DNA of 64,000 nt, taken from Patescibacteria group bacterium. GTDB taxonomy: Bacteria > Patescibacteriota > Minisyncoccia > Phycocordibacterales > PALSA-1337. The notes below the pieces were generated by a model. That model searched no databases, was not told the DNA's origin, and worked only from the letters and a program-made list of their open reading frames with translations. Shown here one piece after another: positions 1 through 64,000 of this stretch. The translations under genes were made by a program, and so were the position numbers. Every line of letters begins with the position of its first letter. Position 1 is the stretch's first letter. The stretch covers positions 19,851-83,850 of the forward strand of contig JBBTRB010000003.1 in the NCBI GenBank assembly GCA_038065395.1. Reading direction: 5' to 3'.

Positions 1-743
1 GCATTTTCGATGATTTGTTTGGCTACAGCCCCTTCATCTTCGCTACGAATACGAGCAATGGCTCGGACGACTTCCCTTACATGGGCTGGTTCATTCTGCG
101 TACCACGATATGGTGTTGGGGATACGAACGGACAGTCGGTCTCTGACATGATATGAGTGAGTGGCACCGAGCGCACAACCTCATCATAGTCTTGGGTGAA
201 TGTCAGAACTCCTGTGAATGATACCGTGTTGCCCATCGCAACGATCGCCTGTGCATCCTCCACGGTCCCTGCGAAGAAATGAAAGTTGGCACGGACACGG
301 GAGTGTTCTTTGAGAATAGAAATTGCCTCTTGGTATGCATTGCCTCCCTTTTTGCCGTTGCGGATATGGAGCATCAGCGGCTTATTGACCTTATTGGCCA
401 ACATGATGTGCTGGATGAATATCTCACGCTGACGAGGGATCTCCTCTGGCGTTGAATGGAAATAATCGAGACCACATTCGCCTATCGCTACGACCTTGGG
501 GTGCAAAGCGAACGTCTCCAATACCTCTGTATCAAATGTTTCATCGGTATCAGTAGGATGAATACCGACGGTTGCCCACATATTCTCATGAGCCTCTGCG
601 AGTACGATCGCTTGTTGAGATGATGCAAGACCAGTACCAACCGTGACCATACCAACTCCCGCGGCTCGTGCACGTTCGATCGCCCCCTCTACGTCTGTGT
701 AGTCAGGAAAGTTCACATGACCATGGATGTCGATGCAGTTCAT
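1..743 (-). CDS. TatD-family metal-dependent hydrolase; 3' end lies outside the window
   Basis: Open frame from ATG at 741-743 running off the window start. N-term MNCIDIHGHVNFPDY. Motifs VAIGECGLDY and NEPAHV are typical of TatD hydrolases. Confidence 0.8.
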   Translation of the reverse strand, partial: MNCIDIHGHVNFPDYTDVEGAIERARAAGVGMVTVGTGLASSQQAIVLAEAHENMWATVGIHPTDTDETFDTEVLETFALHPKVVAIGECGLDYFHSTPEEIPRQREIFIQHIMLANKVNKPLMLHIRNGKKGGNAYQEAISILKEHSRVRANFHFFAGTVEDAQAIVAMGNTVSFTGVLTFTQDYDEVVRSVPLTHIMSETDCPFVSPTPYRGTQNEPAHVREVVRAIARIRSEDEGAVAKQIIEN

Positions 744-745
744 TT

Positions 746-2194
746 TTATTTTCTCATGAACAACGGCTTCTCGGGCATCTTGTTTTCTTTGATCAGATTT
801 TGGATAGTGACAGAAGTTTCGGGTAGATATGGTTCCAACATCAATGCGATCTCGAACAGGTTCTTGAGCATGTCGTAGACGTCTTTCTTGGCGGCCTCAG
901 GGTCGACTTTTATTTTCTTGAAAGGTTCGGTGCGCTGAATATGTTCATCGAGCATGGCGATCTTCTGCCAGATCTCGGACATTTTCTTGGAAAGGTCATA
1001 TGTAGTAACAATTTCTCCAACGAGAGCGGGAGTATAGTAAGAAGTCTTCTTATCTTCTTCTGACAATGTGATGCCATATGTCGTAGCCATTTTGAGAATA
1101 CGACTGGTGAGGTTGCCGATGCCGTTGGCAAGGTTGGCATTGTAGGATTCTTTGAACTTCTCTGTAGTGAAAGGACTGTCTTCGAACGCAGTGAGCTCGC
1201 GGAGTACGTAATAGCGTAGCGCATCAGTGCCGTACTCACCTACGAGTTCTAGCGGATCGATCGTATTGCCGAGCGACTTGGACATCTTGAGGCCTCCATC
1301 ACCTGTGATGAAGCCATTGATGACGACAGTCTTGGACGGAGGAAGGTCTGCCGCCATGAGCATGGCCTGCCACATCGCTGCCTGCTGACGGAGGTTGTCC
1401 TTGCCACAATACTGCACCACCCCACCCGTCTGCTGCCACCACCTGTCGAATGAGTCTACGACCTCTGGCCAACCAACCGCAGAGATATAATTCACCAATG
1501 CATCGAACCAGACATACATGACCTGATCTGGATCTCCTGGCACGGGCACTCCCCATGGCATCTTGGTCGATAGACGCGAGATACTAAAGTCTTCGAGACC
1601 ACGTGCGACGAAAGCTTTGATCTCATTGAACCGAAAATCAGGCACAACAAATCGTGGGTTCTGTTCGTAGAGATCGAGGAGCCTCTGTTGGAATGCGCTG
1701 AATTTGAAGAAATAATTCTCTTCATTGATAAGCTCGAGTTCCTGCACGGGATGGAGCGGACAACGACCTTCGACGAGCTCTGAGTCGGTCTTTTCGAGCT
1801 CGCAACCGACGCAGTATTTGACCGAGTAGGACTTTTTGTAAATAAAACCGTTAGCCTTGACCTTGTCCCAAAATGCCGCAGCTGCCTGTTTGTGGCGAGC
1901 ATCGGTGGTGCGGATAAAGTTCACTTCCCTGCGGACACCGAGTGCAGGGATCAGGTCTTTGTATTTTTGTGCCAGACCGTCGACGTATTCTTGGGTATCT
2001 ACATGCTGCTCTTTTGCTTTGCGATATACCTTGAGACCATGTTCGTCGGTACCGGTGTTAAAGAAGACATCGTACCCACCGAGCACATGAAGACGCGCCA
2101 CAGCATCTGCACGGATAAGTTCCATGGCAAAGCCGATATGAGGATCGGCGTTGACGTACGGGAGCGTGGTTGTGATATAGAAAGGCTGTGCCAT
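746..2194 (-). CDS. metG: methionine--tRNA ligase
   Basis: ORF 746..2293 has a class I motif (PHIGFAME at N-term) and KMSKSLGN. The canonical N-term [22 protein letters not shown] begins at the internal ATG 2192-2194. Confidence 0.9.
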
Positions 2195-2275
2195 AACGCC
2201 CAGTCTATCGCAAAAAGATGTTGGTGTACATTCGGATGACGGTATGGTTATATTGAGGCAGAAAGGTTTTGAACT

Positions 2276-2605
2276 ATGAAAATCATTGCTCACGTCTATG
2301 CCTCACAAAGATTGATCAGCTCACGCAAGGAATCCAACCTCGAAAGAAGTAAGTTGCCCAAACTCGGCAGCCATTCATTCGAATCAGGCCACAATCCAGA
2401 CATCACAAGACCAGGGACAGTGGAACATGGATGCATGATATTCTCCTACGAACCAGAGGATTACGACCCTCAGGAAGGAATCCTCCAGGTGCACGCCCAC
2501 CTCCCTGATGGTCGACCGGAAGCCACAATCAGAAGTCTCAGGTTGATCGGGTTTCGTTTCGATGAAGCTACATGCTTCGACCGTTACCACCTGAGAGTGC
2601 TGTGA
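2276..2605 (+). CDS. hypothetical small protein, member A of a local 3-gene paralog family
   Basis: 109 aa ORF with an AAAGG RBS. Shares N-term I-x-V-x-x-IY-PP and C-term DYDP..LP(D/S)..IE.LK...F.EA motifs with 3689..4018 and 2635..2973. Confidence 0.45.
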
Positions 2606-2634
2606 ACGTTGACGTAAAAACAACCAATCAAAGG

Positions 2635-2973
2635 AACATGATGAACCCACTAACAGTTAGAGTCCACATCTATGTTTATGCACCTCCAGGCAAACAATTC
2701 ACCTCTGGAGTAAATCCGTCTATTGGTGAAAGAGTGAAAGATGTTGCAATAACGAATCGTGAGCAACTAGCTCATCTCCTGGATAAATGGATACTGGTCG
2801 ATGGGATTATGTGTGCGATTACCTTGTCGTACGACTGGCAATCCAACAATCTGACCGCTCGATATGCGCTTCCTGATGAAAACACCTTGAGTACGATCGA
2901 GGAACTGAAACTTCAAGGTTGGAAATTCTTCGAGGAGAGACTCAAGCCCTATAGACTACTCAGGAAAGAGTAA
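2635..2973 (+). CDS. hypothetical small protein, paralog C of the same family
   Basis: Start MMNPLTVRVHIYVYAPPGK after an AAAGGA RBS. C-term LPDENTLSTIEELKLQGWKFFEE matches the family motif. Confidence 0.45.
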   Translation, partial: NMMNPLTVRVHIYVYAPPGKQFTSGVNPSIGERVKDVAITNREQLAHLLDKWILVDGIMCAITLSYDWQSNNLTARYALPDENTLSTIEELKLQGWKFFEERLKPYRLLRKE

Positions 2974-2981
2974 ATCGCACA

Positions 2982-3016
2982 ATCCCATCCCAGACAGACA
3001 GGACGGGATTTTTTAT
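2982..3016 (+). terminator. candidate intrinsic terminator
   Basis: Imperfect hairpin atcccatccc...ggacgggat followed by a TTTTTT run. Confidence 0.4.
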
Positions 3017-3028
3017 TGATTATTTACC

Positions 3029-3589
3029 ATGTCAGATCTATACTCTATCCAGAGTTTGCAACTTCAACCAATTCTTGTTCTTATGAAAATTAGCTTGTTA
3101 CCTGCTACGTACGTGGGATGGCGGTCTTTCAATCGGCGAACACTATGTTACGCAGTACTCTCAGCCTTCGTCTTGCTCGGATTCTGGGAACGACGTAATC
3201 ATGAGACCGGAGAAATCCTCGGAAAAGTTACACTGGGTCACTTTGGGATCCCTCGGATCTTTGATGCCTTTGGCATCTTCCTGCTGGTTTTCTTGTTCGT
3301 TGTCACAAGCAGATTGATGCTATACGCAGTTACTACTGCCAATAAACCTGATTCGAAACACCCATCAATTGCTCCATTCCGTATCATGCAAAGGCTTCTC
3401 GTCTACATTGCGTTCCCGGTACTCGCGGCATCGTCGCTCATCAACACCTTCATTATGCAAGATGTGCTAAAAATGTTGGTCGCTGAAGTGTTTTGGGTTG
3501 TTAGCATGTTACTCTTGTATCTTTTCCTGGAACTGCTCATGTTCTTCATACGTAGAGGTGCGTGCATGAAGGATTCACTTCCGAAGTAA
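3029..3589 (+). CDS. hypothetical integral membrane protein
   Basis: 186 aa ORF with multiple hydrophobic segments, located between the paralog genes. Confidence 0.5.
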   Translation: MSDLYSIQSLQLQPILVLMKISLLPATYVGWRSFNRRTLCYAVLSAFVLLGFWERRNHETGEILGKVTLGHFGIPRIFDAFGIFLLVFLFVVTSRLMLYAVTTANKPDSKHPSIAPFRIMQRLLVYIAFPVLAASSLINTFIMQDVLKMLVAEVFWVVSMLLLYLFLELLMFFIRRGACMKDSLPK

Positions 3590-3606
3590 CCAATCCCGCC
3601 TCTCCA

Positions 3607-3630
3607 CAAGCCCTCCGTAGGGCTTTTTTA
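3607..3630 (+). terminator. intrinsic terminator
   Basis: Stem aagccct / agggctt with loop ccgt, followed by a T-run. Confidence 0.6.
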
Positions 3631-3688
3631 TTTACTAGACAAAACTCCCCAACCGAGTAATATACGTTCTGGAAAGGAAAAGTTCATT

Positions 3689-4018
3689 ATGATAATCAAC
3701 GTCGAAGCACTCATCTATCCACCTAGTGAAAAACATAGCAAAGGTGGAACAACTCTTGATGTGGCATCATTCAGTTTTCCACTTGAAATAACCCCGATAA
3801 ACTTCCGTGAAATCATGAGCGGTATGATTCGACATTCAAGTGGCATGACATTTCAGATGGATAATGCCAATCTTGATTATGATCCTACCGAAAGTCTTCT
3901 GAAGGTCTTTGGTATTCTTCCCTCGGAAGGTACGAGTGAAGTAATCGAGGCACTCAAAAGGTTGGATGTGAAATTCAACGAAGCTCGCTGCCGAGCTTAC
4001 GGGATGGAGGGATTCTAA
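3689..4018 (+). CDS. hypothetical small protein, paralog B of the same family
   Basis: 109 aa ORF with RBS ggaaagg. Motifs MIINVEALIYPP ... LDYDPTESLLKVFGILPSEGTSEVIEALKRLDVKFNEARC. Confidence 0.45.
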   Translation: MIINVEALIYPPSEKHSKGGTTLDVASFSFPLEITPINFREIMSGMIRHSSGMTFQMDNANLDYDPTESLLKVFGILPSEGTSEVIEALKRLDVKFNEARCRAYGMEGF

Positions 4019-4051
4019 CCATTGTTTTAAGTTGCCATCTTCCACCACACG

Positions 4052-4079
4052 CACCCCGATGTCATGTCGGGCTTTTTTA
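4052..4079. terminator. candidate bidirectional terminator between converging genes
   Basis: Hairpin cccga-tgtcatg-tcggg followed by TTTTTT; the AI-2E gene on the minus strand ends at 4080. Confidence 0.4.
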
Positions 4080-5099
4080 TTACACCTTCGGCATCTTACC
4101 TTTCTCAACGTCGTTGACATACTCCATACCAGCTGCGGCCAGAGGCACCGCAATGAGTGCACCGAGTACACCTGCGAGCTTCACCCCGATCACAAAAGAG
4201 AGAATAACGATGATCGGCGAGACTCCCACGACTTTGCGTACCACCAGCGGGTAGAAGACATGGTTCTCGAGTTGCTGGATCAGGACATAGAGCACCGCGA
4301 CCAATAGGCCGACACCTATGCCGTACGAGCCAAATGCAACCATCACTGCCGGTATAGCAGCGACGAATGGTCCGAAGACTGGGATGATCTCAAGGAGCCC
4401 TGCAAAGAGTGCCAGGAGGAGTGCATGCTTGATCCCCACAATACTGAGCATGATGTATACCAGTACCCCGACGATGAAGCCGAGTACTACCTGACCTTGC
4501 AACCACAGACCGATCTTCCGACGAGAACGTTTCCAGAGACCGATGATGTATTCGTGATGATGCAGGGGTGTGATAATACGCAGGAAGTCATCGACTCCCT
4601 CACCTTTTGCAGAAAGATAGAATGATAATGCAAAGATCAATACAAAAGAGATCACTCCTCCGGAGACTGCACTCACCGTCTGGAGTGTATTACCATCACT
4701 TACGAAATATGACTGTGCCAAGGCAATGAAGTCTGATATCGCGATCGTCTTGAGACCGAACAGTGACCCGTCACCAAGTGGCCCCCACACTTCTCCGAGA
4801 GAAATAGTAGCCGGAAGGTTGTTGAGGAATTCTAGTAGTTCTCGGATGACACGTGGCACCAGGAAGATCATCGCTCCGAGCAGAAGAAGTATGATGCTCA
4901 CATACATCACCACGACACTGGCGATACGATTGAGGCCTATACGTGCACAACGACGGATCACCGGTTCGATCGCGGAGGCAACCACGATGGCAGCAAGGAT
5001 CGAGAGTACAATATCGAAGAGATAGTATGCCGCAACCACCGAGAGACCAACTGCAAAAAATCTGACGATCGTGCCGGTACTGATAGAGATACGGTTCAT
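4080..5099 (-). CDS. AI-2E family transporter (PerM/YdiK-like permease)
   Basis: 339 aa polytopic membrane protein with the composition and length typical of UPF0118/AI-2E permeases. Confidence 0.7.
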   Translation of the reverse strand: MNRISISTGTIVRFFAVGLSVVAAYYLFDIVLSILAAIVVASAIEPVIRRCARIGLNRIASVVVMYVSIILLLLGAMIFLVPRVIRELLEFLNNLPATISLGEVWGPLGDGSLFGLKTIAISDFIALAQSYFVSDGNTLQTVSAVSGGVISFVLIFALSFYLSAKGEGVDDFLRIITPLHHHEYIIGLWKRSRRKIGLWLQGQVVLGFIVGVLVYIMLSIVGIKHALLLALFAGLLEIIPVFGPFVAAIPAVMVAFGSYGIGVGLLVAVLYVLIQQLENHVFYPLVVRKVVGVSPIIVILSFVIGVKLAGVLGALIAVPLAAAGMEYVNDVEKGKMPKV

Positions 5100-5143
5100 A
5101 ACCCTAGTATATACTCATCTCACGATCACACAAGACGAACGTG

Positions 5144-6421
5144 CTATTTTGCAGCGAAGGTAAAGTCTGACTTGAAGGCAGAATCATCTTTCACATTCCC
5201 TACCATCGCCATATTGAGATGCTGGTCTACGAAGATTTCCTGTGCCAGCTTTTGTATATCCGATGAGGTCACTGCACGAATCTTGGCAATGCTTTCTTCG
5301 AGGGTCTGCACTTTTCCTTTGAGAATCTCTTGTGAACCGACGAACTCCGACCTGGCTTCGGATGTTTCGAGTTCGAGCATGGTTGTACCGATCATGTAGT
5401 TCTTGGCTTTCTCGAGCTCGGCCTCTCCGACAGGTTCTGTTTTGAGACGTATACATTCTTCCATGATCCCTTTGACTGCTTCTCCGAGACGAGATACGTC
5501 TACTCCAGCGGCCAACACCACATTGCCATGGTCGGTATAGGTGTCATGTCCCGCGTTGACGTAATAACAGATGCCGAGTTGGTCGCGCATCTTGGAGAAA
5601 AGTCTCGAACTCATGCCCTTGCCGAGTACCGTCATCATCACATTCATCACCGGGATACGAGGATCGAACAGAGAGAACGAACGAACACCGATAGCAACGT
5701 GGGCTTGGTCAGTCTCTTTGTGCTTTATGACAAAGCGCGGAACATCTTGCTTCTCGATGACTTTGTCTTTGCCTTTCTTGGCAGATACAGAGAGACTTCC
5801 GAACAACTTCTCCACTTGTGTCTGTATCGTGCTCTCATCGAACGAACCTGCGACCACAACAGTAGTTGCCTGAGAGACATAGTGCTCTGAGCGATATGTT
5901 ATGAGCTGCTCTCGGGTGAACGAGCGCACGTGATCTTCAGTACCTGCAATACTCCACCCGGCTGGCTGATCTCCGTGGATCAATGCACTGAGCACATCAT
6001 GCACGTCTCTATGTGGCATGTCCTGATACATACGGATCTCTTCGACGATCACCCCCTTCTCTCGTTCGATCTCCTCTACCGGGAACATTGGGTTGAGATA
6101 CAAGTCCGAGACAATATCGAGAGCCTTGTCGAGTTGTTGTGCAGCGACTTTTGCATAGTAGCCGGTGTACTCCTGACCCGTGAAGGCGTTGTACTGTGCA
6201 CCGAGACCATCGAGCTCTCGAGAGATGTCGGTTGCTTTGGGACGTCGTGGCGTGCCTTTGAAGACCATATGTTCCAAGAAATGAGAGAGACCATTGATAT
6301 TTTTGGATTCATATTTTGATCCGGCTTCAACCATGACCAACACGGTGACCGATGGATTGTCTTTCATCGGGACAGTTATGAGTCGCAGCCCGTTCGGCAG
6401 GATTGTTTTGGTGAAGTTCAT
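5144..6421 (-). CDS. M16 family zinc metallopeptidase (pitrilysin/insulinase-like)
   Basis: Inverted zincin motif HFLEHMVFKGT (HxxEH) near the N-terminus; length 425 aa. Confidence 0.85.
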   Translation of the reverse strand: MNFTKTILPNGLRLITVPMKDNPSVTVLVMVEAGSKYESKNINGLSHFLEHMVFKGTPRRPKATDISRELDGLGAQYNAFTGQEYTGYYAKVAAQQLDKALDIVSDLYLNPMFPVEEIEREKGVIVEEIRMYQDMPHRDVHDVLSALIHGDQPAGWSIAGTEDHVRSFTREQLITYRSEHYVSQATTVVVAGSFDESTIQTQVEKLFGSLSVSAKKGKDKVIEKQDVPRFVIKHKETDQAHVAIGVRSFSLFDPRIPVMNVMMTVLGKGMSSRLFSKMRDQLGICYYVNAGHDTYTDHGNVVLAAGVDVSRLGEAVKGIMEECIRLKTEPVGEAELEKAKNYMIGTTMLELETSEARSEFVGSQEILKGKVQTLEESIAKIRAVTSSDIQKLAQEIFVDQHLNMAMVGNVKDDSAFKSDFTFAAK

Positions 6422-6446
6422 AGAAATGTAAGTTTAACTTTATTTT

Positions 6447-6527
6447 GTCATCCCCATGAAAATGGGGATCCAGGATGTCACCACACTCTGTGGCTAGATC
6501 CTGGATTCCCGCCTTCGCGGGAATGAC
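6447..6527. repeat. RPE-like palindromic repeat element, short form (copy 1)
   Basis: Left arm gtcatccccatgaaaatggggatccaggat, spacer, right arm atcctggattcccgccttcgcgggaatgac. Intergenic between the M16 peptidase start and the glyQS stop. Confidence 0.8.
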
Positions 6528-6529
6528 AA

Positions 6530-7858
6530 CTACTGAATCTTCCCTACCAGATACTCTACCAACTTATCTTCTGCGATACGCTCCTGCGTGCCACTATCAC
6601 GATCGCGTACGGTGACACCTTCTCCTTTTTCGATCGTCTCAAAGTCGACAGTAACGCAAAACGGTGTACCGATCTCATCTTGACGGCGATAACGTTTGCC
6701 GATGTTACCGTTGTCGTCGAAGATAACTCCGGGGATGTTGGCTTTTAGCGTAGAGAATACTTCTTGGGCTTTCTTGATGAGCTCAGGTTTATTCCTGAGC
6801 AGTGGAAAAACTGCCACTTTGTATGGTGCAACTGATGGGGTCAGTTTGAGATAGGTGCGTTTCTCGCCACCCATATCATCCTCGGTATAGGCATCAGTGA
6901 GAACCGCAAGTACGGTGCGGTCGAGACCAAATGATGGTTCGATGCAATGTGGGACGAACCTCTCTTTGCTCTCTTCGTCATAGTATGACAAATCTACCTT
7001 ACTAAATTCAGAGTGTTGCTTGAGGTCGAAGTCCGTGCGATACGCCAGACCATAGAGCTCTTTCTTGCCAAATGGGAAATCGAATTCGAAGTCGATCGTT
7101 CTCTTGGAATAGTGTGCCCTGTCACCGTCGGCAACTTCGAGTTCATGGACTTTGGCAGCGTTGAGTCCCACGTCTTTGGTGAAAGCCAAGACTTCCTGTC
7201 TGAAATGTTCGAAGGTTTTCTCCCACTCTTTTGGGTTGACGAAATACTCGATCTCCATTTGTTCGAACTCACGTGCACGGAACAAGAAATCTCGTGGAGC
7301 GATCTCGTTGCGGAATGCCTTGCCGATCTGTGCCATACCGAATGGCAGTTTCGGATGCAGTGAGTCAAGGATATTCTTGAAGTTCACGAACATACCTTGA
7401 GCTGTCTCTGGGCGCAGATACGACACCGATGAAGAGTCGTTACTTGCTCCGACCTGTGTCTTGAACATCATGTTGAAAGACTTCACCGGTTCCCAAGAAT
7501 TCTTGGTCTCACACTCAGGACAACTATCTGGCAACTGCCAACTCTTGTCTCCTGCTTGTGTGCCGATCTGATCCGCACGAAAACGATGTTTGCACTTTTT
7601 GCACTCTACGAGTGGATCGGCGAAGCCAGAGACGTGACCGGAGGCTTCCCAGGTACGCTGATTCATCAGGATCGCTGCGTCCATACCATACATATCGTCA
7701 CGAGTATCGACGAAACGTTTCCACCAGATCTGTTTGATATTGTTCTTGAGAGCAACTCCCAGTGGCCCATAATCCCAGGTACCAGCCAAGCCTCCATAAA
7801 CTTCCGATCCCTGAAAAATAAAACCTCTGCGTTTACAGAGAGCCACCAACGATTCCAT
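6530..7858 (-). CDS. glyQS: glycine--tRNA ligase (homodimeric GlyQS type)
   Basis: MESLVALCKRRGFIFQGSEVYGGLAGTWDYGPLG is the canonical class II GlyRS N-terminus. Start placed at the ATG preceded by an AAAGAGGA RBS; the ORF extends to 7885. Confidence 0.9.
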   Translation of the reverse strand: MESLVALCKRRGFIFQGSEVYGGLAGTWDYGPLGVALKNNIKQIWWKRFVDTRDDMYGMDAAILMNQRTWEASGHVSGFADPLVECKKCKHRFRADQIGTQAGDKSWQLPDSCPECETKNSWEPVKSFNMMFKTQVGASNDSSSVSYLRPETAQGMFVNFKNILDSLHPKLPFGMAQIGKAFRNEIAPRDFLFRAREFEQMEIEYFVNPKEWEKTFEHFRQEVLAFTKDVGLNAAKVHELEVADGDRAHYSKRTIDFEFDFPFGKKELYGLAYRTDFDLKQHSEFSKVDLSYYDEESKERFVPHCIEPSFGLDRTVLAVLTDAYTEDDMGGEKRTYLKLTPSVAPYKVAVFPLLRNKPELIKKAQEVFSTLKANIPGVIFDDNGNIGKRYRRQDEIGTPFCVTVDFETIEKGEGVTVRDRDSGTQERIAEDKLVEYLVGKIQ

Positions 7859-7892
7859 TGTGTCCTCTTTTTTCATATGTCGCATTGTATAC

Positions 7893-7923
7893 GAAAAAAG
7901 CCAGGACGGGAAGCGTCTTGGCT
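7893..7923 (-). terminator. leader-region intrinsic terminator immediately upstream of the glyQS RBS
   Basis: Minus strand reads AGCCAAGACG-CUUCCC-CGUCCUGGCU plus UUUUUU, about 30 nt before the start codon. Confidence 0.5.
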
Positions 7924-8239
7924 TGGAAAGTCACCCTCCCGTTCGATGTAGTACACCAGCGAGGAACCTTATCCGAAGGAGAACAAATTAACCTTCGGAG
8001 GCAAATGCCAGTAGAACGATCGGAACGGAAGGGTCCTGGTGGACGCCAGGAAAGTGGACCCGTCTTCAGAGAATACATTTTGGAGGTGGCGAGGAACCAG
8101 TCCTGGGATGTTGTCTGAAGACGGGCGGTATCACACTGAGGAGCACAAGATGTTATCACAACTCTGGTGGAGTTGGTCCAAACAACCTCTCGCGTCGTCA
8201 ACCCATATGACACCTAAAGGGTTCAAAGAATCTGACAGC
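7924..8239 (-). promoter_or_regulatory. long structured 5' leader of glyQS; candidate T-box-like attenuator
   Basis: About 345 nt between the promoter and the start, with several perfect hairpins. An alternative helix GGGAGGG...CCCGUCC overlaps the terminator 3' strand. The canonical T-box motif was not confirmed. Confidence 0.3.
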
Positions 8240-8269
8240 AGTATAACCGATATTAGGGATTTGTCAATA
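8240..8269 (-). promoter_or_regulatory. sigma70-like promoter for glyQS leader
   Basis: Minus strand reads TTGACA, a 16-17 nt spacer, then TATACT. Confidence 0.45.
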
Positions 8270-8677
8270 TTTTGCCAGATCTTGGCTCTGATCTTGCATT
8301 TTCCGTATGTCATATGACCACATATCCCCACCCTGCATAGCCATCGATATGAGTGCAACCATGAGGCCAAAATCTCGCACGCCCGTCGGTGTATATCCGA
8401 CCGACATGACTATCCCAGCCATATGGAGAGCCAGAAGCCCTGCAATGATCCTCACCCGAAATCCGACGAGGAGAAGTATCCCTGCAACCACTTCGAAAAG
8501 TCCGTTGAGTTTGATGAATGCAATAGCTGAGAGTGGCAACGAACCTGCCCAGTCAGGCAAGAATCCCGTCCACTTCTCAGGATGAAGGAGTTGTTGCGAT
8601 CCGAACCATACCATGACGAGCGTGATGCCTATACGGAGAACGACAGGAGCATATGACTTGAGCGTACTGGACTGCAT
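8264..8677 (-). CDS. DoxX family membrane protein
   Basis: MQSSTLKSYAPVVLRIGITLVMVWFGSQQL... with several TM segments. Start chosen at the internal ATG 8675-8677 directly after the stop of the upstream gene. Confidence 0.6.
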   Translation of the reverse strand: MQSSTLKSYAPVVLRIGITLVMVWFGSQQLLHPEKWTGFLPDWAGSLPLSAIAFIKLNGLFEVVAGILLLVGFRVRIIAGLLALHMAGIVMSVGYTPTGVRDFGLMVALISMAMQGGDMWSYDIRKMQDQSQDLAKY

Positions 8678-8678
8678 A

Positions 8679-9128
8679 TTATTTGAGTTCGCCGAGATAG
8701 AACTTGGTGAGCACGTTCGCTGGCGCCCCCTGACCACCATGTTGACCATTGAATGCGGCCGTGCCGTCCTTGCCACAGATCGAGAGTATCGCCTGCTCTC
8801 CACCTGGATGGTTACCGATCCATGAAGTCAGGTTGTAAACTTTGGCATTGATAGCACTCCAACAGTCGGTCTTGGATGCATGTGCTCCAACTTCGACCAT
8901 GGAATATGTCTTGACGGTACTTGTAGCTACTATCTGAGAACTTACCGAGACAGGAACCTTGACCGTAGGGATGCTCGTTGTACTGGTTGCAGTAGAAGTA
9001 ACAGGCGTAGTCGTCGCCACATTCTGCTCAACAGGTATAGTAACTGACACCTTGGAATCATTAGTGACTATATAGACACCACCTCCGATAAGGACAAGTA
9101 TGACGATGATTGAAATTATTTTTGACAT
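8679..9128 (-). CDS. membrane-anchored cytochrome b5-like heme-binding domain protein
   Basis: N-terminal TM helix, Thr/Ser-rich linker, and a C-terminal NHPGGEQAILSICGKDGTAAF (HPGG motif). Confidence 0.6.
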   Translation of the reverse strand: MSKIISIIVILVLIGGGVYIVTNDSKVSVTIPVEQNVATTTPVTSTATSTTSIPTVKVPVSVSSQIVATSTVKTYSMVEVGAHASKTDCWSAINAKVYNLTSWIGNHPGGEQAILSICGKDGTAAFNGQHGGQGAPANVLTKFYLGELK

Positions 9129-9140
9129 AAATCTATTATA

Positions 9141-11111
9141 CTATGGGTTTACATTCTCATCCCTCTCTCGATAGGCAGGATCGGTACTAAAGCGAGTGGT
9201 GATAGAGTCATGAGTACTTTCGAGCATACTCCCGGTAAAGTCGTCTATTGCCGTCAGCCGAGACTGATCTACGAGTATCGGCGCCTGCCCTACCAAGTTG
9301 ACCCCCGGCTCAAGAGAAACTTGGAATGCAACCTCTTTCCTCTGCTGTGAACCTGTCGTACCCGCTGGGATGTTACCTACGTCCCAGGTTATGGTGCCCT
9401 TGTTGCTGTCATAGGTGACACTCTCCGACGCGGGCGCTATCTGCCCCATCCATTTTATATATGCAGGTACAGACGCGGTGACTTGTGCATTATGAACGGC
9501 ATTGAAACCACTGTTGATAGTCCATAGTACGGTATAGGTCGTCTCTTGTTCGGCACGTGGAGGTATCGGGCCCGTGTTCGTGAATGGTCCGACTGTACGC
9601 AACGACCGTCCCGACAAACTCACATCAGAAGCGACTTTGATATTCTTGATCGCGGTAGACGTGAGCTTTTCTGGTACACGAGATTCTTGATTGCGGTTAC
9701 CCGAAATATCGACATGCACCGACACGATCGGGTTGGTGAGTGATGTCGCCTTGCTATTGGTCGGGGTTATGGAGAAAGACACCTTGCCACTATCACCAGC
9801 CGAGACCGATCCGAGCTCGGGTACTGAGATCTGATTCCAGACGATCTCGTTGTCGGCAGAACGATACGTACCGAGATCCGGCTGGATCGCAGTCTTGTCA
9901 TACGCATTCCCCGAGAGTCGTGCAGTGATGTTCATGTTGGATATAGGCACCGAGAGGTTGTTGAACCATGCGACCTCGACGCGCGTCGACTCACCGAAAC
10001 GTGCCACGTAATCTTCTTGGGCTTCGTTATTATTGACATACACTTCTACAGAAACGAACGGCTTTTGGATGGAGAGTTCTCGCTCGACACTGGCGTATTC
10101 AGTACCAATATCCTCTGGGTTACGAGAATGTTGTGCTCCAACGCGGAACCGGAAGACGCGCACATCTGTATTCTCTCCTTGGACGACACCTCGTATGGTG
10201 ATGGTGCGTTTCTGGCCAGGAGGTATGTCACCGATCCTCCAGGTATCCTGATCGAATGCCACCTTGGGATCAGATGACAAGAATTGGAATCCGAATGGAT
10301 ACTCCGCCTTGAGCACTACGTTTTTCAAAATTTCGGCAGAATTGGAGGTGACGTCTATATCAAAATCAAACTCCTGACCCGAAGTCACCTCAGTGAAAGA
10401 AGATACATTGAGCCCGATCGGTGACGAACTGATGAGTACGTCGTAGCTGCGTGTCTTGGTGAATACTGCAGAAGACCCTTTGACCGAATACGTGACGATC
10501 ACTTCGATCTGTTTTTGTAGATTCTCTTCACCGAATATCACTGCTTCGACGGTCTTATCGAGAGAGCGACCAGCGGGTATGTCACCGAGGAGTTCTTTGA
10601 AGATCTTGAGTTCTTTGGAAGTATCTTTGGGGTCGATCGTTCCATCAGGAAATGCTACTGCCAGATCCACAACCTGCAGGTCGACGTTGTTCTTGTTGGC
10701 AACCTTGATATCGAACTTGATGGGCTCCCCTCCTGAGACAGATACCGGACCGTTGATGACGATGTCGATATTGTCGGCAGAGATGAGGTTGGCCCCTTGG
10801 AAGAAAAGAAGTGCTCCGACACCGACCGCGATCGCGCAGAAGAGTGCAGATGCAATGAGTAGTTTGGTGAGAAATGACATAGGGATTTTCTCTTTGTAGG
10901 TTTCGTTAAGCTCGACAGGTTCGGACGGTGTCTCTACAGGACGTTCCCATGCAGTCGGCACCTCGGACGTCTTGTCAGAGAATCGTAGCTTGCGTCGCGT
11001 ACGCACATCAGGAGCCGATCGCGAATACAGCGACTTTTTGAGTTCTTCAATACGACCTTCATCCTCAGAGGGCATTGACTCAATTGTATAGTAAAAAGAG
11101 AAACCCGCCAA
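9141..11111 (-). CDS. large membrane-anchored extracellular protein (beta-rich, CARDB/DUF11-like repeats suspected)
   Basis: 656 aa with a single TM near residue 90 followed by a long Val/Thr/Asn-rich ectodomain. Confidence 0.55.
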   Translation of the reverse strand: MAGFSFYYTIESMPSEDEGRIEELKKSLYSRSAPDVRTRRKLRFSDKTSEVPTAWERPVETPSEPVELNETYKEKIPMSFLTKLLIASALFCAIAVGVGALLFFQGANLISADNIDIVINGPVSVSGGEPIKFDIKVANKNNVDLQVVDLAVAFPDGTIDPKDTSKELKIFKELLGDIPAGRSLDKTVEAVIFGEENLQKQIEVIVTYSVKGSSAVFTKTRSYDVLISSSPIGLNVSSFTEVTSGQEFDFDIDVTSNSAEILKNVVLKAEYPFGFQFLSSDPKVAFDQDTWRIGDIPPGQKRTITIRGVVQGENTDVRVFRFRVGAQHSRNPEDIGTEYASVERELSIQKPFVSVEVYVNNNEAQEDYVARFGESTRVEVAWFNNLSVPISNMNITARLSGNAYDKTAIQPDLGTYRSADNEIVWNQISVPELGSVSAGDSGKVSFSITPTNSKATSLTNPIVSVHVDISGNRNQESRVPEKLTSTAIKNIKVASDVSLSGRSLRTVGPFTNTGPIPPRAEQETTYTVLWTINSGFNAVHNAQVTASVPAYIKWMGQIAPASESVTYDSNKGTITWDVGNIPAGTTGSQQRKEVAFQVSLEPGVNLVGQAPILVDQSRLTAIDDFTGSMLESTHDSITTRFSTDPAYRERDENVNP

Positions 11112-11149
11112 CGAACAGTGGGTTTCCTGTTCGGGCGGGTAATGTCGAA

Positions 11150-11455
11150 TTATTCTGCCAGAGGCGAATGGAGCTCAAGCTCCAGCCCCTTACCAGTGAA
11201 GGCGGATAAGACGATGTTGCGGATTGAGTCATGAACACCCCCTCCTGGTTGAAGTAAGCTGAATTTTTTCAGCTCGTCTTCGTTGCTTCCAAACTTTTTG
11301 TAATCAGGATCTCTCTGACAAATCTGAACCAGATCGCTGACCTGAGTCACACCTGGAATTCCACAAGATTCCCAGAGGTGCTTGATTGACATCATCGTCA
11401 CCGTTACCAATTGCTCTGGTTCTTCAGCGCCATTTTTGAGTTTAACTGTTTTCAC
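11150..11455 (-). CDS. hypothetical protein
   Basis: 101 aa ORF with no recognisable motif. Confidence 0.35.
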   Translation of the reverse strand: MKTVKLKNGAEEPEQLVTVTMMSIKHLWESCGIPGVTQVSDLVQICQRDPDYKKFGSNEDELKKFSLLQPGGGVHDSIRNIVLSAFTGKGLELELHSPLAE

Positions 11456-11543
11456 GAAACAATCCTTTTGTTTGATTTTTCTCGGGTGATCCGAGTACTA
11501 TGGTTTCGGTATATATAGTAGCATATATAGTTACTTATGTCAA

Positions 11544-12218
11544 CTACAACTGTGACGCCTGCAAGGAAGCATTGATGATACCGTTCACTTGCACCCGTAT
11601 TGGTGAAAAAGTAGAGAGCAACTCGGCCGAGAGATCGTAGGACATGACGAATGGCTTGGTGACTTCATGGTCACCGATATAGCCGAGCAGGTTCAGGATA
11701 CGGAGCGCAGTGAGAGACTCGAGTTCCGGCAATTTCTCAGCGGGCATATGGCCACTTATTCCGACTGTTGACTCTAGACAGTCAAAAAGTTCTGGATGGG
11801 GATCTTCACCTTGCAGGAGGCGCTTGAGTAACGTGGACATACGGACGAGGAGTTGTGCGTGTATTTTTCTACTGTTTTTTAGTTTGTCATTCCCATGAAA
11901 ATGGGAATCCAGGATATCACCATGTCTTGTGAGCAGATCCTGGATTCCCGCTTGCGCCTCCGCTGCGCTTTGGCTTGCGGGAATGACAGACTGCTGCGCA
12001 CTCGTGAGCCTCCACACTTCTTTGCCCCTGACCAAAGAGAAAATACCGAGTGAATAGTCACTGGTATGGTAGCGGAGTTTCGACTTCTCGAGACGGATGC
12101 CTTGCGCGGCGACCGAGACGAGGCCAAGGTCACGCGTGAAGATCGACAACATCTTCCCTGCTTCGCCGTAGGGGCGTGAACCGATCACAAATCCAGGTGT
12201 AGTATGGATGCTGTACAT
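11544..12218 (-). CDS. recO: DNA repair protein RecO (short form) carrying an in-frame repeat insertion
   Basis: N-term GFVIGSRPYGEAGKMLSIFTRDLGLVSVAAQGIRLEKSKLR matches the RecO OB-fold. Codons 78-111 are encoded by the palindromic repeat. Confidence 0.7.
   Translation of the reverse strand: MYSIHTTPGFVIGSRPYGEAGKMLSIFTRDLGLVSVAAQGIRLEKSKLRYHTSDYSLGIFSLVRGKEVWRLTSAQQSVIPASQSAAEAQAGIQDLLTRHGDILDSHFHGNDKLKNSRKIHAQLLVRMSTLLKRLLQGEDPHPELFDCLESTVGISGHMPAEKLPELESLTALRILNLLGYIGDHEVTKPFVMSYDLSAELLSTFSPIRVQVNGIINASLQASQL
11886..11987. repeat. RPE-like palindromic repeat element (copy 2) inserted in-frame in recO
   Basis: 102 bp (34 codons) beginning on a codon boundary. Arms gtcattcccatgaaaatgggaatccaggat / atcctggattcccgc...gcgggaatgac. 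Encodes VIPASQSAAEAQAGIQDLLTRHGDILDSHFHGND. Confidence 0.8.
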
Positions 12219-12224
12219 CGTCTT

Positions 12225-15200
12225 TTATATTCTCACCGAGAACACTTCACCGTATTCTATAGCCGACAGTCCTGTTGTCTTCTTGATCTCCTGTTCGTAT
12301 TTCATAGCAAGAGGTCGCGCTTCTTCGGTGAGTGTAAGAATCGCCACATCATTCACAGAGAGATTTTTCTCTTTGCGAGCATCTTGGATCTTACGGATGA
12401 GTTCACGGAGATCTCCTTCTTCTTTCAAACTCGGAGTGATAGTGATATCGAGCTCGACATCCTGTGCGATCGAAGTGTCTGTTTTGACTTCTTTGACATT
12501 AACCTCGTCCTTCACAAGTTCGACGAGTTCTGGGGTCAACGATATTTCCTTCCTGACTTTGAGTGTCTGTAGTGGCTGACGAACATTGATCTTGGATTTC
12601 ATACGAGCTTCGAGACCGCGTGAGGCGAGATCACGTACGGTTTGCATATCGGTGATGAGGTTCTTATCGACTATTCCTGCTACTGGCCACTGCTCCAGAT
12701 GCACACTCTCCTTGTCACCTCCTACTTCCTGGTAGAGATACTCTGCGAAGAACGGCGTGAATGGCGCCATGACTTTCGCAAGTGTCACGAGAACATAGTG
12801 AGTCGTCTCCAGTGCATGTCGTGCATCTTCGCCACCATCTTTGAATCGGTCACGTGAACGACGCACATACCACTGTGACAAGTCGGCAATGAAGTCACGT
12901 ATCGCGCGTGTAGGTTCAAGTAACACGTACGCATCCAGACCTGTGGTCACATGCCCCACCAGTTCATCGAGCTTGGAAACAATCCATTTATCTAGCACGT
13001 GCGATGAATTGTTCAATTGTTCCTTTGTTGAATTGTTCCTTGTCCCTTCGTACATCTTATAAAACGTCGTGACATTCGTAACCAAGTTGAACACTTTTTT
13101 GATGATCTCATCGACGGTCTTCTGGTCGAAGTTCTTTGACTCGCCAGGTTGGTTGACCGAGTACATCCAGAAGCGCAATGCATCTGCACCATAGAGATCC
13201 ATCATGTCCCATGGGTTGACCACGTTGCCGATGGATTTGCTCATCTTCTTACCCTCAGCGTCGAGGATATGCCCGAGACAGATGACATTCTTGAATGCCT
13301 TGCCTTTGCCCATGAGTGCACCGATCGCATGGAGCGTATAGAACCACCCACGTGTCTGATCGATGGCTTCGGAGATAAAATCTGCAGGATAGTTGGTGGC
13401 TTTCTTGATCCCCAACAGCTTGCCGTCGATACGATCCTTATTCTCAAAAGGATAATGATCCTGTGCAAAAGGCATCGCCCCCGAGTCGAACCATACGTCC
13501 ATGACTTCTTTGACACGCTTCATCGGAGAACCGCATGAACATGTGAGCGTGACTTCATCTATATACGGACGATGAAGATCGAGTTCGTATTCATGGTTAT
13601 GAGGGAGGATGGAGAAATCCAAGACATGGAACTGTGCATTGTGTATAAAATCCACATCTTTGCGCATGTGCATGGACTCAGATCTATTCCAACCCTTGGC
13701 CGCAGCGAACAAGAGGAATGCGGGCGTCTCATGAGTGACGATCAGGATCTTCTTGCCTTCATGAGTACGTTCCATATCGTACAAAAAGTCACCCATGCGT
13801 TTCTTGATATCGGCGAATGTCTCACCTCCTTCGGGTGCCTGGGTAAATCGGTCGTGACCCTTAAAACCTTTCACAAAATCAGAAACACTCGTCCCATCTG
13901 CAGAACCAGTACCGAGTTCACGGAGACGCTCATCTGTATGCATCGCGCCCTTATCGAGACCCCACGTACTGCGAAGTATTTCTGCGCTTTCTTGCGTACG
14001 CACGAATGGTGACACATATATCATATCGAACTTTTCTTTCTTGAGAGCTTCAGCGGCCACAGTGACCTGAGTCTTTCCTTTCTCTGTGAGATGATGCGGA
14101 ACATCTGCCTTACCAGAAAGGATCGCCTTCACGTTATTCTCTGCCTCTCCATGTCGCATGACATAGTAGGTATTCTTGGGCTTCTGCGCGATCTCTGCCA
14201 CAGATCCTACGACCTGCCTTTTGTCACATCCAGTACATGCCCACACAGGCAGAGGCGTACCCCAATACCGTTCGCGTGAGATCGCCCAGTCTTTGACTTC
14301 TCGGAGCCATTCACCGAACCGACCCTGTCCGATATGAGCAGGTTCCCAAGCAATCTCTGTGTTCTCTGTGACGAGCTTGTCACGGAGCTCGGACATACGG
14401 ATATACCACGAGTCACGCGCAAAATAGATAAGCGGTGTTTTGCAACGCCAACAATGTGGGTAGGTATGCTCGTGTTTCTCTTTATGGAAAAGGAGGCTGC
14501 CCTCTGGGCGGAGCGCCAAGTTCTTGATGATCTCCACGGCAACTTCTTCGCTCTTCACAAACTTACCTGCAAGAAAACCAGCCTCAGACTTGAATGTGCC
14601 GTCATCGTTAACCAGATGATATTTTGGTAAGCCCACCTTTGTGCCAAGCTCAAAGTCGTCTTGGCCATACATCGGCGCGATATGGACGATGCCTGTACCA
14701 TCTTCAGTTGTAACAAAGTCCCCCGCGTATACCTTGAAGGCATTACTGAGCTTGTCTTTCTCTGTGCCGGTCACTCCGTCTTTCAAGAATGGATACAGTG
14801 GTTCATATTCGAGACCAACGAGGTCAGAGCCTTTGAATTCTTTTTCAATTTGATAGGATTCTTTGATCAAACTGAGACGAGTTTTTGCAAGGATGACTCG
14901 GGCGTCCGCGGTCTGATCCTGGATTCCCGTTTTCACGGGAATGACAATCTGGACATACTCAACATCGTTCCCTACCGCCAATCCGACGTTGCCCGGAAGA
15001 GTCCACGGAGTCGTCGTCCATGCCAAAAGAAATGTATTCTTGAATCTTGGATCCTGAATCTTGAACTTAACGTAAACCGACAAGTCTTTGACTGTCTCAT
15101 ACCCCTGCGCGAGTTCATGCGACGAGAGCCCGGTACCGCAGCGCGGACACCATGGTACGACTTTGTAATCCTTATAGAGGAGTTTCTTCTGTTCAACTGT

Positions 15201-15707
15201 CTTGACGATATTCCACAACGACTCGATATAGTTCGGCCTGTAGGTCACGTAGGGATCCTTGAGGTCGACCCAGTACCCCATGCGGTCAGTGAACTTCTCC
15301 CATTCACCGACATATCTCCAGACACTCTCTTTGCATTTCTCATTGAACTTTTCTATGCCGTAGACTTCGATCTCTTTTTTCGACTTGAGTCCGAGCTCTT
15401 TCTCGACTTGGAGTTCCACAGGTAGACCGTGAGTGTCCCAGCCTCCCTTACGACGAACATGGAAGCCCTGCATGGTTTTGTAACGAGGGATAGCGTCCTT
15501 GAAAGCACGAGCCTCGAGGTGGTGGATACCGGGCATGCCGTTGGCTGTCGGAGGTCCTTCGAAGAAGGTGAACTCTCCTTGTGGCGCGTCTTTGTTCAGA
15601 GTCTTGGCGAAGATCCCCTTCTCCTTCCAGGACGCAAGGATACGCTCCTCACGTTCAGCATGAGTGCTTTTGGTATTCTTCTTTTCTGGGGTAACAGGTT
15701 CAGACAT
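12225..15707 (-). CDS. ileS: isoleucine--tRNA ligase with an inserted histidine-phosphatase (PGAM-like) domain
   Basis: 1160 aa with KMSKS, WCPRCGT, TTPWTLP editing and DLHRPYIDE motifs. An extra ~200 aa between the Zn knuckle and DLHRP carries YVMRHGEAENN and SPFVRTQESAEIL. Confidence 0.95.
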   Translation of the reverse strand: MSEPVTPEKKNTKSTHAEREERILASWKEKGIFAKTLNKDAPQGEFTFFEGPPTANGMPGIHHLEARAFKDAIPRYKTMQGFHVRRKGGWDTHGLPVELQVEKELGLKSKKEIEVYGIEKFNEKCKESVWRYVGEWEKFTDRMGYWVDLKDPYVTYRPNYIESLWNIVKTVEQKKLLYKDYKVVPWCPRCGTGLSSHELAQGYETVKDLSVYVKFKIQDPRFKNTFLLAWTTTPWTLPGNVGLAVGNDVEYVQIVIPVKTGIQDQTADARVILAKTRLSLIKESYQIEKEFKGSDLVGLEYEPLYPFLKDGVTGTEKDKLSNAFKVYAGDFVTTEDGTGIVHIAPMYGQDDFELGTKVGLPKYHLVNDDGTFKSEAGFLAGKFVKSEEVAVEIIKNLALRPEGSLLFHKEKHEHTYPHCWRCKTPLIYFARDSWYIRMSELRDKLVTENTEIAWEPAHIGQGRFGEWLREVKDWAISRERYWGTPLPVWACTGCDKRQVVGSVAEIAQKPKNTYYVMRHGEAENNVKAILSGKADVPHHLTEKGKTQVTVAAEALKKEKFDMIYVSPFVRTQESAEILRSTWGLDKGAMHTDERLRELGTGSADGTSVSDFVKGFKGHDRFTQAPEGGETFADIKKRMGDFLYDMERTHEGKKILIVTHETPAFLLFAAAKGWNRSESMHMRKDVDFIHNAQFHVLDFSILPHNHEYELDLHRPYIDEVTLTCSCGSPMKRVKEVMDVWFDSGAMPFAQDHYPFENKDRIDGKLLGIKKATNYPADFISEAIDQTRGWFYTLHAIGALMGKGKAFKNVICLGHILDAEGKKMSKSIGNVVNPWDMMDLYGADALRFWMYSVNQPGESKNFDQKTVDEIIKKVFNLVTNVTTFYKMYEGTRNNSTKEQLNNSSHVLDKWIVSKLDELVGHVTTGLDAYVLLEPTRAIRDFIADLSQWYVRRSRDRFKDGGEDARHALETTHYVLVTLAKVMAPFTPFFAEYLYQEVGGDKESVHLEQWPVAGIVDKNLITDMQTVRDLASRGLEARMKSKINVRQPLQTLKVRKEISLTPELVELVKDEVNVKEVKTDTSIAQDVELDITITPSLKEEGDLRELIRKIQDARKEKNLSVNDVAILTLTEEARPLAMKYEQEIKKTTGLSAIEYGEVFSVRI
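14916..14945. repeat. solo arm of the RPE-like element inside ileS (in-frame)
   Basis: atcctggattcccgttttcacgggaatgac; on the coding strand it encodes VIPVKTGIQD (10 codons). Confidence 0.6.
15041..15065. repeat. 25-nt mini-repeat (CYTGAATCTTRRATCCTRWATCTTG family) inside ileS
   Basis: tgaatcttggatcctgaatcttgaa encodes KFKIQDPRF; similar to two copies in argS. Confidence 0.4.
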
Positions 15708-15758
15708 GGAGTAAAAGTAAAGCTATTTTAGCATATTGGCAAGTTCGAACCTCGCTCC

Positions 15759-17498
15759 TTACATCCTCTCAGGAATTTTGATACCGAGGATCCACAGACC
15801 ATTCCTCATCACCGTTAGAAACGCTTTGGTTACTGCGACGCGATATGCGGACAACGGTTCCTTTTCATCGACAATAACATTCGTGGCGTAGAAGGCATTG
15901 AATGCTCCTGCTAGTTGGATCAAATATCCTGCCACATGTTGCGGTGCATACTCGGCACGTGCACGAGCGATGATATCTGGAAAACGAACTATCAGTCTTT
16001 CGAGAGTACTGACTTGGATAGACGGCATGTCCTGAATCTTGAATCCTGTATCTTGAATCTGTTTTGCCTTCTCCAGAACCGCTCCCGCTCTCACTGCCGC
16101 ATACTGCAGATATGGACCCGAGTCTCCTTCGAATGATACCGACGTCGCAGAATCAAAGATCACGTCACTACCTACGGCTTGACGGAGGATCGTGTATTTG
16201 ATCGCACCGATCGCGATCTCATCACTTACTTTCTCAGCTTCTTCGGGACCAAATTCTCTACCCGAAATCTTTTCTGTTACCAGTTCCTTGATATCATCGA
16301 TCAGACTTTCTGCAGCAATGATATTGCCTTTGCGTGAAGACATTTTCCCTGAAGCAAAGCGCAACATGCCATGACTCATGTGTTTGGTCTTGTCCCCGAT
16401 CTTTGGATTGACCAACGAAAACACTTTCAGAAGTACTTTGAAATAATCACTCTGTTCATTGGCAGTGATGATCACTGACTCATCGAGATCTGGATACAAT
16501 TCGAACTTTTTGCTGTTGAGGCCGAGCTCTTTGGTCTCGTAGGTTGGTAGACCATTGGAAGTGATGAAGACGCGTGTATGCACTCCATAGTCTTCTCCTT
16601 TGAAAATAGTTGCACCCTCACTTTCTATGAATACTTTGCCGAGAAATTCTTTGACGATCTGTACACCCGCATCGGCGACTTCGCTTTCGAAGAAAAAGTT
16701 ATTAAACTTCGTACCGAGACGCGCATAGATCGTGTCAAAATATTCGAGACTCCACTTCCTCCCTTCTTCATACATCTTGTTGATTTCTGGATCAGACTTT
16801 TCGAAGATCTGTTTGTTGATCGCATGTATCTCCTTCTGTGCCACCGCATCGTCTTCGAAAGCATTCGAACCGATCACGTACATCTCACCGAGCCATTTCA
16901 CCTTCTCAGTAATTGTTGAACTCTCTTGAATCTTAAATCCTAAATCTTGCCTCTTGTTTTGTATTGCCCAAATCGTCTTCGCCACATGCAACCCCACATC
17001 ACCCTGGTAACAGGCACGGACAACCTCTGCACCTGATGACTGGACCAGACGTGAAATAGACTCGCCTACTGCGTTCGACATCAAGTGTCCAATATGAAAA
17101 ACCTTGAAAGGGTTTGGGTCGGTATACTCGACCATGACCTTTTTGCTTTTCGAATCAGTCGCCCACCCATATTCCCCGTCACCACTCGCGATCTCCACTA
17201 CCTTCCCCGCAAAGACAGCATCTTTTATCTTGAAGTTGACGAACCCGGGACCAGCGATAGTGATCTGCTCCACAAACTCGAGATCAGCCTTCTCAAGTTC
17301 TGCGACGATCTCTTCTGCCAAAGCACGCGGGCTGACTCCCTTCTTTTTTGCGTACGCCAATGCGACGTTGGTAGCATAGTCACCATGATCCAGGCTCTCT
17401 GGATATTCGAGACGAACTGAGGAAGGGTCCGTAGTAGCAAGGCCTACCCTTGCAAGCGCCGTAACGAGGGCGGCAGTGAGTTCTTGACGCATATTCAT
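15759..17498 (-). CDS. argS: arginine--tRNA ligase
   Basis: 579 aa with HIGHLMSNAVGES (HIGH) and MSSRKG (KMSK) class I motifs. Confidence 0.9.
   Translation of the reverse strand: MNMRQELTAALVTALARVGLATTDPSSVRLEYPESLDHGDYATNVALAYAKKKGVSPRALAEEIVAELEKADLEFVEQITIAGPGFVNFKIKDAVFAGKVVEIASGDGEYGWATDSKSKKVMVEYTDPNPFKVFHIGHLMSNAVGESISRLVQSSGAEVVRACYQGDVGLHVAKTIWAIQNKRQDLGFKIQESSTITEKVKWLGEMYVIGSNAFEDDAVAQKEIHAINKQIFEKSDPEINKMYEEGRKWSLEYFDTIYARLGTKFNNFFFESEVADAGVQIVKEFLGKVFIESEGATIFKGEDYGVHTRVFITSNGLPTYETKELGLNSKKFELYPDLDESVIITANEQSDYFKVLLKVFSLVNPKIGDKTKHMSHGMLRFASGKMSSRKGNIIAAESLIDDIKELVTEKISGREFGPEEAEKVSDEIAIGAIKYTILRQAVGSDVIFDSATSVSFEGDSGPYLQYAAVRAGAVLEKAKQIQDTGFKIQDMPSIQVSTLERLIVRFPDIIARARAEYAPQHVAGYLIQLAGAFNAFYATNVIVDEKEPLSAYRVAVTKAFLTVMRNGLWILGIKIPERM
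16029..16055. repeat. 27-nt mini-repeat copy inside argS
   Basis: Coding strand caagatacaggattcaagattcaggac encodes QDTGFKIQD. Confidence 0.4.
16931..16957. repeat. 27-nt mini-repeat copy inside argS
   Basis: Coding strand caagatttaggatttaagattcaagag encodes QDLGFKIQE; 22/27 nt identical to the 16029 copy. Confidence 0.4.
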
Positions 17499-17650
17499 GT
17501 GGTGATTGTAGCAGAAAAGATCAGTCCTCTGTTACTTGACGTAATTGACATATCATGTAATTATGCTACCGGATTGAACTCTCTTTTGTTTTCCAATTCT
17601 TTCACCACAATAGCCTTTAGGCTGAAACAAGAGAACTTACATAGGCATGA

Positions 17651-18160
17651 ATGAAGATAAAAGTCATCAAACTTGGAACAGAGTGTGAAGACAAGGCCAC
17701 CAAAACCAAAGGTCGTGTCACACACTGGATATGTGATATGGAATATCGCATCGACTATCTGTTCCAACCGCACGGAACAAGCCCAGAAGACGGACAACCG
17801 ATCAAGAAGTTGTATCTGGAAACAGCGCGACTGCAATTCGAAGGTGAACCTTACGAAGAAGTGGAAGTCCCCGTGGAGATCCTTGGTACCCAGGTCACCG
17901 ACAAGGCCAGTGGCTTTACTGGAATGGCGGTATCCTTCCTCAGATCCATCAATGGGTGTTTCCATGTGTTCATCCAGCCATCAACGATCGTAGAGAAAAC
18001 CGGATGCCCTGTCGCCAAAACAGACTTCGACTTGCGAGAATGTGAAGGTGCCATGATCACACAATTACAGACAGAAGAGCTGGAACGAAGCCGAGTCACA
18101 ACGCCTTCGCCGGAGCCCTCTGATCACGACCGATTCCGACTCCGGAATCCTCTGGACTAG
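17651..18160 (+). CDS. hypothetical protein
   Basis: 169 aa ORF with balanced composition, a promoter-like TTGACA...TAATTAT upstream, and a terminator directly downstream. Confidence 0.45.
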   Translation: MKIKVIKLGTECEDKATKTKGRVTHWICDMEYRIDYLFQPHGTSPEDGQPIKKLYLETARLQFEGEPYEEVEVPVEILGTQVTDKASGFTGMAVSFLRSINGCFHVFIQPSTIVEKTGCPVAKTDFDLRECEGAMITQLQTEELERSRVTTPSPEPSDHDRFRLRNPLD

Positions 18161-18185
18161 TCACCCGACATCTCCCCAACACAAA

Positions 18186-18211
18186 CCCCGATATCTGTCG
18201 GGGTGTTTTTT
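18186..18211 (+). terminator. intrinsic terminator
   Basis: ccccga-tatctg-tcgggg followed by TTTTTT. Confidence 0.55.
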
Positions 18212-19409
18212 ATCTCCTCAAAACCTCATCTATCCTCTTTGCAATCTTCCTAAAATCTTTTTCCTTTTTGCCACGAGTCGTCTCTGCAGCAGTGCCGAGA
18301 CGGATACCGGATGGGTCAACTGCGCTGCGCGTCTCACCAGGGATGGTGTTCTTGTTCACGATGATGCCCACCTTCTCTAGTCGATCACTGGCATCTTTCC
18401 CTGAAATACCTTGCCCGCCCATCCAGGTGTCCATGAGGACAAGATGACTATCCGTGCCGCCAGAGATGATCTTCCAGCCGAGAGTCTTGAGTTCATCGGC
18501 CAATGCTGCAGCATTCTTCACCACCTGTGTAGCGTATTTTTTGAAAGCTGGAGTAGAGGCTTCTTTGAGTGCAACCGCTACCGCCGCGATCTGGTTGAGG
18601 TGAGGTCCACCCTGAAGTCCCGGGAATACCGCCTTGTCGATCAGCTCGCCGAAGGTCTGCTCTTTGCCTTTTGAATTTACGATCTTCTTATCAGTTCTTG
18701 AAAAGATCAGTGCACTGCGTGGACCACGGAGAGTCTTGTGTACCGTGGTAGTGACCACATCTGCATATGGGAATGGTGACGGATAGGCCTTGCCCGCAAC
18801 CAGTCCCGCGAAGTGCGACATATCCACCATCAGGATCGCACCACAGGCATCGGCGATCTCACGGAGCTTTTTGAAGTCTACCGTGCGCGGATATGCCGTG
18901 AATCCTCCGACGATGATCGCCGGCTTCTCGGACAGTGCCTTGGTCTTGAGATCTTCATAGTCGATAGTCTCAGTTTTGGGATCAACTCCGAACGGAACCT
19001 GGACCCACACCTTGCCGGTCATCGAAACTTTGTGACCATGAGTCAGATGTCCCCCGTGATCGAGTGACATACCCATGATCTTGCCTCCGAGCGGGACCAG
19101 TGCCAAATACACCGCCAGGTTCGCTGGTGATCCCGAGAGCGCCTGTACATTGACCTGCCACTCTGTAGGACTGAGACTGAATAATTTCAACGCGCGCTCT
19201 TGTGCCAGAGACTCGACCTTGTCGACGACCTGGTTACCACCATAATATCTCTTGCCTGGATAGCCTTCGGCGTATTTGTTGGTCAGTTCCGAACCCAATG
19301 CTTCGAGCACGTCTTTTGAGACTATGTTCTCTGAGGCAATGAGGTTGATGACGCTTTTCTGGCGCTTCTTCTCGGCATCTATGAGCTTTTTGATCTGGGC
19401 ATCTTTCAT
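18210..19409 (-). CDS. glyA: serine hydroxymethyltransferase
   Basis: 399 aa with TNKYAEGYPGKRYYGGNQVVD and the PLP-lysine context HKTLRGPR. Confidence 0.95.
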   Translation of the reverse strand: MKDAQIKKLIDAEKKRQKSVINLIASENIVSKDVLEALGSELTNKYAEGYPGKRYYGGNQVVDKVESLAQERALKLFSLSPTEWQVNVQALSGSPANLAVYLALVPLGGKIMGMSLDHGGHLTHGHKVSMTGKVWVQVPFGVDPKTETIDYEDLKTKALSEKPAIIVGGFTAYPRTVDFKKLREIADACGAILMVDMSHFAGLVAGKAYPSPFPYADVVTTTVHKTLRGPRSALIFSRTDKKIVNSKGKEQTFGELIDKAVFPGLQGGPHLNQIAAVAVALKEASTPAFKKYATQVVKNAAALADELKTLGWKIISGGTDSHLVLMDTWMGGQGISGKDASDRLEKVGIIVNKNTIPGETRSAVDPSGIRLGTAAETTRGKKEKDFRKIAKRIDEVLRR

Positions 19410-20568
19410 GGCGGCATTGTAGCATACCGATACAAAAAGGGGCCCACCTACTCAATCCTGAGAAGATGGGCCTTGAACTAAGAAGTTTTATGCAATCGTA
19501 TTGTTGAACTGAGAGACCCGAAACACTGAAGTCTGTAGATGCATGCCGGTGAGGAACCGTGGCGAGTAGTAAAACCGTAGCAAGATGTCACGGGGCACCT
19601 ATTGTTTCCAATTCAATCAGTCCGTCTCAGATAATACAACTTTCACAAGAATAGAAAAGGGCTCGCTGCACGAATGCAACGAGCCCGAATGCACGATCTA
19701 ACCAAGGATCGTAGTGGAGATGCGGCCCAATGGAACCGCGCAATATCTCGGCACAGACACCAGGAAGGGCGCTGACCGAGCTGCATCAGATTCAAACAAA
19801 GAACCGCACCTCCACATACAACTATAACCTATATGTGGAGAAAGTCAATGATTCAAGCTAGAACTTTAGTACACCTCTACCCCGTTCCACCCTTCGACCT
19901 ATAAAAGAAAGGGGGCTGCCATCTTGCGAATGGCAGCCCTTGTCTATACACATATGCTTTTAGACAGATCGATGCGCCAGAGAGTCCGAGTGATGCGCCG
20001 GGGGCGGTTGAGGGAACCTGAAGAGACCTAGTAGCTATAGGTCGGCATTACTCGGAACGACACGACCAGTCCGCCGACTATAATAGACCCTTCATCCCCA
20101 TGCAGTCAACAGGTTATCCACCGAGTTGTGCACAGGAACAATTCTCCGCAGGTTAAGAGCGTATCCACAATCTTCATATGCGAGGCAGCTTCGAGCGAAG
20201 ACTCGAGCCTTATTCCGGCTAACGAGGAGCGCGTGAATGTATCCTACATTCACAGCGTCCGAGTGAAGACGGGACAAGTGAATCTTATTGGATATAAGGT
20301 GAGAGTTTGAGCGAAGAAGATAACGAAGCAGATGGAGATTGTGGCCTAGCTCTAAGAAAAAAGACCGTCCCGAAGGAAGGTCTTGAGATTGGTCGGTGTC
20401 GAGGTCAGGTCTAACGGAACCTATGCAGCCAGGCTTGGTTGACCCAGGAAGGATCGGTCGAAGTACCCCCATATCTAAGTATTCTCACACAGGTCAAAGA
20501 AGATGGTTGCCACAATGAGCCCTCGACACCGGCCATAGAGAGTAGCGTGTTATGAGGATGAAGTCAAT
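19410..20568. other. ~1.15 kb ORF-poor hairpin-rich region; candidate large structured ncRNA or decayed element
   Basis: Only low-complexity short ORFs. Many perfect 6-10 bp hairpins. Contains one copy each of the 38-nt promoter-like motif (19878) and the 40-nt motif shared with 33783. Confidence 0.3.
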
Positions 20569-20991
20569 CTATTTCCCTGTACTACCAAAACCCCCTTGTC
20601 CTCTCGTTGTATCAGTAAGCTCTGAAACCTCCTCAATTTCCATCTGCTCCACTTTTTGGATAAGAATTTGTGCAACTTTATGACCAGCTTCAAACACATA
20701 TTCTTCTGCAGAAAGATTGATCGTACCAACAAGGACTTCACCCCTATATCCCGCATCAACCACTCCACCCAGTGTTTTGATACCCTCTTTTATAGCAATA
20801 CCACTCTTATCCCAGATCAGCCCCACATACCCTTCAGGAATCTCCAGAGCAATACCCGTACGAACAGCCTTTCGTTCCCCTGATTTCAGAATGGTCTTTT
20901 CCAGAGCATAGAGATCCAGGCCCGCATCATACTCATGTGCACGTGAGGGTAGCTTCGCGGCAGGATCAAGTTTTTTGATACGGAGGATCAT
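20569..20991 (-). CDS. dut: dUTP diphosphatase
   Basis: 140 aa with AGLDLYA, RTGIALEIPEGYVGLIWDKSGIA and GVVDAGYRGE motifs. Confidence 0.85.
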   Translation of the reverse strand: MILRIKKLDPAAKLPSRAHEYDAGLDLYALEKTILKSGERKAVRTGIALEIPEGYVGLIWDKSGIAIKEGIKTLGGVVDAGYRGEVLVGTINLSAEEYVFEAGHKVAQILIQKVEQMEIEEVSELTDTTRGQGGFGSTGK

Positions 20992-21043
20992 GATGCCTTT
21001 ATAGTATCACGACAATACATTTGGAAAATGATATATTTGTGCC

Positions 21044-21955
21044 ATGAAACCTACCGACCAAAGAACTCCCGATTCTCAATATCAACGCTTGCTTCGAGAT
21101 ATCCTAGAAAAGGGTGAACGAAGTAGTAGTCAGCAAGGAGTTGATACCATCAGTCTGATCGGTCCTTCACCACTTCGTTTCAAACTTGAGAATGGTTTCC
21201 CTATTATCAATGAACGCAACATGGCGCCGAAAGAGTCTGACCGGCTACCTGTGACTGTATGGAAGCAGGCTATAGGAGAAATATGCGCCTTTGCAAATGG
21301 TGTACGTACCCAGAAAGGTCTCGAAGAGTTTGGATGTCACTGGTGGAGCTCGTGGGTCACCGAAGAAAAATGCAAAAAGCGTGGTCTTGAAACTGGCGAT
21401 CTCGGACCAGGTTCGTATGGCGCAGCATTCCACGACTTTCCTACTGCCGAGGGTACGCCTTACAATCAATTCCAAAATATCATCGAACAGATCATCGAGT
21501 TCCCTCATCTGAAAACTCATTTCATTTCCCCTTGGATCCCTCAGTACATCATTCGAGGAACAGGTAAACAGCAAAAAGTAGTTGTATGTCCATGTCATGG
21601 CTGGATTCATTTTCGTGTACTGGATAACAAGTTGACCCTTCACATGTTCCAACGTTCCGGAGACGTACCAGTAGGCGTTCCTTCGAACATGGTTCAGTAT
21701 GCGGCCCTCCTTATGATGGTTGCGCAGGTTACCAACACTATCCCTTATGAATTCGTTCATAGCTTTTCGGATGCACATATCTTCGTAGATCAAATCCCTG
21801 CAGTCGAGACGATGCTTGCACGTGAACCAAAACCATTTGCAACCATGAAGATCGATACCTCTGTCAAAGACTTTTTTGAGTTCAGAAAAGATCATTTCAC
21901 TCTCGAAGATTACAATCCTCATCCAGGAATAAAAGGTATTCCTGTTGCAATATAA
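21044..21955 (+). CDS. thymidylate synthase (ThyA) family protein, divergent
   Basis: CPCHGWIHFRV (catalytic Cys), FQRSGDVPVGVPSNMVQY (R, S, D, N conserved), DLGPGSYG and HPGIKGIPVAI. Phosphate-binding Arg positions appear substituted (by-eye alignment). Confidence 0.75.
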   Translation: MKPTDQRTPDSQYQRLLRDILEKGERSSSQQGVDTISLIGPSPLRFKLENGFPIINERNMAPKESDRLPVTVWKQAIGEICAFANGVRTQKGLEEFGCHWWSSWVTEEKCKKRGLETGDLGPGSYGAAFHDFPTAEGTPYNQFQNIIEQIIEFPHLKTHFISPWIPQYIIRGTGKQQKVVVCPCHGWIHFRVLDNKLTLHMFQRSGDVPVGVPSNMVQYAALLMMVAQVTNTIPYEFVHSFSDAHIFVDQIPAVETMLAREPKPFATMKIDTSVKDFFEFRKDHFTLEDYNPHPGIKGIPVAI

Positions 21956-22008
21956 GGGGATAAAAAGCCTTAAATTAAGATGCAAATTAGGATATAATAA
22001 GATTCTCA

Positions 22009-22497
22009 ATGAATCGTTACATAAACCTTGCGAATGTTCGGGAAGAAGAACAGCTGAAGGTCATGGCCGAGATTAATATTCAAGGTCATTGTCCTTTTTG
22101 TACTGAAAATATACAGAAATATCACAAAAAACCCATAATCAAGGAAGGAAAGTATTGGTTTTTAACAGAAAATCAGTGGCCTTATACAAATACCAAACAT
22201 CAACTTTTGGCAATTCATAAAAAACACATAGAACATATTACCGAGATGGAAAAGGAGGCTGGAGCAGAATTAATAGAACTTTTTAACGAAGAATCCTTAA
22301 AAAGAAATATTATTGGTGGTGGAATAGCAATACGATTTGGAACCAATCCAGATAAAGGTAATTATGGCAGTACTGTTGCACATATTCATGCCCACTTAAT
22401 TGAACCAGATTTGGAAGCTCTAAAATCTGATGAATCTTGGAAATTCAAGTTTGGCCAACCAAAAAACTACCAGAAAGGAAAAAGGAAGGATGATTGA
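22009..22497 (+). CDS. HIT superfamily protein, GalT-branch-like
   Basis: HCPFC zinc knuckle plus VAHIHAHLIEP histidine triad; 162 aa. Confidence 0.55.
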   Translation: MNRYINLANVREEEQLKVMAEINIQGHCPFCTENIQKYHKKPIIKEGKYWFLTENQWPYTNTKHQLLAIHKKHIEHITEMEKEAGAELIELFNEESLKRNIIGGGIAIRFGTNPDKGNYGSTVAHIHAHLIEPDLEALKSDESWKFKFGQPKNYQKGKRKDD

Positions 22498-22563
22498 CAA
22501 AGTCTTTTTTCTCTATAGTATTGCGATTGGACTGTAGTAAACAATTGAAAACGAAAGGTATGT

Positions 22564-23160
22564 ATGAACTCTTTGTCACTCCCTGTTATTCTGGGACTTT
22601 CTGAGCATCAGGTTCAGACTCTCGTTAACTGCCGAACACTCAAACAGTATGCGAGCATGATTGCGGATTACTTGGCGGGCAAATGCCCTTTCTGTGATCC
22701 GCTCGACAGTAAAAATCGCATTCTTGTCCAGCACGGGAATACTCCCGAAACTCGCTGGAGAATCTGGGAAAATCCATTCCCACTCAAACACACGAGCCTT
22801 CATCTGGTCATGGCGCCAGAACGGCACGTTTCTCCGAATGCAGATATCCTTCCTACGGACATGGAAGCGATGACGCACCTTTTTCTCTGGGCCAAGAATG
22901 GCTATGGTGCCAGAGGTGGTTGCCTTGCAATGAGATTCGGCCCACCGAACTTCAATGCGGGTAGCGTTCTTCATTTGCACGCCAACATCATTGTTCCTGA
23001 TGGCACAGGTAGAGTCCATGTGACTTTGGCCAAAGAAAATAAAGAGATCACCGAAAATGTTCGACGGATGCATGTTTTCGAACGCCTTCGTACAAACAAA
23101 ACGACTCCGAAATACCTGAGCCCTGATGAGCGTGAACTAGTCAAAGGGCGTCTTGAATAG
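22564..23160 (+). CDS. HIT superfamily protein, GalT-branch-like (tandem paralog)
   Basis: KCPFCDP plus GSVLHLHANIIVP triad; 198 aa. Confidence 0.55.
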   Translation: MNSLSLPVILGLSEHQVQTLVNCRTLKQYASMIADYLAGKCPFCDPLDSKNRILVQHGNTPETRWRIWENPFPLKHTSLHLVMAPERHVSPNADILPTDMEAMTHLFLWAKNGYGARGGCLAMRFGPPNFNAGSVLHLHANIIVPDGTGRVHVTLAKENKEITENVRRMHVFERLRTNKTTPKYLSPDERELVKGRLE

Positions 23161-23177
23161 CCGTTTGGATGACTCTA

Positions 23178-23208
23178 CCTCTTGCGAGAAAATCGCGGGA
23201 GGTTTTTT
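23178..23208. terminator. bidirectional intrinsic terminator
   Basis: cctcttgcga-gaaaa-tcgcgggagg (with G-U pairs) followed by TTTTTT, between converging genes. Confidence 0.5.
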
Positions 23209-24043
23209 ATTTTACATCAACAAAAACAATTTCTACCCCCTGGCTTCGTAGAATACTTTCTCCATCGAGCACTTTATATCCTGTACGATAATAAAGTCGC
23301 CGAATACCTGCATATGCGAGTTGCTTTGCACATGGAGGGCACGGAAACGCTTCCGCGTACACGTCTGCCCCCTTGAGAGATATTCCCTCTTTTGCAGCCT
23401 CAGCCACCAGTCCCGCCTCTGCATGTAGAGCAAGAGATGATTCTAGATGAATCCCGCTTTTAAAATTACTTCGAGGATCACCTTGATCATACGCTATCTG
23501 ATCCGAAGGAACGTATCTGTTGTGCGTCTTGAGGATAACCTTACCATCTTTCACTGCAATAGCCCCCAACCGACGCCACCAATCTTTCGCTTTCACACCC
23601 TCTTCTTCCGTCACGCTCATCATTTTCTTATCAAATTCATCCTCACTTATCGTAATATCTGGAGAAACCTGGATTGGTTCAACTGCGGTTTTTTTATCCC
23701 ATCGAAGGAAAATGGTATCTATTTCTACTCGATTTTTTGAAAAATATCTTTCTTTTATTTCAGACGTCACATCATCATTTGGTATGCATATATGAAGATC
23801 TACAAATTCAGGATTTCCAATGTCCTCCTTATGCAAAATCCTTACATCCTTGAAAAGATTCCAAGCTGAAACAGCTTGTACTATCAATTCTGGATTCAAT
23901 GCTCGAATATCTTTTTTCAAATGTTCAAACTCAGAAATAAAATCTAACCCTACCACGTAGAGAATATTCGCATCTGCATGCTTTTTAAAAAACGTTCTAT
24001 ATCCCTCATGAAGTACAGGAATATATGCAATGATTATTTTCAT
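23207..24043 (-). CDS. CMP/dCMP-type zinc deaminase with an N-terminal domain of unknown function
   Basis: C-terminal HAEAGLVAEAAKEG...PCPPCAKQLAYAGIRRLYY (H(A)E...PCxxC). Start chosen at MKIIIAYIP adjacent to the upstream stop. Confidence 0.65.
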   Translation of the reverse strand: MKIIIAYIPVLHEGYRTFFKKHADANILYVVGLDFISEFEHLKKDIRALNPELIVQAVSAWNLFKDVRILHKEDIGNPEFVDLHICIPNDDVTSEIKERYFSKNRVEIDTIFLRWDKKTAVEPIQVSPDITISEDEFDKKMMSVTEEEGVKAKDWWRRLGAIAVKDGKVILKTHNRYVPSDQIAYDQGDPRSNFKSGIHLESSLALHAEAGLVAEAAKEGISLKGADVYAEAFPCPPCAKQLAYAGIRRLYYRTGYKVLDGESILRSQGVEIVFVDVK

Positions 24044-24044
24044 A

Positions 24045-24668
24045 TTATTTTCTCTTCCCTCCCGTATGTCCCAAGGCATCACTGATCATGTCTGCAAGCT
24101 TGGGAACGATGGCTTTCTCGAAGCGTTTGGCAAGTTTGAGTTGCATCAGACGAATCTTTGCACTTGTAGAAGTAGTTGCGCGTGGTTCCAAGATTTTTAC
24201 CTCTCCACACAACTTTTTCATTTCATTCATTTTGGCCTTACTATACTTTGCAACTGTTTCTTGCGTAACAATGAGTACATCAGGCTGAACAACGCGTATG
24301 AGTTCCCATTGCGGCATTCCCTCTTCTTTAACGGTCACGATGTCGACAGGGCGAAGATGAGTAACCATCTCCAAACGTTCCTTTTCTGGAACCAGTGGAC
24401 GATCTGGGCCTTTGCGGGCACGAACCTTCTTGTCACTATCAACTCCAACCACAAGGAGATCCCCATGCTTCTTGGCTTCTTCGAAGTAACGAGCATGACC
24501 AATATGAACCATATCGTACGTTCCTTGAGTAAGAACGATCCTCAGACCAATACCTTTACAATGATCGACGATTTTCTTGAGATGTTTGTAATCAGAAATA
24601 AAACGCTCATTAAAGTTTGAACCGTGTCCGAATATACCTCCATTAGTGAAAAATCCTTTGGTAGTCAT
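24045..24668 (-). CDS. cytidylyltransferase-like nucleotidyltransferase (HldE domain II / RfaE-like)
   Basis: VLTQGTYDMVHIGHARYFEEAKKHGDLLVVGVDSD resembles the TNGCFDxxHxGH adenylyltransferase core. Confidence 0.65.
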   Translation of the reverse strand: MTTKGFFTNGGIFGHGSNFNERFISDYKHLKKIVDHCKGIGLRIVLTQGTYDMVHIGHARYFEEAKKHGDLLVVGVDSDKKVRARKGPDRPLVPEKERLEMVTHLRPVDIVTVKEEGMPQWELIRVVQPDVLIVTQETVAKYSKAKMNEMKKLCGEVKILEPRATTSTSAKIRLMQLKLAKRFEKAIVPKLADMISDALGHTGGKRK

Positions 24669-24727
24669 GATGGTGTTTATGAGTGTATCTTAACTTATCA
24701 TATTACACCTCATGCTACAATAATCCT

Positions 24728-25237
24728 ATGCAAACCTTCATCATCGCCGCCCTGTCAGCAGATGGATACATCGCTCGAGATGCACGACACGCTTCGCTCG
24801 CCTGGACGAGCAAAGAAGACAAGCGACGGTTCATCGAGCTGACCAAACGCGCTGGAGTTGTGGTGATGGGCTCGACTACCTATGCAACACTCCAGCGACC
24901 GCTCAAAGAACGCGTCAATATCGTCTACTCTACTTCGAAGAAGTTCGAGGGTGCCGAGACGACCAACAAACCCCCTTTCGAACTTCTGGCCGAGCTCAAG
25001 GAACGCGGCTTCAAAGAAGTAGCCATCTGTGGAGGTGCCCATATCTACACCATGTTCATGAAGGCCAAGGTCGTCGACAAACTCTACCTCACCATCGAAC
25101 CGATCATCTTTGGTTCAGGAGTCAGACTCTTCAACGAAGACCTGACCCATCATCTCAAACTCGTTGCCTGCGGACAGACCGAGGGTGGTGCGATCCTTCT
25201 GGAATACGATGTACTTCAGTCAGGAAACGTTGAGTGA
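24728..25237 (+). CDS. dihydrofolate reductase family protein
   Basis: MQTFIIAALSADGYIA...VVVMGSTTYATLQRPLKERVNIVYS matches DHFR N-terminal and NADPH-binding patterns. Confidence 0.65.
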   Translation: MQTFIIAALSADGYIARDARHASLAWTSKEDKRRFIELTKRAGVVVMGSTTYATLQRPLKERVNIVYSTSKKFEGAETTNKPPFELLAELKERGFKEVAICGGAHIYTMFMKAKVVDKLYLTIEPIIFGSGVRLFNEDLTHHLKLVACGQTEGGAILLEYDVLQSGNVE

Positions 25238-25253
25238 TAATGACCCTGGTTTT

Positions 25254-25431
25254 GTCATCCCCGCGAAGGCGGGGATCCAGGAGTAAGGGCGTAGCTACTT
25301 ACTTAACTCTATACAATTACAAAAGTCAGCATCATGTACATGAATGCTGACTTTCTGTTTTCTGTGATTAGATAAACCGATCGAACCATATACTGAAAGT
25401 GATTCTGGATCCCCGCCTTCGCGGGGATGAC
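25254..25431. repeat. RPE-like palindromic repeat element, long form (copy 3)
   Basis: Arms gtcatccccgcgaaggcggggatccaggag / attctggatccccgccttcgcggggatgac flank an AT-rich core with a perfect 9-bp hairpin agtcagcat...atgctgact. Confidence 0.8.
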
Positions 25432-25438
25432 ACGCAAT

Positions 25439-25861
25439 TTACTTCACCTCCACTCCCATCTGTCTTGCAGTACCTGCAACGATCTTCATGGCAGCATCGA
25501 CATCGTTGGCATTGAGGTCAGGCATCTTGCGCTCGGCGATCTCTTTGAGTTGCGCCTTGGTCAGAGTGCCTACCTTGGTGAGGTTCGGTTTGCCTGAACC
25601 CTTGTCTTTCTTGAGGGCTTTGAGGATAAGACTCGAGGTCGGAGGAGTCTTGAGGACGAAGTCGTATGAACGATCTTCGTAGACAGAGATGACCACGGGG
25701 ATCATATCTCCGATCTTGTCTTTGGTGGCATCGTTGAACTTCTTGGTGAAGTCGCCAATGTTAACACCAGCCTGACCAAGGGTCGGACCGAGTGGTGGAG
25801 CTGGGGTTGCCTTGCCTGCTGGGGCGATGACTTTTACTTTCTTTACAATCTTTTTTGCCAT
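25439..25861 (-). CDS. rplK: 50S ribosomal protein L11
   Basis: [35 protein letters not shown]... Confidence 0.95.
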
Positions 25862-25881
25862 AGTAGTAGATGGATATTACA

Positions 25882-26427
25882 TTAAACCTTCTTGACTTGC
25901 AAGAAGTCGAGCTCGACTGGTGTTTCGCGACCGAACATCGAGACGAGCACTTTGACCTTGCCACGCTGAGTGTCGATCTCGCTGACCTTGCCTTCGAAGT
26001 CCTTGAATGGGCCGTCACTGACCTTGATCAGGTCACCTGGCGTGAGGTCGATGGTGTGTTCTGCATTATTGTTAGACATACGGTCGAAGAGTGACTTGAG
26101 ATCCTTTGCGTCGATCGGAACCGGAGAGACTCCTGCGCCGACGAAGCCAGTCACGCGTGGAGTGTTGCGAACTACATACCATGAATCATCGTTGACGATC
26201 ATCTCTACGAGGACGTAGCCTGGGTAGATCTTCTCTTCTTCTTCGACACGCTTGCCAGACTTGATCTTGATCTTCTTCTCTGTTGGGACGATCACATTGA
26301 AGATGCGGTCCTCCATACCGAGAGACTCGATACGCTGTTTGAGGTTGCGCGCAACGGCATTCTCATAGCCAGCATACGTATGGATGGCGTACCAATTGCG
26401 TTCCCCTGTTGAGTGTTGTTTGGACAT
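25882..26427 (-). CDS. nusG: transcription termination/antitermination protein NusG
   Basis: 181 aa with an NGN domain and C-terminal KOW (GDLIKVSDGPFKDFEGKVSEID). Confidence 0.9.
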   Translation of the reverse strand: MSKQHSTGERNWYAIHTYAGYENAVARNLKQRIESLGMEDRIFNVIVPTEKKIKIKSGKRVEEEEKIYPGYVLVEMIVNDDSWYVVRNTPRVTGFVGAGVSPVPIDAKDLKSLFDRMSNNNAEHTIDLTPGDLIKVSDGPFKDFEGKVSEIDTQRGKVKVLVSMFGRETPVELDFLQVKKV

Positions 26428-26442
26428 AGGAATAAAAAGATA

Positions 26443-26619
26443 TTAGAAGAGCAAGGTCAGAAGCTTCGAAAATACGAAGTCTGCAACTCCGAGCAATGCT
26501 GCGGTGAGGATAGAGATAGCAACGACCAAGAGAGTGAAGTTGAGTGTCTGGTTACGACTTGGCCAGACGACATGACTCATCTCGACCTGTGTTTGTTTGA
26601 TGTATTCGTTGAGTTTCAT
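26443..26619 (-). CDS. secE: preprotein translocase subunit SecE
   Basis: MKLNEYIKQTQVEMSHVVWPSRNQTLNFTLLVVAISIL... with a single TM. The upstream ATG options would overlap a terminator. Confidence 0.65.
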   Translation of the reverse strand: MKLNEYIKQTQVEMSHVVWPSRNQTLNFTLLVVAISILTAALLGVADFVFSKLLTLLF

Positions 26620-26638
26620 ATGTGTATGCTCTGTTATT

Positions 26639-26662
26639 AAAAAACCCCTCGGGGGGATTGAT
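26639..26662 (-). terminator. intrinsic terminator
   Basis: Minus strand reads CCCCCCGAGGGG followed by TTTTTT. Confidence 0.5.
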
Positions 26663-26713
26663 ATATGCAGGATATCATTACGAATTGCCGAAGTCAAGCC
26701 TTTATTTTGAGAA

Positions 26714-27124
26714 TTAGCTCAAAAATGTAGCCGCTAATCCGTATACCCCTGGCAAACATATGAGCACTAAAAATAACCAGATTACCACCTTGAGCAACTT
26801 AATTCCTTTCTCTTTGGCTTTGCCATACAGAAGACCTAAAACACTGCCTATCAAGAACCAAGAGATTGAACCGTACACATAATATAATCCGAAATGATTC
26901 AAACGAACTGAGTGAAGCAAGGTCGAGGTGATCATCTCATAGAGAATAAAAGGTAACGCATTTGGAAAAAACATTACAATCAAATCACTGAAGCCTGTAG
27001 GATTTTTGACTCCGGGCAAATTCAACATCCATAAAGAAAATAATATGTTGAGTAATGCGAGACTCATACCCCACCACAACCAATATTTCTTCGATGACAT
27101 GTATTTATTATAACTCTTCGTCAA
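26714..27124 (-). CDS. hypothetical membrane protein
   Basis: 136 aa with 4 predicted TM segments. Confidence 0.45.
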   Translation of the reverse strand: MTKSYNKYMSSKKYWLWWGMSLALLNILFSLWMLNLPGVKNPTGFSDLIVMFFPNALPFILYEMITSTLLHSVRLNHFGLYYVYGSISWFLIGSVLGLLYGKAKEKGIKLLKVVIWLFLVLICLPGVYGLAATFLS

Positions 27125-27197
27125 ACAAAAAACACCCCGACATCATATCGAGGTGTTTTTCCAGTTACGAGTTACTTTTTTCTTGATTACTTGTGAC

Positions 27198-27986
27198 TTA
27201 CTTTATCTCATACGTCACTGTGACTCTCGACACGATCTCCTGTTCCCCTGTTGGGATCATAGGTGCTGCGGCATTCTTGACTGCTGATGCCTCCATCATG
27301 TCACCGCCACGACCGTAGTAGTACGGATTCATATCGTCACTAGAATCATAGAAACTGGTGATGCGGACGATACGGACACCGAGCTGTTTCGAAAGCTCCT
27401 TGGCTTTGGTCTGAGCATCAGCGATAGCCTTTGCACGAGCCTTGGCCTTCACGGTTTCGATATCATCGATCGAGAATGCAAGGTTATTGACGGTATCAAC
27501 ACCAAGTGCGCCGATCGTACTGAAGACTTCTCCAGCCTTGGCGATGTCACGGATTTTGACATCTATGTTCTGACTGACTTCATAGCCGATCAAGACACTC
27601 TTGCTTGGAGGGCATGAGTACATGGTACATACGCCCTGGGTGTACTCGTAATTTGGGTTGATAGAGTACGAGGTAGTCTTGATGTCCTTCTCTGCGATAC
27701 CTGCCTCCTCGAGAGCCGCGAGAGCCGCGTTGATACGCTTGGTAGCGGCTTCTTGTGCGACAGCGACCTGTTTGTTGGTCTCAGTTACACCGAATGAGAA
27801 CGTAGCGACATCAGGGATACTGACTTCTTCGCCTTTGCCACTGACTGATATGCTGTTGAAGACTGGTGTGTCCTTGCCAACATATCCGATAGCCTTGAAC
27901 TCTTTGATAGAAATAACCGCAAGGAATACTGCGAGGAGTATCCCGACCCACATGCCCACTTTCCATACTTTTTCTTGAATATTCAT
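27198..27986 (-). CDS. SIMPL domain (DUF541/BP26-like) periplasmic protein
   Basis: N-terminal TM/signal, then KDIKTTSYSINPNYEY and a C-terminal Ala/Lys-rich helix, typical of SIMPL proteins. Confidence 0.65.
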   Translation of the reverse strand: MNIQEKVWKVGMWVGILLAVFLAVISIKEFKAIGYVGKDTPVFNSISVSGKGEEVSIPDVATFSFGVTETNKQVAVAQEAATKRINAALAALEEAGIAEKDIKTTSYSINPNYEYTQGVCTMYSCPPSKSVLIGYEVSQNIDVKIRDIAKAGEVFSTIGALGVDTVNNLAFSIDDIETVKAKARAKAIADAQTKAKELSKQLGVRIVRITSFYDSSDDMNPYYYGRGGDMMEASAVKNAAAPMIPTGEQEIVSRVTVTYEIK

Positions 27987-28028
27987 ATAGATATATTTAT
28001 CTGGTAATTACGTTCATTATACATGCGT

Positions 28029-28110
28029 GTCATCCCCGTGAAAACGGGGATCCAGGATATGACCACGTCATGTGACCAGAATCCTGGATTCCCGCATACG
28101 CGGGAATGAC
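28029..28110. repeat. RPE-like palindromic repeat element, short form (copy 4)
   Basis: gtcatccccgtgaaaacggggatccaggat ... atcctggattcccgcatacgcgggaatgac; ends 4 nt before the folD stop codon. Confidence 0.8.
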
Positions 28111-28113
28111 ATT

Positions 28114-28965
28114 CTACTTACAGAGATCGAGTACGTTCTCGAAGAGAGCACAGACTGTCATGGGTCCCACTCCACCTGGAACAGGAGTGATCATCGCGAC
28201 AACATCTGCAACTTCTCTCGACACATCACCGACCATCTTCCCTTCCGATGAGGTATTGATACCTACATCGATAACGATCTGGCCTTCCCGCACATGATCC
28301 TTACGAATAAGACCGGCTGACCCGGCTGCCACGATTATAACGTCGGCGGCCTGTGTTTCTTTCACGAGATCTGGAGTGCCCCGATGACATACCGTTACCT
28401 GTGCACCAGCCTGCCTACACATCTCTGCTACCGGAGTTCCTACCAGGAGCGATCGTCCGATAACCGCCACCTTCTTCCCTGAAATGGGTACGTGGTAAAA
28501 CGCCAGCAATTCTCGGATACCTCTGGCTGTTGCGGGCATGACTTTTGCACCTGTAGTCAGACCATCTGCATCCTTTGCAGGGTCGATGTGTGCGATGACC
28601 TTGTCTCGGTTCATATGTGGAGGCAATGGAAGTTGAACTATGAGGGCATGTATCGATGCATCATCATTGCACTCTTGGATTTTGGAAATGAGCTCGGCTT
28701 CAGAAATAGTTTCGGGTAGCTGAATGTGTTTTTCCTGCACACCGATCTTGGCGGCAAATCGTCTTTTTGCATTGATAAAAGCCGTAGAGTCCTCGCGTGT
28801 ACCGACCTGAATGATCGCCAGAGTGGGCACAAAAGAAAGCGCCTCTATCTTCTTGATGAGTTCGGGGACTAGAGCATCACGGACAGTACGACCAGAGAGG
28901 ATGGTTGCGGGCATATGGGAGAGCGTAGCATTAAAATAATGCGAATCAAAAATTAATATATTCAC
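28114..28965 (-). CDS. folD: bifunctional methylenetetrahydrofolate dehydrogenase/cyclohydrolase
   Basis: 283 aa with GRSLLVGTPVAEM and VIDVGIN...GDV motifs. Confidence 0.9.
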   Translation of the reverse strand: MNILIFDSHYFNATLSHMPATILSGRTVRDALVPELIKKIEALSFVPTLAIIQVGTREDSTAFINAKRRFAAKIGVQEKHIQLPETISEAELISKIQECNDDASIHALIVQLPLPPHMNRDKVIAHIDPAKDADGLTTGAKVMPATARGIRELLAFYHVPISGKKVAVIGRSLLVGTPVAEMCRQAGAQVTVCHRGTPDLVKETQAADVIIVAAGSAGLIRKDHVREGQIVIDVGINTSSEGKMVGDVSREVADVVAMITPVPGGVGPMTVCALFENVLDLCK

Positions 28966-29263
28966 TCATTACAATCAAGCTGAGCAGGATCAGAACATAT
29001 GCAATAAACCACAACGGTAAGGACTTTTGGAATAAAGGTTTAGCTGGAACATTTAATTTGGCGTATATTTTATCATTATTCTTTATAAAATATATGCCTG
29101 CATAGAGATCGAGTACAACGTAGATAACTATCCCTAGTAATCCCCATACACCATCTCCGAAATCGATTCCGAATTGAAGCATAGTAAGTAATTTGAATAA
29201 CCCCACAAAACCAAGGGTGAGCAGTATTATACCGAGTGCGATTATAAGTTTTTTACTTTTCAT
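28946..29263 (-). CDS. hypothetical small membrane protein
   Basis: 105 aa with 3 TM segments. Confidence 0.4.
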   Translation of the reverse strand: MKSKKLIIALGIILLTLGFVGLFKLLTMLQFGIDFGDGVWGLLGIVIYVVLDLYAGIYFIKNNDKIYAKLNVPAKPLFQKSLPLWFIAYVLILLSLIVMSEYINF

Positions 29264-29402
29264 AATTAAATTTAAAAATTATCAATCTCTGCCACGTCAT
29301 CCTCTACGAACATATACTAACATGATTCCAGAAAAAGCTTCGTGCACTCATCTTAGCTCCACATCTTCACGCACAGCAAAGGTAGGCCTTGCTACCCTGG
29401 AC

Positions 29403-30338
29403 TCACCTCCCCCACCTTGCGAAAATACCACATGGCAACAGCCTTTTCTCTGGACCGGATTCTTGGAGAGTGAGCTCCCCTATTTCGATCTCGCCACCAA
29501 ACGTCTTCTGGAGAGAAAGAAGGTTGTTCTCATAGGCGATAGCGGAATATCCGGCAGAGTAACCATTGATCAGGAAGAATAGTGGCCCGCCTCGAGCGTC
29601 GTCGAGAGGCTTCAAAAGCTTCTTGCACTCTTCTACTAATGTACGAAAATGCTCTTCGATCTTCCAGACTTCACTGTCAGGTCCGTGGCCAAAAGCCGGT
29701 GGATCCATGATGATGCCGTCGTAGGTACGACCACGTTTGATCTCACGTTCGACGAATGCACGCACATCTTCGACGATCCAACGGATCGGTTTGTCTGACA
29801 GACCAGAGAGTTCGGCGTTCTCACGCGCCCAGGTCACCGCCGCCTTGGAACTGTCGATATGGACCACCTTGGCTCCCGCCTGCGCACAAGCCAAACTCGC
29901 CCCACCCGTATATCCAAAAAGGTTGAGGACTTCTATGTCTTCACTTACGCCTTGCACCTTTTCACTGTCACTTTTTGCTTTTTGCTTTTTGATTATGTCT
30001 TGCAGCCAACTCCAGTTGCTCGCCTGTTCTGGGAAGAGTCCGGTATGTTTGAAAGCCGTCGGCTTGATCCACAGCTTGAGACCTCCGAATTCGATGGACC
30101 ACTTCTCGAGCGGCATGTTACCGCGGTATGCCCATTCGGCCCCACTACTGTCACGGGTAAAATATGCATCAGCCTTTTTCCAATCGGTTTCGGGCAAGGA
30201 CTTGTTCCACAACGCTTGCGGATCTGGTCGCGACAATACATGCGCACCAAAACGTTCGAGCTTCTCCCCTTCTCCAGAGTCGAGGAGTTCGTAGTTGGCC
30301 TGGGATGGGATGGTGAGTATGTGTGAGTTTTTGTTCAT
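29403..30338 (-). CDS. class I SAM-dependent rRNA methyltransferase (RlmI/RlmK-like)
   Basis: LNLFGYTGGASLACAQAGAKVVHIDSS (SAM motif I) and GIIMDPPAFG (motif IV). Confidence 0.65.
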   Translation of the reverse strand: MNKNSHILTIPSQANYELLDSGEGEKLERFGAHVLSRPDPQALWNKSLPETDWKKADAYFTRDSSGAEWAYRGNMPLEKWSIEFGGLKLWIKPTAFKHTGLFPEQASNWSWLQDIIKKQKAKSDSEKVQGVSEDIEVLNLFGYTGGASLACAQAGAKVVHIDSSKAAVTWARENAELSGLSDKPIRWIVEDVRAFVEREIKRGRTYDGIIMDPPAFGHGPDSEVWKIEEHFRTLVEECKKLLKPLDDARGGPLFFLINGYSAGYSAIAYENNLLSLQKTFGGEIEIGELTLQESGPEKRLLPCGIFARWGR

Positions 30339-30477
30339 AGGAGTAAGAGCGAAGGATATGTAATTCTGAGGTAGCCGAGGACTGTCTGAGCGACTATGTG
30401 CCCCTTAGTCGAAGGATGAGTGCGGATTTGGCGAATCCTGAGACTTAGGGGCACAAGGAGCGAGTTCCGCAGGCAAC

Positions 30478-30954
30478 TCAGAATTGCGTGTCCGGAGCTC
30501 CAGAATACTTCGAAAAGATATAAATAGCCAGTCCAGCCAAGAGCGTCGAGGTCGTCGCAGAACCCAAACAATAGAGACAGAAAGACTCGATCACGACCGC
30601 CTGCAAGATGAACAGATAGACCGTAAAGACGAATCCTGGCAATGTTGCATAGAGCACCCATCGGAACAGTCTCTCCTGTTTCGACTCAAGATAGGCGAAT
30701 GTTCCGACCAAGATCAGAACATAGAACAACGCCCCCATCAGTGCCACAGGAATACCGAGCAAGGTCGCATAATCACTGGTCAAGACCTGTTCACATCCGC
30801 CGACCGCACATGGAGGCACGACTCCTGCATAGTGCTTGATGGTCAAATACGCCGCATCAGCGAACCCAAGAAGTGCGATGCACAGAACTGCGATCGTGAA
30901 TTTATGGGGTACTGCTTGTAATCGCCTCGTCAATAAGTTTCTTGAATGATTCAT
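30478..30954 (-). CDS. vitamin K epoxide reductase (VKOR) family protein
   Basis: 4-5 TM segments and a CAVGGC motif followed by TSDYATLLGIP. Confidence 0.6.
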   Translation of the reverse strand: MNHSRNLLTRRLQAVPHKFTIAVLCIALLGFADAAYLTIKHYAGVVPPCAVGGCEQVLTSDYATLLGIPVALMGALFYVLILVGTFAYLESKQERLFRWVLYATLPGFVFTVYLFILQAVVIESFCLYCLGSATTSTLLAGLAIYIFSKYSGAPDTQF

Positions 30955-31561
30955 AGTCGCGAGGATTGGTTATGGCTTTGCCGTTGATAAAGAAGGTGGG
31001 TGTACCACTGACGCCGATAGCTCTACCGTCCGCAAGGTCTTCATCGATCTTTGTTTTTGTTTCGGTACTCTTGAAGTCAGCCTCGAACAAGGCAACGTTG
31101 AGCTTGAGACGTTCTGCGTAGCCTTTGAATACATCATATGCTTGAGATGCAGTGAGTGTCTCCCATGAAGTCTGGTTGTCATAGAGGAGTCCTGCCATAT
31201 CCCAGTATTTGCCTTGTGCCCCCGCTGCCTCTGCTGCCTGAGCGGCGGCGATCGCATTACGATGTTGAGCGAGCGGGAAATGTCTTCCGACAAATCTGAC
31301 CGTCGTCGAAGAGTTCGTCAGGAGGCGCTCGACGATAGGATAAAAAGCTCCGCACGCTGGACATTGGAAGTCGGCATACTCCATGAGCGTCACGGTCGCC
31401 GTATCTGAACCGCGGACATGGTCGGTTGCACGCTCTGCCATCGGAGTACCGAGACTCAAGCCGCCCGTTGACTCTTTGTGCATAGCTACGATGAGGCCCC
31501 AGATAATAAGAGCTAATACCGCCACAAAACATACCCAAAAAATAATTCGTTTGATATTCAT
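30902..31561 (-). CDS. DsbA-like thiol:disulfide oxidoreductase
   Basis: Signal/TM followed by a thioredoxin fold with DFQCPACGAF (CPxC). Confidence 0.75.
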   Translation of the reverse strand: MNIKRIIFWVCFVAVLALIIWGLIVAMHKESTGGLSLGTPMAERATDHVRGSDTATVTLMEYADFQCPACGAFYPIVERLLTNSSTTVRFVGRHFPLAQHRNAIAAAQAAEAAGAQGKYWDMAGLLYDNQTSWETLTASQAYDVFKGYAERLKLNVALFEADFKSTETKTKIDEDLADGRAIGVSGTPTFFINGKAITNPRDYESFKKLIDEAITSSTP

Positions 31562-31581
31562 AATGGTTGGATTATATACGG

Positions 31582-32136
31582 TCAGAGCACATTCGTAAAC
31601 CAGATCAGGCCATATATGCCGAGCATATTCATGGCAAAGGCTATAGGGATGAGTACTGCCACACGGATCTTGGACATCCCCAGAAGCGCCATACCGAACT
31701 CATCGGGCAAAGGCGAGGCGATGATCAGTGCCCCAAGGATCGGTGACAACCACTTCATGAACCCGAGGTGGAACGAAGCCAAGATACGTCGCACCCGTGA
31801 AGGACGAAGTGACTTGGTGATATGCTCCGCAAAGTGATCACGTATAAAAAAGAAAAGTACCAGATCTCCACAGACCGCACCAAGTGCACCCCATAAGGCA
31901 ATCGTATGAGGATCGCCATATTCAGAAATATTAACCAAGGTCACCGATGCGGGTCCGAGAGTGAAAACTGAGGTAAAGAATATACCTGCAAAAAAGCTCG
32001 CCGCAGCAGTGTTGCCAATGAGAGAGATCATCTGGTCAAGCATGCCTGAAGTACTCAAGAAGAGTGCAAGCGCGATACCGATACAGATCAACAAAAAGTC
32101 TTTGATGAGTTCTCGACGAGCTTGGGAGCGCTTCAT
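31582..32136 (-). CDS. hypothetical membrane protein (DedA/VTT-like, uncertain)
   Basis: 184 aa polytopic. Confidence 0.4.
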   Translation of the reverse strand: MKRSQARRELIKDFLLICIGIALALFLSTSGMLDQMISLIGNTAAASFFAGIFFTSVFTLGPASVTLVNISEYGDPHTIALWGALGAVCGDLVLFFFIRDHFAEHITKSLRPSRVRRILASFHLGFMKWLSPILGALIIASPLPDEFGMALLGMSKIRVAVLIPIAFAMNMLGIYGLIWFTNVL

Positions 32137-32141
32137 ATGAC

Positions 32142-32651
32142 CTATAGTATACCAGATGCGATATTACCGATGATAATGCCGATAGCAACCGCGATACCGC
32201 CGACCACCACCATCGTGATCGACTTGGATACAACCGATACGCCCGAGACACGAGCGCTGACCGTACCAAGCAACACCAATGCGCATAGTGAGATGCCGAT
32301 CGATAGCGGGAGCGCCACTGCATGTTCCCAGAACATATATGGAGCGATCACCAAGACACCTGAGATAATATAGGAGAAGAACATGACCCCTGCCCCAAAG
32401 AGCGATTTACTGAGTTTGAGAACACCCTTGCGAGCAAATTCATCAGCAGAATTATCCGACAACAGAGATCCTGCTGCCATCGAGAATGCTTCTACCAAGA
32501 TCAGGATGATGCCTGACAAGAGAATGGTCTCAGTAGCGACATCAGACGTCGCTATACCAGAGACAAACCCAACAGTTGAGACGAGACTATCCTCGACTCC
32601 GAAGACGAAGTTGCGTACTGCATCTGACGTGAGATATGAGCGACGTACCAT
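32142..32651 (-). CDS. VIT1/CCC1 family membrane protein (putative Fe/Mn transporter)
   Basis: FGVEDSLVSTVGFVSGIA matches the VIT-family FGxxDGLVS motif; 169 aa. Confidence 0.55.
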   Translation of the reverse strand: MVRRSYLTSDAVRNFVFGVEDSLVSTVGFVSGIATSDVATETILLSGIILILVEAFSMAAGSLLSDNSADEFARKGVLKLSKSLFGAGVMFFSYIISGVLVIAPYMFWEHAVALPLSIGISLCALVLLGTVSARVSGVSVVSKSITMVVVGGIAVAIGIIIGNIASGIL

Positions 32652-32680
32652 ATGTGTAGTATATCATTCCTTATGAACAC

Positions 32681-33769
32681 TTAGAGCTCGTACTCGAGCA
32701 AGTGTGGTTGATCATCGACGTATGATATCTCGAACAAGATGCGACCGATCACTTGCCCACGTAGCGTCTCTACAGCCACTTCCCAATTGCCGGGCATGAG
32801 GTTCTGCTTCATCGAATATCCTCGATACCCTCGATCATTGCCACCGACGATCGTATACGGGATCTTGTTGATCGAACGCCAACGACTCGCCTCTTCATCG
32901 AAATGTTTCCAATGATGAACAACTTCAACATCGATATCGGTCGGAGCGAATACCGAGCTGTAGACGTAGAGTGCTTGCCCTTCGACGAGATTCACATTCT
33001 CGAAAAGGTCGATCCATGACCAGCGCGAGGGTGTTTCGTGGAAGCCGATATATCCTCGGCCAGTTTTGATCAGTCGTTGATATACACCAGCCTCTTTGAG
33101 AGAGAGTGGGATCGGCGGGATGATGTTGGTGAAATAGAGGATGTTGATCCCGATGAACACTGTGCCGATCGAGTAGAGTAAGAAGTTCCTGCTCTGTGAT
33201 ACATGGCGTGGCACAAAATACGCCAGTATCGCAATGAAGAACGAGACAAGCGCCAGTGCACTGATCCCGCTCAAGAGGAATATCCATGGACCCATCTTCC
33301 CCAGGAGAACAGGGATAAAGAAAATCAAGAAAAAGAAAAGTGCCGTGAACAAGATACTGACTTGGAGTACGAGGCGTGCATAATGTCTCCGCAACATCTC
33401 ATTGGCGATCAAGAGACCAACGAGTACTGCGATCAGAGGCCAGCTGGTAGCGAGTGATCCGCTCCGGAAATAAAAGACGGTGAACCCACTGAACAATGCA
33501 CCGAATGCAAACTGGATGACGAGCGGGATCAGACTGACGACTCTGTGTACGGTCACACTCTGCAGTTTGCGCGTGTCGTAGATATGGAGCACGATGATAC
33601 CGATCGAGACGACACTGAAGTACGTCAGCATGATGATATTCTCGAGGGGCAAGTCGACCCTGCGGAGGGTCAGCGTATCAACGATGAAACCACTCAGCAA
33701 TGCTCCTGCCGAGAGGTATCTATCGTTACGTCGTATCCATTCGTATATATTCTTGATGGTATCTTTCAC
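32681..33769 (-). CDS. hypothetical polytopic membrane protein with a C-terminal soluble domain
   Basis: 362 aa. Confidence 0.5.
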   Translation of the reverse strand: MKDTIKNIYEWIRRNDRYLSAGALLSGFIVDTLTLRRVDLPLENIIMLTYFSVVSIGIIVLHIYDTRKLQSVTVHRVVSLIPLVIQFAFGALFSGFTVFYFRSGSLATSWPLIAVLVGLLIANEMLRRHYARLVLQVSILFTALFFFLIFFIPVLLGKMGPWIFLLSGISALALVSFFIAILAYFVPRHVSQSRNFLLYSIGTVFIGINILYFTNIIPPIPLSLKEAGVYQRLIKTGRGYIGFHETPSRWSWIDLFENVNLVEGQALYVYSSVFAPTDIDVEVVHHWKHFDEEASRWRSINKIPYTIVGGNDRGYRGYSMKQNLMPGNWEVAVETLRGQVIGRILFEISYVDDQPHLLEYEL

Positions 33770-33782
33770 TCTCTAAGAATAA

Positions 33783-33830
33783 CAGATCGTAGAAAATAAC
33801 GAAGCGGATGGAGATCGTGGACTAGCCTCT
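33783..33830. repeat. ~40-nt motif shared with 20315-20358
   Basis: aataacgaagcggatggagatcgtggactagcctctaaag versus gataacgaagcagatggagattgtggcctagctctaag. Confidence 0.4.
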
Positions 33831-34770
33831 AAAGTGCATCTGATGCATCTTCGGCCAAGTCTTCGGCTTCTTTGGCAAGCTCCTCAGCCTTGTCATAATC
33901 CTCGTCATCAAATTCAGATCGCGCATCATCGAGCTTGTCTTTCGCATCGTCATATATGTCTTGTGCTTCGTTGACATCGTCACCATCGTCATCTGCTTCA
34001 CTGATATCATCTCGTGCCTGACTCAATGCTTCCTTGGCACGCTTGATAGCCTTCTCAGCATCGTCTGAACTACCACTAATATCTTCTACGGAATCTTCTA
34101 CATATTTGTCTGCTTTCTCTATAGCCTCTGTTGCTTCGTCGTATTCACCGTCAAAATAGGCGTAGACCGCATCGAGGAATTTATCTTGTGCACGTTCGAG
34201 CTGTTTCTCTGGAGTAGCCACATCTTCTCCATCGTCTTTGGCATCATCGATGTCTTCTTCTGCCTGCTTGATAGCATCACGAACTTTCTTGATCAGATCT
34301 TTGAGTTTGCGTTCTGTAGAACTCGTATTCGAAACTACAGGAACGGCATTGGCTACCGTGGCAGTAGAAGCCGCAGGAGGCGTGACGACAGTCACCGGTG
34401 AAGGCGTGGTAGGGATCACAGGAACCACAGCGACTGGCTGGAGAGAGACTTCATAGAGCTTGCGCGACTGAGGGCCAAAGTTCCCTGTTGCCGGGAAAAT
34501 ACCTTTGGAGACCTGCCACTTGGTCAAAGCCTCTTTTGTCTTTTCGCGGAAGGTGTTGGTTTCTTTGCCTGGTGATCCGGCTCCTTCTGAAGTAATGATG
34601 AATCCGTTTGTATTCAAGAATCTCTGGAGACAACGTACGTCTTCACCGACAGAACCGAGAGTCAGTGTATCTGAAAATATGCAGACCTCTGCAGCATGCA
34701 CTGGTGACGTAGTAAATGCTATTCCTACAACAAGACTTGTAATGATGGCTAATGTGTATGGCTTTTTCAT
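33829..34770 (-). CDS. secreted peptidoglycan-binding domain protein with an acidic coiled-coil tail
   Basis: Signal peptide, then LGSVGEDVRCLQRFLNTNGF...GNFGPQS (PG_binding_1-like) and a long D/E/K/A-rich repeat region. Confidence 0.6.
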   Translation of the reverse strand: MKKPYTLAIITSLVVGIAFTTSPVHAAEVCIFSDTLTLGSVGEDVRCLQRFLNTNGFIITSEGAGSPGKETNTFREKTKEALTKWQVSKGIFPATGNFGPQSRKLYEVSLQPVAVVPVIPTTPSPVTVVTPPAASTATVANAVPVVSNTSSTERKLKDLIKKVRDAIKQAEEDIDDAKDDGEDVATPEKQLERAQDKFLDAVYAYFDGEYDEATEAIEKADKYVEDSVEDISGSSDDAEKAIKRAKEALSQARDDISEADDDGDDVNEAQDIYDDAKDKLDDARSEFDDEDYDKAEELAKEAEDLAEDASDAL

Positions 34771-34793
34771 AATGAGATAAGTATAGCAAATCA

Positions 34794-35048
34794 TTACTCT
34801 TGCAACATAGCCCTGTCACGAGCCTCCAAAGTTGCCTTGGCGTCAAGGGCTCGATCTATCGGATAGAGTATCTTGCCGTCATCTTGCGGTTGTGTCCCCA
34901 CCTTCTGCTCTTCTGCAGTGTCACGTGTACGTTGTCCGATCCGTTCATACTGCTGTACCGCCAGGAAAATGACAAAGGCAGTTCCTAGAAAGATGAGGAG
35001 GATACCTATGTAGCCGCCGGAATATAGTTTCGTATTCGTGTGTCTCAT
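34794..35048 (-). CDS. hypothetical small membrane protein
   Basis: Start chosen at MRHTNTKLYSGGYIGILLIFLG (single TM); the longer ORF extends to 35177. Confidence 0.3.
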   Translation of the reverse strand: MRHTNTKLYSGGYIGILLIFLGTAFVIFLAVQQYERIGQRTRDTAEEQKVGTQPQDDGKILYPIDRALDAKATLEARDRAMLQE

Positions 35049-35393
35049 GCACACATTGTAGCATCTGTAATATCCCCCAGTGTATGTATGGGAATAAAAA
35101 AGAGCCGCCCGTGCGATTCGCATGCAGATGCGAGATGCGCGGGCGGTGCTCTGGTGGGTGTGTGTCTTGCGACACATGGGGATGATGTCCCTTTTACGTA
35201 GACGCGAGGAGCGGCTACGCGGTCAGTACAATAGGTTCAGTGAAACGATTGCCGTTCATGATGCCTGCTTGTTCGAGTGGACCTTTGGTCGACTTGTTCA
35301 GTACAAACTGGTCCGAGGAATATACTACTCCTTCATAAAAAGTCATGCAAGCCCACGTGTGCATATCTCAGTAGCAAGGTCGGACCTTGCTGG

Positions 35394-35972
35394 TTATATG
35401 AGGGCCATCTTCTTCAACTCCTCGATCGCGACTGGTAGCTCTTTCACTCCGTCTGACTCTGTAAAGTGTCCCTTGCCTGACTCGACGATCACCTGAGCAT
35501 CGAGTTTGGCAGCGAACAAATCACGATTTTCCGCCAAGGAAACCTCGGTATCATTATCAGAGAAAATGAGAGTAGCTTTTTTGAGGACCTTCTTGATCTG
35601 AGCAAAGTTGATCGGATTCTCGAGCCATGGTCGTGCAATGTCTTTGTCCTCTTCGGTTTCGAGCTTCGCGAGGGTCAGCCACGGTGCAATGCAGACAACT
35701 CCACCAACATCGGTGATCTCTGGTGCCTGGATGTATCTGAATATCGCCTGACAGCCGATACTGTGCCCAATGAAGAACGTATTCTCATCTGGATACATCA
35801 CAACTGACTCGAGATGGTTGACCCATGCATCGACGGTAGGGCTATGTGAGTTCGGCATCTCGAGCACCGTCGTCTCGAAGCCAAGCTTCCTGCCCTCTTC
35901 ACCTAACCATGCGATCATCGGTTCAGTCGCGCTTCCACCCCAGCGATGTACGATAAATAATCTTTTATTCAT
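35394..35972 (-). CDS. alpha/beta hydrolase (YdeN/RBBP9-like serine hydrolase)
   Basis: FIGHSIGCQAI (GxSxG nucleophile elbow); 192 aa. Confidence 0.65.
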   Translation of the reverse strand: MNKRLFIVHRWGGSATEPMIAWLGEEGRKLGFETTVLEMPNSHSPTVDAWVNHLESVVMYPDENTFFIGHSIGCQAIFRYIQAPEITDVGGVVCIAPWLTLAKLETEEDKDIARPWLENPINFAQIKKVLKKATLIFSDNDTEVSLAENRDLFAAKLDAQVIVESGKGHFTESDGVKELPVAIEELKKMALI

Positions 35973-36051
35973 GGAAAGTAGTATAGCATTTCATATATTA
36001 AAAAATCTCCAGCACTGTTGCTGGAGATTGAGAGAGTACGTGACAACGAGA

Positions 36052-36684
36052 CTACGCCGTGCCATGTTGTGTTGATTCGAGATAGTCAGCGATAACCTTG
36101 TCATACTCGGACGTATGCCGGATCGCTTCGGCAGCAAGATGGTGTCGGAGTTGCCGGCTTGTTGTCGGACCTCTATTGTCGATCATTGCATTTCGGATCA
36201 GGTCGTAATGTTCGATCTTGGAAGCCACGGTTACGAACCTATGGTTCTTTGCAGCACTTCGCAACAACGTAGGTCCACCAATATCGATCTCCTCGATAGC
36301 CTCATCGAATGTGACCCCCGGCTTCTGTATCGTCTTTTCGAAGGGGTAGAGATTTACCACCACCAAGTCGATAGGTTCCATTCTCAGGACATTCACGCTT
36401 TCTTCATCATCACGATGATGACGTCGGTAGAGCACTCCTCCCATGAGTTTCGGATGCATCGTCTTCACTCTCCCACCCAAACACTCAGGGAAACCAGTGA
36501 TCTCAGAGACATCTTCCACGTGGATCCCTGCATCGCGAAGCACCTTCGCAGTGCCGCCCGTGGAGATGATCTTGGTGTCGTATCTTGTTTTCAAGAATTT
36601 TGCGAAATCCACAACGCCCCTCTTATCCGACACAGAGATAAGTGTCGTCGCTATCCGTACAAAACCTTCGTCGATCTCACTCAT
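36052..36684 (-). CDS. stand-alone IMP cyclohydrolase (PurH N-terminal MGS-like) domain protein
   Basis: ISVSDKRGVVDFAKFL...ISTGGTAKVLRDAGIHVEDVSEITGFPECLGGRVKTMHPKLMGGVL...VVVNLYPF...IDIGGPTLLRSAAKN. No AICAR transformylase domain follows. Confidence 0.7.
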   Translation of the reverse strand: MSEIDEGFVRIATTLISVSDKRGVVDFAKFLKTRYDTKIISTGGTAKVLRDAGIHVEDVSEITGFPECLGGRVKTMHPKLMGGVLYRRHHRDDEESVNVLRMEPIDLVVVNLYPFEKTIQKPGVTFDEAIEEIDIGGPTLLRSAAKNHRFVTVASKIEHYDLIRNAMIDNRGPTTSRQLRHHLAAEAIRHTSEYDKVIADYLESTQHGTA

Positions 36685-36773
36685 GACTAACCTTTCGTTT
36701 TGATTGTTTCATGTCCCGAGACGGTATGTCTCAGTCTGACGTATGGATACCACCAAATACCCCCGAGGTCAAC

Positions 36774-37631
36774 TTATCTGAACGTCATTGAGCCTCCCGT
36801 TTTGAGATCGAAGACAAGCTCGCCTTTTGAGGTGAAATGGTATGCAGAAGTATTCCCAAGCAATGTGACGAATTCTGTTTCTTGAGAACCTTCACAGAAC
36901 ATCTTGGTCGAGATCATTTCAGAAAAAATGATCGTGTTCCCCGTAGTCGTTGCATATGACCCTGCCACCTGGTTGCAGTCGGTTGTAGCTGAGAATCTCT
37001 TTTCAGATGAGAATGTTATCGCAAAGGCATCGGTCTTGCGTGGCTTGATCTCTTGTCCATCTCCGGAACGAGCACTGATCCACAACCATTTATTCATCAA
37101 CAAGTTCATCCGTGCAGGATCTGCTTCACCTTCGAAGTTCGGCTCTATCTGCTCGAATGCCATACTCTCTGTATTCAACTTGAGCCACAGAGTCTTGCCG
37201 ACTGACGGCTGAATAGCAAAACTTTCTCCTGCCTTACGATCGGCATAATTCACGATCACCATACTCCCTGTGCCCTTTTCGATCGTCTGGAGCGCGATGC
37301 GGTCACCGAGGAACAACCCTTCCGATCCGACATATCCGCGTTCGGTATTGAGTGCCGCCACTACATAGTAGAACGTGCCACTTCCTCCTGGCTGCTGAGT
37401 GAGAACAAAGATGACGTCCTCTCTGCCGTCAGCATTGAGATCTGTTCGCACCTCATTGCCGAAATAGTCTGCTTCGCCCAGCGTGATACGCTGCCCCTCG
37501 ACGATGTATTCTGCCTCCTTGAAATCCGCAGATGCCGGAGCCTGCTTCTGTTCGTATATGTAGTTGTTGAAGGCGTAAAAGCCGCCGACGAGGATGGCGA
37601 GGGTGATGAGGATGTAGAGTATGGTTTTCAT
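36774..37631 (-). CDS. secreted META (HslJ-like) domain protein
   Basis: Signal/TM followed by C-terminal TDCNQVAGSY...MFCEGS motifs of META domains. Confidence 0.5.
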   Translation of the reverse strand: MKTILYILITLAILVGGFYAFNNYIYEQKQAPASADFKEAEYIVEGQRITLGEADYFGNEVRTDLNADGREDVIFVLTQQPGGSGTFYYVVAALNTERGYVGSEGLFLGDRIALQTIEKGTGSMVIVNYADRKAGESFAIQPSVGKTLWLKLNTESMAFEQIEPNFEGEADPARMNLLMNKWLWISARSGDGQEIKPRKTDAFAITFSSEKRFSATTDCNQVAGSYATTTGNTIIFSEMISTKMFCEGSQETEFVTLLGNTSAYHFTSKGELVFDLKTGGSMTFR

Positions 37632-37641
37632 AGTGAGGTTA

Positions 37642-38163
37642 TTATAGATTATTTTGTAAGATATTTTGTACCCTCTCCAAGATCGACGACTCGTCCATGG
37701 TACTGTTGAGACGAGCCACCTGGGCTTTCATTTTTGGAATGAGAAAGTCGATCGTTTGCCATTGGATCTCACTTTCTTTTTCAGCATCTTCGGTAGCTCT
37801 GAGTTCTGGTTCGAATGTCTTCATTTTTACCAAGAAATATAGCGTGGTCTTTTCGATCGAAATATCTTCGATGGGATAATTCCCCTTGATCGAACCGATG
37901 TAGGTAACAATATCTCCCGTCATCCCGAACTCTTCCTTGAGACCCCGATGCAGAGTATCCTCTATCGACTCGCCCATCTCCATAGTCTCTCGCATCAAAA
38001 TATAGAAGTCTGTAAAATGTCTGAATTTATTTCTTGAAGTTACCTTTTCGAAATAGTGGCAACAGATCTTATTTTCTCCATTGACGATAACAGCACCGAC
38101 CGAAAGATGGTACGGATGTTGTTTCGTCCCTCTGAAATAATTCTCCATACACCAATTATACAC
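37642..38163 (-). CDS. NUDIX hydrolase
   Basis: Nudix box RETMEMGESIEDTLHRGLKEEFG (GX5EX7REUXEEXGU). Confidence 0.65.
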   Translation of the reverse strand: MYNWCMENYFRGTKQHPYHLSVGAVIVNGENKICCHYFEKVTSRNKFRHFTDFYILMRETMEMGESIEDTLHRGLKEEFGMTGDIVTYIGSIKGNYPIEDISIEKTTLYFLVKMKTFEPELRATEDAEKESEIQWQTIDFLIPKMKAQVARLNSTMDESSILERVQNILQNNL

Positions 38164-38177
38164 CCTCGACTATTGTT

Positions 38178-38351
38178 AGTTGCTACTATCCGTCGAGCCA
38201 CCTAGGTTGATCTCGAGTCCCCCCTTATCTTCCCCTTCTTCTTTGCCCATGAAGAATCCTTGCGTATACGCGATCCATACCACGATCGCGATGACGACGA
38301 TCACGAGAATGCCCACCACCATACCTGTACCCGAAGATTCGTTATTCATAT
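38178..38351 (-). CDS. hypothetical 57-aa single-TM peptide
   Basis: MNNESSGTGMVVGILVIVVIAIVVWIAYTQGFF...; below the ORF-track cutoff. Confidence 0.25.
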
Positions 38352-38410
38352 TTTAATTTGATTAAAAGCGAATAATACCTACCATGTATAGTATAGCGTG
38401 GAATGAAATT

Positions 38411-38431
38411 GGGTGCCTAATGGGATTCGAA
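38411..38431. repeat. 21-bp direct repeat of the tRNA-His 3' end (distal att site of the integrated element)
   Basis: gggtgcctaatgggattcgaa is identical to 56965-56985 inside tRNA-His. Confidence 0.8.
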
Positions 38432-38673
38432 GCTTACAGCTTCAGTACACCTTTCGCATTTTCTTCCCTTCTTCGCTAAAGCTTCGAAGTGTCGAAAATA
38501 TGCTCAAGGTCTTCGAATCCCATCCGCAAGGTGCGCAGGCACCTTGCTTAGTCACCCCTACGCAAAAATTCCCACGCGGGAATTTTGCTACGGGGTCGCG
38601 TGGTCGCGCAGGTTAGGACAATATTCGAGAAAATTGATGACGCGACGATCTACATTCCAAGCTTCAAAGATTG

Positions 38674-38712
38674 TTACCCCACACCTGCTCTCACTATATC
38701 TAAAAAATAATC
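38674..38712. repeat. promoter-like 39-nt motif, copy at left end of the island
   Basis: ttaccccacacctgctctcactatatctaaaaaataatc; 38/39 identical to 45677-45715. Confidence 0.5.
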
Positions 38713-38727
38713 TGACTCCCAAAATTG

Positions 38728-39921
38728 TTACAGATCACTTTCAAATTTATCCCTAATTACCTGAAAGCTGCTCATTTCTGTCTGAGACACAGCTTCGCCA
38801 CGAGGAAAATCTGTAGTTAGAGGATTAATAGGTGACCCGTTTTCAAACATGGCATATTGAAGATGGGGACCGGTAGAAATCCCTGTTGATCCTACATATC
38901 CGATCACGTCACCTTGCTCAACCGTTGCTCCGGTCTCTATGTCTTTGGCAATCTTTGAAAGATGAGCATACTGAGTAAGGTAGTTCCCATGTTTAACTTC
39001 AACTGTAATACCCAGACCTCCCTTTGATCCTGCAACGGTCACCTTACCGTCTGCTGTAGCAATAACAGGTGTACCGGAATCAGCTGCATAATCTATTGCA
39101 CGATGCGGAGTAACCTGTTTAGTAACTGGATTGGTACGCTTGTAACTAAATCCTGAGCTTATACGAGCATAATTAAGTGGTGATTTGAGAAACTGGCGAG
39201 CAAGAGACTTTCCTTCTGAGTCATAAAATTTATCATTGAAACGAAAAGCTGTGTATGTTTTGTCGCCGTTTGTGAATTTTGCAGCCAGTATTCTTCCAGC
39301 TCCTGCATCCTTGCCGTCAAGAGTTCGCTTTTCATAGACAACAGAAAAAGAATCCCCTTCGCGTATGTCGGTTGCGAAATCAATATCGCTTGAAAAGACA
39401 TCTGCAATTCCCATGGTTGCCTTGTCTTCGAGCCCTACAGACTGTGCCGCTAAAAATAGAGAGTCGGTGATCGTTCCTCTGGCTGTCGCATTCTCAATCA
39501 CATAAGGGATTTCTTCCTCCGTAGCAACGAAGGCATCTTCCTGCTTTTTTACATGAACCACCGTATCGCTATTTAATGGATACTCCATCGCTGCGAACGC
39601 TTCTTGAACAAATACGAGCTTAAGGACCTTCCCGGCGTTCATTTTTGTAAAATCAAAAACATCCTTCGAGGAGCTAAGGATGGAGTACGCTTGCTCATAG
39701 GGAACATTCATACCAGTCATTACCTCGGCGAAGGTATCTCCTGGTTCAATTTTATACTCTTTCACAATACCCTCAGGTAGATCACTTTGAGGCAACAATT
39801 GAAGCGCCTCACCTTGCTTTGATACTGCTTTTACATTATCCGATGCTCCAATTTTGATGCTAACGAGGGGGATGGTCGCAACAACAGCGAGCCCAAATCC
39901 CCACAGGGCAAATTTCTTCAT
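38728..39921 (-). CDS. M23 family (LytM-like) peptidoglycan endopeptidase
   Basis: HxxxD and HLQYAMFENG (HxH) M23 motifs; N-terminal signal/TM. Confidence 0.8.
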   Translation of the reverse strand: MKKFALWGFGLAVVATIPLVSIKIGASDNVKAVSKQGEALQLLPQSDLPEGIVKEYKIEPGDTFAEVMTGMNVPYEQAYSILSSSKDVFDFTKMNAGKVLKLVFVQEAFAAMEYPLNSDTVVHVKKQEDAFVATEEEIPYVIENATARGTITDSLFLAAQSVGLEDKATMGIADVFSSDIDFATDIREGDSFSVVYEKRTLDGKDAGAGRILAAKFTNGDKTYTAFRFNDKFYDSEGKSLARQFLKSPLNYARISSGFSYKRTNPVTKQVTPHRAIDYAADSGTPVIATADGKVTVAGSKGGLGITVEVKHGNYLTQYAHLSKIAKDIETGATVEQGDVIGYVGSTGISTGPHLQYAMFENGSPINPLTTDFPRGEAVSQTEMSSFQVIRDKFESDL

Positions 39922-39978
39922 AGGCTGTATATTGTAGCGAAAAAAGAAGAGCTTTTCAAGCTCCTAAAAGCCCTTATT

Positions 39979-41916
39979 TTATGAGGTTTTAAACAATCTT
40001 AGTCCGTTAAGTATCACCAGAATCGCCACTCCAGTATCGGCAGCAATGGCAATGCCGAGATTCGATATACCAAAGATGGCAAGGACGATGAAAGCGAGCT
40101 TGGAAATGAGCGCTGCAGTCACGTTCTGCTTTACGGTACGAAGCGCCTTTTTCGAAAGCCCCACAGCGTATGGGATGTTCAGAATATTGTCATTCATGAG
40201 AGCAATGTCAGCCGTTTCAATTGCCACGTCCGATCCCTTTGCTCCCATGGCAATACCGACATTTGAAAGTGCCAAAGAGGGGGCATCATTGACTCCGTCC
40301 CCGACCATCGCCACCGATCCGTATTTGTCTTTGAGCATCTGAATCTTCTTCACCTTTTCATCAGGAAGAAGTGACCCGTGCGCCTCCTTGATGCCGAGAG
40401 TTTCAGCAACGTATGAAGCAGTGTGCTGATTGTCTCCGGTAAGCATGATGGAAGTCACTCCCATTGCGGTAAGTTTCTCAATAGTCTGCTTAGCTTCATC
40501 TTTTATCCTGTCCGAGATAGCAAGAGCGCCCATGATTTTGTCACCTTCACTTACAAGAACCACCGTTTTACCTTCACGCTCGAGTTTCTCTGTCTTTTCA
40601 AGAATCTCCTTAGTCGTGACTCCATGGGCATCCATGAGCTTTAAATTGCCAACACAGTGTTCGAGATCATCACAGACCATGCAGGTTGCTTTACCTCCCT
40701 TACCAGCAATGTTCTGGTAATCCTGCATAGAGTGAGGATTGATCCCTTTTTCCTTTGCGTAGGCAAGGATGCTTTTCGAGAGCGGATGTGAAGAAAATTG
40801 CTCAACGCCGGCAGCGTCTTCAAGTACATCTTTCTCCGTGAAGCCATTAAAAGCGATCACATCAGATATGTAGGGTTCTCCGAGAGTGAGCGTGCCGGTC
40901 TTGTCGAACGCAACAGCTCTGACGTTCTTGAGCTCCTCAAGGTGTTTACCTCCCTTGATGAGTACACCTCGATGCGACGCTCCGCCGATTGCCGATGTGA
41001 TGGCTACAGGAGTGGAAATGACAAGAGCGCATGGACATGCGATGACGAGAAGCGTGATCGCCCTCTCAAGCCATATTACAAAAGGTTCACCAGTTATGAG
41101 AGGCAGCGCAGCAGCAACGATGAGAGCGATTAGAACGACCGACGGCGTATAGTATTTCGCAAAACGATCAATGAATTCCTGTGTAGGGGCCTTTGCCTTC
41201 TGTGCCTGTTCGACAAGGGCTATGATTTTTGAAAAAGTAGAGTTCTTGCTTTCCTTGGTTACCTCTATTTCTAAATATCCATTTTCATTGAGAGTTCCCG
41301 CAAAGACAGTATCGCCCTCTCGCTTGTCCTTGGGAATGGATTCGCCAGTGATAGTTGCCTCATTTACTGCTGATAGGCCTTTGATGACTTTGCCATCGAG
41401 TGGAATGAGTTCTCCAGGCTTTACCTGCACCTTTTGACCGACGATCACTTCACTTACTGGAATAGTCTTTCCATCAAGAAGCGTTGCTGTTTGTGGCGAC
41501 TTATGAAGAAGCGCTTGAAGCGCCCTTCGGGACCTGTCTATACCATAGTCCTCGAAGGCTTCCGCAAGAGAGAAGAAGAAAATGACAGCCGCTGCTTCCG
41601 GAAGTTCTCCGAGATATATCGCTCCGAGCGAAGCGATGACAACTAGGAAGTCGATATTGAGAAATTTCTGTTTTGAGAGTCCCCGCCACGCTCCTTTGAT
41701 GACGTAGATGCCCCCTGAAGCAATGGCGAGGGAGTAGATCGCTGTCACTGTCTCTGGATTGAATCCGAAGAGATTGAGAAAAAAGCCTGTAACAACGGAA
41801 ATCCCCGCAACCCAAGTAAGGAGTTTTTTCCAATTCACACTCAATGACGAAACCGCAGACTTATCTGTCTCGGGTTCGCAATGGTCACATGTGTTGTTTT
41901 GGATTTTGCTTGACAT
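39979..41916 (-). CDS. heavy-metal translocating P1B-type ATPase
   Basis: N-terminal CDHCEP metal site, TM CPC (IACPCALVISTP), DKTGTLT, SSHPLSK (HP), GDGVNDAP. Confidence 0.9.
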   Translation of the reverse strand: MSSKIQNNTCDHCEPETDKSAVSSLSVNWKKLLTWVAGISVVTGFFLNLFGFNPETVTAIYSLAIASGGIYVIKGAWRGLSKQKFLNIDFLVVIASLGAIYLGELPEAAAVIFFFSLAEAFEDYGIDRSRRALQALLHKSPQTATLLDGKTIPVSEVIVGQKVQVKPGELIPLDGKVIKGLSAVNEATITGESIPKDKREGDTVFAGTLNENGYLEIEVTKESKNSTFSKIIALVEQAQKAKAPTQEFIDRFAKYYTPSVVLIALIVAAALPLITGEPFVIWLERAITLLVIACPCALVISTPVAITSAIGGASHRGVLIKGGKHLEELKNVRAVAFDKTGTLTLGEPYISDVIAFNGFTEKDVLEDAAGVEQFSSHPLSKSILAYAKEKGINPHSMQDYQNIAGKGGKATCMVCDDLEHCVGNLKLMDAHGVTTKEILEKTEKLEREGKTVVLVSEGDKIMGALAISDRIKDEAKQTIEKLTAMGVTSIMLTGDNQHTASYVAETLGIKEAHGSLLPDEKVKKIQMLKDKYGSVAMVGDGVNDAPSLALSNVGIAMGAKGSDVAIETADIALMNDNILNIPYAVGLSKKALRTVKQNVTAALISKLAFIVLAIFGISNLGIAIAADTGVAILVILNGLRLFKTS

Positions 41917-41919
41917 TGA

Positions 41920-42117
41920 TTATTTGTTACCGCTCTTGCTCTTTGCGGCAGCCTTTAACTCTTTCCAAAAAGCTTTGTGTATCGACATTGTATCCTTCAG
42001 ATGTTTGCTGACCAACTTCTTAACGTCGGTTTTCGCGTCAGTGAATACCTCTTTGTGAATACGTACCTCTTCGTTGGCGTGATCTTTTAAAGATTTCAAT
42101 ATTTTTTGTATGTTCAT
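41920..42117 (-). CDS. hypothetical small Lys-rich protein
   Basis: 65 aa. Confidence 0.3.
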   Translation of the reverse strand: MNIQKILKSLKDHANEEVRIHKEVFTDAKTDVKKLVSKHLKDTMSIHKAFWKELKAAAKSKSGNK

Positions 42118-42131
42118 AGATTTAAATTAGG

Positions 42132-42788
42132 TTAATAGTTGACGTAATATTTTATCTTGGCATTTGCAGTCAAATCAGACACCCACTGTTGCGCTTCAGA
42201 CTGGAATTTCTGCTGTTTGAGCTGATCGCTGATCTGCTTTCTGAAATCCTCCATCTTCACGTCTTTTGGAAGAGTGGCTTTCGAGTCTTTGATGTATGCG
42301 TCTATCTCCGCTTCGCTCACAGCTACCTTTTCTGCTAGCAATTTTTCAAGCTTCTTTTGGATAGTGATCTGCTCTCGAAGTTTTTCCTCGGTCAAACCCT
42401 GTTGCGCAAGTGCCATTTCAAGTGTTCCGCCTTGAGATGTAACTTGAGTTTTTATCTTCTCAATTTCCGCATCAACTTCTTCTTTTGAGACATCTATTTT
42501 CTGCTTGTTTAATTCGGTCTCGATAAGTTTTTTATCGATGATCGCTTCGAGAGCCTGCTTGCCACCTTGCTTCTCAAGTTCTTTGATAACTGAAAGACGG
42601 CTGATAGGACTTCCATTTACCGTCGCAGCCACAAAGAGTCCTTTGGCAAAGATCAGGGCAATGATGATAAGAAGTACCGCTACTCCAATTGCAATATAGA
42701 GCGGCTTGGGCTTCTTGAATTTCAAATTGACGTAGCTTGCTTTAGGATCATCTTGAACATTTTTGTTTTCTGGTGTTGTATTTTCCAT
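42132..42788 (-). CDS. SurA N-terminal domain-like periplasmic chaperone, membrane-anchored
   Basis: TM anchor followed by a coiled helical domain resembling SurA_N/PrsA. Confidence 0.45.
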   Translation of the reverse strand: MENTTPENKNVQDDPKASYVNLKFKKPKPLYIAIGVAVLLIIIALIFAKGLFVAATVNGSPISRLSVIKELEKQGGKQALEAIIDKKLIETELNKQKIDVSKEEVDAEIEKIKTQVTSQGGTLEMALAQQGLTEEKLREQITIQKKLEKLLAEKVAVSEAEIDAYIKDSKATLPKDVKMEDFRKQISDQLKQQKFQSEAQQWVSDLTANAKIKYYVNY

Positions 42789-42801
42789 ATATATTTAATG
42801 A

Positions 42802-43458
42802 TTAATTATTTTTTGCCTTCTCGATAAGGAGCTTAAATGACTCGTATCCTTTCGGATTTTCTATCTTTTTTCCATCGAGGAAGAATGATGGGGTACCTTG
42901 GAGATTGAGACTGACTGCTTCCTTGTAGCTGTCATCGACTCGCTTCATGACCTCATCGCTTTTTACATCAGTTTTCCATTGCTCAATATTCATCACACCT
43001 GCTTCAATTGCATACTTTTCAAACTGATCTTGGTTTGCGACCGGCTTTTCGCTCCATTCTGACTGCTTGGTAAAGAGGATGCTGTACATCTCCCAGAACT
43101 TACCTTGCTTTCCGGCTGCTTCAACTGCATGCGCTGCTGTTCGGGAATTCTTATGTCCTGGCAACGGAAAGTATCGAACGACTAATCGCATATCGTCTTT
43201 GTATTCCTCTTTAAGCTTGGTAACTATTGGATAGAATGCTCCGCAAGCTTCACATTCGAAGTCGAGGTATTCAACAAGTGTTACCTTTGCGGTGCTCGTC
43301 CCAGAAACCCAATCATTTGCTTTGATCTCAAGTGCCGAAGCTTGACCGGTGTTTGTAGGTTCTACTTTATCTTCCGTCTTCTTGTAGCCTCCTTTCGCCA
43401 GAAGAAAGACGACGACAATCACGACGACGATTCCAATAATGATTTTAAGATTTTTCAT
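42802..43458 (-). CDS. DsbA-like thiol:disulfide oxidoreductase
   Basis: DFECEACGAF CxxC motif in a thioredoxin fold. Confidence 0.75.
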   Translation of the reverse strand: MKNLKIIIGIVVVIVVVFLLAKGGYKKTEDKVEPTNTGQASALEIKANDWVSGTSTAKVTLVEYLDFECEACGAFYPIVTKLKEEYKDDMRLVVRYFPLPGHKNSRTAAHAVEAAGKQGKFWEMYSILFTKQSEWSEKPVANQDQFEKYAIEAGVMNIEQWKTDVKSDEVMKRVDDSYKEAVSLNLQGTPSFFLDGKKIENPKGYESFKLLIEKAKNN

Positions 43459-43903
43459 AGGTATTTTTCTTTAAGCTGATAAATGCAAGCAGGTTAATAA
43501 TAATGAACGCCACCAATGCCATGAATGGAATGGTAATGAAGCCGAACCATTCAAAGAACTTGGTAGTGCATGATACTCCGAGCATGCATGGCGCAATGCT
43601 TTCGGGGAGAATCTTCCAATAAAGCAGGTTGTGGTAAATCGATATTAGAAGACCTGGAAGTGCGAGAGCAAGGACCGAGATGTAGGTCTTTCGGTCATTT
43701 CGAATAATACCTATCGCAACGAGAATCACTATCGGGTACATGGCGATGCGCTGATACCAGCATAATACACATGGTGGCAAGTTCATCACTTCACTGAAGA
43801 AGAGGCTTCCAGCCATGGCGATTCCTGCCTGAAGCAGGATGGCGTAGTGAAGTGTTTCGACTGATATTTTATTGATTAATTTTTTCATAATTTTAATTCT
43901 CAA
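43445..43903 (-). CDS. disulfide bond formation protein B (DsbB/BdbC family)
   Basis: PPCVLCWYQRIAMYP motif; 4 TM segments. Confidence 0.7.
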   Translation of the reverse strand: MRIKIMKKLINKISVETLHYAILLQAGIAMAGSLFFSEVMNLPPCVLCWYQRIAMYPIVILVAIGIIRNDRKTYISVLALALPGLLISIYHNLLYWKILPESIAPCMLGVSCTTKFFEWFGFITIPFMALVAFIIINLLAFISLKKNTYEKS

Positions 43904-44438
43904 CTTTACATACTTGAGGATCGATAATCTTTTTGGCGATCATGTAGACTGCGACTGCAAGCAGGATTGCTCCGATGATTCCAAACTCGCTGCCTCCGAG
44001 CGGTAGAAGCGTTAATATTCCTCCTGCGCCCACAAGCGTAAGGGTTGTGAGGAGAAATGACCCGCAGGCGGCACACCCCACTCCCAAGACTCCGCTTGCG
44101 ATACCAAGAAATCCAGTCGCAACACCTGTTTGTCCGACTTCCCTGATTCTGCGCTTCAGGAAGTAGGTGATCATTGCGATGTACATTCCAAATAGAATAG
44201 CAATCGCAATCGTGTAGGTAGCGGAGAGCGGTGTGAAGTTTGTTCCTATCGAACCCAGGAGACTGAGTGGCAATTGAATCTTACTTACGAAAGGTACATC
44301 CGATGAACTGACTACGCCCGCAACCAGTCGGATATTTGGAAGCCAAACAGCAAGCACAAATACCGACGCACTTACGACAAGTGCAATAACCACATAGGCA
44401 GGTTTGCGGAATACTTTTTGTAAAGCATCAAGAATCAT
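43893..44438 (-). CDS. hypothetical polytopic membrane protein
   Basis: Start chosen at MILDALQKV, abutting the upstream stop; contains GVGCAACGS. Confidence 0.4.
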   Translation of the reverse strand: MILDALQKVFRKPAYVVIALVVSASVFVLAVWLPNIRLVAGVVSSSDVPFVSKIQLPLSLLGSIGTNFTPLSATYTIAIAILFGMYIAMITYFLKRRIREVGQTGVATGFLGIASGVLGVGCAACGSFLLTTLTLVGAGGILTLLPLGGSEFGIIGAILLAVAVYMIAKKIIDPQVCKVEN

Positions 44439-44440
44439 AA

Positions 44441-45172
44441 TTATTTTGATGCAAGATCGATCAATTGCTTTATTGCAGAGATTGGCTGAGCTCCTGAAAG
44501 CGGATACTTCTTGCCATCTTTGCCGACCACAATGCTCCATGGTGTGCCATTGCCACCGGTTGCTTGAGCATTTTCAACTTCATCTTGAATATGCTTATCG
44601 TACTTCGTACTCGTGAGACAAGTGTTGAATTTTGCTGTGTCTAACCCTACGAACTGCGCAATCTTCGGAAGCTCTGCGGGATCGAGTCCATTGTTTGCAG
44701 GTGTGACCTCATAGAGGCGATCCGCAAATTCCCAAAACTTGTCGTTTCCTCCCAACTCGTTGGCGCATTCCATGGCGACAGCTTCCTTCCGGGCCTTAGA
44801 ATGAAGCTGATCGATTGGAAAGTGTCGGTATACCCATGCAACCTTTCCGTCTTTGCCGTAGGTATCCATCACATCATTCATCGTGTCTTGGAATCTCTTG
44901 CAGAATGGACATTCGGTGTCCGAGTATTCGACTATCTTCACTGGTGCGTTTATATCACCTCGAATGTGATCTTTTGATGTGACTGGTGCCATCTGCTCAA
45001 GATCACCCGTTTGCTGTGCCACTTGCTGTTGTTGTGGCTGATTTGCAGTACCTGATGCTGGTGCTTTGCCACCGCTGTAAATTACTGCGCCGGCAATGAG
45101 GGCTCCAGCAATAACTACAGCTATGGGCATTGCCAGCGTATTTTTTTGTATTGTTTCTTTGTTTTCTTCCAT
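44441..45172 (-). CDS. DsbA-like thioredoxin-fold protein
   Basis: DTECPFCKRF CxxC motif. Confidence 0.65.
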   Translation of the reverse strand: MEENKETIQKNTLAMPIAVVIAGALIAGAVIYSGGKAPASGTANQPQQQQVAQQTGDLEQMAPVTSKDHIRGDINAPVKIVEYSDTECPFCKRFQDTMNDVMDTYGKDGKVAWVYRHFPIDQLHSKARKEAVAMECANELGGNDKFWEFADRLYEVTPANNGLDPAELPKIAQFVGLDTAKFNTCLTSTKYDKHIQDEVENAQATGGNGTPWSIVVGKDGKKYPLSGAQPISAIKQLIDLASK

Positions 45173-45236
45173 AGCGACATAAAGTTAATAGTAAAAGCCG
45201 CAGTCCGAAAAACTGACGGCCAGCATTTCTTTGCCA

Positions 45237-45677
45237 CTAGAAAAGTTTAGGGTTTAAAATACCGCTTGAGAAAGCTTCCTTTAGAGGATTCGGGATGGAA
45301 ATCCTGTTTTTTAGGAAAAAGTTTCTGTATAAATTTGAAAGAGGCGGATTGGATGTATAAAAGATTTCACGCACGCCAAGCAATGCAAGCAGAGCGAGTA
45401 GAGAAAAGACGAGAGAAAGTGCTTCCTTTGCCGGAAGGACAGTAAACATATTTTGCCATGCCTGAATGTGCTCCATTGGCGACATTTTACAGATAGAGCT
45501 ATGGCCCGGCATGAACGGACAGTTAATAGGCTTTGGTCCGTAGTGTCCCGCCATTGCAAAATGGGATATTCCAAAAAGAAGAGTGACTAGAGTAAGCCCG
45601 ATGATAGCAAAGGTTAGAATTTTGAGGATTTTTGATCGCACGGTGTTAATTATATATTTTTGTTGGCCAATCGTCAT
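45237..45677 (-). CDS. hypothetical membrane protein
   Basis: 146 aa; the start codon lies inside the 39-nt motif. Confidence 0.4.
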   Translation of the reverse strand: MTIGQQKYIINTVRSKILKILTFAIIGLTLVTLLFGISHFAMAGHYGPKPINCPFMPGHSSICKMSPMEHIQAWQNMFTVLPAKEALSLVFSLLALLALLGVREIFYTSNPPLSNLYRNFFLKNRISIPNPLKEAFSSGILNPKLF

Positions 45678-46090
45678 TACCCCACACCTGCGCTCACTAT
45701 ATCTAAAAAATAATCCTGAACCCCCATTTTACCTGTAAATGCAGGTGTTCACCATTTTCCACCCTTTTTAAATGGGGGTTGACCACCGTTTTTTCACCGT
45801 TTTTAAACGGTGGTTACCCCCACTCTCACTCGCTATCTCGCTCAAAAAGTAGTTCCCGTTAATTTCCCGTTATTACGGGAACTTGGAAAGGCCTACCCCA
45901 CAGTCTCATTCACTATTTCGAGCTACTTCACCGATGACCGTAATCACCGTAATTTTGGACCGGACCAACTCACCTGTTATTCTCCTGTTCTATCAGGTGA
46001 GTACCCGCTAATTCACCGCTAATAAGGGTAGGAGAAACAGGTGCTTATCAGGAGTTATCAGGCTGCAAGGTTTTACCGTAAATCACAGCT
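45677..46090. repeat. non-coding array: three promoter-like motifs, each followed by duplicated 8-10 nt iterons and hairpins
   Basis: Motif copies at 45677, 45826 and 45893. Iteron pairs caccgttttt x2, cccgtta x2, accgtaat x2, cctgttat x2, ccgctaat x2, ttatcagg x2, several with adjacent inverted copies. Confidence 0.5.
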
Positions 46091-46095
46091 TGCGA

Positions 46096-46617
46096 TTATT
46101 TCACCCCACCTTGCTCCGCACTATTTCCAAGAACCTCTTTAACTTTCTGTGCGAGGTCACTCGGATCGAAGCGTCCATGATTGCCCAATCTCAAGAGCGG
46201 CACACCGGCTGATTTGAGAATACGCTCGACTTCATGGTCCCGATCTTGTCTGTCGGAACGCTCATGCGTTTGGTCATCAAGCTCAATGGCGAGCTTCGGA
46301 GCGATGTACGCCCGGTCGCAGAGCACGAAATCTACCGACTTACCGTTGATGTGGCTGAACGCACCGCGCCAGTTCTGGCCGGTTACCTTATGGTCAACGA
46401 TGGTTGGGAGATGCACTTGGGCGAAAATCAGATAGTCCTTGCCGACAGTCTGGACCAAAGCGTCATGGCACTCATGCTCTGCCCGGGAGAGGAAGAAAGG
46501 CTTTCGTTTGTAGAGGTAGCCTTTGGGACCAATTGGACCAGTGCCACCTTTTCTAAAAAACTCAATGAGTGCGATAGCTGCGATAATTATGACTAATAAA
46601 ATAATAAGTTTTGTCAT
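46096..46617 (-). CDS. DUF2726 domain protein
   Basis: FLSRAEHECHDAL...VDFVLCD...LAIELDDQTHE...RDHEVERIL matches the DUF2726 pattern. Confidence 0.6.
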   Translation of the reverse strand: MTKLIILLVIIIAAIALIEFFRKGGTGPIGPKGYLYKRKPFFLSRAEHECHDALVQTVGKDYLIFAQVHLPTIVDHKVTGQNWRGAFSHINGKSVDFVLCDRAYIAPKLAIELDDQTHERSDRQDRDHEVERILKSAGVPLLRLGNHGRFDPSDLAQKVKEVLGNSAEQGGVK

Positions 46618-46621
46618 TGGT

Positions 46622-46960
46622 TTATTTTTGAATCTGCTCGTAGTCCTCTTTGTTCCCGATCATGCGTATGTAGCCGTCAGTACCATCTACAGAAATAGCG
46701 CCGCATGCACATGGAGTCATTTTCTTATGCGTATTCCAGTAAATCTCTGTGCCACACTTTTTACACCTGATGTATGCCTCTTTCTTATTTTTCTTGTTGT
46801 AAGCATCAAACTCGTCTTTGGTGATTGGCCGATAGACTTTATCCATGATCGTCAAAAGTGCCGTCGCCTCGTCCATAGCGGTTTGATCATCGATATCCTG
46901 ACCGGGATTCTCTTTACGCCAGATTGCTTTGTATTCTTCTAGTGCTTGTTTTGAAATCAT
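46622..46960 (-). CDS. hypothetical zinc-ribbon protein
   Basis: CKKCGTEIYW...CACGAIS; start chosen at MISKQ. Confidence 0.35.
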   Translation of the reverse strand: MISKQALEEYKAIWRKENPGQDIDDQTAMDEATALLTIMDKVYRPITKDEFDAYNKKNKKEAYIRCKKCGTEIYWNTHKKMTPCACGAISVDGTDGYIRMIGNKEDYEQIQK

Positions 46961-47056
46961 ATAATTTGGGGTTAGTTTGGTTATTCCTCGAATACTTGCC
47001 GAAAAGCGTACACGAGGGCAAACAGGTGGCAAGAAGGCCTAAGATAAAGGGGTGGT

Positions 47057-47491
47057 TTAACTCTGAAACTCTACCTCAAACGGATACATGCCCATTCCGC
47101 ATGAACCTTGAAGCGTGCCGAGTTTTCCTTCGCCAATATCAATATCCGTTGCTCCTGACTGCGGTAAAGACTTGCTTATATTCAAGCTCGGAATACGAAC
47201 TGATGACGAGCAGTCGAAGGTTCCTTTTGTGTTGAATCGAATGATTGTTGGAATGCCTGCCTTGGCAATACTCTTTCGTGGCTGATATCCGCCTTTAGCA
47301 CTTATCTCTATAATTTGTTTTCCATCAACAATGGTGACATTGTTTGCATTTGCTACCTGTCCGGCATTACCACCACTTCGGGTGAGTATAAAAGCTCCCC
47401 CAATGAGGACCACTGCCACGATAACTGAAATAATAGTTGCTTTCATAAGGACAATTATACTAGAAGTTAAACACTGGCGGTATGACTCCAA
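47057..47491 (-). CDS. membrane-anchored cupredoxin-like protein (putative)
   Basis: TM anchor then a beta-rich domain ending GSCGMGMYPFEVEF (Cys/Met ligand-like). Confidence 0.4.
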   Translation of the reverse strand: MESYRQCLTSSIIVLMKATIISVIVAVVLIGGAFILTRSGGNAGQVANANNVTIVDGKQIIEISAKGGYQPRKSIAKAGIPTIIRFNTKGTFDCSSSVRIPSLNISKSLPQSGATDIDIGEGKLGTLQGSCGMGMYPFEVEFQS

Positions 47492-48479
47492 TTACTACCA
47501 GGCTATTAATAAGATTAAAGAGTGCGAACATGATGACGATCAGTCCTGCAGTCTTGAAGAACACTCCGGCCTTGGAACTCTTTTGAATGCTGAATGAACT
47601 GAAGCTAATAAGGGCAAGGACCGGTAAAGTTCCGAGTGCAAATGCAAGCATGGTAAGTCCACCACTGAGGAAACTCCCCGTTGTTAGGGTGTATAGCTGC
47701 ATTGACTGAGTGAATCCACATGGTAGGAAGAATGTTGCCACACCTACAAGAAACGGAGTGAGAGTATGGTTGAACTTTGAAACCCCGTGTGCATGCTTAG
47801 CAATAAACTTTGGCATTGATGGCTGAAGTTTCTTGGCCCAATGGAAGGTATCAAGAAGATTGATACCGAGGATAAGCATTACGATGCCAATGATTAGACT
47901 CAAGATAAATGTAGCTGAGGTGTTCAGAGTAAAGGCTGAACCAATAGCACCAATTACTCCACCGAGAATAAAGAACGCTACTATTCGGCCACCATGGAAC
48001 ATGAGCTGAGGACGTATCTTGTCACCTTCTTTAGCAAACGTTGCGGACATTGATAGGACCAGGCCACCAACAACCGCCATACAGGTTGAAAGCGAAGCGA
48101 TTATACCGATCACAAATGCTGTGCCGTAGGTCACATTACCTACACTAACAAGATTCACGATTCCCATTTTCTGTAGCACTACGAAGAGTACAGCAAAGCC
48201 CAGTGCTATCGGGACCGCAATTTTGAAGTCTCCCCATTTAGCTATATGCTGCTTTTTTTCAACTGAAACAGTGTAGCCATGAGGCCTCAGCGGTATTGTA
48301 AGATCCTCCGCAATCTGCACTTCCGTCTTATCACCGAACTCTCCGGTGACTTCTACTGAATGCTTTTTAAGACTCGATTTAACATGAGTGATATTAGGCA
48401 GATCGCCAAGCTCGCTCTCGGTCATGAGAACACAAGCGTTGCAGTGCATGCCGTGTACGTGAAAGGTTAATGTTTTCAT
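47460..48479 (-). CDS. HMA domain fused to DsbD_2/UreH-like transmembrane domain (putative metal transporter)
   Basis: N-terminal GMHCNACV (HMA MxCxxC), then about 6 TM segments with FFLPCGF. Confidence 0.6.
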   Translation of the reverse strand: MKTLTFHVHGMHCNACVLMTESELGDLPNITHVKSSLKKHSVEVTGEFGDKTEVQIAEDLTIPLRPHGYTVSVEKKQHIAKWGDFKIAVPIALGFAVLFVVLQKMGIVNLVSVGNVTYGTAFVIGIIASLSTCMAVVGGLVLSMSATFAKEGDKIRPQLMFHGGRIVAFFILGGVIGAIGSAFTLNTSATFILSLIIGIVMLILGINLLDTFHWAKKLQPSMPKFIAKHAHGVSKFNHTLTPFLVGVATFFLPCGFTQSMQLYTLTTGSFLSGGLTMLAFALGTLPVLALISFSSFSIQKSSKAGVFFKTAGLIVIMFALFNLINSLVVIGVIPPVFNF

Positions 48480-48501
48480 GATTTGATAATATTTCTCAGG
48501 A

Positions 48502-48723
48502 TTATATAACCTCTCCTTTTTTCTCAAGCATCATGTGATGGATGGTTGCAATCTGAAGCCATGTTGCGATGAGGATAAGAATTGCCGAACATGCTAATGC
48601 ATCCATTTTTGTAATTCCGAACACTAGATTGTCACCACCACCGATGAGTGTCCCCACAAATGCGATTACTCCAATAAAACCCGTGATAACACTTCCTACA
48701 TGCATTACTTTTGATAGTTTCAT
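48502..48723 (-). CDS. hypothetical small membrane protein
   Basis: 73 aa with 2 TM segments. Confidence 0.3.
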   Translation of the reverse strand: MKLSKVMHVGSVITGFIGVIAFVGTLIGGGDNLVFGITKMDALACSAILILIATWLQIATIHHMMLEKKGEVI

Positions 48724-48753
48724 ATATTTTTATGTTTAATTATTTTAATAAGT

Positions 48754-49362
48754 TTATTTATACCAAGTTGCGTACCAGCCCTGCATTTGCTGAATCTCTT
48801 TTGCCTGGGAGCTAATAATGTTTTTTGCTAGCTGCTGCATTTCGGACTGATTGCTTCCAGGTTCAAGCATGTTCGCCATCATGATTGCCATTTGATGATG
48901 TGGAATCATCTGCTCTATGAATGCCTTATCGAAGTCTTGTGCATTTCTAAGAGCAGTAAGGTCTTCTGACCCACCCATGTGCATACCACCTTGCGACATC
49001 ATTCCGCCCATCATCGCACTACCTTTTGGCACATCTTTTCCAAACCAGTTCTTATACCAGCTTTTCATCTGCTGATTCTCAGATTCTTGTGCGCCTATAA
49101 TCGCCTGAGCCAATGCTTTTATTTCAGGTCGCTTTGCTTTTTCTAAAGCAAGATTAGCCATAGCGATTGCCCCTTCGTGGTGAGGAATCATCTGTTCGAT
49201 AAAGTGCTTATCAAGCGCATTTGCAGTTACAGCATTATTGGTTGAATCTTGAACAGTATTTGTGACAGTCGAGCCGCCACGCATCATTGGGCTGATAAAC
49301 ATCCCAAGAATGAGACCGACCACAATTCCTCCTATAACGAATCCAATTTTATTATTGTTCAT
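48754..49362 (-). CDS. DUF305 domain protein (copper-resistance associated)
   Basis: Duplicated MIPHHEGAI / MIPHHQMAI motifs. Confidence 0.7.
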   Translation of the reverse strand: MNNNKIGFVIGGIVVGLILGMFISPMMRGGSTVTNTVQDSTNNAVTANALDKHFIEQMIPHHEGAIAMANLALEKAKRPEIKALAQAIIGAQESENQQMKSWYKNWFGKDVPKGSAMMGGMMSQGGMHMGGSEDLTALRNAQDFDKAFIEQMIPHHQMAIMMANMLEPGSNQSEMQQLAKNIISSQAKEIQQMQGWYATWYK

Positions 49363-49386
49363 ATATTTTTATAGTTAAGTTAATAG

Positions 49387-49587
49387 TTACTCTCCGGCAT
49401 ACTTCACAGGATCGGCTGTAAAGTGATTCTTGCAGTGGATAGCGCAAAAGTAGTAGGTTTTACCTTTGTAGTCTGCAGTTGCCTTAATGCTGTCTGCATC
49501 AAGCTCCATGCCGCAGACGAGATCGAAAGCCACGTCTGGGTCAGCAGGGTTATGGTTTTTATTATGTTTGTGATTTTTTGTTTGCAT
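49387..49587 (-). CDS. YHS domain protein
   Basis: LVCGMELD...YKGKTYYFCAIHCKNHF. Confidence 0.7.
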   Translation of the reverse strand: MQTKNHKHNKNHNPADPDVAFDLVCGMELDADSIKATADYKGKTYYFCAIHCKNHFTADPVKYAGE

Positions 49588-50021
49588 AGATTTTTAAGAT
49601 TAGAAATAGTAATAGAAGCTCTATGCAACGAAGGACTGTTTTCAAATAACGAAAGCCAACGGGTAATTTTCCGAGGACGACTGAGCTGGCGTTCCGGATC
49701 ATGCCGGACTCGCCAAGATACCAGATTGGTTAAAAGTAAACCCCGATGTTTTATATAGATAAATCCTACGCTTAGAAATAGGGCCAAGAGTAATGCAAGG
49801 AGAAAAATAAACGGAATTGACGGGACCACGCTGAAGAATGAAATGAATGCCTGGATGTGATGGACCGACATCGCCGCAATGTTTTCCGGACATGGAGTAT
49901 TGTCTACGGATGATGCAATACAACCTGTGGAGTGACCAATTCCATGATTCATTGAGGTAAAGCCAAACACCCCTATTACTAGGACACTTGTGATTATTAG
50001 TAATGAGAGGAGTTTTTTCAT
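49404..50021 (-). CDS. hypothetical membrane protein
   Basis: N-terminal ~110 aa hydrophobic with His pairs. The C-terminal part overlaps the YHS gene out of frame and is probably not real. Confidence 0.3.
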   Translation of the reverse strand: MKKLLSLLIITSVLVIGVFGFTSMNHGIGHSTGCIASSVDNTPCPENIAAMSVHHIQAFISFFSVVPSIPFIFLLALLLALFLSVGFIYIKHRGLLLTNLVSWRVRHDPERQLSRPRKITRWLSLFENSPSLHRASITISNLKNLCKQKITNIIKTITLLTQTWLSISSAAWSLMQTALRQLQTTKVKPTTFALSTARITLQPIL

Positions 50022-52348
50022 TATAGTTTTTTAGCTTTAATGCGAAGCGAGTTCGACACGACTGACACTGACGACATGGCCATAGCAAATCCTGCAAAGA
50101 CTGGATTCAAGAGCCATCCGAAAACCGGATACAAAGCTCCTGCTGCAAGCGGTATTCCTACAATGTTATAGATAAAGGCCCAGAAGAGATTCTGCTTGAT
50201 GCCACGCATAGTGATCTTTGAAAGCTTGATTGCTTTCACAAGCTTTGAAATATCTCCACCAAGAAGCGTGATGCCAGCCGATTCGATCGCCACATCTGTT
50301 CCAGTCCCCATGGCGATACCCACATCTGCCTGAGCGAGTGCAGGAGCATCGTTTACGCCATCACCAGCCATAGCAACCACTCGACCTTGTGACTGTAGTT
50401 CTTGAATCTTTTTCAGCTTATCTTCTGGAAGCACATGAGCGACTACGTCATCGATTCCCACTAGAGAAGCAATATATTTAGCTGCCTTTTCATCATCTCC
50501 GGTAAGCATGACTACTTTGATTCCGAGAGCATGGAGATTTTTTACTGCCTCGACCGACTCTGCTTTTATTTCATCAGCTACCATAACAAAACCGAGAACC
50601 TTCTCTTTGGTAGAAAGAATGACTGGCGTTTTACCCTGGGAAGTGAACTCGTTAAGTTTTGCGGTATCAAAGGAAACCTTAAGATCGCTTACGAGCTTAG
50701 CGTTGCCTACAAAGTATTCAGTACCTTTAACTATTCCCTTGAGACCCTTGCCTTGTATACCCTCGAAATTTGAAATGTCTGATGTTGAAATGTTTTTCTC
50801 TTGGGCGTAATTTACAATCGCATGAGCAATTGGATGCTCTGATTTTTTCTCAAGTGAAGCGAGAATTGAAACAAGTTCATCGTCTTTTAAATCAGAAAGG
50901 TTTTGTATATCAACGAGTGTTGGCTTGCCCTTGGTAATGGTCCCTGTTTTATCAACCACAACTGTATTTACTTTATGGAGCTTTTCAAGTGTTGCTGCAT
51001 CTTTAATGAGAATGCCTTCTTTTGCACCTTTACCAACTCCAACGATAATTGCCGTGGGAGTGGCGAGACCAAGAGCACAGGGGCATGCAATGACTAAGAT
51101 TCCCACAAATGATACGAGGCCGAATGAGAGAGCTTGTGAAAAACCAAGATACTGTGAACCGATAATAAGCCATGCTCCCAGGGTCAGGAATGCGATTACC
51201 AAAACTATTGGCACAAAGATTGATGATATTTTGTCAGCGAGTGCTTGAATTGGAGCTTTACTGCCTTGGGCGTCTTCCACCATCTTTATGATCTGAGCCA
51301 GGAGAGTTTCGGACCCGACTTTTGTGGCTTTGAATGTGAATGACCCACTTGTGTTTATGGTTCCAGAAACAACACTGTCTCCAGTCTTCTTTTGTGCTGG
51401 CATCGGCTCTCCGGTAACCATAGATTCATCTACGAATGATGAGCCTTCAGTAATCACACCGTCTACAGGAATCTTTGCGCCTGGCTTAACGATAATGAGA
51501 TCGCCATGCTTTACGTCATTCACTGAAATCTCCATTTCTTTTCCGTCACGAATCACCAATGCTGTTTTGGCTTGGAGATTAAGGAGCTTTTCTATAGCAT
51601 CACCGGTCTTTATCTTTGATCGAGCTTCAAGATATTTACCGAGCGCGATAAAGGTGATAACCACGATCGTCACATCGTAGTATTGATACTCAACATTAAT
51701 AAAAGGCCGGAGAACGTCTTCAAATGCGGTGACTGCAAAGCTGTATAAAAAGGCGGCACTCGTTCCGATACCGATCAATGTATCCATGTTTGCCTTGCCG
51801 TATCGTAGGAACCTGTAAAAACCAAGGAGGTAAGGCTTACCAACTACAAAGAGTATATATGTTGCAAATATTGGAAGAAGATGGTGAAAAAACTCTTTGA
51901 TCGTATAGCTCATTTCTCCGACGACACCATATTGAGCAAGAATGTCCCATCCCATAACGATAGCCGCAAAAATTGCCAAAGGTATTGCCGAGATCACCTT
52001 TGTTCTCATATCAGCTACCTCGGCAAGTTTCTCTTTCTTTGACTGATTGAGTCCAAGGTGTGCAGCATGTTCATCTGCCGACATACCCATATCCTTAGCT
52101 GATTGATCACCATGCTCGTGTGACATCTCCTGGTCCAGAGCAAGAGAGTAACCAAGCGGTTCTATCTTCTTTGAAAGTTCTTGTGCGCTTATTTTTGATT
52201 CATCAAAAGCTACCTTTGCTTTTTCGGTCCCATAGTTTACTTCAGCAGAGTGAACTCCTTCGGTTTTCTTAAAGGTTTTCTCAATGATGCCAGCACAGGA
52301 GGCGCAATGCATTCCTTTTATTCTGTAAGTTTTGGTGGGATGATTCAT
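50021..52348 (-). CDS. copA: copper-translocating P1B-type ATPase
   Basis: [15 protein letters not shown] ([11 protein letters not shown]), [20 protein letters not shown]. Start chosen at [12 protein letters not shown]. Confidence 0.9.
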
Positions 52349-52352
52349 ATTT

Positions 52353-52619
52353 TTATTTACGCTTAAGCTTATAAACCTTAAGAATCTCATCGACCGCTTT
52401 CTTTTCGCTCCCATGCTTCATCTGATGAACAACGTGTGTAGAAAGGTGGTTTTCAAGAACTAGGTTCTCGATTCCTGTAAGCGCCTCCTTGATAGCGGAT
52501 GCTTGAGTAATAATGTCGATGCAATACTTCTCATCCTCAACCATTTTCTGGAGGCCCCTAATCTGTCCCTCAACAATTTTTAATCGACGAATAGCTTTTG
52601 TTTTGATATCTTGTCTCAT
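52353..52619 (-). CDS. csoR: CsoR/RcnR family metal-sensing transcriptional repressor
   Basis: [40 protein letters not shown] with the conserved Cys and His of DUF156. Confidence 0.8.
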
Positions 52620-52723
52620 ATACATACATAATACCCCCTAGGGGTATAGACTGTCAAATCAGTAAATGCAAACATTGGAAAAAAGGCGAATTCGTTGTAG
52701 ATTTGTAGCAAATTACTATTACC

Positions 52724-53365
52724 ATGACTCCAGCTGCCAAAATCAGGTTTGTGAAAAACCGAATTGAAGATCAGGTCGCCATAAGCCCGAAAGGGCCTAT
52801 TGTTCTGCCTGTGCATGATATTTTCACTAATTCTTTTACCTTTCTGGCCAAGGAGCAATATTTGATACTCAAAAAACTTCAGGAGGACGGCTACATAAAA
52901 GGCCTCTTTCCTCTTGAGAAAAAGGAGGTCTGGTTTGAAATGACCGGCAAGCCTCTCGATCCGTTCGGCCTCATCGCCATGAATGCTGCCAAAGGCAGGA
53001 AGCCCGCGCGAGTGGCTGTAAAAGATACTCTGCTCATGACCAAGGAGCTTGAGCCCGACTTCGAGGTGAGCGGTCTTGCCTCATATTCTGACGGGACCAT
53101 TCGCTACAAAGACACGATCGTCCCTCTCCGTGGCCAGATCAAGGATTTGTGCCGCCTGTTCATGCGCAATCCGAAACGGCTTATTACCCGCGAGGACATC
53201 AAGGAGAACATCATCGCCGCCGACAAGCGCAAATCTGTTCCGAAAATCACCATTTCCAAATATGTAAGCGAGCTTCGTAATTCATTGAGAGTTCATTTCA
53301 AGAAAGACGTGATCTACAGCCAGAAAGATGAGGGCTGGTACTTCGACCCGAGCAAAAAGAGCTAG
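52724..53365 (+). CDS. putative winged-helix (OmpR/CadC-type) DNA-binding regulator
   Basis: C-terminal LITREDIKENII...ISKYVSELRNSL...WYFDP resembles a trans_reg_C domain. Confidence 0.4.
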   Translation: MTPAAKIRFVKNRIEDQVAISPKGPIVLPVHDIFTNSFTFLAKEQYLILKKLQEDGYIKGLFPLEKKEVWFEMTGKPLDPFGLIAMNAAKGRKPARVAVKDTLLMTKELEPDFEVSGLASYSDGTIRYKDTIVPLRGQIKDLCRLFMRNPKRLITREDIKENIIAADKRKSVPKITISKYVSELRNSLRVHFKKDVIYSQKDEGWYFDPSKKS

Positions 53366-53466
53366 AAATCCGATTCATTTCTGAATATTGAATGAGCGCA
53401 CTCACCGAAACTGTGAGTGCGTTTTCATATTGAATACGCGCATTACTAATCTAGCGAAATTACTCT

Positions 53467-53739
53467 ATGACAAGAAAATTAAAGCCTCGGTCCCACCAGG
53501 ACGACGAGGCATCAGTGTTTACTACTTACGACCTTGGAGTATCGGCGGCACTCTTGTGCCTCGGGTACAAGCTAATACGCTTGGACCGCGACGATCCTCG
53601 CAAGGCCCTTTTCGTATTCAGGAAAGAAGCGGATATCGATACGTACGCCAATCAGTATTTTTCAGATCAGCTCAAAGTCAAAGCTCGGTCGTTCTTTGAC
53701 AGCATCAAGGCGTTGAAGAATAAGCTCTACTCCGAATAG
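53467..53739 (+). CDS. hypothetical protein
   Basis: 90 aa. Confidence 0.35.
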   Translation: MTRKLKPRSHQDDEASVFTTYDLGVSAALLCLGYKLIRLDRDDPRKALFVFRKEADIDTYANQYFSDQLKVKARSFFDSIKALKNKLYSE

Positions 53740-53741
53740 CT

Positions 53742-54008
53742 ATGCTGCTTTTGGACGTGGACATCAAAAAGTTCCAAGAGCTTTACAAGGCTCGCTTTGG
53801 AATGGACATAAGCAAAGAAGAAGCCTTAGCAAAAGGCACTCAGCTTGTGCGCCTGATGGAGCTCGTCTATAAGCCAATGTCTCAAGAAGAACACGAGCTC
53901 ATCCACAAGCGACGGCTCGAAACGCTTCCCTTACTAGCACATAAATTACAAAATCATGAATCAGAATCTAGAGTCACTTACAATCAAAGACGAGCTCGAC
54001 AAAATTAA
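53742..54008 (+). CDS. hypothetical protein
   Basis: 88 aa; overlaps the start of the next ORF. Confidence 0.3.
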   Translation: MLLLDVDIKKFQELYKARFGMDISKEEALAKGTQLVRLMELVYKPMSQEEHELIHKRRLETLPLLAHKLQNHESESRVTYNQRRARQN

Positions 54009-55317
54009 GGAACGCATTACCCCGCCTGAACCGATCACCCTTGATCAGGTCCGACATGTCCTGGACCTCACCATCAAAAAAGATGATGGAAATAAAATCA
54101 TCACGTTTCTTGCAATGCTTGCTGCATACACCGACAATGCGCAATTCAATATCAGTTTTAATGCTCCCTCATCGTCCGGCAAGAGCTTTATTCCTCTCGA
54201 GATCTCAAATCTCTTTCCACAGGAGGATGTTATGAAGCTCGCCGGGGCATCGCCCACATCATTTCTTCACGAGAGCGGTGTGTATAAAAAGGAAACGAAT
54301 GAGCGCTTTATCGACCTATCAAGGAAAATCATCATCTTCCTCGATATGCCGCATGCAACGCTTTTAACAAAGCTCCGATCTCTATTATCTCATGATGAGA
54401 AAGAGACGAGGCACAAGATTACGGATAAAACGGAGAAAGGCGGTACACGCACAAAGACCGCCGTCATCAGAGGCTTCCCGTCGGTCATATTCTGCTCGGC
54501 CAATGCCAAAATGGACCAGCAGGAAATGACCCGCTTTCTACTTCTCAGTCCTGAAATAAATCAGGAGAAGATACTTGCCGGAATCCACCAGTCCTCTCGC
54601 AAGGAATCCGACAAGAAGAAATATTATAAAGAGCTCAATGAGAATCCTCTGCGTAAAGCGCTAATCGAGCGCATAGCTTTAATCAAGGCTGCCGGTGTCG
54701 ACGAGATTATCATTGAGGACGAGAAAGGCGTTCAGCAAAGATTTCTCGCTCACATACAAAATCCGCAACCGAGAAATCAGCGAGACATTAAACGTATTTA
54801 CTCAATCATCAAATCAGTTGCTCTTTTGAATGTCTGGCATCGCAAGCGCCAAGGCACTACGCTCTACGCATCCGAACTAGACATCGATACCGGCTTTGAG
54901 ATTTGGGATAAGATATCGCTCTTTCAGGAGCTTGAAATATCGCCATACCTCTACGAATTCTATTCGCAGATTATTCTTCCTTTGTGGAATCGGGACCAGA
55001 TCGACGAGTTCGGTGATCCTGTGGCTGAAGAAAAGAAGATAGGCGTTACCCGTCAAGACATGCTCAAGCAATACGCCCACGTCTATGGCGGCAACCTTGG
55101 CATGTTCAGGCTTCGCTATGACTATCTGCCGAACATCGAATCGGCTGGCCTTATCTTCCAGGAACCTGATCCGAATGATCGTCGGCAACTCCTGACATAC
55201 CCAACTATCGCCGCTAAGAGGCTTGAGAAAACGGAGGAAATACATAGTGCGTACGAGCCGGGGGTAAATATTACCAACGTTGAAAATGAGATAAAAGCCG
55301 AGGACGTTCCGTTCTAA
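53956..55317 (+). CDS. P-loop NTPase, putative replication/mobilisation protein of the integrated element
   Basis: Walker A NAPSSSGKS; 453 aa. Confidence 0.5.
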   Translation: MNQNLESLTIKDELDKIKERITPPEPITLDQVRHVLDLTIKKDDGNKIITFLAMLAAYTDNAQFNISFNAPSSSGKSFIPLEISNLFPQEDVMKLAGASPTSFLHESGVYKKETNERFIDLSRKIIIFLDMPHATLLTKLRSLLSHDEKETRHKITDKTEKGGTRTKTAVIRGFPSVIFCSANAKMDQQEMTRFLLLSPEINQEKILAGIHQSSRKESDKKKYYKELNENPLRKALIERIALIKAAGVDEIIIEDEKGVQQRFLAHIQNPQPRNQRDIKRIYSIIKSVALLNVWHRKRQGTTLYASELDIDTGFEIWDKISLFQELEISPYLYEFYSQIILPLWNRDQIDEFGDPVAEEKKIGVTRQDMLKQYAHVYGGNLGMFRLRYDYLPNIESAGLIFQEPDPNDRRQLLTYPTIAAKRLEKTEEIHSAYEPGVNITNVENEIKAEDVPF

Positions 55318-55386
55318 GGGACTTGCAATTACCCCACGAAGAAGGTAACACAGCAACACCCCTTAGAATTAACATTACCCAATTAT

Positions 55387-56973
55387 ATGGCTACAAACGT
55401 TGAATACTTCATGTATGCCCGCAAATCCTCTGAGTCCGAGGATCGGCAGGAGCAATCAATCGAGGATCAGATAAATCGATTAAAAGAACGAGCTAATTCC
55501 CTTGGTATTTCAGTCAAAGAAATCTTGACCGAAGCGAAGTCGGCCAAACAGCCAGGACGACCTGTATTCAACGATATGTTGAACCGAATCAAGAAAGGTG
55601 AAGCTCAAGGAATTCTCTGTTGGCAAATAAACCGCCTCTCACGTAATCCCATTGATAGTGGCGCGCTCTCGTGGATGCTTCAGCAGGGTGCTTTGAAAGC
55701 TATACAGACGATGGAACGAGAGTACTTACCGGAGGACAATGTACTTCTCTTTAGCGTTGAGAGCGGAATGGCGAATCAGTTCATCATCGAGCTCCGCAAA
55801 AACACAAAGCGAGGCATGCATGGTAAAGCAGATCGTGGATGGTTTCCCTCAAAAGCTCCAGCTGGATACGTCAACGAACGACTCGAACACACGATTCAGC
55901 CTGATCCAGAACGTTTCGACCTCATCAGAAGGATGTGGGACCTTATGCTTACCGGAAATTACACGCCAGTGTCGATAGCTGAGATCGCAAGCAAGGAATG
56001 GGGTTATCGGTCCCTGAAAAGTAAGCGGAGTGGCGGAGTCGAGATGGCTCCAAGTGTAATTTATAAAATGTTTAAGAACATTTTCTATACGGGAATGTTT
56101 GAGTGGGGTAAGAAAATCTATAAAGGAAATCATAGACCGATGATCACGCTTGAGGAGTATGATCGAGTCCAGGCTATCTTCGGCAGGACCGGAAAGCCTC
56201 GAGGTCAAACGCACGAGTTCGCATTCACCGGACTTATTCGCTGCGGTCTGTGCGGTGCGATGTATACCGGTACTGAAAAAACCAAGACAATAAAGAAAAC
56301 CGGTGACCTCAAAACATACACCTACTACCATTGTTCAGGCCACAAGAAAGGCGTGCCATGTCCAAAGCGAAATCCAATCAATCTTATTGACCTCGAACAG
56401 CAGATCGAGCTTCTGCTTGAGGAGTACACGATACTCCCCGAATTTCAGACCTGGGCTATTGAGGCTTTGAATCGTAACAACGATAAGGAAATCGAGGAGC
56501 GTACAAAGATTTATGAGATGCAGCATAAGACTGTCGTCGAGTCGCAGACTGAGCTCGATAACCTAACTAAGATGCGTTACCGCGATCTTATCGATGACGA
56601 CACCTTCGTCAAAGAGCGTGACATCTTAAAGGATAAGATTGCCCGATTACAGGCGAAACTCCGAGAAACCGAGGGACGTGCTTCAAAGTGGCTGGACCTT
56701 ACTGAACAGGCGTTTAGCTTTGCCTGCTACGCTAGAAAAGAGTTTATTATGGGCGATCTTCAGCGAAAGCGTGAGATATTCTCATCACTTGGCCAAAACT
56801 TCTATCTCAAAAGTGGCAAAGTCTTTATCACTGGCAATGAATGGTTCCAGCCAATCAAAGAAGCATACCCTGAATTTAGGGCTAAATTTGAGAGGTTAGG
56901 ACTGAGAGAATACGCCTCTGTTGAGGCACGAAATGTTGCTTTTGCAACACTCATTCTCGAATGGGGTGCCTAA
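55387..56973 (+). CDS. large serine recombinase
   Basis: N-terminal resolvase catalytic domain YARKSSESEDRQEQSIEDQ, recombinase domain, zinc ribbon CGLCGAMYTG...YYHCSGH, C-terminal coiled coil. Confidence 0.85.
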   Translation: MATNVEYFMYARKSSESEDRQEQSIEDQINRLKERANSLGISVKEILTEAKSAKQPGRPVFNDMLNRIKKGEAQGILCWQINRLSRNPIDSGALSWMLQQGALKAIQTMEREYLPEDNVLLFSVESGMANQFIIELRKNTKRGMHGKADRGWFPSKAPAGYVNERLEHTIQPDPERFDLIRRMWDLMLTGNYTPVSIAEIASKEWGYRSLKSKRSGGVEMAPSVIYKMFKNIFYTGMFEWGKKIYKGNHRPMITLEEYDRVQAIFGRTGKPRGQTHEFAFTGLIRCGLCGAMYTGTEKTKTIKKTGDLKTYTYYHCSGHKKGVPCPKRNPINLIDLEQQIELLLEEYTILPEFQTWAIEALNRNNDKEIEERTKIYEMQHKTVVESQTELDNLTKMRYRDLIDDDTFVKERDILKDKIARLQAKLRETEGRASKWLDLTEQAFSFACYARKEFIMGDLQRKREIFSSLGQNFYLKSGKVFITGNEWFQPIKEAYPEFRAKFERLGLREYASVEARNVAFATLILEWGA

Positions 56974-57037
56974 TGGGATTCGAACCCATGCTGCGGCTTT
57001 CACAGAGCCGAGTGCTAACCATTACACCATAGGCACC
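56962..57037 (-). tRNA. tRNA-His (GTG) with encoded G-1 and CCA
   Basis: Manual fold: 8-bp acceptor stem with G-1:C73, anticodon loop CUGUGAA, T-loop TTCGAAT, 3' CCA encoded. Confidence 0.85.
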
Positions 57038-57142
57038 ATATAACTACCTGCTCATTTATACCAGATTTACGGCATAAGTACAGATGAGACTATAGTTGAC
57101 TTCCCCTTCATAACGAGTAATGTTGTCATTAGAAAGGCTCTT

Positions 57143-57616
57143 ATGAAAAAAATTGAAAATGCGAAATGGGAGGATATTCTCTTCAAAATCGGTGGAGTGA
57201 TCGGAACGCTAGGTACACAACCTCATGAATTCGAGATCGAATTCATTGATAATGAATTCTATATAGGAGATCTTGAAGGAGGCGGCAACCGACTGATCTT
57301 CCGATCGCCAGCCGTAAGCAAATTCATCACTCCTCAAGGTCATGGAATGGCGATAATTTCTTCCAACCGTGAAGCATGGTTGGAAGATCCTGCGTTTTAT
57401 CAATTTATTTTTTACAGTCTTGATAAAAAAGCCAGTGTACGGAGGATGTGCAAGATTACCTATGCCCGTAGCGAGAGACGCAATGTTTTCAGATCCATAG
57501 AAGTTGGAGAGATGGAATATTTGAAATTCTACAAATTTAAGGAGGTCAAAGATGCTGAGACTTTTATGGAGGCCACTCTCCTGTATCTCAAAATACTCGA
57601 CGCGAGCATCGCCTAA
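57143..57616 (+). CDS. hypothetical protein
   Basis: 157 aa with a terminator downstream. Confidence 0.4.
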   Translation: MKKIENAKWEDILFKIGGVIGTLGTQPHEFEIEFIDNEFYIGDLEGGGNRLIFRSPAVSKFITPQGHGMAIISSNREAWLEDPAFYQFIFYSLDKKASVRRMCKITYARSERRNVFRSIEVGEMEYLKFYKFKEVKDAETFMEATLLYLKILDASIA

Positions 57617-57618
57617 CA

Positions 57619-57643
57619 CAACGAGGACAGCCTCGTTTTTTTG
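57619..57643 (+). terminator. intrinsic terminator
   Basis: acgagg-acag-cctcgt followed by TTTTTTT. Confidence 0.55.
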
Positions 57644-57724
57644 TTTTCACTGAAGTCATTGAAAAAGTAAGTCGTTTCAGCTATAGTGCAGGAAGTCTCG
57701 TTTGAAAGAGCTTAGCGACAATAT

Positions 57725-57808
57725 GCACGGGTGGCGAAATTGGTAGACGCACTACCTTGAGGTGGTAGCGCCCATTTGGGTATGGAGGTTCGAGTCCTCT
57801 CCCGTGCA
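57725..57808 (+). tRNA. tRNA-Leu (GAG), class II with long variable arm
   Basis: Acceptor GCACGGG/CCCGTGC, anticodon loop TTGAGGT, variable arm gcccatttgggt, T-loop TTCGAGT. Confidence 0.85.
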
Positions 57809-57867
57809 CAGCATTTAGTATGCCTGAGGGCAAATCAACTTCTTGACTTGCGTCCAGGGACACAAAA

Positions 57868-57897
57868 AATCGCCCGAGGATCTGGGGCGATTTTTAT
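57868..57897. terminator. bidirectional terminator
   Basis: tcgccc-gaggatctg-gggcga flanked by A-run and T-run; downstream of tRNA-Leu and rplS. Confidence 0.5.
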
Positions 57898-57910
57898 TTT
57901 TCTGTATTCC

Positions 57911-58345
57911 CTATTTTGCCTCCACCGGAGCTTCTGCAGGAGTAGCGACAACTGGCGCCTCTTCTTCGGCATAACTAGCATTCATAGTGCGACGCATCTG
58001 GTGACGGATCTCTTTGGCGGCCTTGCGGCGGACGAAGTAGAGCTTGGCACGGCGGACTTTGGCACGGCGGACCATCTCGACCTCGTCGATCATAGGAGAA
58101 TAGAGTGGGAAAATGCGCTCAACACCGATACCGTCGATGACTTTGCGAACGGTGAAGGTTGCACCAGCTTCACTGCCGTGTTTGCGAGCCATGACGAGAC
58201 CTTCGAAAGCCTGGAGGCGGAACTTGCCCTTGGCTTCTTCGATCTTTTGCCAGACGCGAACAGTATCACCAGGACGAACGTCCAGTTTCTTGCGGAATTC
58301 CACGTTTGCAGGAGAAATAATTGCGGTTGCCATATAGGAGAACAC
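57911..58345 (-). CDS. rplS: 50S ribosomal protein L19 (with C-terminal extension)
   Basis: RPGDTVRV...RLQAFEGLV...[19 protein letters not shown] are L19 signature blocks. Confidence 0.9.
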
Positions 58346-58448
58346 CTTACCATATAGTTATTTTATGTTCAAGTTTTTCCTCATACATAGGCCCTGAAAG
58401 TATCGTTTTCATGAAACATTGTGCTACAATCAATTTCATAAAAACTAT

Positions 58449-59963
58449 ATGAAAAAAGCCAAACTATTCTTCCTCAAGCGCCCGTATATCTACTCGATTA
58501 TCATCCTTATCATGGTCGTCAGTGTCAGTTTTGCTGCATTTGGCGGCAACGACAACGGACACGAGACGCTCACCGTCACCCGGAGCACCTTCAAGCGTCA
58601 GGTCGCCGTATCAGGCAAGGTTGTCGCTACCGAAAGTGCTGACCTCGGGTTCGAACAAGGCGGTCGCCTCGGGTTTATCAGTGCACCACTCGGCACCGTC
58701 GTCAAAAAAGGCGCTGTGATAGCGAGTCTCGAAAATGGCGACGTCCGCGCCGAACTCCTCCAGAGACAGGCCTCCCTCGAGCGTGAAGAAGCCAAGCTCG
58801 CATCATTGACCCAAGGTACTCGTCCTGAACAGCTCCGTATCGACCAACAAACCTACGAAGACGTCACTCAGACATTTGTCACCGCGATGCGTACCGCACA
58901 CCTCGAAGCAGAGAAAGTCCTTATCGAAGAGATCAATACGTTCTTTGATAACGGCTCAAGCGTCAATCCAGATTTCGTTATCACACTTCAGACATACGAA
59001 AAAGAGAATCGCATTGAGAACGGTCGTATCATGGTCGGAGAAAAGGCATCTGAACTCAAAGGGGCTATCTCCGCACTCTCTGTTCCCTACTCCGAATCTG
59101 CCGTAGCAACCGCTGGCAGCATGACTATAGATACTCTCAACTCGATCAACACCTTCATCGCCGATCTTTCACGTACGGTAGACGACGTCAACCTAGACGC
59201 GAGCACACTAGACTCATACCGTTCAACACTCAATGATGCCGAACAAGCAGTGGCCGATGCTCTCGACACTGCACAGACTGCCCGTACTTCATGGAACAAC
59301 GCTCGCGAAAAGCTCTCCCTTTCCAAAGCCGGCACCACCGTCAACGATCTCAACGCTCAGAGTGCCAGCGTCAAAGCCGCTCGCGCTGATGTCGATAGTG
59401 CACAGGCACGTCTACGCAAAACCCTGATCATCGCACCATTCGACGGTACCGTGACTCGCATGGATGTCAAAGTCGGCGAGATCATCGCTTCGAACTCTGC
59501 TGAGATCTCTCTCATGAGCACCGCTTCGTTCAACATCGAGAGCTACGTCCCCGAGGTCCATATCGCTCATATCAAAGTTGCTGACCGCGCCACTGTCACC
59601 CTCGATGCATATGGCGACACCGTCACCTTTGCTGCAACCGTAGCAAGTGTCGATCCTGCAGAAACTGTCCGTGACGGCGTCTCGACGTACAAGGTCACTC
59701 TTGCCTTCGCAGAGCCTGACACGCGCATCAAGTCTGGCATGACGGGCAGTATCACGATCATCACCCTAGAAAAGGACAATACTATCGTCGTACCACAGAG
59801 CGTCATCATCCGACGTGACGGTGACGCATTCGTCCAAAAGATGGTCGATGGATCCCCTGTCGAAACATGGGTGACCCTAGGCGACTCGACCTCTCTCGGT
59901 CAGATCGAGATCGTCGACGGGCTCAACGAGGGAGACGTCATCCTCGTCGCTCCGACGAAATAG
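58449..59963 (+). CDS. efflux membrane-fusion (periplasmic adaptor) protein, MacA/HlyD-like
   Basis: N-terminal TM, long coiled-coil, C-terminal beta-barrel. Start chosen at MKKAKLFF. Confidence 0.75.
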   Translation: MKKAKLFFLKRPYIYSIIILIMVVSVSFAAFGGNDNGHETLTVTRSTFKRQVAVSGKVVATESADLGFEQGGRLGFISAPLGTVVKKGAVIASLENGDVRAELLQRQASLEREEAKLASLTQGTRPEQLRIDQQTYEDVTQTFVTAMRTAHLEAEKVLIEEINTFFDNGSSVNPDFVITLQTYEKENRIENGRIMVGEKASELKGAISALSVPYSESAVATAGSMTIDTLNSINTFIADLSRTVDDVNLDASTLDSYRSTLNDAEQAVADALDTAQTARTSWNNAREKLSLSKAGTTVNDLNAQSASVKAARADVDSAQARLRKTLIIAPFDGTVTRMDVKVGEIIASNSAEISLMSTASFNIESYVPEVHIAHIKVADRATVTLDAYGDTVTFAATVASVDPAETVRDGVSTYKVTLAFAEPDTRIKSGMTGSITIITLEKDNTIVVPQSVIIRRDGDAFVQKMVDGSPVETWVTLGDSTSLGQIEIVDGLNEGDVILVAPTK

Positions 59964-59964
59964 C

Positions 59965-61221
59965 ATGTTTTCACCACTCAACTTCCGCATCGCATTCTTC
60001 CTGGCCGTACGCCAACTGCGTCGCTCCAGCAAATGGACCAACAGTCTGATCATCTTCGTAATGATCCTGACCTTTTTGAACCTGGTCATCGTCTCCGGTA
60101 TCCTGGTCGGTCTCATCCAAGGTGCGATCGAGGCGGTACGTGAACAATATACGAGTGACGTGATCGTCTCCAACCTCAACACCGAGACCTACATCGAGTA
60201 CAGTCCTGACATCATACGCACGATCGAGTCACTCCCCCAAGTCGACGCCCTCTCCGCTCGCTATGTCAGCGGTTCGACACTCGAAGCGAATTACAAATCT
60301 CGCACTGATCCGAACGAAAAGCCGAACACCGCTGGTGCACAGATCGCGGGTATCGACCCTGTTGCAGAAGACGAACTCACCGGGCTTTCTCGATGGGTCA
60401 TCGAGGGTGAGTATTTGCAACCTGGTGACTACGACCAAATACTGCTCGGATCATACCTCATCAAGAAATACATCCCCGTCGACAATCCAGGCTTCAGTGC
60501 ACTCGATGATGTCGGTCCTGGTAGCAAGATCCGTATCAAGATCGGCGACGTCGAACGTGAAGTCACGGTCAAAGGTATCCTCAAGAGTAAGGTCGACGAA
60601 GTGAGCTTCAAAGCGTACATGGTCGACTCACAACTCCGCGGCATGATCGGTCGCAATGACTTCAACGTCGATGAGATCGCTATCCGTCTCAAGCCAGGAT
60701 CAGATCCTGTAGTAGTACGCGACACTCTCCTGCGCAACGGAGTCGGCACCTATGCCAAGGTCCAGACATCTGCCGACGCTCAACCCAAGTTCATCAAAGA
60801 TATCCGTGACACCTTCGCACTGCTCGGCAACATGATCAGTTCGATCGGCCTCGTTGTAGCTTCGATCACCATCTTCATTGTGATCTTCATCAACGCCCTG
60901 ACTCGACGCAAGTTCATCGGTATCCTCAAAGGTATCGGCATCAACGGCCAAGCTATCGAACTTTCGTATGTGATGCAGTCGATCTTCTATGCCTGTATCG
61001 GTTCGGCAGTCGGCCTGGTCTTGCTCTATGCCTTCCTGCAACCATTCATTGCCGCTCATCCGATCAACTTCCCTTTTAGTGACGGCATCCTGGTTGCACC
61101 ACTCTCGGGAACCATGCTCCGTATCAGTCTCCTGGTCTTCGCTACGATCATTGCTGGGTACATCCCCGCAAGGATGATCGTGCGCAAGAACACGCTCGAC
61201 TCGATCCTCGGTCGCAAATAA
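59965..61221 (+). CDS. ABC transporter permease (FtsX/MacB-like)
   Basis: N-terminal TM, large periplasmic domain, 3 C-terminal TM segments. Confidence 0.75.
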   Translation: MFSPLNFRIAFFLAVRQLRRSSKWTNSLIIFVMILTFLNLVIVSGILVGLIQGAIEAVREQYTSDVIVSNLNTETYIEYSPDIIRTIESLPQVDALSARYVSGSTLEANYKSRTDPNEKPNTAGAQIAGIDPVAEDELTGLSRWVIEGEYLQPGDYDQILLGSYLIKKYIPVDNPGFSALDDVGPGSKIRIKIGDVEREVTVKGILKSKVDEVSFKAYMVDSQLRGMIGRNDFNVDEIAIRLKPGSDPVVVRDTLLRNGVGTYAKVQTSADAQPKFIKDIRDTFALLGNMISSIGLVVASITIFIVIFINALTRRKFIGILKGIGINGQAIELSYVMQSIFYACIGSAVGLVLLYAFLQPFIAAHPINFPFSDGILVAPLSGTMLRISLLVFATIIAGYIPARMIVRKNTLDSILGRK

Positions 61222-61230
61222 TATACATAT

Positions 61231-61914
61231 ATGATTGAAGTCAAAAATCTCTACAAAACATTCAAAAACGGACAAGTCGAAACGACCGTCCTCAAAGACA
61301 TCGATTTCAAGATCGAGGAGGGTGAATTCATCGCTATCATGGGACGCTCCGGTGCCGGCAAAAGTACCTTCATGTACCAACTCAGTCTGCTCGACGAACC
61401 GACTCGAGGACAGATCACGATCGACGGTATCCGTACAGATACGATGAGCAACGAAGCCAAGACGCTGTTCCGTCTATCTCGACTCGGCTACGTGTTCCAA
61501 GACTACGCGCTGATCCCCGAACTCACTGCCGCAGAGAACGTAGCTCTTCCCCTCCTGATGCAAGGTATGCCAACCAAAAAGGCGTTCGAGACTGCCAAGA
61601 AGGCCCTCAATACGGTCGGTCTCAAAGATCATATGAATCAACTCCCGAGTCAACTCTCTGGTGGCGAGCAACAGCGCGTGTCTATCTCTCGTGCCATCGC
61701 GCATAACCCTGACATCCTCTTTGCTGACGAACCGACCGCCAACCTCGACAACGAATCCTCTCGCACGATCATGGGCATCTTCAAAGAACTTCATAAGCAG
61801 GGCCAAACGATCATCATGGTCACTCACGAACCTGAGTATGGTGAGATGGCCGAGAAGATCGTTACTCTCGATGATGGGCAGATCGTTAAGGTGAAGAAGT
61901 CCGCCTCCGCATAA
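61231..61914 (+). CDS. ABC transporter ATP-binding protein
   Basis: Walker [10 protein letters not shown], signature LSGGEQQR, Walker B ILFADEPT. Confidence 0.9.
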
Positions 61915-62037
61915 AGCTCCGGCATGACGAGGAATTAGCCCCACTACGCCAAGGCTTCGCGGGATGTATAGAGTATAAAAAGCCCCATCCTTCGGTCGCG
62001 TGTGCGAATGAGGGATGGGGTGTTTGATTGGTTCAAA

Positions 62038-62769
62038 TTATCTGGAACCTGTAGGAATGACCAGCCCTGGTTCATACTGTGCGAAACCGGCAAAGACCAT
62101 CTGTCTATGCACGTAACTCAAAGACAAAAATGTTTTCGTCAGCAGTTCCGACTTGATCCAGGTGAGAAGATCTTTTGGCTCACCGTAAGCAACCAGTGGG
62201 AAAAAGGCTACCGAGGGAGAGATCTGACAACCTTCTGTAGTTAACGTTATGGTTTGAAGAAGACGAGAGCGTCCCGCAGCATTGCCAAAAACTTCTGCTG
62301 AGTAATACGTGAATTTCCCTATCGCTTTACTCAGACGACTTCTCACAACTTCAAAATCAGTCGATGTTGCAGAACGCTCTCGAAAGTTGGAGGATTCTTC
62401 AAGGAAACTGAAGAGACCCGCATCATCTTCCTCTTTTGTGAAAATTTCGAAAAACGCCGTGATTACACCCTCCACAGAGAGAACGAGCCCTGGAGTCTTC
62501 ATTATTGTACGATGCACCCAAGGAGCAACATGATCGTACTTGAGACCCCATGTCGCAAGGCAATCTGCGACATACAAACTATTACTCGACCTTGAACGAT
62601 CACTAGCAAGAAACCCGACGGATTCTTCTATCATGTTCTCAGCAGTCTTTTCAGTCGAAGCAACTACCAGATCATGGACAAACCATCTATCCGGATGTTT
62701 ACTCTGCATCCACATTTCACGAATCGCTTTTGCAGCGCCGATTTGATCTTTTCTAAGTACTGGTTTCAT
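62038..62769 (-). CDS. hypothetical protein
   Basis: 243 aa. Confidence 0.45.
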   Translation of the reverse strand: MKPVLRKDQIGAAKAIREMWMQSKHPDRWFVHDLVVASTEKTAENMIEESVGFLASDRSRSSNSLYVADCLATWGLKYDHVAPWVHRTIMKTPGLVLSVEGVITAFFEIFTKEEDDAGLFSFLEESSNFRERSATSTDFEVVRSRLSKAIGKFTYYSAEVFGNAAGRSRLLQTITLTTEGCQISPSVAFFPLVAYGEPKDLLTWIKSELLTKTFLSLSYVHRQMVFAGFAQYEPGLVIPTGSR

Positions 62770-62909
62770 ACCAACCTTTCTGATCCTCTCGGATCTCTTG
62801 CAATCCCCTCTCGGGGATATTATGTATGTTCTTGCTCTCGCAAGAGGCTTACAACGTGCAAACCTGACTGAACTCTATGCTTTTTCGGGAAGATGTCAAA
62901 TGCGGTTGT

Positions 62910-63095
62910 GTCATCCTCGCGCAGGCGGGGATCTAGGAGCAAGGGCATGGCTACTTATTTAATATCTATACAACCACAAAACATTAGATACTATCCCTGT
63001 AAGTAAATGCCGAACCTATCACATTTATTATTTACATAGCCTAAGTCGACTATATACTGGGAGTGATTCTGGATCCCCGCCTGCGCGGGGATGAC
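62910..63095. repeat. RPE-like palindromic repeat element, long form (copy 5)
   Basis: gtcatcctcgcgcaggcggggatctaggag ... attctggatccccgcctgcgcggggatgac. Inner termini aagggcatggctactta... and ...atatactgggagtg match the 25254 copy. Confidence 0.8.
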
Positions 63096-63118
63096 ACAGG
63101 ACAGAGAGATATGTAGGT

Positions 63119-63904
63119 TTACTTCATCTCAATCCCCAACTCCTTGAGCGCACCACTCATATCCTCTGGCAAAGGTGCAGTGACGGTGATACGTTCTCCA
63201 TCGAGAGCAGTGAATGAGACCACGTGAGAATGGAGTGCCAGACGTTCGAAACCAAAAAGGTATGGTCTCTTGGGTGCATAGAGACTGTCCCCTACGACAG
63301 GATGGTTCACTGCGGTTAGATGCACACGGATCTGATGCGTGCGACCAGTCTTGGGTTCTGCTTCGATGAGGGAGAATCTTTTGCCGAGATCTGGCGAGAC
63401 ATCTGCTGGTATATCGTGGTACGTTCCCGTCCACAATCTGGTCCAATAGGTCTCTGCTTCACGAGTCTCGCCACGAGTACCGCGTTGTGCAGACCATTTG
63501 CGAAAGTCACTACCACTACGACCGATCGGACGGTTGATGGTGCCGAACTCTTCTTGGACTTCACCCCAGACGAGTGCCAGATATTTTTTGAGGATGGTAC
63601 GATCTTGGAATTGTGCCTTGAGAGAGTCGTAGCCTTCTTTGGTCTTGGCGACGATCAGTGCGCCGGAAGTTTCTCTGTCGAGGCGATGCACGATGCCCGA
63701 ACGCTCGATGTCGTCACCCTCGATCGATCGTGCAGTCTCGCCCACACCTTTGGATTCTGGGAAGTTTACAAGTATCCAGTCAGTCAGGAATGGCCCAGTG
63801 GCTTTGCCATCTCCATGTACCATAAGATGCGCCGGTTTGTTGATAACGGCACAATGGGCGTCTTGGTAGAGGATTTCTATGGGTAGGATGTCTTTATTGC
63901 TCAT
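63119..63904 (-). CDS. RluA family pseudouridine synthase
   Basis: HRLDRETSGALIVAKT catalytic Asp motif. Confidence 0.85.
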   Translation of the reverse strand: MSNKDILPIEILYQDAHCAVINKPAHLMVHGDGKATGPFLTDWILVNFPESKGVGETARSIEGDDIERSGIVHRLDRETSGALIVAKTKEGYDSLKAQFQDRTILKKYLALVWGEVQEEFGTINRPIGRSGSDFRKWSAQRGTRGETREAETYWTRLWTGTYHDIPADVSPDLGKRFSLIEAEPKTGRTHQIRVHLTAVNHPVVGDSLYAPKRPYLFGFERLALHSHVVSFTALDGERITVTAPLPEDMSGALKELGIEMK

Positions 63905-63954
63905 ATCATGAATATACGCTAGTCTATAAGTCAGCGCAAAGTTTCACGACGTAT

Positions 63955-64000
63955 GCGCGATTAGCTCAGTTGGTAGAGCAGCGCTTTTACACAGCGAAGG
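63955..64000 (+). tRNA. tRNA-Val (TAC), 5' part only (runs off window)
   Basis: GCGCGAT acceptor, D-arm TAGCTCAGTTGGTAGAGCA, anticodon loop TTTACAC. Confidence 0.6.

Follow-up and report, generated by a model that had tools for sequence, protein, structure and literature searches.

The dut-glyA gap of a Patescibacteria genome as a probable composite of small minus-strand transcription units with a predicted DnaA-box promoter

The gap between dut and glyA in the window (the whole 64-kb stretch of DNA analysed here) is probably a composite of small minus-strand transcription units, a DnaA-controlled sRNA locus that would have been expanded by duplication and insertion. The proposed layout, read from dut to glyA, would be Unit A, Insertion 1, a promoter (P_X) set in DnaA boxes, Units D1, D2 and D3, and the glyA promoter (Table 1). 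Judged from sequence comparison, the gap holds selected non-coding content that Rfam lacks. It does not represent a new type of large RNA.

Table 1. Features of the gap and the two adjoining genes, in window coordinates.
Feature	Position	Strand	Description
dut	20569-20991	minus	Pfam dUTPase match
Gap	19410-20568		~1.16 kb (1159 nt), between dut and glyA
Unit A promoter-like site	20539-20567	minus	-35 TTGACT 20562-20567, 17-nt spacer, -10 TACTCT 20539-20544
Unit A core	20391-20532	minus	142 nt, conserved non-coding RNA-like element
Terminator T1	20354-20384	minus	AAGACCUUCCUUCGGGACGGUCUU then U-run; kept in L134 and L135
Insertion 1	20139-20353		~215 nt; not present in L134 or L135, the blastn alignment to L134 being interrupted here
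Further DnaA box	20161-20169		TGTGGATAC
DnaA-box array	20092-20134	minus	3-4 boxes, head-to-tail, 11-12 nt period
DnaA box	20126-20134	minus	TGTGCACAA
DnaA box	20114-20122	minus	GGTGGATAA
Degenerate DnaA box			TGTTGACTG; overlaps P_X -35
DnaA-box-like site	20092-20100		TGGGGATGA; in P_X spacer
Promoter P_X	20080-20109	minus	TTGACT, 18-nt spacer, TATTAT; consensus scanner score 10/12
Hairpin gtcggc/gccgac	20041-20078		
Unit D1	19898-20073	minus	stretch that P_X would transcribe here; ends at T2
Terminator T2	19900-19939	minus	stem 19913-19939, then U-run
Unit D2	19645-19897	minus	orphan; loose TATAG..GGGGTA motif at 19878-19903
D2 promoter-like site	19821-19848	minus	TTGACT-16-TATAGT, consensus match
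Hairpin ctccacata/tatgtggag	19810-19840		
D2 rod-like hairpin	19714-19815	minus	100 nt, apical loop CUUCCU
Terminator T3	19645-19686	minus	stem 19659-19686; ends D2
Hairpin gggctcg/cgagccc	19659-19686		stem of T3
Unit D (D3)	19430-19636	minus	orthologue of the unit directly behind P_X in relatives
D3 relic -10	19631-19636	minus	TATTAT
D3 GGACTG	19618-19623	minus	
Terminator T4	19432-19472	minus	stem 19441-19472, then U-run; ends D3
glyA promoter	19410-19424	minus	extended -10 TGCTACAAT 19416-19424, 6 nt, ATG at 19409
glyA	18210-19409	minus	SHMT match

Since dut and glyA are both encoded on the minus strand, the gap has to be read on that strand. It lies within a dTMP and one-carbon gene cluster (thyA, dut, glyA, dCMP deaminase and DHFR), with argS also a neighbour. 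The window sequence is also present, identical, in the MAG contig CAYHKE010000001.1 (GCA_964357315.1) and in short groundwater contigs. An earlier note on this DNA had described the gap as unusual for a tightly packed genome and as devoid of a credible ORF, and both observations were borne out. The gap is the largest in the window once a 126-aa ORF is set aside. This ORF (20092-20472, minus strand), the single one above 100 aa, had no family match in searches of Pfam, NCBIfam and PHROG. It crosses a terminator, Insertion 1 and the DnaA boxes and promoter, and the insertion that it needs is missing in the closest relative, L134. Searches of 10 small ORFs of the gap against Pfam, NCBIfam and PHROGs returned nothing credible, and a type I toxin was discounted because none of the small ORFs is hydrophobic. 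The gap was also compared by tblastx with 140 related loci, and the best match (E = 0.2) gave no pseudogene remnant. The gene tmk occupies the equivalent position in two relatives, L023 and L025, and tblastx detected no trace of a tmk remnant in the gap. Over 20 aa the T2 hairpin resembles the SHMT motif GGHLTHG (E = 1.6-7), which was put down to chance.

The hairpin density described earlier was also found, and all of the hairpins that had been named were located. There are three perfect hairpins with a stem of at least 8 bp in the gap as compared with 0.15 in shuffled sequences. Equal-sized tiles of the window contain 0.62 such hairpins on average, and at least three occur in just 16 of the 315 tiles. 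Four of the hairpins of the gap are intrinsic terminators on the minus strand. When folding stability was evaluated against shuffled sequences, strong z-scores were obtained only at 19575-19950 and 20175-20324. In the earlier note the gap could not be matched by eye to RNase P, tmRNA, SRP, 6S or group I/II intron signatures, and the Rfam covariance models likewise gave no match at the gathering score in the window. A search of Rfam 15 at E values up to 10 over positions 19300-20700 produced two chance matches only, and the orthologous gaps of L134 and L135 produced, up to the same E value, none or one chance match. ARAGORN identified neither tRNA nor tmRNA in the gap and Tandem Repeats Finder identified no tandem repeats, the absence of which ruled out a TIGR array. 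A T-box-like string, GGGTGGAAC, and a ZTP-like string were both seen by eye and both were without an Rfam match. A blastn search of the gap against phage records found nothing. The 40-nt motif that had been reported to recur was recovered at 20315-20350 and 33791-33826 (89% over 36 nt, E = 6e-5). The 38-nt promoter-like motif survived as a loose repeat and not as a close copy, none being present within 3 mismatches; the pattern TATAG-N8-20-GGGGTA occurs at three sites (19878, 38675 and 45678) as compared with 0.14 expected.

Relatives were collected in two rounds. The first consisted of 60 genome loci and 69 metagenome loci carrying glyA, in all of which glyA was at most 87% identical to that of the window, and comparison of the gap with these loci revealed no nucleotide similarity except about 27 nt at P_X. 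Closer relatives, L134 and L135, with glyA identities of 93% and 89%, respectively, were obtained by a protein search followed by contig look-ups. In both, the gap is about 495-580 nt long. By blastn the gap aligns with L134 in three blocks in collinear order; they adjoin one another in L134 (24-241, 244-303 and 310-516), and in the window they are 219 nt and 455 nt apart. L135 has the same three blocks and lacks both extra pieces. The blocks common to the three genomes are Unit A, P_X with its DnaA boxes, and Unit D. The search for homologous regions that had been proposed earlier yielded these conserved blocks in L134 and L135; conservation of the gap as a single unit was not observed.

The glyA identities pair the window with L134 and place L135 outside, so that the extra pieces are most simply explained as insertions in the lineage of the window. 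On this comparison, the ancestral spacer would most simply have been about 500-580 nt long with the order A, P_X, D and glyA promoter. Two events would then have enlarged it to 1159 nt: an insertion that added about 215 nt, and a second one, either an insertion or a duplication, that added about 450 nt. The gene upstream of P_X differs among the relatives (dut, tmk or thyA), and glyA is always downstream.

Unit A begins with a promoter-like site directly after the dut stop codon. The -35, the -10 and the spacing are kept in L134 and L135; the -10 falls below the detection of the consensus promoter scanner and was read from the sequence. The distance from promoter to terminator is about 180 nt. 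The core has an 11-bp closing stem, CGGTGTCGAGG / CCTCGACACCG, invariant in the three sequences, around a multi-branch interior, and a conserved C/U-rich hairpin loop, GAUCCUUCCUG. Pairwise identity of the core among the window, L134 and L135 was 85-87%, whereas for these genome pairs glyA showed 38-48% identity at its four-fold degenerate sites, which is close to saturation. The difference indicates strong purifying selection on Unit A. Unit A contains indels whose lengths are not divisible by 3, the reading frames downstream of them are different and L135 has no ATG, and therefore the element is not coding. The linker between the closing stem and T1 differs in length by 24 nt in L135.

The RNAalifold consensus of Unit A is a multi-branch structure with 46 pairs, 3 of them compensatory, in an alignment of three similar sequences. 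Its fold z-score against shuffles was unremarkable (-1.2 to -1.9). Long unpaired stretches are also conserved and much of the conservation falls in unpaired positions. A multi-branch secondary structure is best described as plausible on the modelled fold. With its own predicted promoter and terminator, its lack of coding capacity and its conservation above the neutral rate, Unit A has the attributes of a stand-alone sRNA gene. The covariance model built from Unit A recovered only its three training sequences in 694 kb. Furthermore, nhmmer found no additional copy in the window, in the 60 related loci or in the loci obtained later, a search through dut homologues led to no more Unit A homologues, and exact patterns made from its blocks found nothing in viral contigs. 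The possibility was considered that Unit A is kin to the RNAs behind P_X in L005, L047 and L136, with which it shares GAGGGYTCATTGT and CCTTCC; this was rejected, the alignment z-score being at most 3.1.

The boxes around P_X were scored as DnaA boxes if they matched TTATNCACA with at most 1 mismatch, and a DnaA-regulated promoter was taken to be one with at least 2 boxes that overlap or adjoin it and are conserved in relatives. The boxes TGTGCACAA and GGTGGATAA match the reverse complement of TTATNCACA, lie 12 nt apart and end 3 nt upstream of the -35. P_X has such predicted boxes and they are conserved in relatives. When 14 loci were aligned on the -35, the boxes fell in a common register, and P_X itself is kept in front of glyA in over a dozen Patescibacteria, within one family-level clade. 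In 724 kb of relatives' loci there are 15 occurrences of paired boxes with an 11-13 nt period, 11 of which are upstream of glyA and on the glyA strand; another two of the 15 immediately precede argS, in L023 and L025. By analogy with known DnaA-regulated promoters, DnaA would bind the array and repress P_X. A full-text literature search for DnaA box and glyA together returned nothing beyond incidental mention.

The sequences behind P_X vary far more than the promoter. Across the family these RNAs form four mutually unalignable sequence groups of about 110 to 545 nt, and each is closed by a strong terminator ahead of the glyA promoter. Within the groups, compensatory changes are found in terminators and stems. 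Four unalignable groups are as compatible with a role in cis or as a spacer as they are with fast-evolving sRNAs. In the window, Unit D is represented by D3, which is 73% identical to its L134 counterpart and about 45% identical to that of L135. D3 contains the stem UAGGUGC/GCAUCUA and the hairpin CGG-UUCCUCA-CCG. Seven pairs of Unit D show compensatory change, including the 7-bp stem and terminator T4, and the CGG-UUCCUCA-CCG mini-hairpin and the terminator are present in all four D sequences. As read from its sequence, D3 has lost the -35 and the boxes in this genome and may be silent.

The position behind P_X is now held, by the predicted layout, by D1. Global alignment of D1 with Unit D and with its L134 orthologue gave z-scores of 5.3-6.2, and the true orthologues D3 and L135 aligned with z-scores of 3.7-4.0. 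D1 thus aligns with Unit D as well as the orthologues align with one another, which argues that D1 is a diverged duplicate of Unit D. TATTAT-N7-GGACTG is found at the 5' end of both D1 and D3 (20067-20085 and 19618-19636), and the two copies flank the second extra piece, Insertion 2 (~20078-19624, ~450 nt), which consists of a D1 half and a D2 half. The fold z-score of D1 was -3.7. D2, which also carries a small hairpin, folds more stably than any other part of the gap (z = -7.3), and no significantly similar sequence was found for it in the 64-kb window or in the relatives' loci.

An alternative explanation is that Insertion 1 and D2 are functionless MITE- or REP-like remnants in a permissive intergenic spot, their inverted repeats accounting for the hairpins. 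We regard this as unlikely. Neither piece occurs in L134 or L135. Within Insertion 1, a 198-nt imperfect palindrome spans positions 20156-20353; its 26-nt terminal arms (20156-20181 and 20328-20353) qualify as terminal inverted repeats, and the insertion folds with z-scores of -6.3 (plus strand) and -3.5 (minus strand). The arms are, however, just 77% complementary. The element ends in TTA...TAA, which is ambiguous as a target-site duplication, and tblastx revealed no transposase remnant. One end (20315-20355) is the 40-nt motif shared with 33791-33830, so that one arm recurs at 33791-33826; this sole other copy of the motif sits between two genes at 33.8 kb, close in front of a further promoter of the leaderless type. 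No second full copy of Insertion 1 was found in the 64-kb window or in the 724 kb of relatives' loci. In favour of remnants, L136 and L047 contain a GGTAC-flanked, stem-closed module of 128 nt that the otherwise near-identical gap of L006 lacks, from which it follows that such modules come and go at the site upstream of glyA, a spot that seems prone to gather them, and another abundant hairpin repeat family occurs in the window. The remnant explanation nevertheless leaves the conserved Unit A, P_X and Unit D unaccounted for. The earlier suggestion of a decayed element stands in one respect, as the gap contains two lineage-specific insertions that could be described as element-like, and fails in the other, as neither tblastx against the 140 loci nor profile searches found a pseudogene remnant.

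It is improbable that the gap serves glyA as a long regulated leader, in which Unit A would be a riboswitch-like aptamer, T1 its expression platform and the later terminators serial attenuators. The succession of promoter, conserved multi-stem element and terminator in Unit A, the conservation of its unpaired positions, and the folate/dTMP gene cluster would suit such a leader, as would the DnaA boxes that lie directly on the glyA promoter in L140. However, glyA possesses, 6 nt before its ATG, a conserved promoter of the leaderless type, the region contains a series of three to four strong terminators, and T1 is followed by a second conserved promoter and non-coding units with no ORF. The variable linker in front of T1 in L135 also argues against a leader, and no THF, ZTP, glycine, T-box or other Rfam riboswitch match was obtained. 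A replication origin, or a datA/DARS-like DnaA-control site in place of a regulated promoter, is very improbable. The location of a DnaA-box cluster inside a long non-coding stretch speaks for such a site, but the cumulative GC skew shows a steady fall and no turning point over 17-23 kb, no dnaA or dnaN is adjacent, the boxes keep a fixed register around the -35 and -10 in the 14 loci, and the similar arrays of L023 and L025 are at argS. The earlier note had raised the possibility of a large novel structured RNA. That the whole 1.15 kb is a single RNA of this sort, of the GOLLD, ROOL or OLE kind, is scarcely credible and is already contradicted. The gap is free of ORFs and dense in hairpins, and the minimum free energy of the whole region is -419 kcal/mol on the minus strand as compared with -388 kcal/mol on the plus strand. 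Against this, it has four internal intrinsic terminators, about 60% of it (219 + 455 nt) is missing in the two nearest relatives, significant folding is limited to local units, and there is no Rfam match.

If the composite is read as a DnaA-controlled sRNA locus, DnaA bound to the array would occlude RNA polymerase, so that P_X would fire only when active DnaA is low. P_X would then give rise to short terminated RNAs. These could act in trans via the conserved C/U-rich hairpin loops (UUCCUCA, CCUUCC) or, alternatively, transcription beside the glyA promoter could have an effect in cis. By either route, replication status would be linked to the dTMP/one-carbon cluster. The C/U-rich loops, GAUCCUUCCUG in Unit A, UUCCUCA in the D sequences and CUUCCU in D2, suggest that the RNAs may base pair. 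An SD-like motif was found in just 12 of the 68 genes of the window, and this rarity weakens the case for ribosome-binding sites as the targets of the loops. An effect in cis beside the glyA promoter is equally possible on these sequences, and would account for the low conservation of the transcribed sequence in the family as a whole. A more far-reaching version, in which Unit A represents a new class of structured regulatory RNA that binds a ligand or protein and P_X with the D-RNAs constitutes a Patescibacteria-specific circuit joining the replication initiator to thymidylate and one-carbon metabolism, is improbable.

The glyA promoter lies immediately before the gene. The distance from its extended -10 to the ATG predicts that transcription starts on the A of the ATG and that the mRNA is leaderless. 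The TGNTACAAT-N6-ATG layout is found upstream of glyA in many relatives, and it also occurs at argS in the window (17505-17513).

Promoters repressed by DnaA are well established; dnaA is autoregulated in B. subtilis and E. coli, and nrdAB and sda are further examples. P_X resembles these in being a sigma-70 promoter with several predicted boxes, matches to TTATNCACA, on or beside its -35 and spacer, and in that its neighbourhood is one of nucleotide and replication metabolism. It differs in that it is predicted to drive, in Patescibacteria, short terminated non-coding units upstream of glyA. Set against the known promoters, its boxes are all head-to-tail with an 11-12 nt period. Units A and D, with a predicted promoter, a length of 150-200 nt, a terminator and C/U-rich loops (GAUCCUUCCUG and UUCCUCA), are similar to trans-acting sRNAs of the RsaE/RoxS type, but they match no sRNA in Rfam and their host has few SD sequences. 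Unit A also shares with the THF, ZTP/pfl and glycine riboswitches a position upstream of glyA and the order of promoter, predicted fold and terminator. In contrast to these riboswitches, it had no covariance match up to an E value of 10 and no coding gene directly follows T1. Like GOLLD, ROOL, OLE, HEARO and raiA, the gap is long, free of ORFs and rich in hairpins; unlike them, it has no Rfam match and has internal terminators, and it is not conserved as a unit.

To our knowledge, almost nothing is known of gene regulation and small RNAs in Patescibacteria (CPR). Unit A is a strongly selected non-coding element new to Rfam and a clade-restricted RNA candidate. P_X, if it is regulated by DnaA, would provide a simple route from the replication initiator to the dTMP/folate cluster in cells with very few regulators. 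Together, the Unit A candidate and the DnaA-box promoter are of moderate interest for CPR biology. The locus additionally illustrates how an intergenic region may grow by duplication of an sRNA unit and insertion of a palindromic module. Insertion 1 resembles MITE and REP elements in being lineage-specific and intergenic and in having terminal inverted arms, but it is represented in the 64-kb window by one full copy and one 36-nt partial copy and has no clear target-site duplication. The gain and loss of a stem-closed module at the same spot upstream of glyA in related genomes is a further point of likeness to such elements.

The gene cluster for dTMP synthesis is repeatedly rearranged around an unchanging promoter-glyA core. 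In two loci from relatives (L023 and L025), the thymidylate kinase gene, tmk, lies between dut and the DnaA-box promoter, the sigma-70-type promoter found inside head-to-tail DnaA boxes upstream of glyA. In L135, one of the two closer relatives, and in L144, tmk precedes dut. Head-to-tail DnaA boxes form a second array in L023 and L025, at 15-45 nt upstream of argS, and therefore a putative DnaA regulon may extend beyond glyA.

Extended -10 elements were located at several positions in the window. The distance between the element and the start codon is 6 nt for glyA and argS, which have TGCTACAAT, and for the gene at 33.8 kb, which has the variant TGTTATTCT; the spacing was established for these three of the six sites. 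A -10-like hexamer at this distance from the start codon was found in 16 of the 68 window genes, and a motif resembling a Shine-Dalgarno sequence in only 12 of the 68. The placement of the extended -10 in the sequence suggests that the mRNAs are leaderless.

Coordinates of features in the window and in the loci of relatives
Feature	Location	Remark
Extended -10 TGCTACAAT	window 19416-19424, 17505-17513, 24713-24721, 35055-35063, 58422-58430	first site glyA, second argS
Extended -10 variant TGTTATTCT	window 33776-33784	gene at 33.8 kb
tmk	L023 327-1000; L025 6780-7430	
DnaA boxes at argS	L023 3483-3514; L025 10065-10085	
128-nt module	L136 4720-4850; L047 7690-7830	compared position in L006 about 320
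GTCATCCCCGCGAAGGCGGGGATCCAGGA hairpin repeat	window 6439-6529, 11878-11968, 14890-14947, 25248-25306, 25385-25433, 28021-28112, 62904-62962, 63040-63097	

In two relatives, L136 and L047, the gap holds a module of 128 nt that is closed by a stem of about 14 bp and has GGTAC on its flanks. The L006 gap is without the module, although it is near-identical to the L136 gap in the remainder. The module has the appearance of a small palindromic indel. Two Logan contigs, L002 and L003, end at window position 20185, within the palindrome of Insertion 1. These are independent assemblies of one organism that break at the identical base; a repeat, an assembly break induced by the hairpin, or strain heterogeneity could be the cause.

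Hairpin repeats of an abundant REP- or MITE-like family (GTCATCCCCGCGAAGGCGGGGATCCAGGA...) are dispersed over intergenic sites of the window, with no copy inside the dut-glyA gap. Two further ORF-poor stretches are present on the minus strand. The motif ATAG(T/C)GAG...GTGGGGTA(A/G) occurs in three spaced copies in 45678-46095, and the ATG of the gene at 45237-45677 marks the end of the last copy. Between the copies, hairpins that have TTTAAAAA loops follow one another. The other stretch, 38164-38727, also opens with this motif and includes a small, membrane-like ORF of 57 aa. Finally, the isoleucyl-tRNA synthetase (12225-15707, minus strand) has a complete histidine-phosphatase domain (His_Phos_1) inserted at residues 515-682, where it divides the catalytic domain into two halves, and this architecture was also called in the relatives L001, L002 and L136.

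Follow-up and report, generated by a model that had tools for sequence, protein, structure and literature searches.

Our analysis of a window of 64,000 nucleotides from a Patescibacteria (CPR) genome revealed a cluster of seven genes, whose positions and identities, as proposed in an earlier note, were borne out by profile searches and motifs. The cluster begins with dut, encoding a dUTPase (20569..20991, minus strand; PF00692 101.7 bits; TIGR00576 145.6 bits, cutoff 102.55), and thyA, encoding a Patescibacteria-type thymidylate synthase (TS; 21044..21955, plus strand; PF00303 208.8 bits; TIGR03284 170.7 bits, cutoff 108.35). These are followed by genes for two HIT proteins, HIT1 (22009..22497) and HIT2 (22564..23160), both on the plus strand, a two-domain deaminase (23207..24043, minus strand) and a CTP_transf_like nucleotidyltransferase (24045..24668, minus strand; PF01467 79.5 bits). 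A DHFR gene (24683..25237, plus strand, probable start ATG 24728) closes the cluster, and residues 20-137 of its product match model positions 4-114 of PF00186 (65.3 bits). Also in the window are glyA (serine hydroxymethyltransferase, SHMT; 18210..19409, minus strand; PF00464 552.5 bits), 1.6 kb upstream, and folD (methylene-THF dehydrogenase/cyclohydrolase; 28114..28965, minus strand; PF02882 173.8 bits; PF00763 105.6 bits), 3 kb downstream. The Pfam/TIGRFAM cutoffs were passed by ThyA, Dut, DHFR, SHMT and FolD. No phage or defence matches were found at the locus, which is a cellular housekeeping one.

HIT1 is a single-domain zinc-knuckle protein with the motifs C28PFC31 and H125-I-H-A-H (HIHAHLI). 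HIT2, with C41PFC44 and H-L-H-A-N (HLHANII), is a lineage-specific HIT1 paralog with a C-terminal helical tail, and comparison of the two families by hhalign gave a probability of 99.9% (E = 1.8e-31). The CPFC zinc knuckles noted before are present in both tandem proteins; their placement in a GalT/Ap4A-phosphorylase branch was supported by none of the tests run, and the HIT proteins are not assignable to the GalT branch. HIT1 showed weak Pfam matches to HIT and DcpS_C under the gathering scores, HIT2 had no Pfam match, and neither protein matched a curated family above that family's own cutoff. The third motif residue varies, being H in HIT1, N in HIT2 and Q in most single-copy orthologs, while an N-terminal NxRxxxQ helix and an RFG motif are specific to the family.

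The mechanical reading frame of the deaminase starts at GTG 24082, and ATG 24043, which fits the orthologs, is the probable start. A zinc deaminase domain of the dCMP type, marked by HAE and PCPPC, makes up its C-terminal part (PF00383 45.8 bits, residues 150-265). The extra N-domain described earlier was found as an extension of about 135 aa outside this match; this part (approximately 23639-24043) has the motifs PVLHEGY, KDIR and FLRW and is predicted to adopt a cytidylyltransferase fold. The nucleotidyltransferase contains HIGH and TTSTSAKI motifs and has PDB matches to ECT, HldC and 3glv. Its previous description as HldE-domain-II-like agrees with its top family, TIGR02199 (rfaE_dom_II), although the score of 105.9 bits is under the cutoff of 181.5. 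Its stop codon (24045-24047) and the deaminase ATG (24043) show that the two genes are translationally coupled.

About 80 of 84 related loci, which belong to one phylum, were chosen by ThyA similarity and represent few independent events, share a core in which thyA->HIT is convergent with a nucleotidyltransferase->deaminase pair. This conserved core is new. The median gap is 21 nt from thyA to HIT and 6 nt, stop to start, from nucleotidyltransferase to deaminase (85 loci). While dut and DHFR shift among at least four arrangements, thyA->HIT and nucleotidyltransferase->deaminase never part, and the linkage holds down to 33% ThyA identity. HIT genes always lie 3' of thyA or DHFR; HIT1 is the universal partner following thyA, and HIT2 is in only about 25 of the 84 loci. 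DHFR-HIT fusions are encoded at three loci (L054, L094, L096), whose ThyAs fall into two lineages far apart (71% and 33-36% identity). The cluster is set in conserved housekeeping synteny with argS and rplK-nusG-secE.

Residues of ThyA were mapped with a HMMER alignment to solved TS structures and a MAFFT alignment to E. coli ThyA, and both agree. As claimed earlier, the catalytic Cys in CPCH (C184, equivalent to C146), R166 (R204), S167, D169, N177 (N215) and H207 are retained, and so are E58, W80, W83, Y94, H147 and the C-terminal PVAI. The reported loss of phosphate-clamp arginines is likewise real in both alignments, with R21 replaced by Q30, R126' by K157 and R127' by T158. Absent from the earlier note were the replacements of Y209 by F247 (relatives have Y in 80 of 121) and of F176 by S214, as well as three insertions of about 11, 9 and 7 residues. 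Across the family the folate pocket is shifted at I79 (W/F), L143 (V), L172 (V) and F176 (S/A). In established TS structures R21 and R127' cap the phosphate site on its outer side, and R21 of canonical TS helps the C-terminus to close over the active site. Judged from these residues, ThyA probably binds dUMP more weakly, for which R171, a conserved Arg of the 7-residue insertion, perhaps compensates in part; we do not infer new chemistry. In PDB, PHROGs and NCBIfam alike, ThyA scored highest against TS models; within the window thyA is single copy, and a ThyX motif was looked for there and not found.

The Q21/T127 state is invariant among 120 close ThyA homologs, and a clade at 36-57% identity likewise has no Arg at 21 and 127, with R or K at 126. 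Overall, ThyAs of this one conserved cluster show the arginine states QRT, QKT, PRT, RRT, PRR, VRR, NRG and RRR, a spread suggestive of drift where replacement is tolerated. The same HIT and deaminase partners are found beside ThyAs keeping R127 (L090, L093), R21 (L092) or all four arginines (L096), so the arginine state is uncoupled from the partners and arginine loss is no functional switch. Replacement of R127' is tolerated in L. casei TS, where R179A/T/K/E variants are active (PMC6005164, citing Santi 1990 and Kawase 2000). The Vibrio VAAP-clade TS has a natural Gly at R127' and is active with higher Km and lower efficiency, a case its authors described as the first in which a phosphate-binding arginine is naturally replaced (PMC6005164). 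All 121 family members retain C146, H147, E58, Y94, R166, S167, D169, N177, H207 and A263, and 119 retain I264. ThyA is furthermore the best-conserved protein of the cluster (62-95% identity over 80 genome loci, L005-L084), as expected of an essential enzyme.

We consider it probable that the cluster is a module supplying dTMP through an ordinary, folate-dependent thymidylate cycle in which the TS is divergent. Such a cycle had been one option of the earlier note and is supported by the intact catalytic and folate-closing residues, with Asn177 for uracil, and by genomic context. DHFR adjoins or overlaps thyA in an operonic manner, at variable positions, in 73 of 84 loci, which fits DHF production and hence reductive methylation; dut occurs in 56 loci, tmk lies within 10 kb in 43, and glyA, here in the window together with folD, keeps its synteny with the cluster in 20-21 related loci. 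In the proposed cycle, Dut would convert dUTP to dUMP, and the dCMP-type deaminase would turn a deoxycytidine nucleotide into a deoxyuridine nucleotide as the other source of dUMP. ThyA would then methylate dUMP reductively to dTMP with 5,10-methylene-THF, yielding DHF, which the neighbouring DHFR would reduce to THF. GlyA would recharge THF to methylene-THF, FolD would interconvert one-carbon folates, and in relatives the neighbouring Tmk would take dTMP to dTDP. The HIT protein(s) and the HldE-II-like transferase might be accessory nucleotidyl-transfer enzymes that interconvert phosphorylated or activated forms of pyrimidine deoxynucleotides to feed the cycle, and the deaminase N-domain might bind nucleotides for regulation or dimerise with the transferase. 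Against this assignment, R21 and R127' are otherwise invariant among 59 RRR-type cluster representatives and both are missing here, R126 is Lys, Y209 Phe and F176 Ser, and HIT and nucleotidyltransferase, which are outside the textbook cycle, accompany thyA and the deaminase gene in about 80 of the 84 loci, in tightly coupled pairs and with three fusions of HIT to DHFR.

The alternative raised earlier, an altered substrate or a pathway for a modified pyrimidine or sugar-nucleotide, is weakened because the substitutions are lineage-wide and include the tolerant R127', because partners are the same whatever the arginine state, and because the cluster contains neither a glycosyltransferase or kinase nor any other modification enzyme; the conserved HIT and nucleotidyltransferase partners leave it some probability. 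A plain thymidylate cycle had been expected to show four conserved phosphate-binding arginines and no glycosyl or modification enzymes; such enzymes are indeed absent from the cluster, but the arginines are not all conserved.

It is unlikely that HIT and the transferase are unrelated to dTMP synthesis and owe their place to inherited synteny in small, streamlined genomes. In that case the transferase product could be a sugar or alcohol nucleotide for the cell envelope, and HIT could do generic housekeeping of the Hint type. The few independent events among the loci, the housekeeping surroundings and the transferase's top scores, to heptose-1-P and phospho-alcohol transferases, agree with this, but the core pairs are inseparable while DHFR and dut are mobile, their gaps are tight, the linkage reaches distant ThyAs, DHFR-HIT fusions occur in two lineages, and neither heptose nor teichoic acid genes were found near the cluster. 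Still more doubtful is a carrier-linked pathway. Here the transferase would link a pyrimidine deoxynucleotide with either a phospho-acceptor or a second nucleotide (e.g. dCTP + X-P -> dCDP-X, or ATP + dCMP -> A-pp-dC), the conjugate would be deaminated with the transferase-fold N-domain gripping the 'handle', ThyA, its phosphate pocket opened by loss of the R21 and R127' caps, would methylate it, and HIT would hydrolyse or phosphorolyse the product to free dTMP or dTDP. HxHxQ in most single-HIT orthologs, as in transferase/phosphorylase HITs, the transferase/deaminase coupling and the DHFR-HIT fusions favour such a scheme; however, the partners also accompany ThyAs with four arginines or R127, tmk and dut imply free dTMP and free dUMP, and HIT1 has the hydrolase-type HxHxH. 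TS is not known to act on diester- or pyrophosphate-linked dU, which also counts against the scheme. That ThyA is a dUMP/dCMP hydroxymethylase or other non-TS fold member making a modified base is very improbable: loss of R21 could in principle let water in and the folate pocket is altered (F176S, I79W), but position 177 is invariantly Asn, not Asp, PVAI, W80, W83, Y94 and H147 are kept, the operonic or overlapping DHFR is required only where DHF is made, hypermodification kinases and glycosyltransferases are absent, the housekeeping locus is without phage or defence matches, and this is the sole TS found in the window of an organism that needs dTMP.

Compared with canonical ThyA (E. coli, L. 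casei, human; EC 2.1.1.45), the enzyme of the preferred ordinary cycle shares fold and family (PF00303/TIGR03284), the Cys-His pair, E58, Y94, R166/S167, D169, N177, H207, the C-terminal closing segment and genomic coupling to DHFR, SHMT and dUTPase. It differs in R21 (Q here, P/A/V/I in relatives), R127' (T), R126' (K here), Y209 (F here), F176 (S/A), I79 (W/F), L143 (V) and the three added segments. The Vibrio parahaemolyticus VAAP-clade TS likewise combines natural R127' loss with an altered folate-site residue (PMC6005164). It lost one arginine, whereas the Patescibacteria clade lost two, over a much broader radiation.

Like this ThyA, the T4 enzyme gp42 (a dCMP hydroxymethylase) and phage dUMP hydroxymethylases have the ThyA fold, use methylene-THF and catalyse through a covalent Cys. 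In gp42 the R21 equivalent is reportedly Lys, not Arg, and dCMP hydroxymethylase has Asp where this ThyA has Asn177; the phage enzymes make no DHF, are without the TS C-terminal closure and reside in phage modification modules, none of which was seen here. The HIT proteins share the HxHxx nucleophile His and CxxC zinc knuckle with Hint/Fhit hydrolases, the Ap4A phosphorylase Rv2613c and GalT, and are single-domain, unlike GalT and Apa1/2. The deaminase has the HAE and PCxxC zinc core of dCMP deaminases (ComEB, T4 Cd, cyanophage S-TIM5), which are its top PDB matches, and its scores lie far under the equivalog cutoffs for ComEB and for the anti-phage family. An extra nucleotide-binding-type domain is also present in dCTP-acting deaminase-fold enzymes (anti-phage dCTP deaminase, vertebrate CDADC1), but here it is a predicted cytidylyltransferase fold, not P-loop kinase-like or a second deaminase domain. 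The transferase shares HIGH and (R)TxxSTS motifs with HldE-II/HldC, ECT, TagD and CCT and has the HldE-II domain layout, N-terminal linker included. It differs from them in that its gene is in every case coupled in translation to a deaminase gene, and in that no heptose pathway genes lie nearby. Physically coupled thymidylate-cycle enzymes have precedents in protozoan and plant bifunctional DHFR-TS and in the T4 dNTP-synthetase complex. By analogy, the DHFR-HIT fusions and tight operons suggest a comparable multi-enzyme unit, in which, unlike DHFR-TS, the fusion partner of DHFR is HIT rather than TS.

Our analysis suggests that the seven genes at positions 20569-25237 probably provide a CPR bacterium with an ordinary folate-dependent thymidylate cycle, run by a ThyA of a divergent subfamily. 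The identity of five of these genes is firm and that of two is generic. Family models identified dut (20569-20991, minus strand) above their cutoffs, and thyA (21044-21955, plus strand) was identified by PF00303 (208.8 bits; GA 24.3) and TIGR03284 (170.7 bits; cutoff 108.35), its product falling below every cutoff of the narrower PRK01827 sub-models. Two zinc-knuckle HIT proteins follow on the plus strand, HIT1 (22009-22497; motifs CPFC and HIHAH) and HIT2 (22564-23160; CPFC and HLHAN), the latter without a Pfam family. On the minus strand lie a two-domain deaminase (23207-24043; dCMP_cyt_deam_1 at residues 150-265 of the ORF starting at 24082) and an HldE-II/ECT-type nucleotidyltransferase (24045-24668; PF01467, with TIGR02199 below its cutoff), and a DHFR gene (24728-25237, plus strand; PF00186) completes the set. 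The cluster is flanked by glyA (18210-19409) and folD (28114-28965), and lies between argS on one side and rplK-nusG-secE on the other. The nearest relative by ThyA among 80 related genome loci was "Parcubacteria bacterium C7867-002" with 95% identity. The 1.16 kb gap between glyA and dut (19410-20568) yielded nothing in Rfam even at E = 1, holds no convincing ORF and has no counterpart in related loci except for 27 nt in L005, and a structured RNA was ruled out on the missing Rfam match and the missing conservation. A GC-rich hairpin that runs into T-rich sequence occurs at least once in this gap. Between argS and glyA we also found a 169-aa ORF (17651-18160) that is shared with the closest relative (L005) alone and did not match any family in Pfam and NCBIfam searches.

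When the six-frame ORFs of 84 related loci were searched with profiles, a conserved core order emerged, in which thyA is followed by one HIT gene, or by HIT and HIT2, facing the deaminase and transferase genes on the opposite strand. Of these loci, 83 carry HIT, 81 the deaminase and 78 the transferase, with misses mostly at contig ends. DHFR and dut shift between at least four positions; the thyA-HIT and transferase-deaminase pairs were never split. Spacing within the pairs is tight: the median distance between a stop and the next start is 21 nt for thyA-HIT and 6 nt for transferase-deaminase, the latter two being 1 nt apart in the window. The linkage is kept down to 33% ThyA identity (L085, L086, L088, L090, L092, L093, L094 and L096). 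Two distant ThyA lineages, with 71% and 33-36% identity to the window ThyA, have single ORFs in which DHFR forms the N-terminal part and a HIT domain of the thyA-linked family the C-terminal part (L054:10918-11877, L094:1975-2910 and L096:2444-3625). Literature searches returned no description of this gene cluster, and two phylum-wide couplings, one between thyA/DHFR and a new HIT family and one that ties a dCMP-type deaminase to both a nucleotidyltransferase and a predicted transferase-fold domain, are apparently undescribed. Other genes were seen near the cluster in part of the loci. A CofE-like gene (F420-0:gamma-glutamyl ligase, PF01996) occurs in 19 of them, e.g. L039:12878-13633, and could encode a glutamyl ligase acting on a folate-type cofactor in organisms that would not be expected to make F420. 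In some lineages deoxynucleotide-salvage genes join the cluster (L094:4583-5002, L086:7192-7749, L001:12016-12588 and L003:12638-13747), namely a member of the nucleoside 2-deoxyribosyltransferase family, AAA_17/AAA_18 (dNMP-kinase-like) proteins and a long DCD-family dCTP deaminase.

Residues of ThyA were mapped with HMMER alignments to solved TS structures and with MAFFT alongside E. coli ThyA, and both agree. They bear out what the earlier note had read by eye, namely the replacement of R21 by Q30, R126' by K157 and R127' by T158, and the retention of C146/H147, R166 (R204 in the window ThyA), S167, D169, N177 and H207. The four phosphate-binding arginines R21/R126'/R127'/R166 thus read Q/K/T/R and are not conserved as a full set. 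Also kept are E58, W80, W83, Y94 and the C-terminal PVAI, the last identical to E. coli; C146, H147, E58, Y94, D169, N177 and H207 are invariant across 121 family members. Further changes are Y209 to F247, F176 to S214 and three insertions. Q21 and T127 are invariant in 120 homologs of 72-89% identity; within the family, position 126 is R in 100 members and K in 21, and at position 209 Y (80) outnumbers F (41). A wider search of 1.84 billion representative proteins yielded about 45 clusters at 36-57% identity with a non-Arg residue at 21 (P/A/Q/V/I) and T at 127 (rarely S/N/G), and more remote TSs carried arginine at all three positions 21, 126 and 127 (R,R,R). This clade also shows shifts in the folate pocket (I79 to W/F, L143 to V, L172 to V), with a variable F176. 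R171, the Arg of a 7-residue insertion, is common in the clade though not universal, and it may, as an unproven possibility, compensate for the lost arginines.

ThyA keeps every catalytic residue, together with the Asn that specifies uracil and the C-terminal closing segment, so that the protein is predicted to be a working dTMP synthase. Its genomic context argues for the same reading. DHFR adjoins or overlaps thyA in 73/84 loci, where its one obvious job would be the recycling of TS-made DHF, and this operonic arrangement lends indirect support to DHF production. Furthermore, dut is present in 56 loci and tmk (thymidylate kinase) lies less than 10 kb away in 43. The window holds a single thyA and no ThyX motif, and PHROGs matches were to TS families alone, with no defence or phage signal. 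In addition, R127' is experimentally dispensable, since R179A/T/K/E mutants of the L. casei enzyme are active (PMC6005164).

The HIT proteins belong to the HIT superfamily by fold and by the nucleophilic His in HxHxx. Neither of the window pair ends this motif in Q; most single-copy orthologs of other lineages have HxHxQ. Lineages with one HIT are the majority and usually carry HxHxQ, and those with two carry HxHxH plus HxHx(N/H/Q). HIT2 is a paralog of HIT1 (hhalign probability 99.9%) that is restricted to certain lineages. No curated family was matched above cutoff, with only weak matches to HIT, DcpS_C, DUF4931_N and CwfJ_C_1 in Pfam and to HinT and ATP adenylyltransferase in NCBIfam. Against the PDB, the family profile matched Hint/Fhit-type proteins best (E ~3e-4; GalT E ~0.9), and an AF2 model (pLDDT 82) was about equally similar to zinc-HITs, the Rv2613c Ap4A phosphorylase, Hint2 and GalT. 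The assignment to a GalT/Ap4A-phosphorylase branch in the earlier note is therefore not justified; there is no significant GalT/Apa profile match, and the proteins are single-domain (150-200 aa) rather than of two-half-barrel architecture. They constitute a new single-domain zinc-knuckle HIT subfamily. A longer HIT2 of 256-363 aa with a large internal insertion was observed in some lineages, at L003:9990-10994 and in L031, L026 and L032. The L003 protein has Y-x-Y ("VYAE") at the usual HxH position and its HLHAN motif inside the insertion, and that of L031 has two HxHxx motifs (HFHAQ, HWHAE). These long forms may have a tandem-HIT architecture as in GalT.

The deaminase matched PF00383 with 45.8 bits (GA 25) and carries LHAEAG and PCPPCA motifs, i.e. 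the HAE/PCxxC signature of zinc deaminases. Its best PDB matches were dCMP deaminases and its core appears to be of this type; it is not a ComEB equivalog (40.9 vs a cutoff of 219), and its weak scores to ComEB and anti-phage dCTP deaminase are about equal. The N-terminal domain has no Pfam or PDB sequence match, and a homolog search with this domain alone gave 6 matches. Its predicted fold is of the cytidylyltransferase-like (HUP) kind, a Rossmann-like fold marked by HxGH after strand 1; the motif of this domain itself reads H12-x-G14-Y15. The motifs are in register with those of the adjacent transferase family, but the hhalign comparison was not significant (probability 2.6%, E = 0.018), so that sequence homology of the two was rejected and the predicted fold remains as evidence of kinship. 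The transferase is a highly conserved PF01467 member (79.5 bits) with conserved HIGH and TSTS motifs. It scored 105.9 bits against TIGR02199 (HldE domain II), below the equivalog cutoff of 181.5, and GmhA, HldE-I and GmhB were found neither in the window neighbourhood nor among the frequent annotated neighbour families of related loci. The DHFR matched PF00186 with 65.3 bits (GA 25) and also RibD_C with 61.7 bits; its orthologs are annotated DHFR_1.

A less ordinary route to dUMP/dTMP, coupled to nucleotidyl transfer, would have thymidylate made on an activated, carrier-linked deoxynucleotide, and we consider it unlikely. The transferase would join a pyrimidine deoxynucleotide either to another nucleotide or to a phospho-acceptor, the deaminase would act on this conjugate while its transferase-fold domain holds the handle, the arginine-depleted ThyA would methylate it, and the thyA/DHFR-linked HIT would release dTMP or dTDP. 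A strict coupling of arginine loss to HIT and transferase did seem perfect in 95 loci, where the sole ThyA found with R,R,R (L089) had neither partner. It was broken by L096, which a further look-up revealed to encode an R,R,R ThyA followed by the DHFR-HIT fusion and a convergent deaminase, and by L090 and L093, which keep R127, and L092, which keeps R21. ThyAs of the P,R,R, V,R,R and R,R,T types were likewise found within clusters, which indicates that the partners predate, or are independent of, the arginine loss. The loss itself behaves like drift at tolerant positions. Thus, of the two readings offered in the earlier note, the ordinary dTMP cycle is favoured by residues and by the DHFR, dut and tmk context, and the hint of an altered substrate weakens with the uncoupling. 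In a weaker form of the same idea, HIT and transferase may be unrecognised obligatory enzymes of dUMP/dTMP supply in the phylum.

A hydroxymethylase is highly improbable, as is a pathway for a modified pyrimidine, which was part of the second option of the earlier note, and this reading was rejected: dCMP enzymes have Asp at the N177 position, where Asn is invariant here, the C-terminus is kept, DHFR is coupled, the cluster holds no kinase, glycosyltransferase or other modification partner, and the PHROGs matches named only TS families. A bypass of tmk by HIT phosphorolysis straight to dTDP was ruled out by the nearby tmk in the 43 loci. A riboflavin reading of deaminase, reductase and transferase (split RibD plus RibL) was rejected on the dCMP-deaminase matches, the lack of RibD among PDB matches and the DHFR_1 annotation of the reductase orthologs, and a phage or defence origin on PADLOC, which gave no match except a weak one to the deaminase domain, and on searches with HIT1 and with the N-terminal domain of the deaminase, which found no homologs in phages.

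Two further regions of the window were noted. A large serine recombinase (55387-57036; 528 aa; Resolvase, Recombinase and Zn_ribbon_recom) ends in or beside tRNA-His (56962-57036, minus strand), with tRNA-Leu at 57725-57809 and unannotated ORFs at 53956-55317 and 57143-57616, and 52724-57616 as a whole looks like a mobile element integrated at a tRNA gene. At 36052-36684 a 210-aa protein combines an MGS-like domain with only the first ~60 AICARFT/IMPCHase residues, and it looks like a stand-alone IMP-cyclohydrolase-type PurH fragment, although the genome would be expected to have no purine synthesis.

Patescibacteria rely on nucleotide scavenging, and the linkage of HIT, transferase and deaminase therefore marks candidates for missing deoxypyrimidine steps. 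The association of thyA/DHFR with an uncharacterised HIT family and with a transferase/deaminase pair throughout Patescibacteria is a more useful outcome than the clamp loss, and should the enzymes prove ordinary, a conserved CPR "dTMP operon" would still have been annotated cleanly. The natural double clamp loss, for its part, offers material for studying dUMP binding by TS and TS-targeted selectivity. The four-arginine phosphate clamp is regarded as a hallmark of TS. According to Kawase et al. in 2000, R23 is reportedly also fairly tolerant, and R218 (the equivalent of R166) alone essential. The TS of Vibrio parahaemolyticus works with a natural Gly at R127', at a higher Km, and this single Arg to Gly change in a Vibrio-related clade is the sole natural exception that we found described (PMC6005164); here, two of the four clamp arginines appear to be replaced across a whole bacterial radiation.

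Follow-up and report, generated by a model that had tools for sequence, protein, structure and literature searches.

The origin of SaPI and PICI elements lies 3' of rep, and in phage P4 the winged helix of the alpha protein binds ori and crr. The stoperators of mycobacteriophages L5 and Bxb1 are reportedly asymmetric sites of 13 bp that are scattered and bound by the repressor. In pRN1, the Rep protein comprises a primase and an SF3 helicase together with a winged helix, and the origin, a stem-loop, lies just 3' of rep (PMC4234260). Tycheposons, in the part of the tycheposon preprint drawn on here, integrate into tRNA genes by a site-specific integrase, which in a minority is a large serine recombinase, and combine a small primase/helicase module with variable cargo and relic tRNAs (bioRxiv 10.1101/2020.12.28.424599). 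The locus described here resembles tycheposon and PICI replicons at the level of the whole element, as far as that part of the source describes them, and its cis-acting array recalls partly iteron or stem-loop origins and partly stoperators. We rate the array as a control region, made up of repeated binding sites, of an integrative replicon. The element, putatively self-replicating, sits in the tRNA-His gene of a groundwater CPR bacterium, and the array is its control or junction region.

The window, meaning the whole 64,000-nt stretch of Patescibacteria group bacterium DNA that was analyzed, carries an 18.4-kb integrated element in tRNA-His (38592-56973). An earlier sequence-only reading had assigned the array to an integrated element, and the island in tRNA-His bears this out; the tRNA-His integration itself and the link to the Rep and integrase genes had been missed. 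Its genes include those for a large serine integrase and for Rep, an MCM-like helicase with a winged helix, and its backbone DUF5659-orf88-Rep-integrase recurs with different cargo beside tRNA-His or tRNA-Asn in other CPR genomes. The cargo of the island (38717-45677 and 47057-52414) is a metal and disulfide-bond set comprising two P-type ATPases, a DsbD-like protein with an HMA domain, a cupredoxin, a DUF305 protein, two DsbA, DsbB, a CsoR-like repressor and an M23 peptidase. Related elements carry restriction-modification systems, a diversity-generating retroelement or a transposase. In one of them (L099, 5804-7234), a DGR (RVT_1 and bAvd) is found together with a restriction-modification system and a Transposase_mut (PF00872) transposase. 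Integration into a tRNA gene, a site-specific integrase, a small primase/helicase module, variable cargo and relic tRNAs are features that the element shares with tycheposons and PICI elements. Measured against that same part of the tycheposon preprint, which reports no motif array of the window's kind, it differs in its CPR host, its MCM-like helicase and an integrase ORF that spans attP and loses its tail on integration (bioRxiv 10.1101/2020.12.28.424599). Our literature searches found neither the element family nor its motif described.

The array lies in a 418-nt spacer (45678-46095) between the minus-strand DUF2726 gene (46096-46617) and a 146-aa membrane ORF (45237-45677). Its most prominent component is a bipartite, asymmetric motif of 26-27 nt with the consensus yACCCCAC-N9-CACTATWTC, of which there are five copies in the window. 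When three mismatches were allowed, the pattern TACCCCACANNNNCNNTCRCTATNTC matched four times in 64 kb against 0.01 expected: copy A (45678-45703), copy B (45815-45839, one nucleotide shorter; pattern match 45814-45839), copy C (45894-45919) and the distant copy S (38675-38700). Copy D (46102-46127) was found through co-occurrence of the half-motifs, as ACCCCAC precedes four of the five CACTATWTC sites in the window at a distance of 9 nt. All five are direct repeats in the same orientation, listed here as minus strand, and are 65-73% identical to one another; A to D are spaced by 136, 80 and 208 nt. The motif had been recognized before, in three copies; D and S had been overlooked, and the position given as 45826 falls inside copy B. 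Copy A had been proposed to overlap a start codon; the 146-aa ORF, however, has its ATG (45675-45677, minus strand) directly next to the copy, and the core is left free. On the plus strand copy A is followed by the AT-rich run TAAAAAATAATC (45704-45715). Copy B is the least conserved of the copies. Copy D overlaps the last DUF2726 codons and is retained in homologues in which another gene adjoins. About 43 nt of copy S and its flank match copy A. Copy S is found 12 nt beyond the M23 peptidase stop codon, and the end of the ORF that we identify below as the integrase tail overlaps with it.

The space from A to D is occupied by nine box modules. In each of them a unit stands twice in direct orientation at 9-12 nt and usually once more as an inverted copy; most modules amount to a small palindrome with a third copy of the left arm one helical turn upstream. 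In modules 1-3 (45720-45747, 45750-45778 and 45783-45813) the direct copies are about 10-11 nt apart and accompanied by an inverted one. Module 4 (45851-45883) reads AGTTCCCGTTAATTTCCCGTTATTACGGGAACT, with a core that is invariant in 20 arrays. Modules 5-9 (45936-46083) contain ACCGTAAT twice, a CCTG family with three plus-strand and three minus-strand copies, CCGCTAAT twice, TTATCAGG twice and TACCGTAAAT. The boxes belong to several sequence families (CACCGT-, CCCGT-, CCTG- and CCGCTAAT-type). Five exact 7-mers recur at 9-11 nt (CACCGTT at 45784, TTCCCGT at 45853, ACCGTAA at 45937, CCGCTAA at 46005 and TTATCAG at 46045), against 0.14 in dinucleotide shuffles (maximum three in 500). The tandem duplicates noted earlier are real in these five cases; the pair given as 'cctgttat x2' is imperfect (CCTGTTAT/CCTGTTCT). 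Among the repeat arrays of plasmid regulators and centromere-binding proteins, heptads of the omega protein stand in direct-direct-inverted order, and ParR and StbA bind direct repeats. The boxes are similar in that two direct and one inverted unit of 7-10 bp follow each other at about one helical turn, but differ in falling into several sequence families; among the element genes we recognized no ParA/ParM or ribbon-helix-helix gene.

The array is not a CRISPR, as had been stated: the motif copies are only 65-73% identical and the repeats are irregularly spaced, CRISPR-repeat matches in Rfam are at chance level and lie elsewhere in the window, and no cas gene is among the annotated island genes. 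The array had also been described as free of ORFs. A 70-aa ORF (45810-46022) does exist in the window and in some relatives and is what might favor a decayed gene. Its variable columns are spread over the codon positions without periodicity (34/32/38), however, and 1-nt indels or stops break it in six of ten homologues. By this pattern of variation the array region is non-coding.

Small structured RNAs, lying in a cluster, had been among the candidate roles, and we considered a single long non-coding RNA alongside them. Both strands of the array indeed fold significantly better than shuffles (z -4.3 and -5.0), and inverted copies forming hairpins are present as claimed. On the minus strand, a transcript that started at copy C would be terminated by module 4 and its U-run after about 70 nt, and a few base pairs are compensated, for example from A-T through G.T to G-C in module 3. 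Yet only 5-bp stem cores are conserved and the outer pairs are often broken; the RNAalifold covariation term is -0.21, with a double change in only five of 47 predicted pairs. The covariation analysis across homologous loci that had been suggested as a check therefore returned almost no RNA covariation, and a set of structured small RNAs is not supported by conserved 5-bp cores of this kind. Among the stem variants there are G.T as well as A.C intermediates, so no strand is favored and a strand-specific G.U signal is ruled out; the 'loop' positions are conserved as well as the stems. Rfam 15, searched to E 10, gave nothing better than E = 0.97 within 45500-46300 and hence no family for the array, and its gathering score was reached in the window by two tRNAs only. 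We therefore think it improbable that the array acts as structured RNA.

Homologous loci make clear what is conserved instead. When public genomes and metagenomes were scanned with the 26-nt motif pattern, as had been recommended, 20 and 60 loci were returned, respectively; by our estimate about nine of the 20 genome matches are expected by chance. The genome loci are mostly CPR/Patescibacteria MAGs, and the viral contigs scanned contained no match to the motif or to module 4. About 22 loci carry homologous arrays in which motif and module order are the same. We compared the window with L017, L025 and L042 by class of site. Identity was 0.88-0.89 in motif columns, 0.78-0.87 in box columns, 0.55-0.62 in linkers and 0.35-0.51 at four-fold degenerate sites of the adjacent DUF2726 gene. 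Motif and boxes thus lie far above the four-fold sites, which indicates purifying selection on both, while the linkers drift. The comparison shows, as a matter of aligned sequence, that motif and boxes are DNA-level sites under selection, and that the motif is a hallmark cis element of the element family. Because the sequence is conserved, including the loops, rather than the base pairing, protein-binding DNA fits better than structured RNA. What remains is a decayed gene, as raised from the outset, or a functionless chance cluster of repeats, and both are contradicted by the purifying selection and the absent codon periodicity: conservation of motif and boxes far exceeds that of neutral sites, and the repeats are far more numerous than in shuffles. 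We consider either very improbable indeed.

The position of the motif relative to the integrase gene points to its place in the element. The large serine recombinase (55387-56973, plus strand) comprises Resolvase, Recombinase and Zn_ribbon_recom domains and matches PHROG 'integrase' at 2e-67. Its stop codon lies inside the att core derived from the 3' end of tRNA-His, the integration target (attR; 56962-57036, minus strand). At the left end of the island, the attL core GGGGT (38592-38596) directly follows the tRNA-His terminator hairpin (38564-38586), and an ORF of 38 codons (38594-38710, plus strand; GRVVAQVRTIFEKIDDATIYIPSFKDCYPTPALTISKK and stop) begins there. These codons show synonymous variation between genomes. 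In L050 and P0127 they are in frame with the integrase ORF after ...(E/S)WGA, and in P0128-P0130 and many other loci unrelated sequence is joined to them at exactly the same point; integration therefore splits the integrase ORF, and the island extends from 38592 to 56973. The integrase ORF spans the attachment site, and integration swaps its last 38 codons for a stop codon derived from tRNA-His, so that the C-terminus of the integrase would differ between the integrated and the excised state. Two other interpretations of the 38-codon 'micro-ORF' were discarded: as an independent small protein or leader peptide it has no Pfam or NCBIfam match and is actually the integrase tail, and as a fragment of the Rep C-terminus it shows no HMM similarity to that region. 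A homologue search with the integrase C-terminus as query covered fragments only, with few candidates sharing words.

In about 20 independent contexts the motif comes 0-30 nt after the integrase tail. In L103 and L104, tail relics are left from which the motif has been lost, and these are uninformative on the motif. In a Melainabacteria-type context (L089, 7200-7500), two tandem units of tail and motif stand about 70 nt apart, which suggests serial insertions or a junction duplication. We rejected the motif as an att site or half-site of the serine integrase, because the junctions lie elsewhere (GGGGT at 38592 and the tRNA-His 3' end at 56964-56984) and the motif copies are direct and not inverted; the motif begins about 80 nt inside attL, and only one side is conserved. 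Left of the true attL, the tRNA-His 3' end (56964-56984) recurs without a change as a 21-nt fragment (38411-38431), which is followed at 38511-38543 by a copy of itself that is inverted and interrupted. These fragments are probably relics of earlier insertions, and the long hairpin that they form has no Rfam family match. Just outside the left end of the island lies a 57-aa ORF with a hydrophobic core (38176-38349, minus strand).

Motif copies also bracket cargo. The 7-kb block between S and A (38717-45677, minus strand) encodes an M23 peptidase, a P-type ATPase, a SurA-like protein, DsbA, DsbB, a second DsbA and the 146-aa ORF. L017, L025, L062 and L087 lack the block, and this first part of the cargo represents a separate insertion with the flanking repeat of about 43 nt. 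At the same position between motif copies, L033 carries a different block of 6.4 kb and L050 a GNAT gene, and in L074 (an 808-aa gene) and L076 single genes lie exactly between two copies. Such independent blocks would be accounted for if the copies were recombination seams or scars of modular exchange and the segments between them remnants of lost cargo cassettes, with exchange proceeding by homologous recombination at the shared 27-45-nt sequence or by a further site-specific system. Mosaicism is a further point in favor: in L019, a MAG labelled Nomurabacteria, the DUF2726 gene is 100% identical to that of the window and the array only 93-95%, which on sequence identity indicates recent transfer or mis-binning together with a recombination boundary near motif D. 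Segment order and boxes, however, are conserved and under selection across about 22 arrays, and scars would not be, which makes seams less likely. Moreover, the only recombinase of the element acts at the tRNA-His site and not at the motif, and the copies are all direct where an inverted pair would be expected for attL and attR. We see this origin of the copies as a rather improbable one.

In having gene blocks bracketed by direct conserved sites beside a recombinase gene, the locus is reminiscent of integron attC arrays and SCC islands. Unlike these, it lacks IntI and the R''/L''/L'/R' architecture, its motif forms no hairpin and lies upstream and not downstream of genes, and the att site of the serine integrase is elsewhere. 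An integron attC site was rejected on the same grounds: the sole recombinase is of the serine type, and the motif is non-palindromic and without RYYYAAC...GTTRRRY. The setting in a metal-resistance island led us to consider operators of CsoR- or OmpR-type metal regulators, and these were dismissed as homologous arrays occur with entirely different cargo. Beyond the DUF2726 gene lies a DUF7695 gene (46622-47032, minus strand), a type of gene that always adjoins motif D in related arrays. PADLOC returned nothing for DUF2726, DUF7695 or the 146-aa ORF, and a non-coding component of a defence system was rejected.

Motif copies within one locus share one orientation, which is co-directional with the local genes. 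In 12 independent contexts the motif, read in the minus direction, has an ATG-started ORF of at least 100 aa beginning no more than 80 nt after it, versus four in the plus direction, a bias to be read as that of a small sample. Nine of the 12 start 0-38 nt after the motif, and the genes are unrelated cargo. Read in the direction of the genes, on the minus strand, the motif becomes GAWATAGTGAG-N-TGTGGGGTA (in copy A, GATATAGTGAGCGCAGGTGTGGGGTA). It then contains TATAGT or AATAGT with A at -11, T at -7 and G at -14, and a T-rich tract precedes it. Just before copy B, module 4 of the minus strand is followed by CTTTTTGAGC (45840-45849) and resembles an intrinsic terminator. We count the co-directional copies, the bias towards gene starts, the bracketed genes, a motif arm in the Rep gene that faces the next gene (see below), the -10-like hexamer and the terminator-like module in favor of a transcription signal.

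What counts against a promoter is that 49 non-redundant motif contexts show no conserved -35 element, no T at -15 and nothing conserved outside the 27 nt, and that conservation runs about 15 nt beyond the -10-like hexamer. Copy B, in addition, often lacks the T at -7, and the host's own tRNA-His promoter differs in form (TGGTATAAAT). A simple promoter scan did not call the motif sites. Without a conserved -35 the motif is probably no ordinary sigma-70 promoter, and as a promoter it would need a factor of its own; a polar operator of the stoperator type is an equally good reading. The description of the motif as promoter-like is sensible on the minus strand only. On the plus strand CTCACTATA is a T7 look-alike, in which +1 is T or C and -13 to -17 is not AT-rich. 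A T7-type promoter or phage origin of this kind would be antisense to all genes, and no single-subunit RNA polymerase is among the annotated island genes; since the viral contigs scanned did not match the motif or module 4 either, both were rejected.

Our best reading, which we hold tentatively, is that the array consists of element-specific, transcription-polar promoter or operator sites. The motifs would act on the minus strand as direction-dependent transcription signals specific to the element, either as promoters without a -35 or as operator or 'stoperator'-type sites for a protein that the element encodes, and would start or gate leftward transcription into the cargo genes. The boxes may be operator palindromes or terminator-like hairpins that insulate the convergent transcription units of integrase and cargo. 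In the excised circle the array would directly follow the completed integrase gene and point against it, so that the motifs would be directed antisense into the 3' end of that gene. With stoperators the motif shares its asymmetry, its location in very short intergenic spaces and a single orientation relative to transcription; it differs in its two-part structure and its 27 bp, against 13 bp, and in forming a gene-free array of four copies with box modules.

The link between the motif and the Rep gene fits an origin equally well. Rep (453 aa; 53956-55317, plus strand) has no match in Pfam, nor among PDB chains when its sequence is searched. Its predicted structure (pLDDT 82.6) matches MCM helicases in a fold search and ends in a winged helix; we take it as a predicted MCM-like AAA+ helicase. 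Its relatives number at least 1980; they come mostly from CPR genomes and in most cases are fused to a Toprim primase. Within the aligned C-terminal regions (the last ~110 residues) conservation is highest in the winged helix. Most Rep genes contain the motif in their 3' end, where it forms an inverted repeat. An arm GAAATAGTGAG...GGTGGGGTA, read in the Rep direction, is present in all Rep genes examined, and several also have an inverted arm upstream or a second tandem arm. This universal arm points at the next gene, 13-115 nt upstream of it. Translated, the arms yield the peptides YPTxxLTIS...ENSExxGGV, found in 69 of 118 homologues. Comparison of L024 with L038 places the motif in different reading frames of Rep, and AlphaFold predicts the motif-encoded tail to be disordered (pLDDT <50, residues 425-448). 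Two reading frames and a disordered tail point to a constraint on DNA or RNA and not on protein. The Rep gene of the window itself contains only a degenerate arm (55242-55266), opposite in orientation to S and A-D, and a vestige of the other arm (55198-55214).

According to the origin hypothesis, the motif is the binding site of the Rep winged helix, as an iteron or a stem-loop arm, and the array is a replication origin or copy-control region. Helicase and primase would assemble at the array, which in the excised circle lies downstream of rep and the integrase gene, and the boxes would be auxiliary iterons. The embedded inverted repeats with their peptide signature and their differing frames argue for it, as do the helicase fold, the primase fusions of most relatives and a winged helix whose conservation would match that of a conserved DNA target. 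The precedent of the pRN1 stem-loop, just 3' of a rep gene of similar make-up (PMC4234260), and the density of short direct repeats at helical spacing in the array (TCACC occurs six times against 0.77 expected) are further points in its favor. As in pRN1, SaPI and P4, a repeated or inverted cis element stands at the 3' end of a winged-helix primase-helicase gene in an integrative, putatively self-replicating element with multiple short repeats. Unlike pRN1-type origins, the motif lies inside the coding tail of rep, where it is conserved across Reps that are only ~50% identical. It also occurs between cargo genes kilobases away from rep, in a fixed orientation that follows gene direction, and an AT-rich unwinding region is missing (G+C ~45%, longest AT run 12 nt). 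Further evidence against an origin comes from the arm in the window's own Rep gene, which is degenerate and does not match the canonical copies of its array, from the spacing of the motifs (80-210 nt, versus contiguous in classical iterons) and from the several different families of box sequences. We judge an origin possible, if doubtful. Promoter/operator and origin are not exclusive, as initiator proteins often regulate transcription too.

Established origin classes were examined in the same way. Classical iterons (at least three near-identical repeats of 17-22 bp, contiguous or at ~22 bp) were rejected, as the motifs are 80-210 nt apart and the boxes only paired. The AT-rich element and DnaA boxes of iteron origins were likewise not found: AT runs do not exceed 12 nt at a G+C of ~0.45. 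For a chromosomal oriC, TTACCCCACA resembles the DnaA box TTATCCACA, but the region lies inside the island, and cumulative GC skew, which had been proposed as an origin check, has no turning point. An oriT, also suggested before, is without support, as no relaxase was found among the island genes. The earlier list of candidates had nevertheless named the right classes, a transcription-factor binding array and an iteron-type origin.

A broader and more speculative view, which we think improbable as a whole, is that motif and boxes are the cis part of a new system of state-dependent control or capture in CPR mobile elements. Integration would take the 38 codons and the motif array away from the integrase gene; with array and tail removed, both the integrase C-terminus and any antisense or roadblock control would differ between the integrated and the excised state. 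The motif would at the same time be the seam for cargo cassettes, an integron-style platform without an integron integrase.

Mobile elements of CPR/Patescibacteria are almost uncharacterized. The motif is a compact sequence tag that, together with the Rep family, may help to locate such integrative replicons in metagenomes, and it marks where cargo for metal resistance, restriction and diversity generation is inserted. With its split ORF, the integrase would add to the examples of genes whose expression depends on the integration state. Should the array turn out to serve a native CPR replicon as its origin or promoter set, genetic tools, which are few in this group, would have a starting point.
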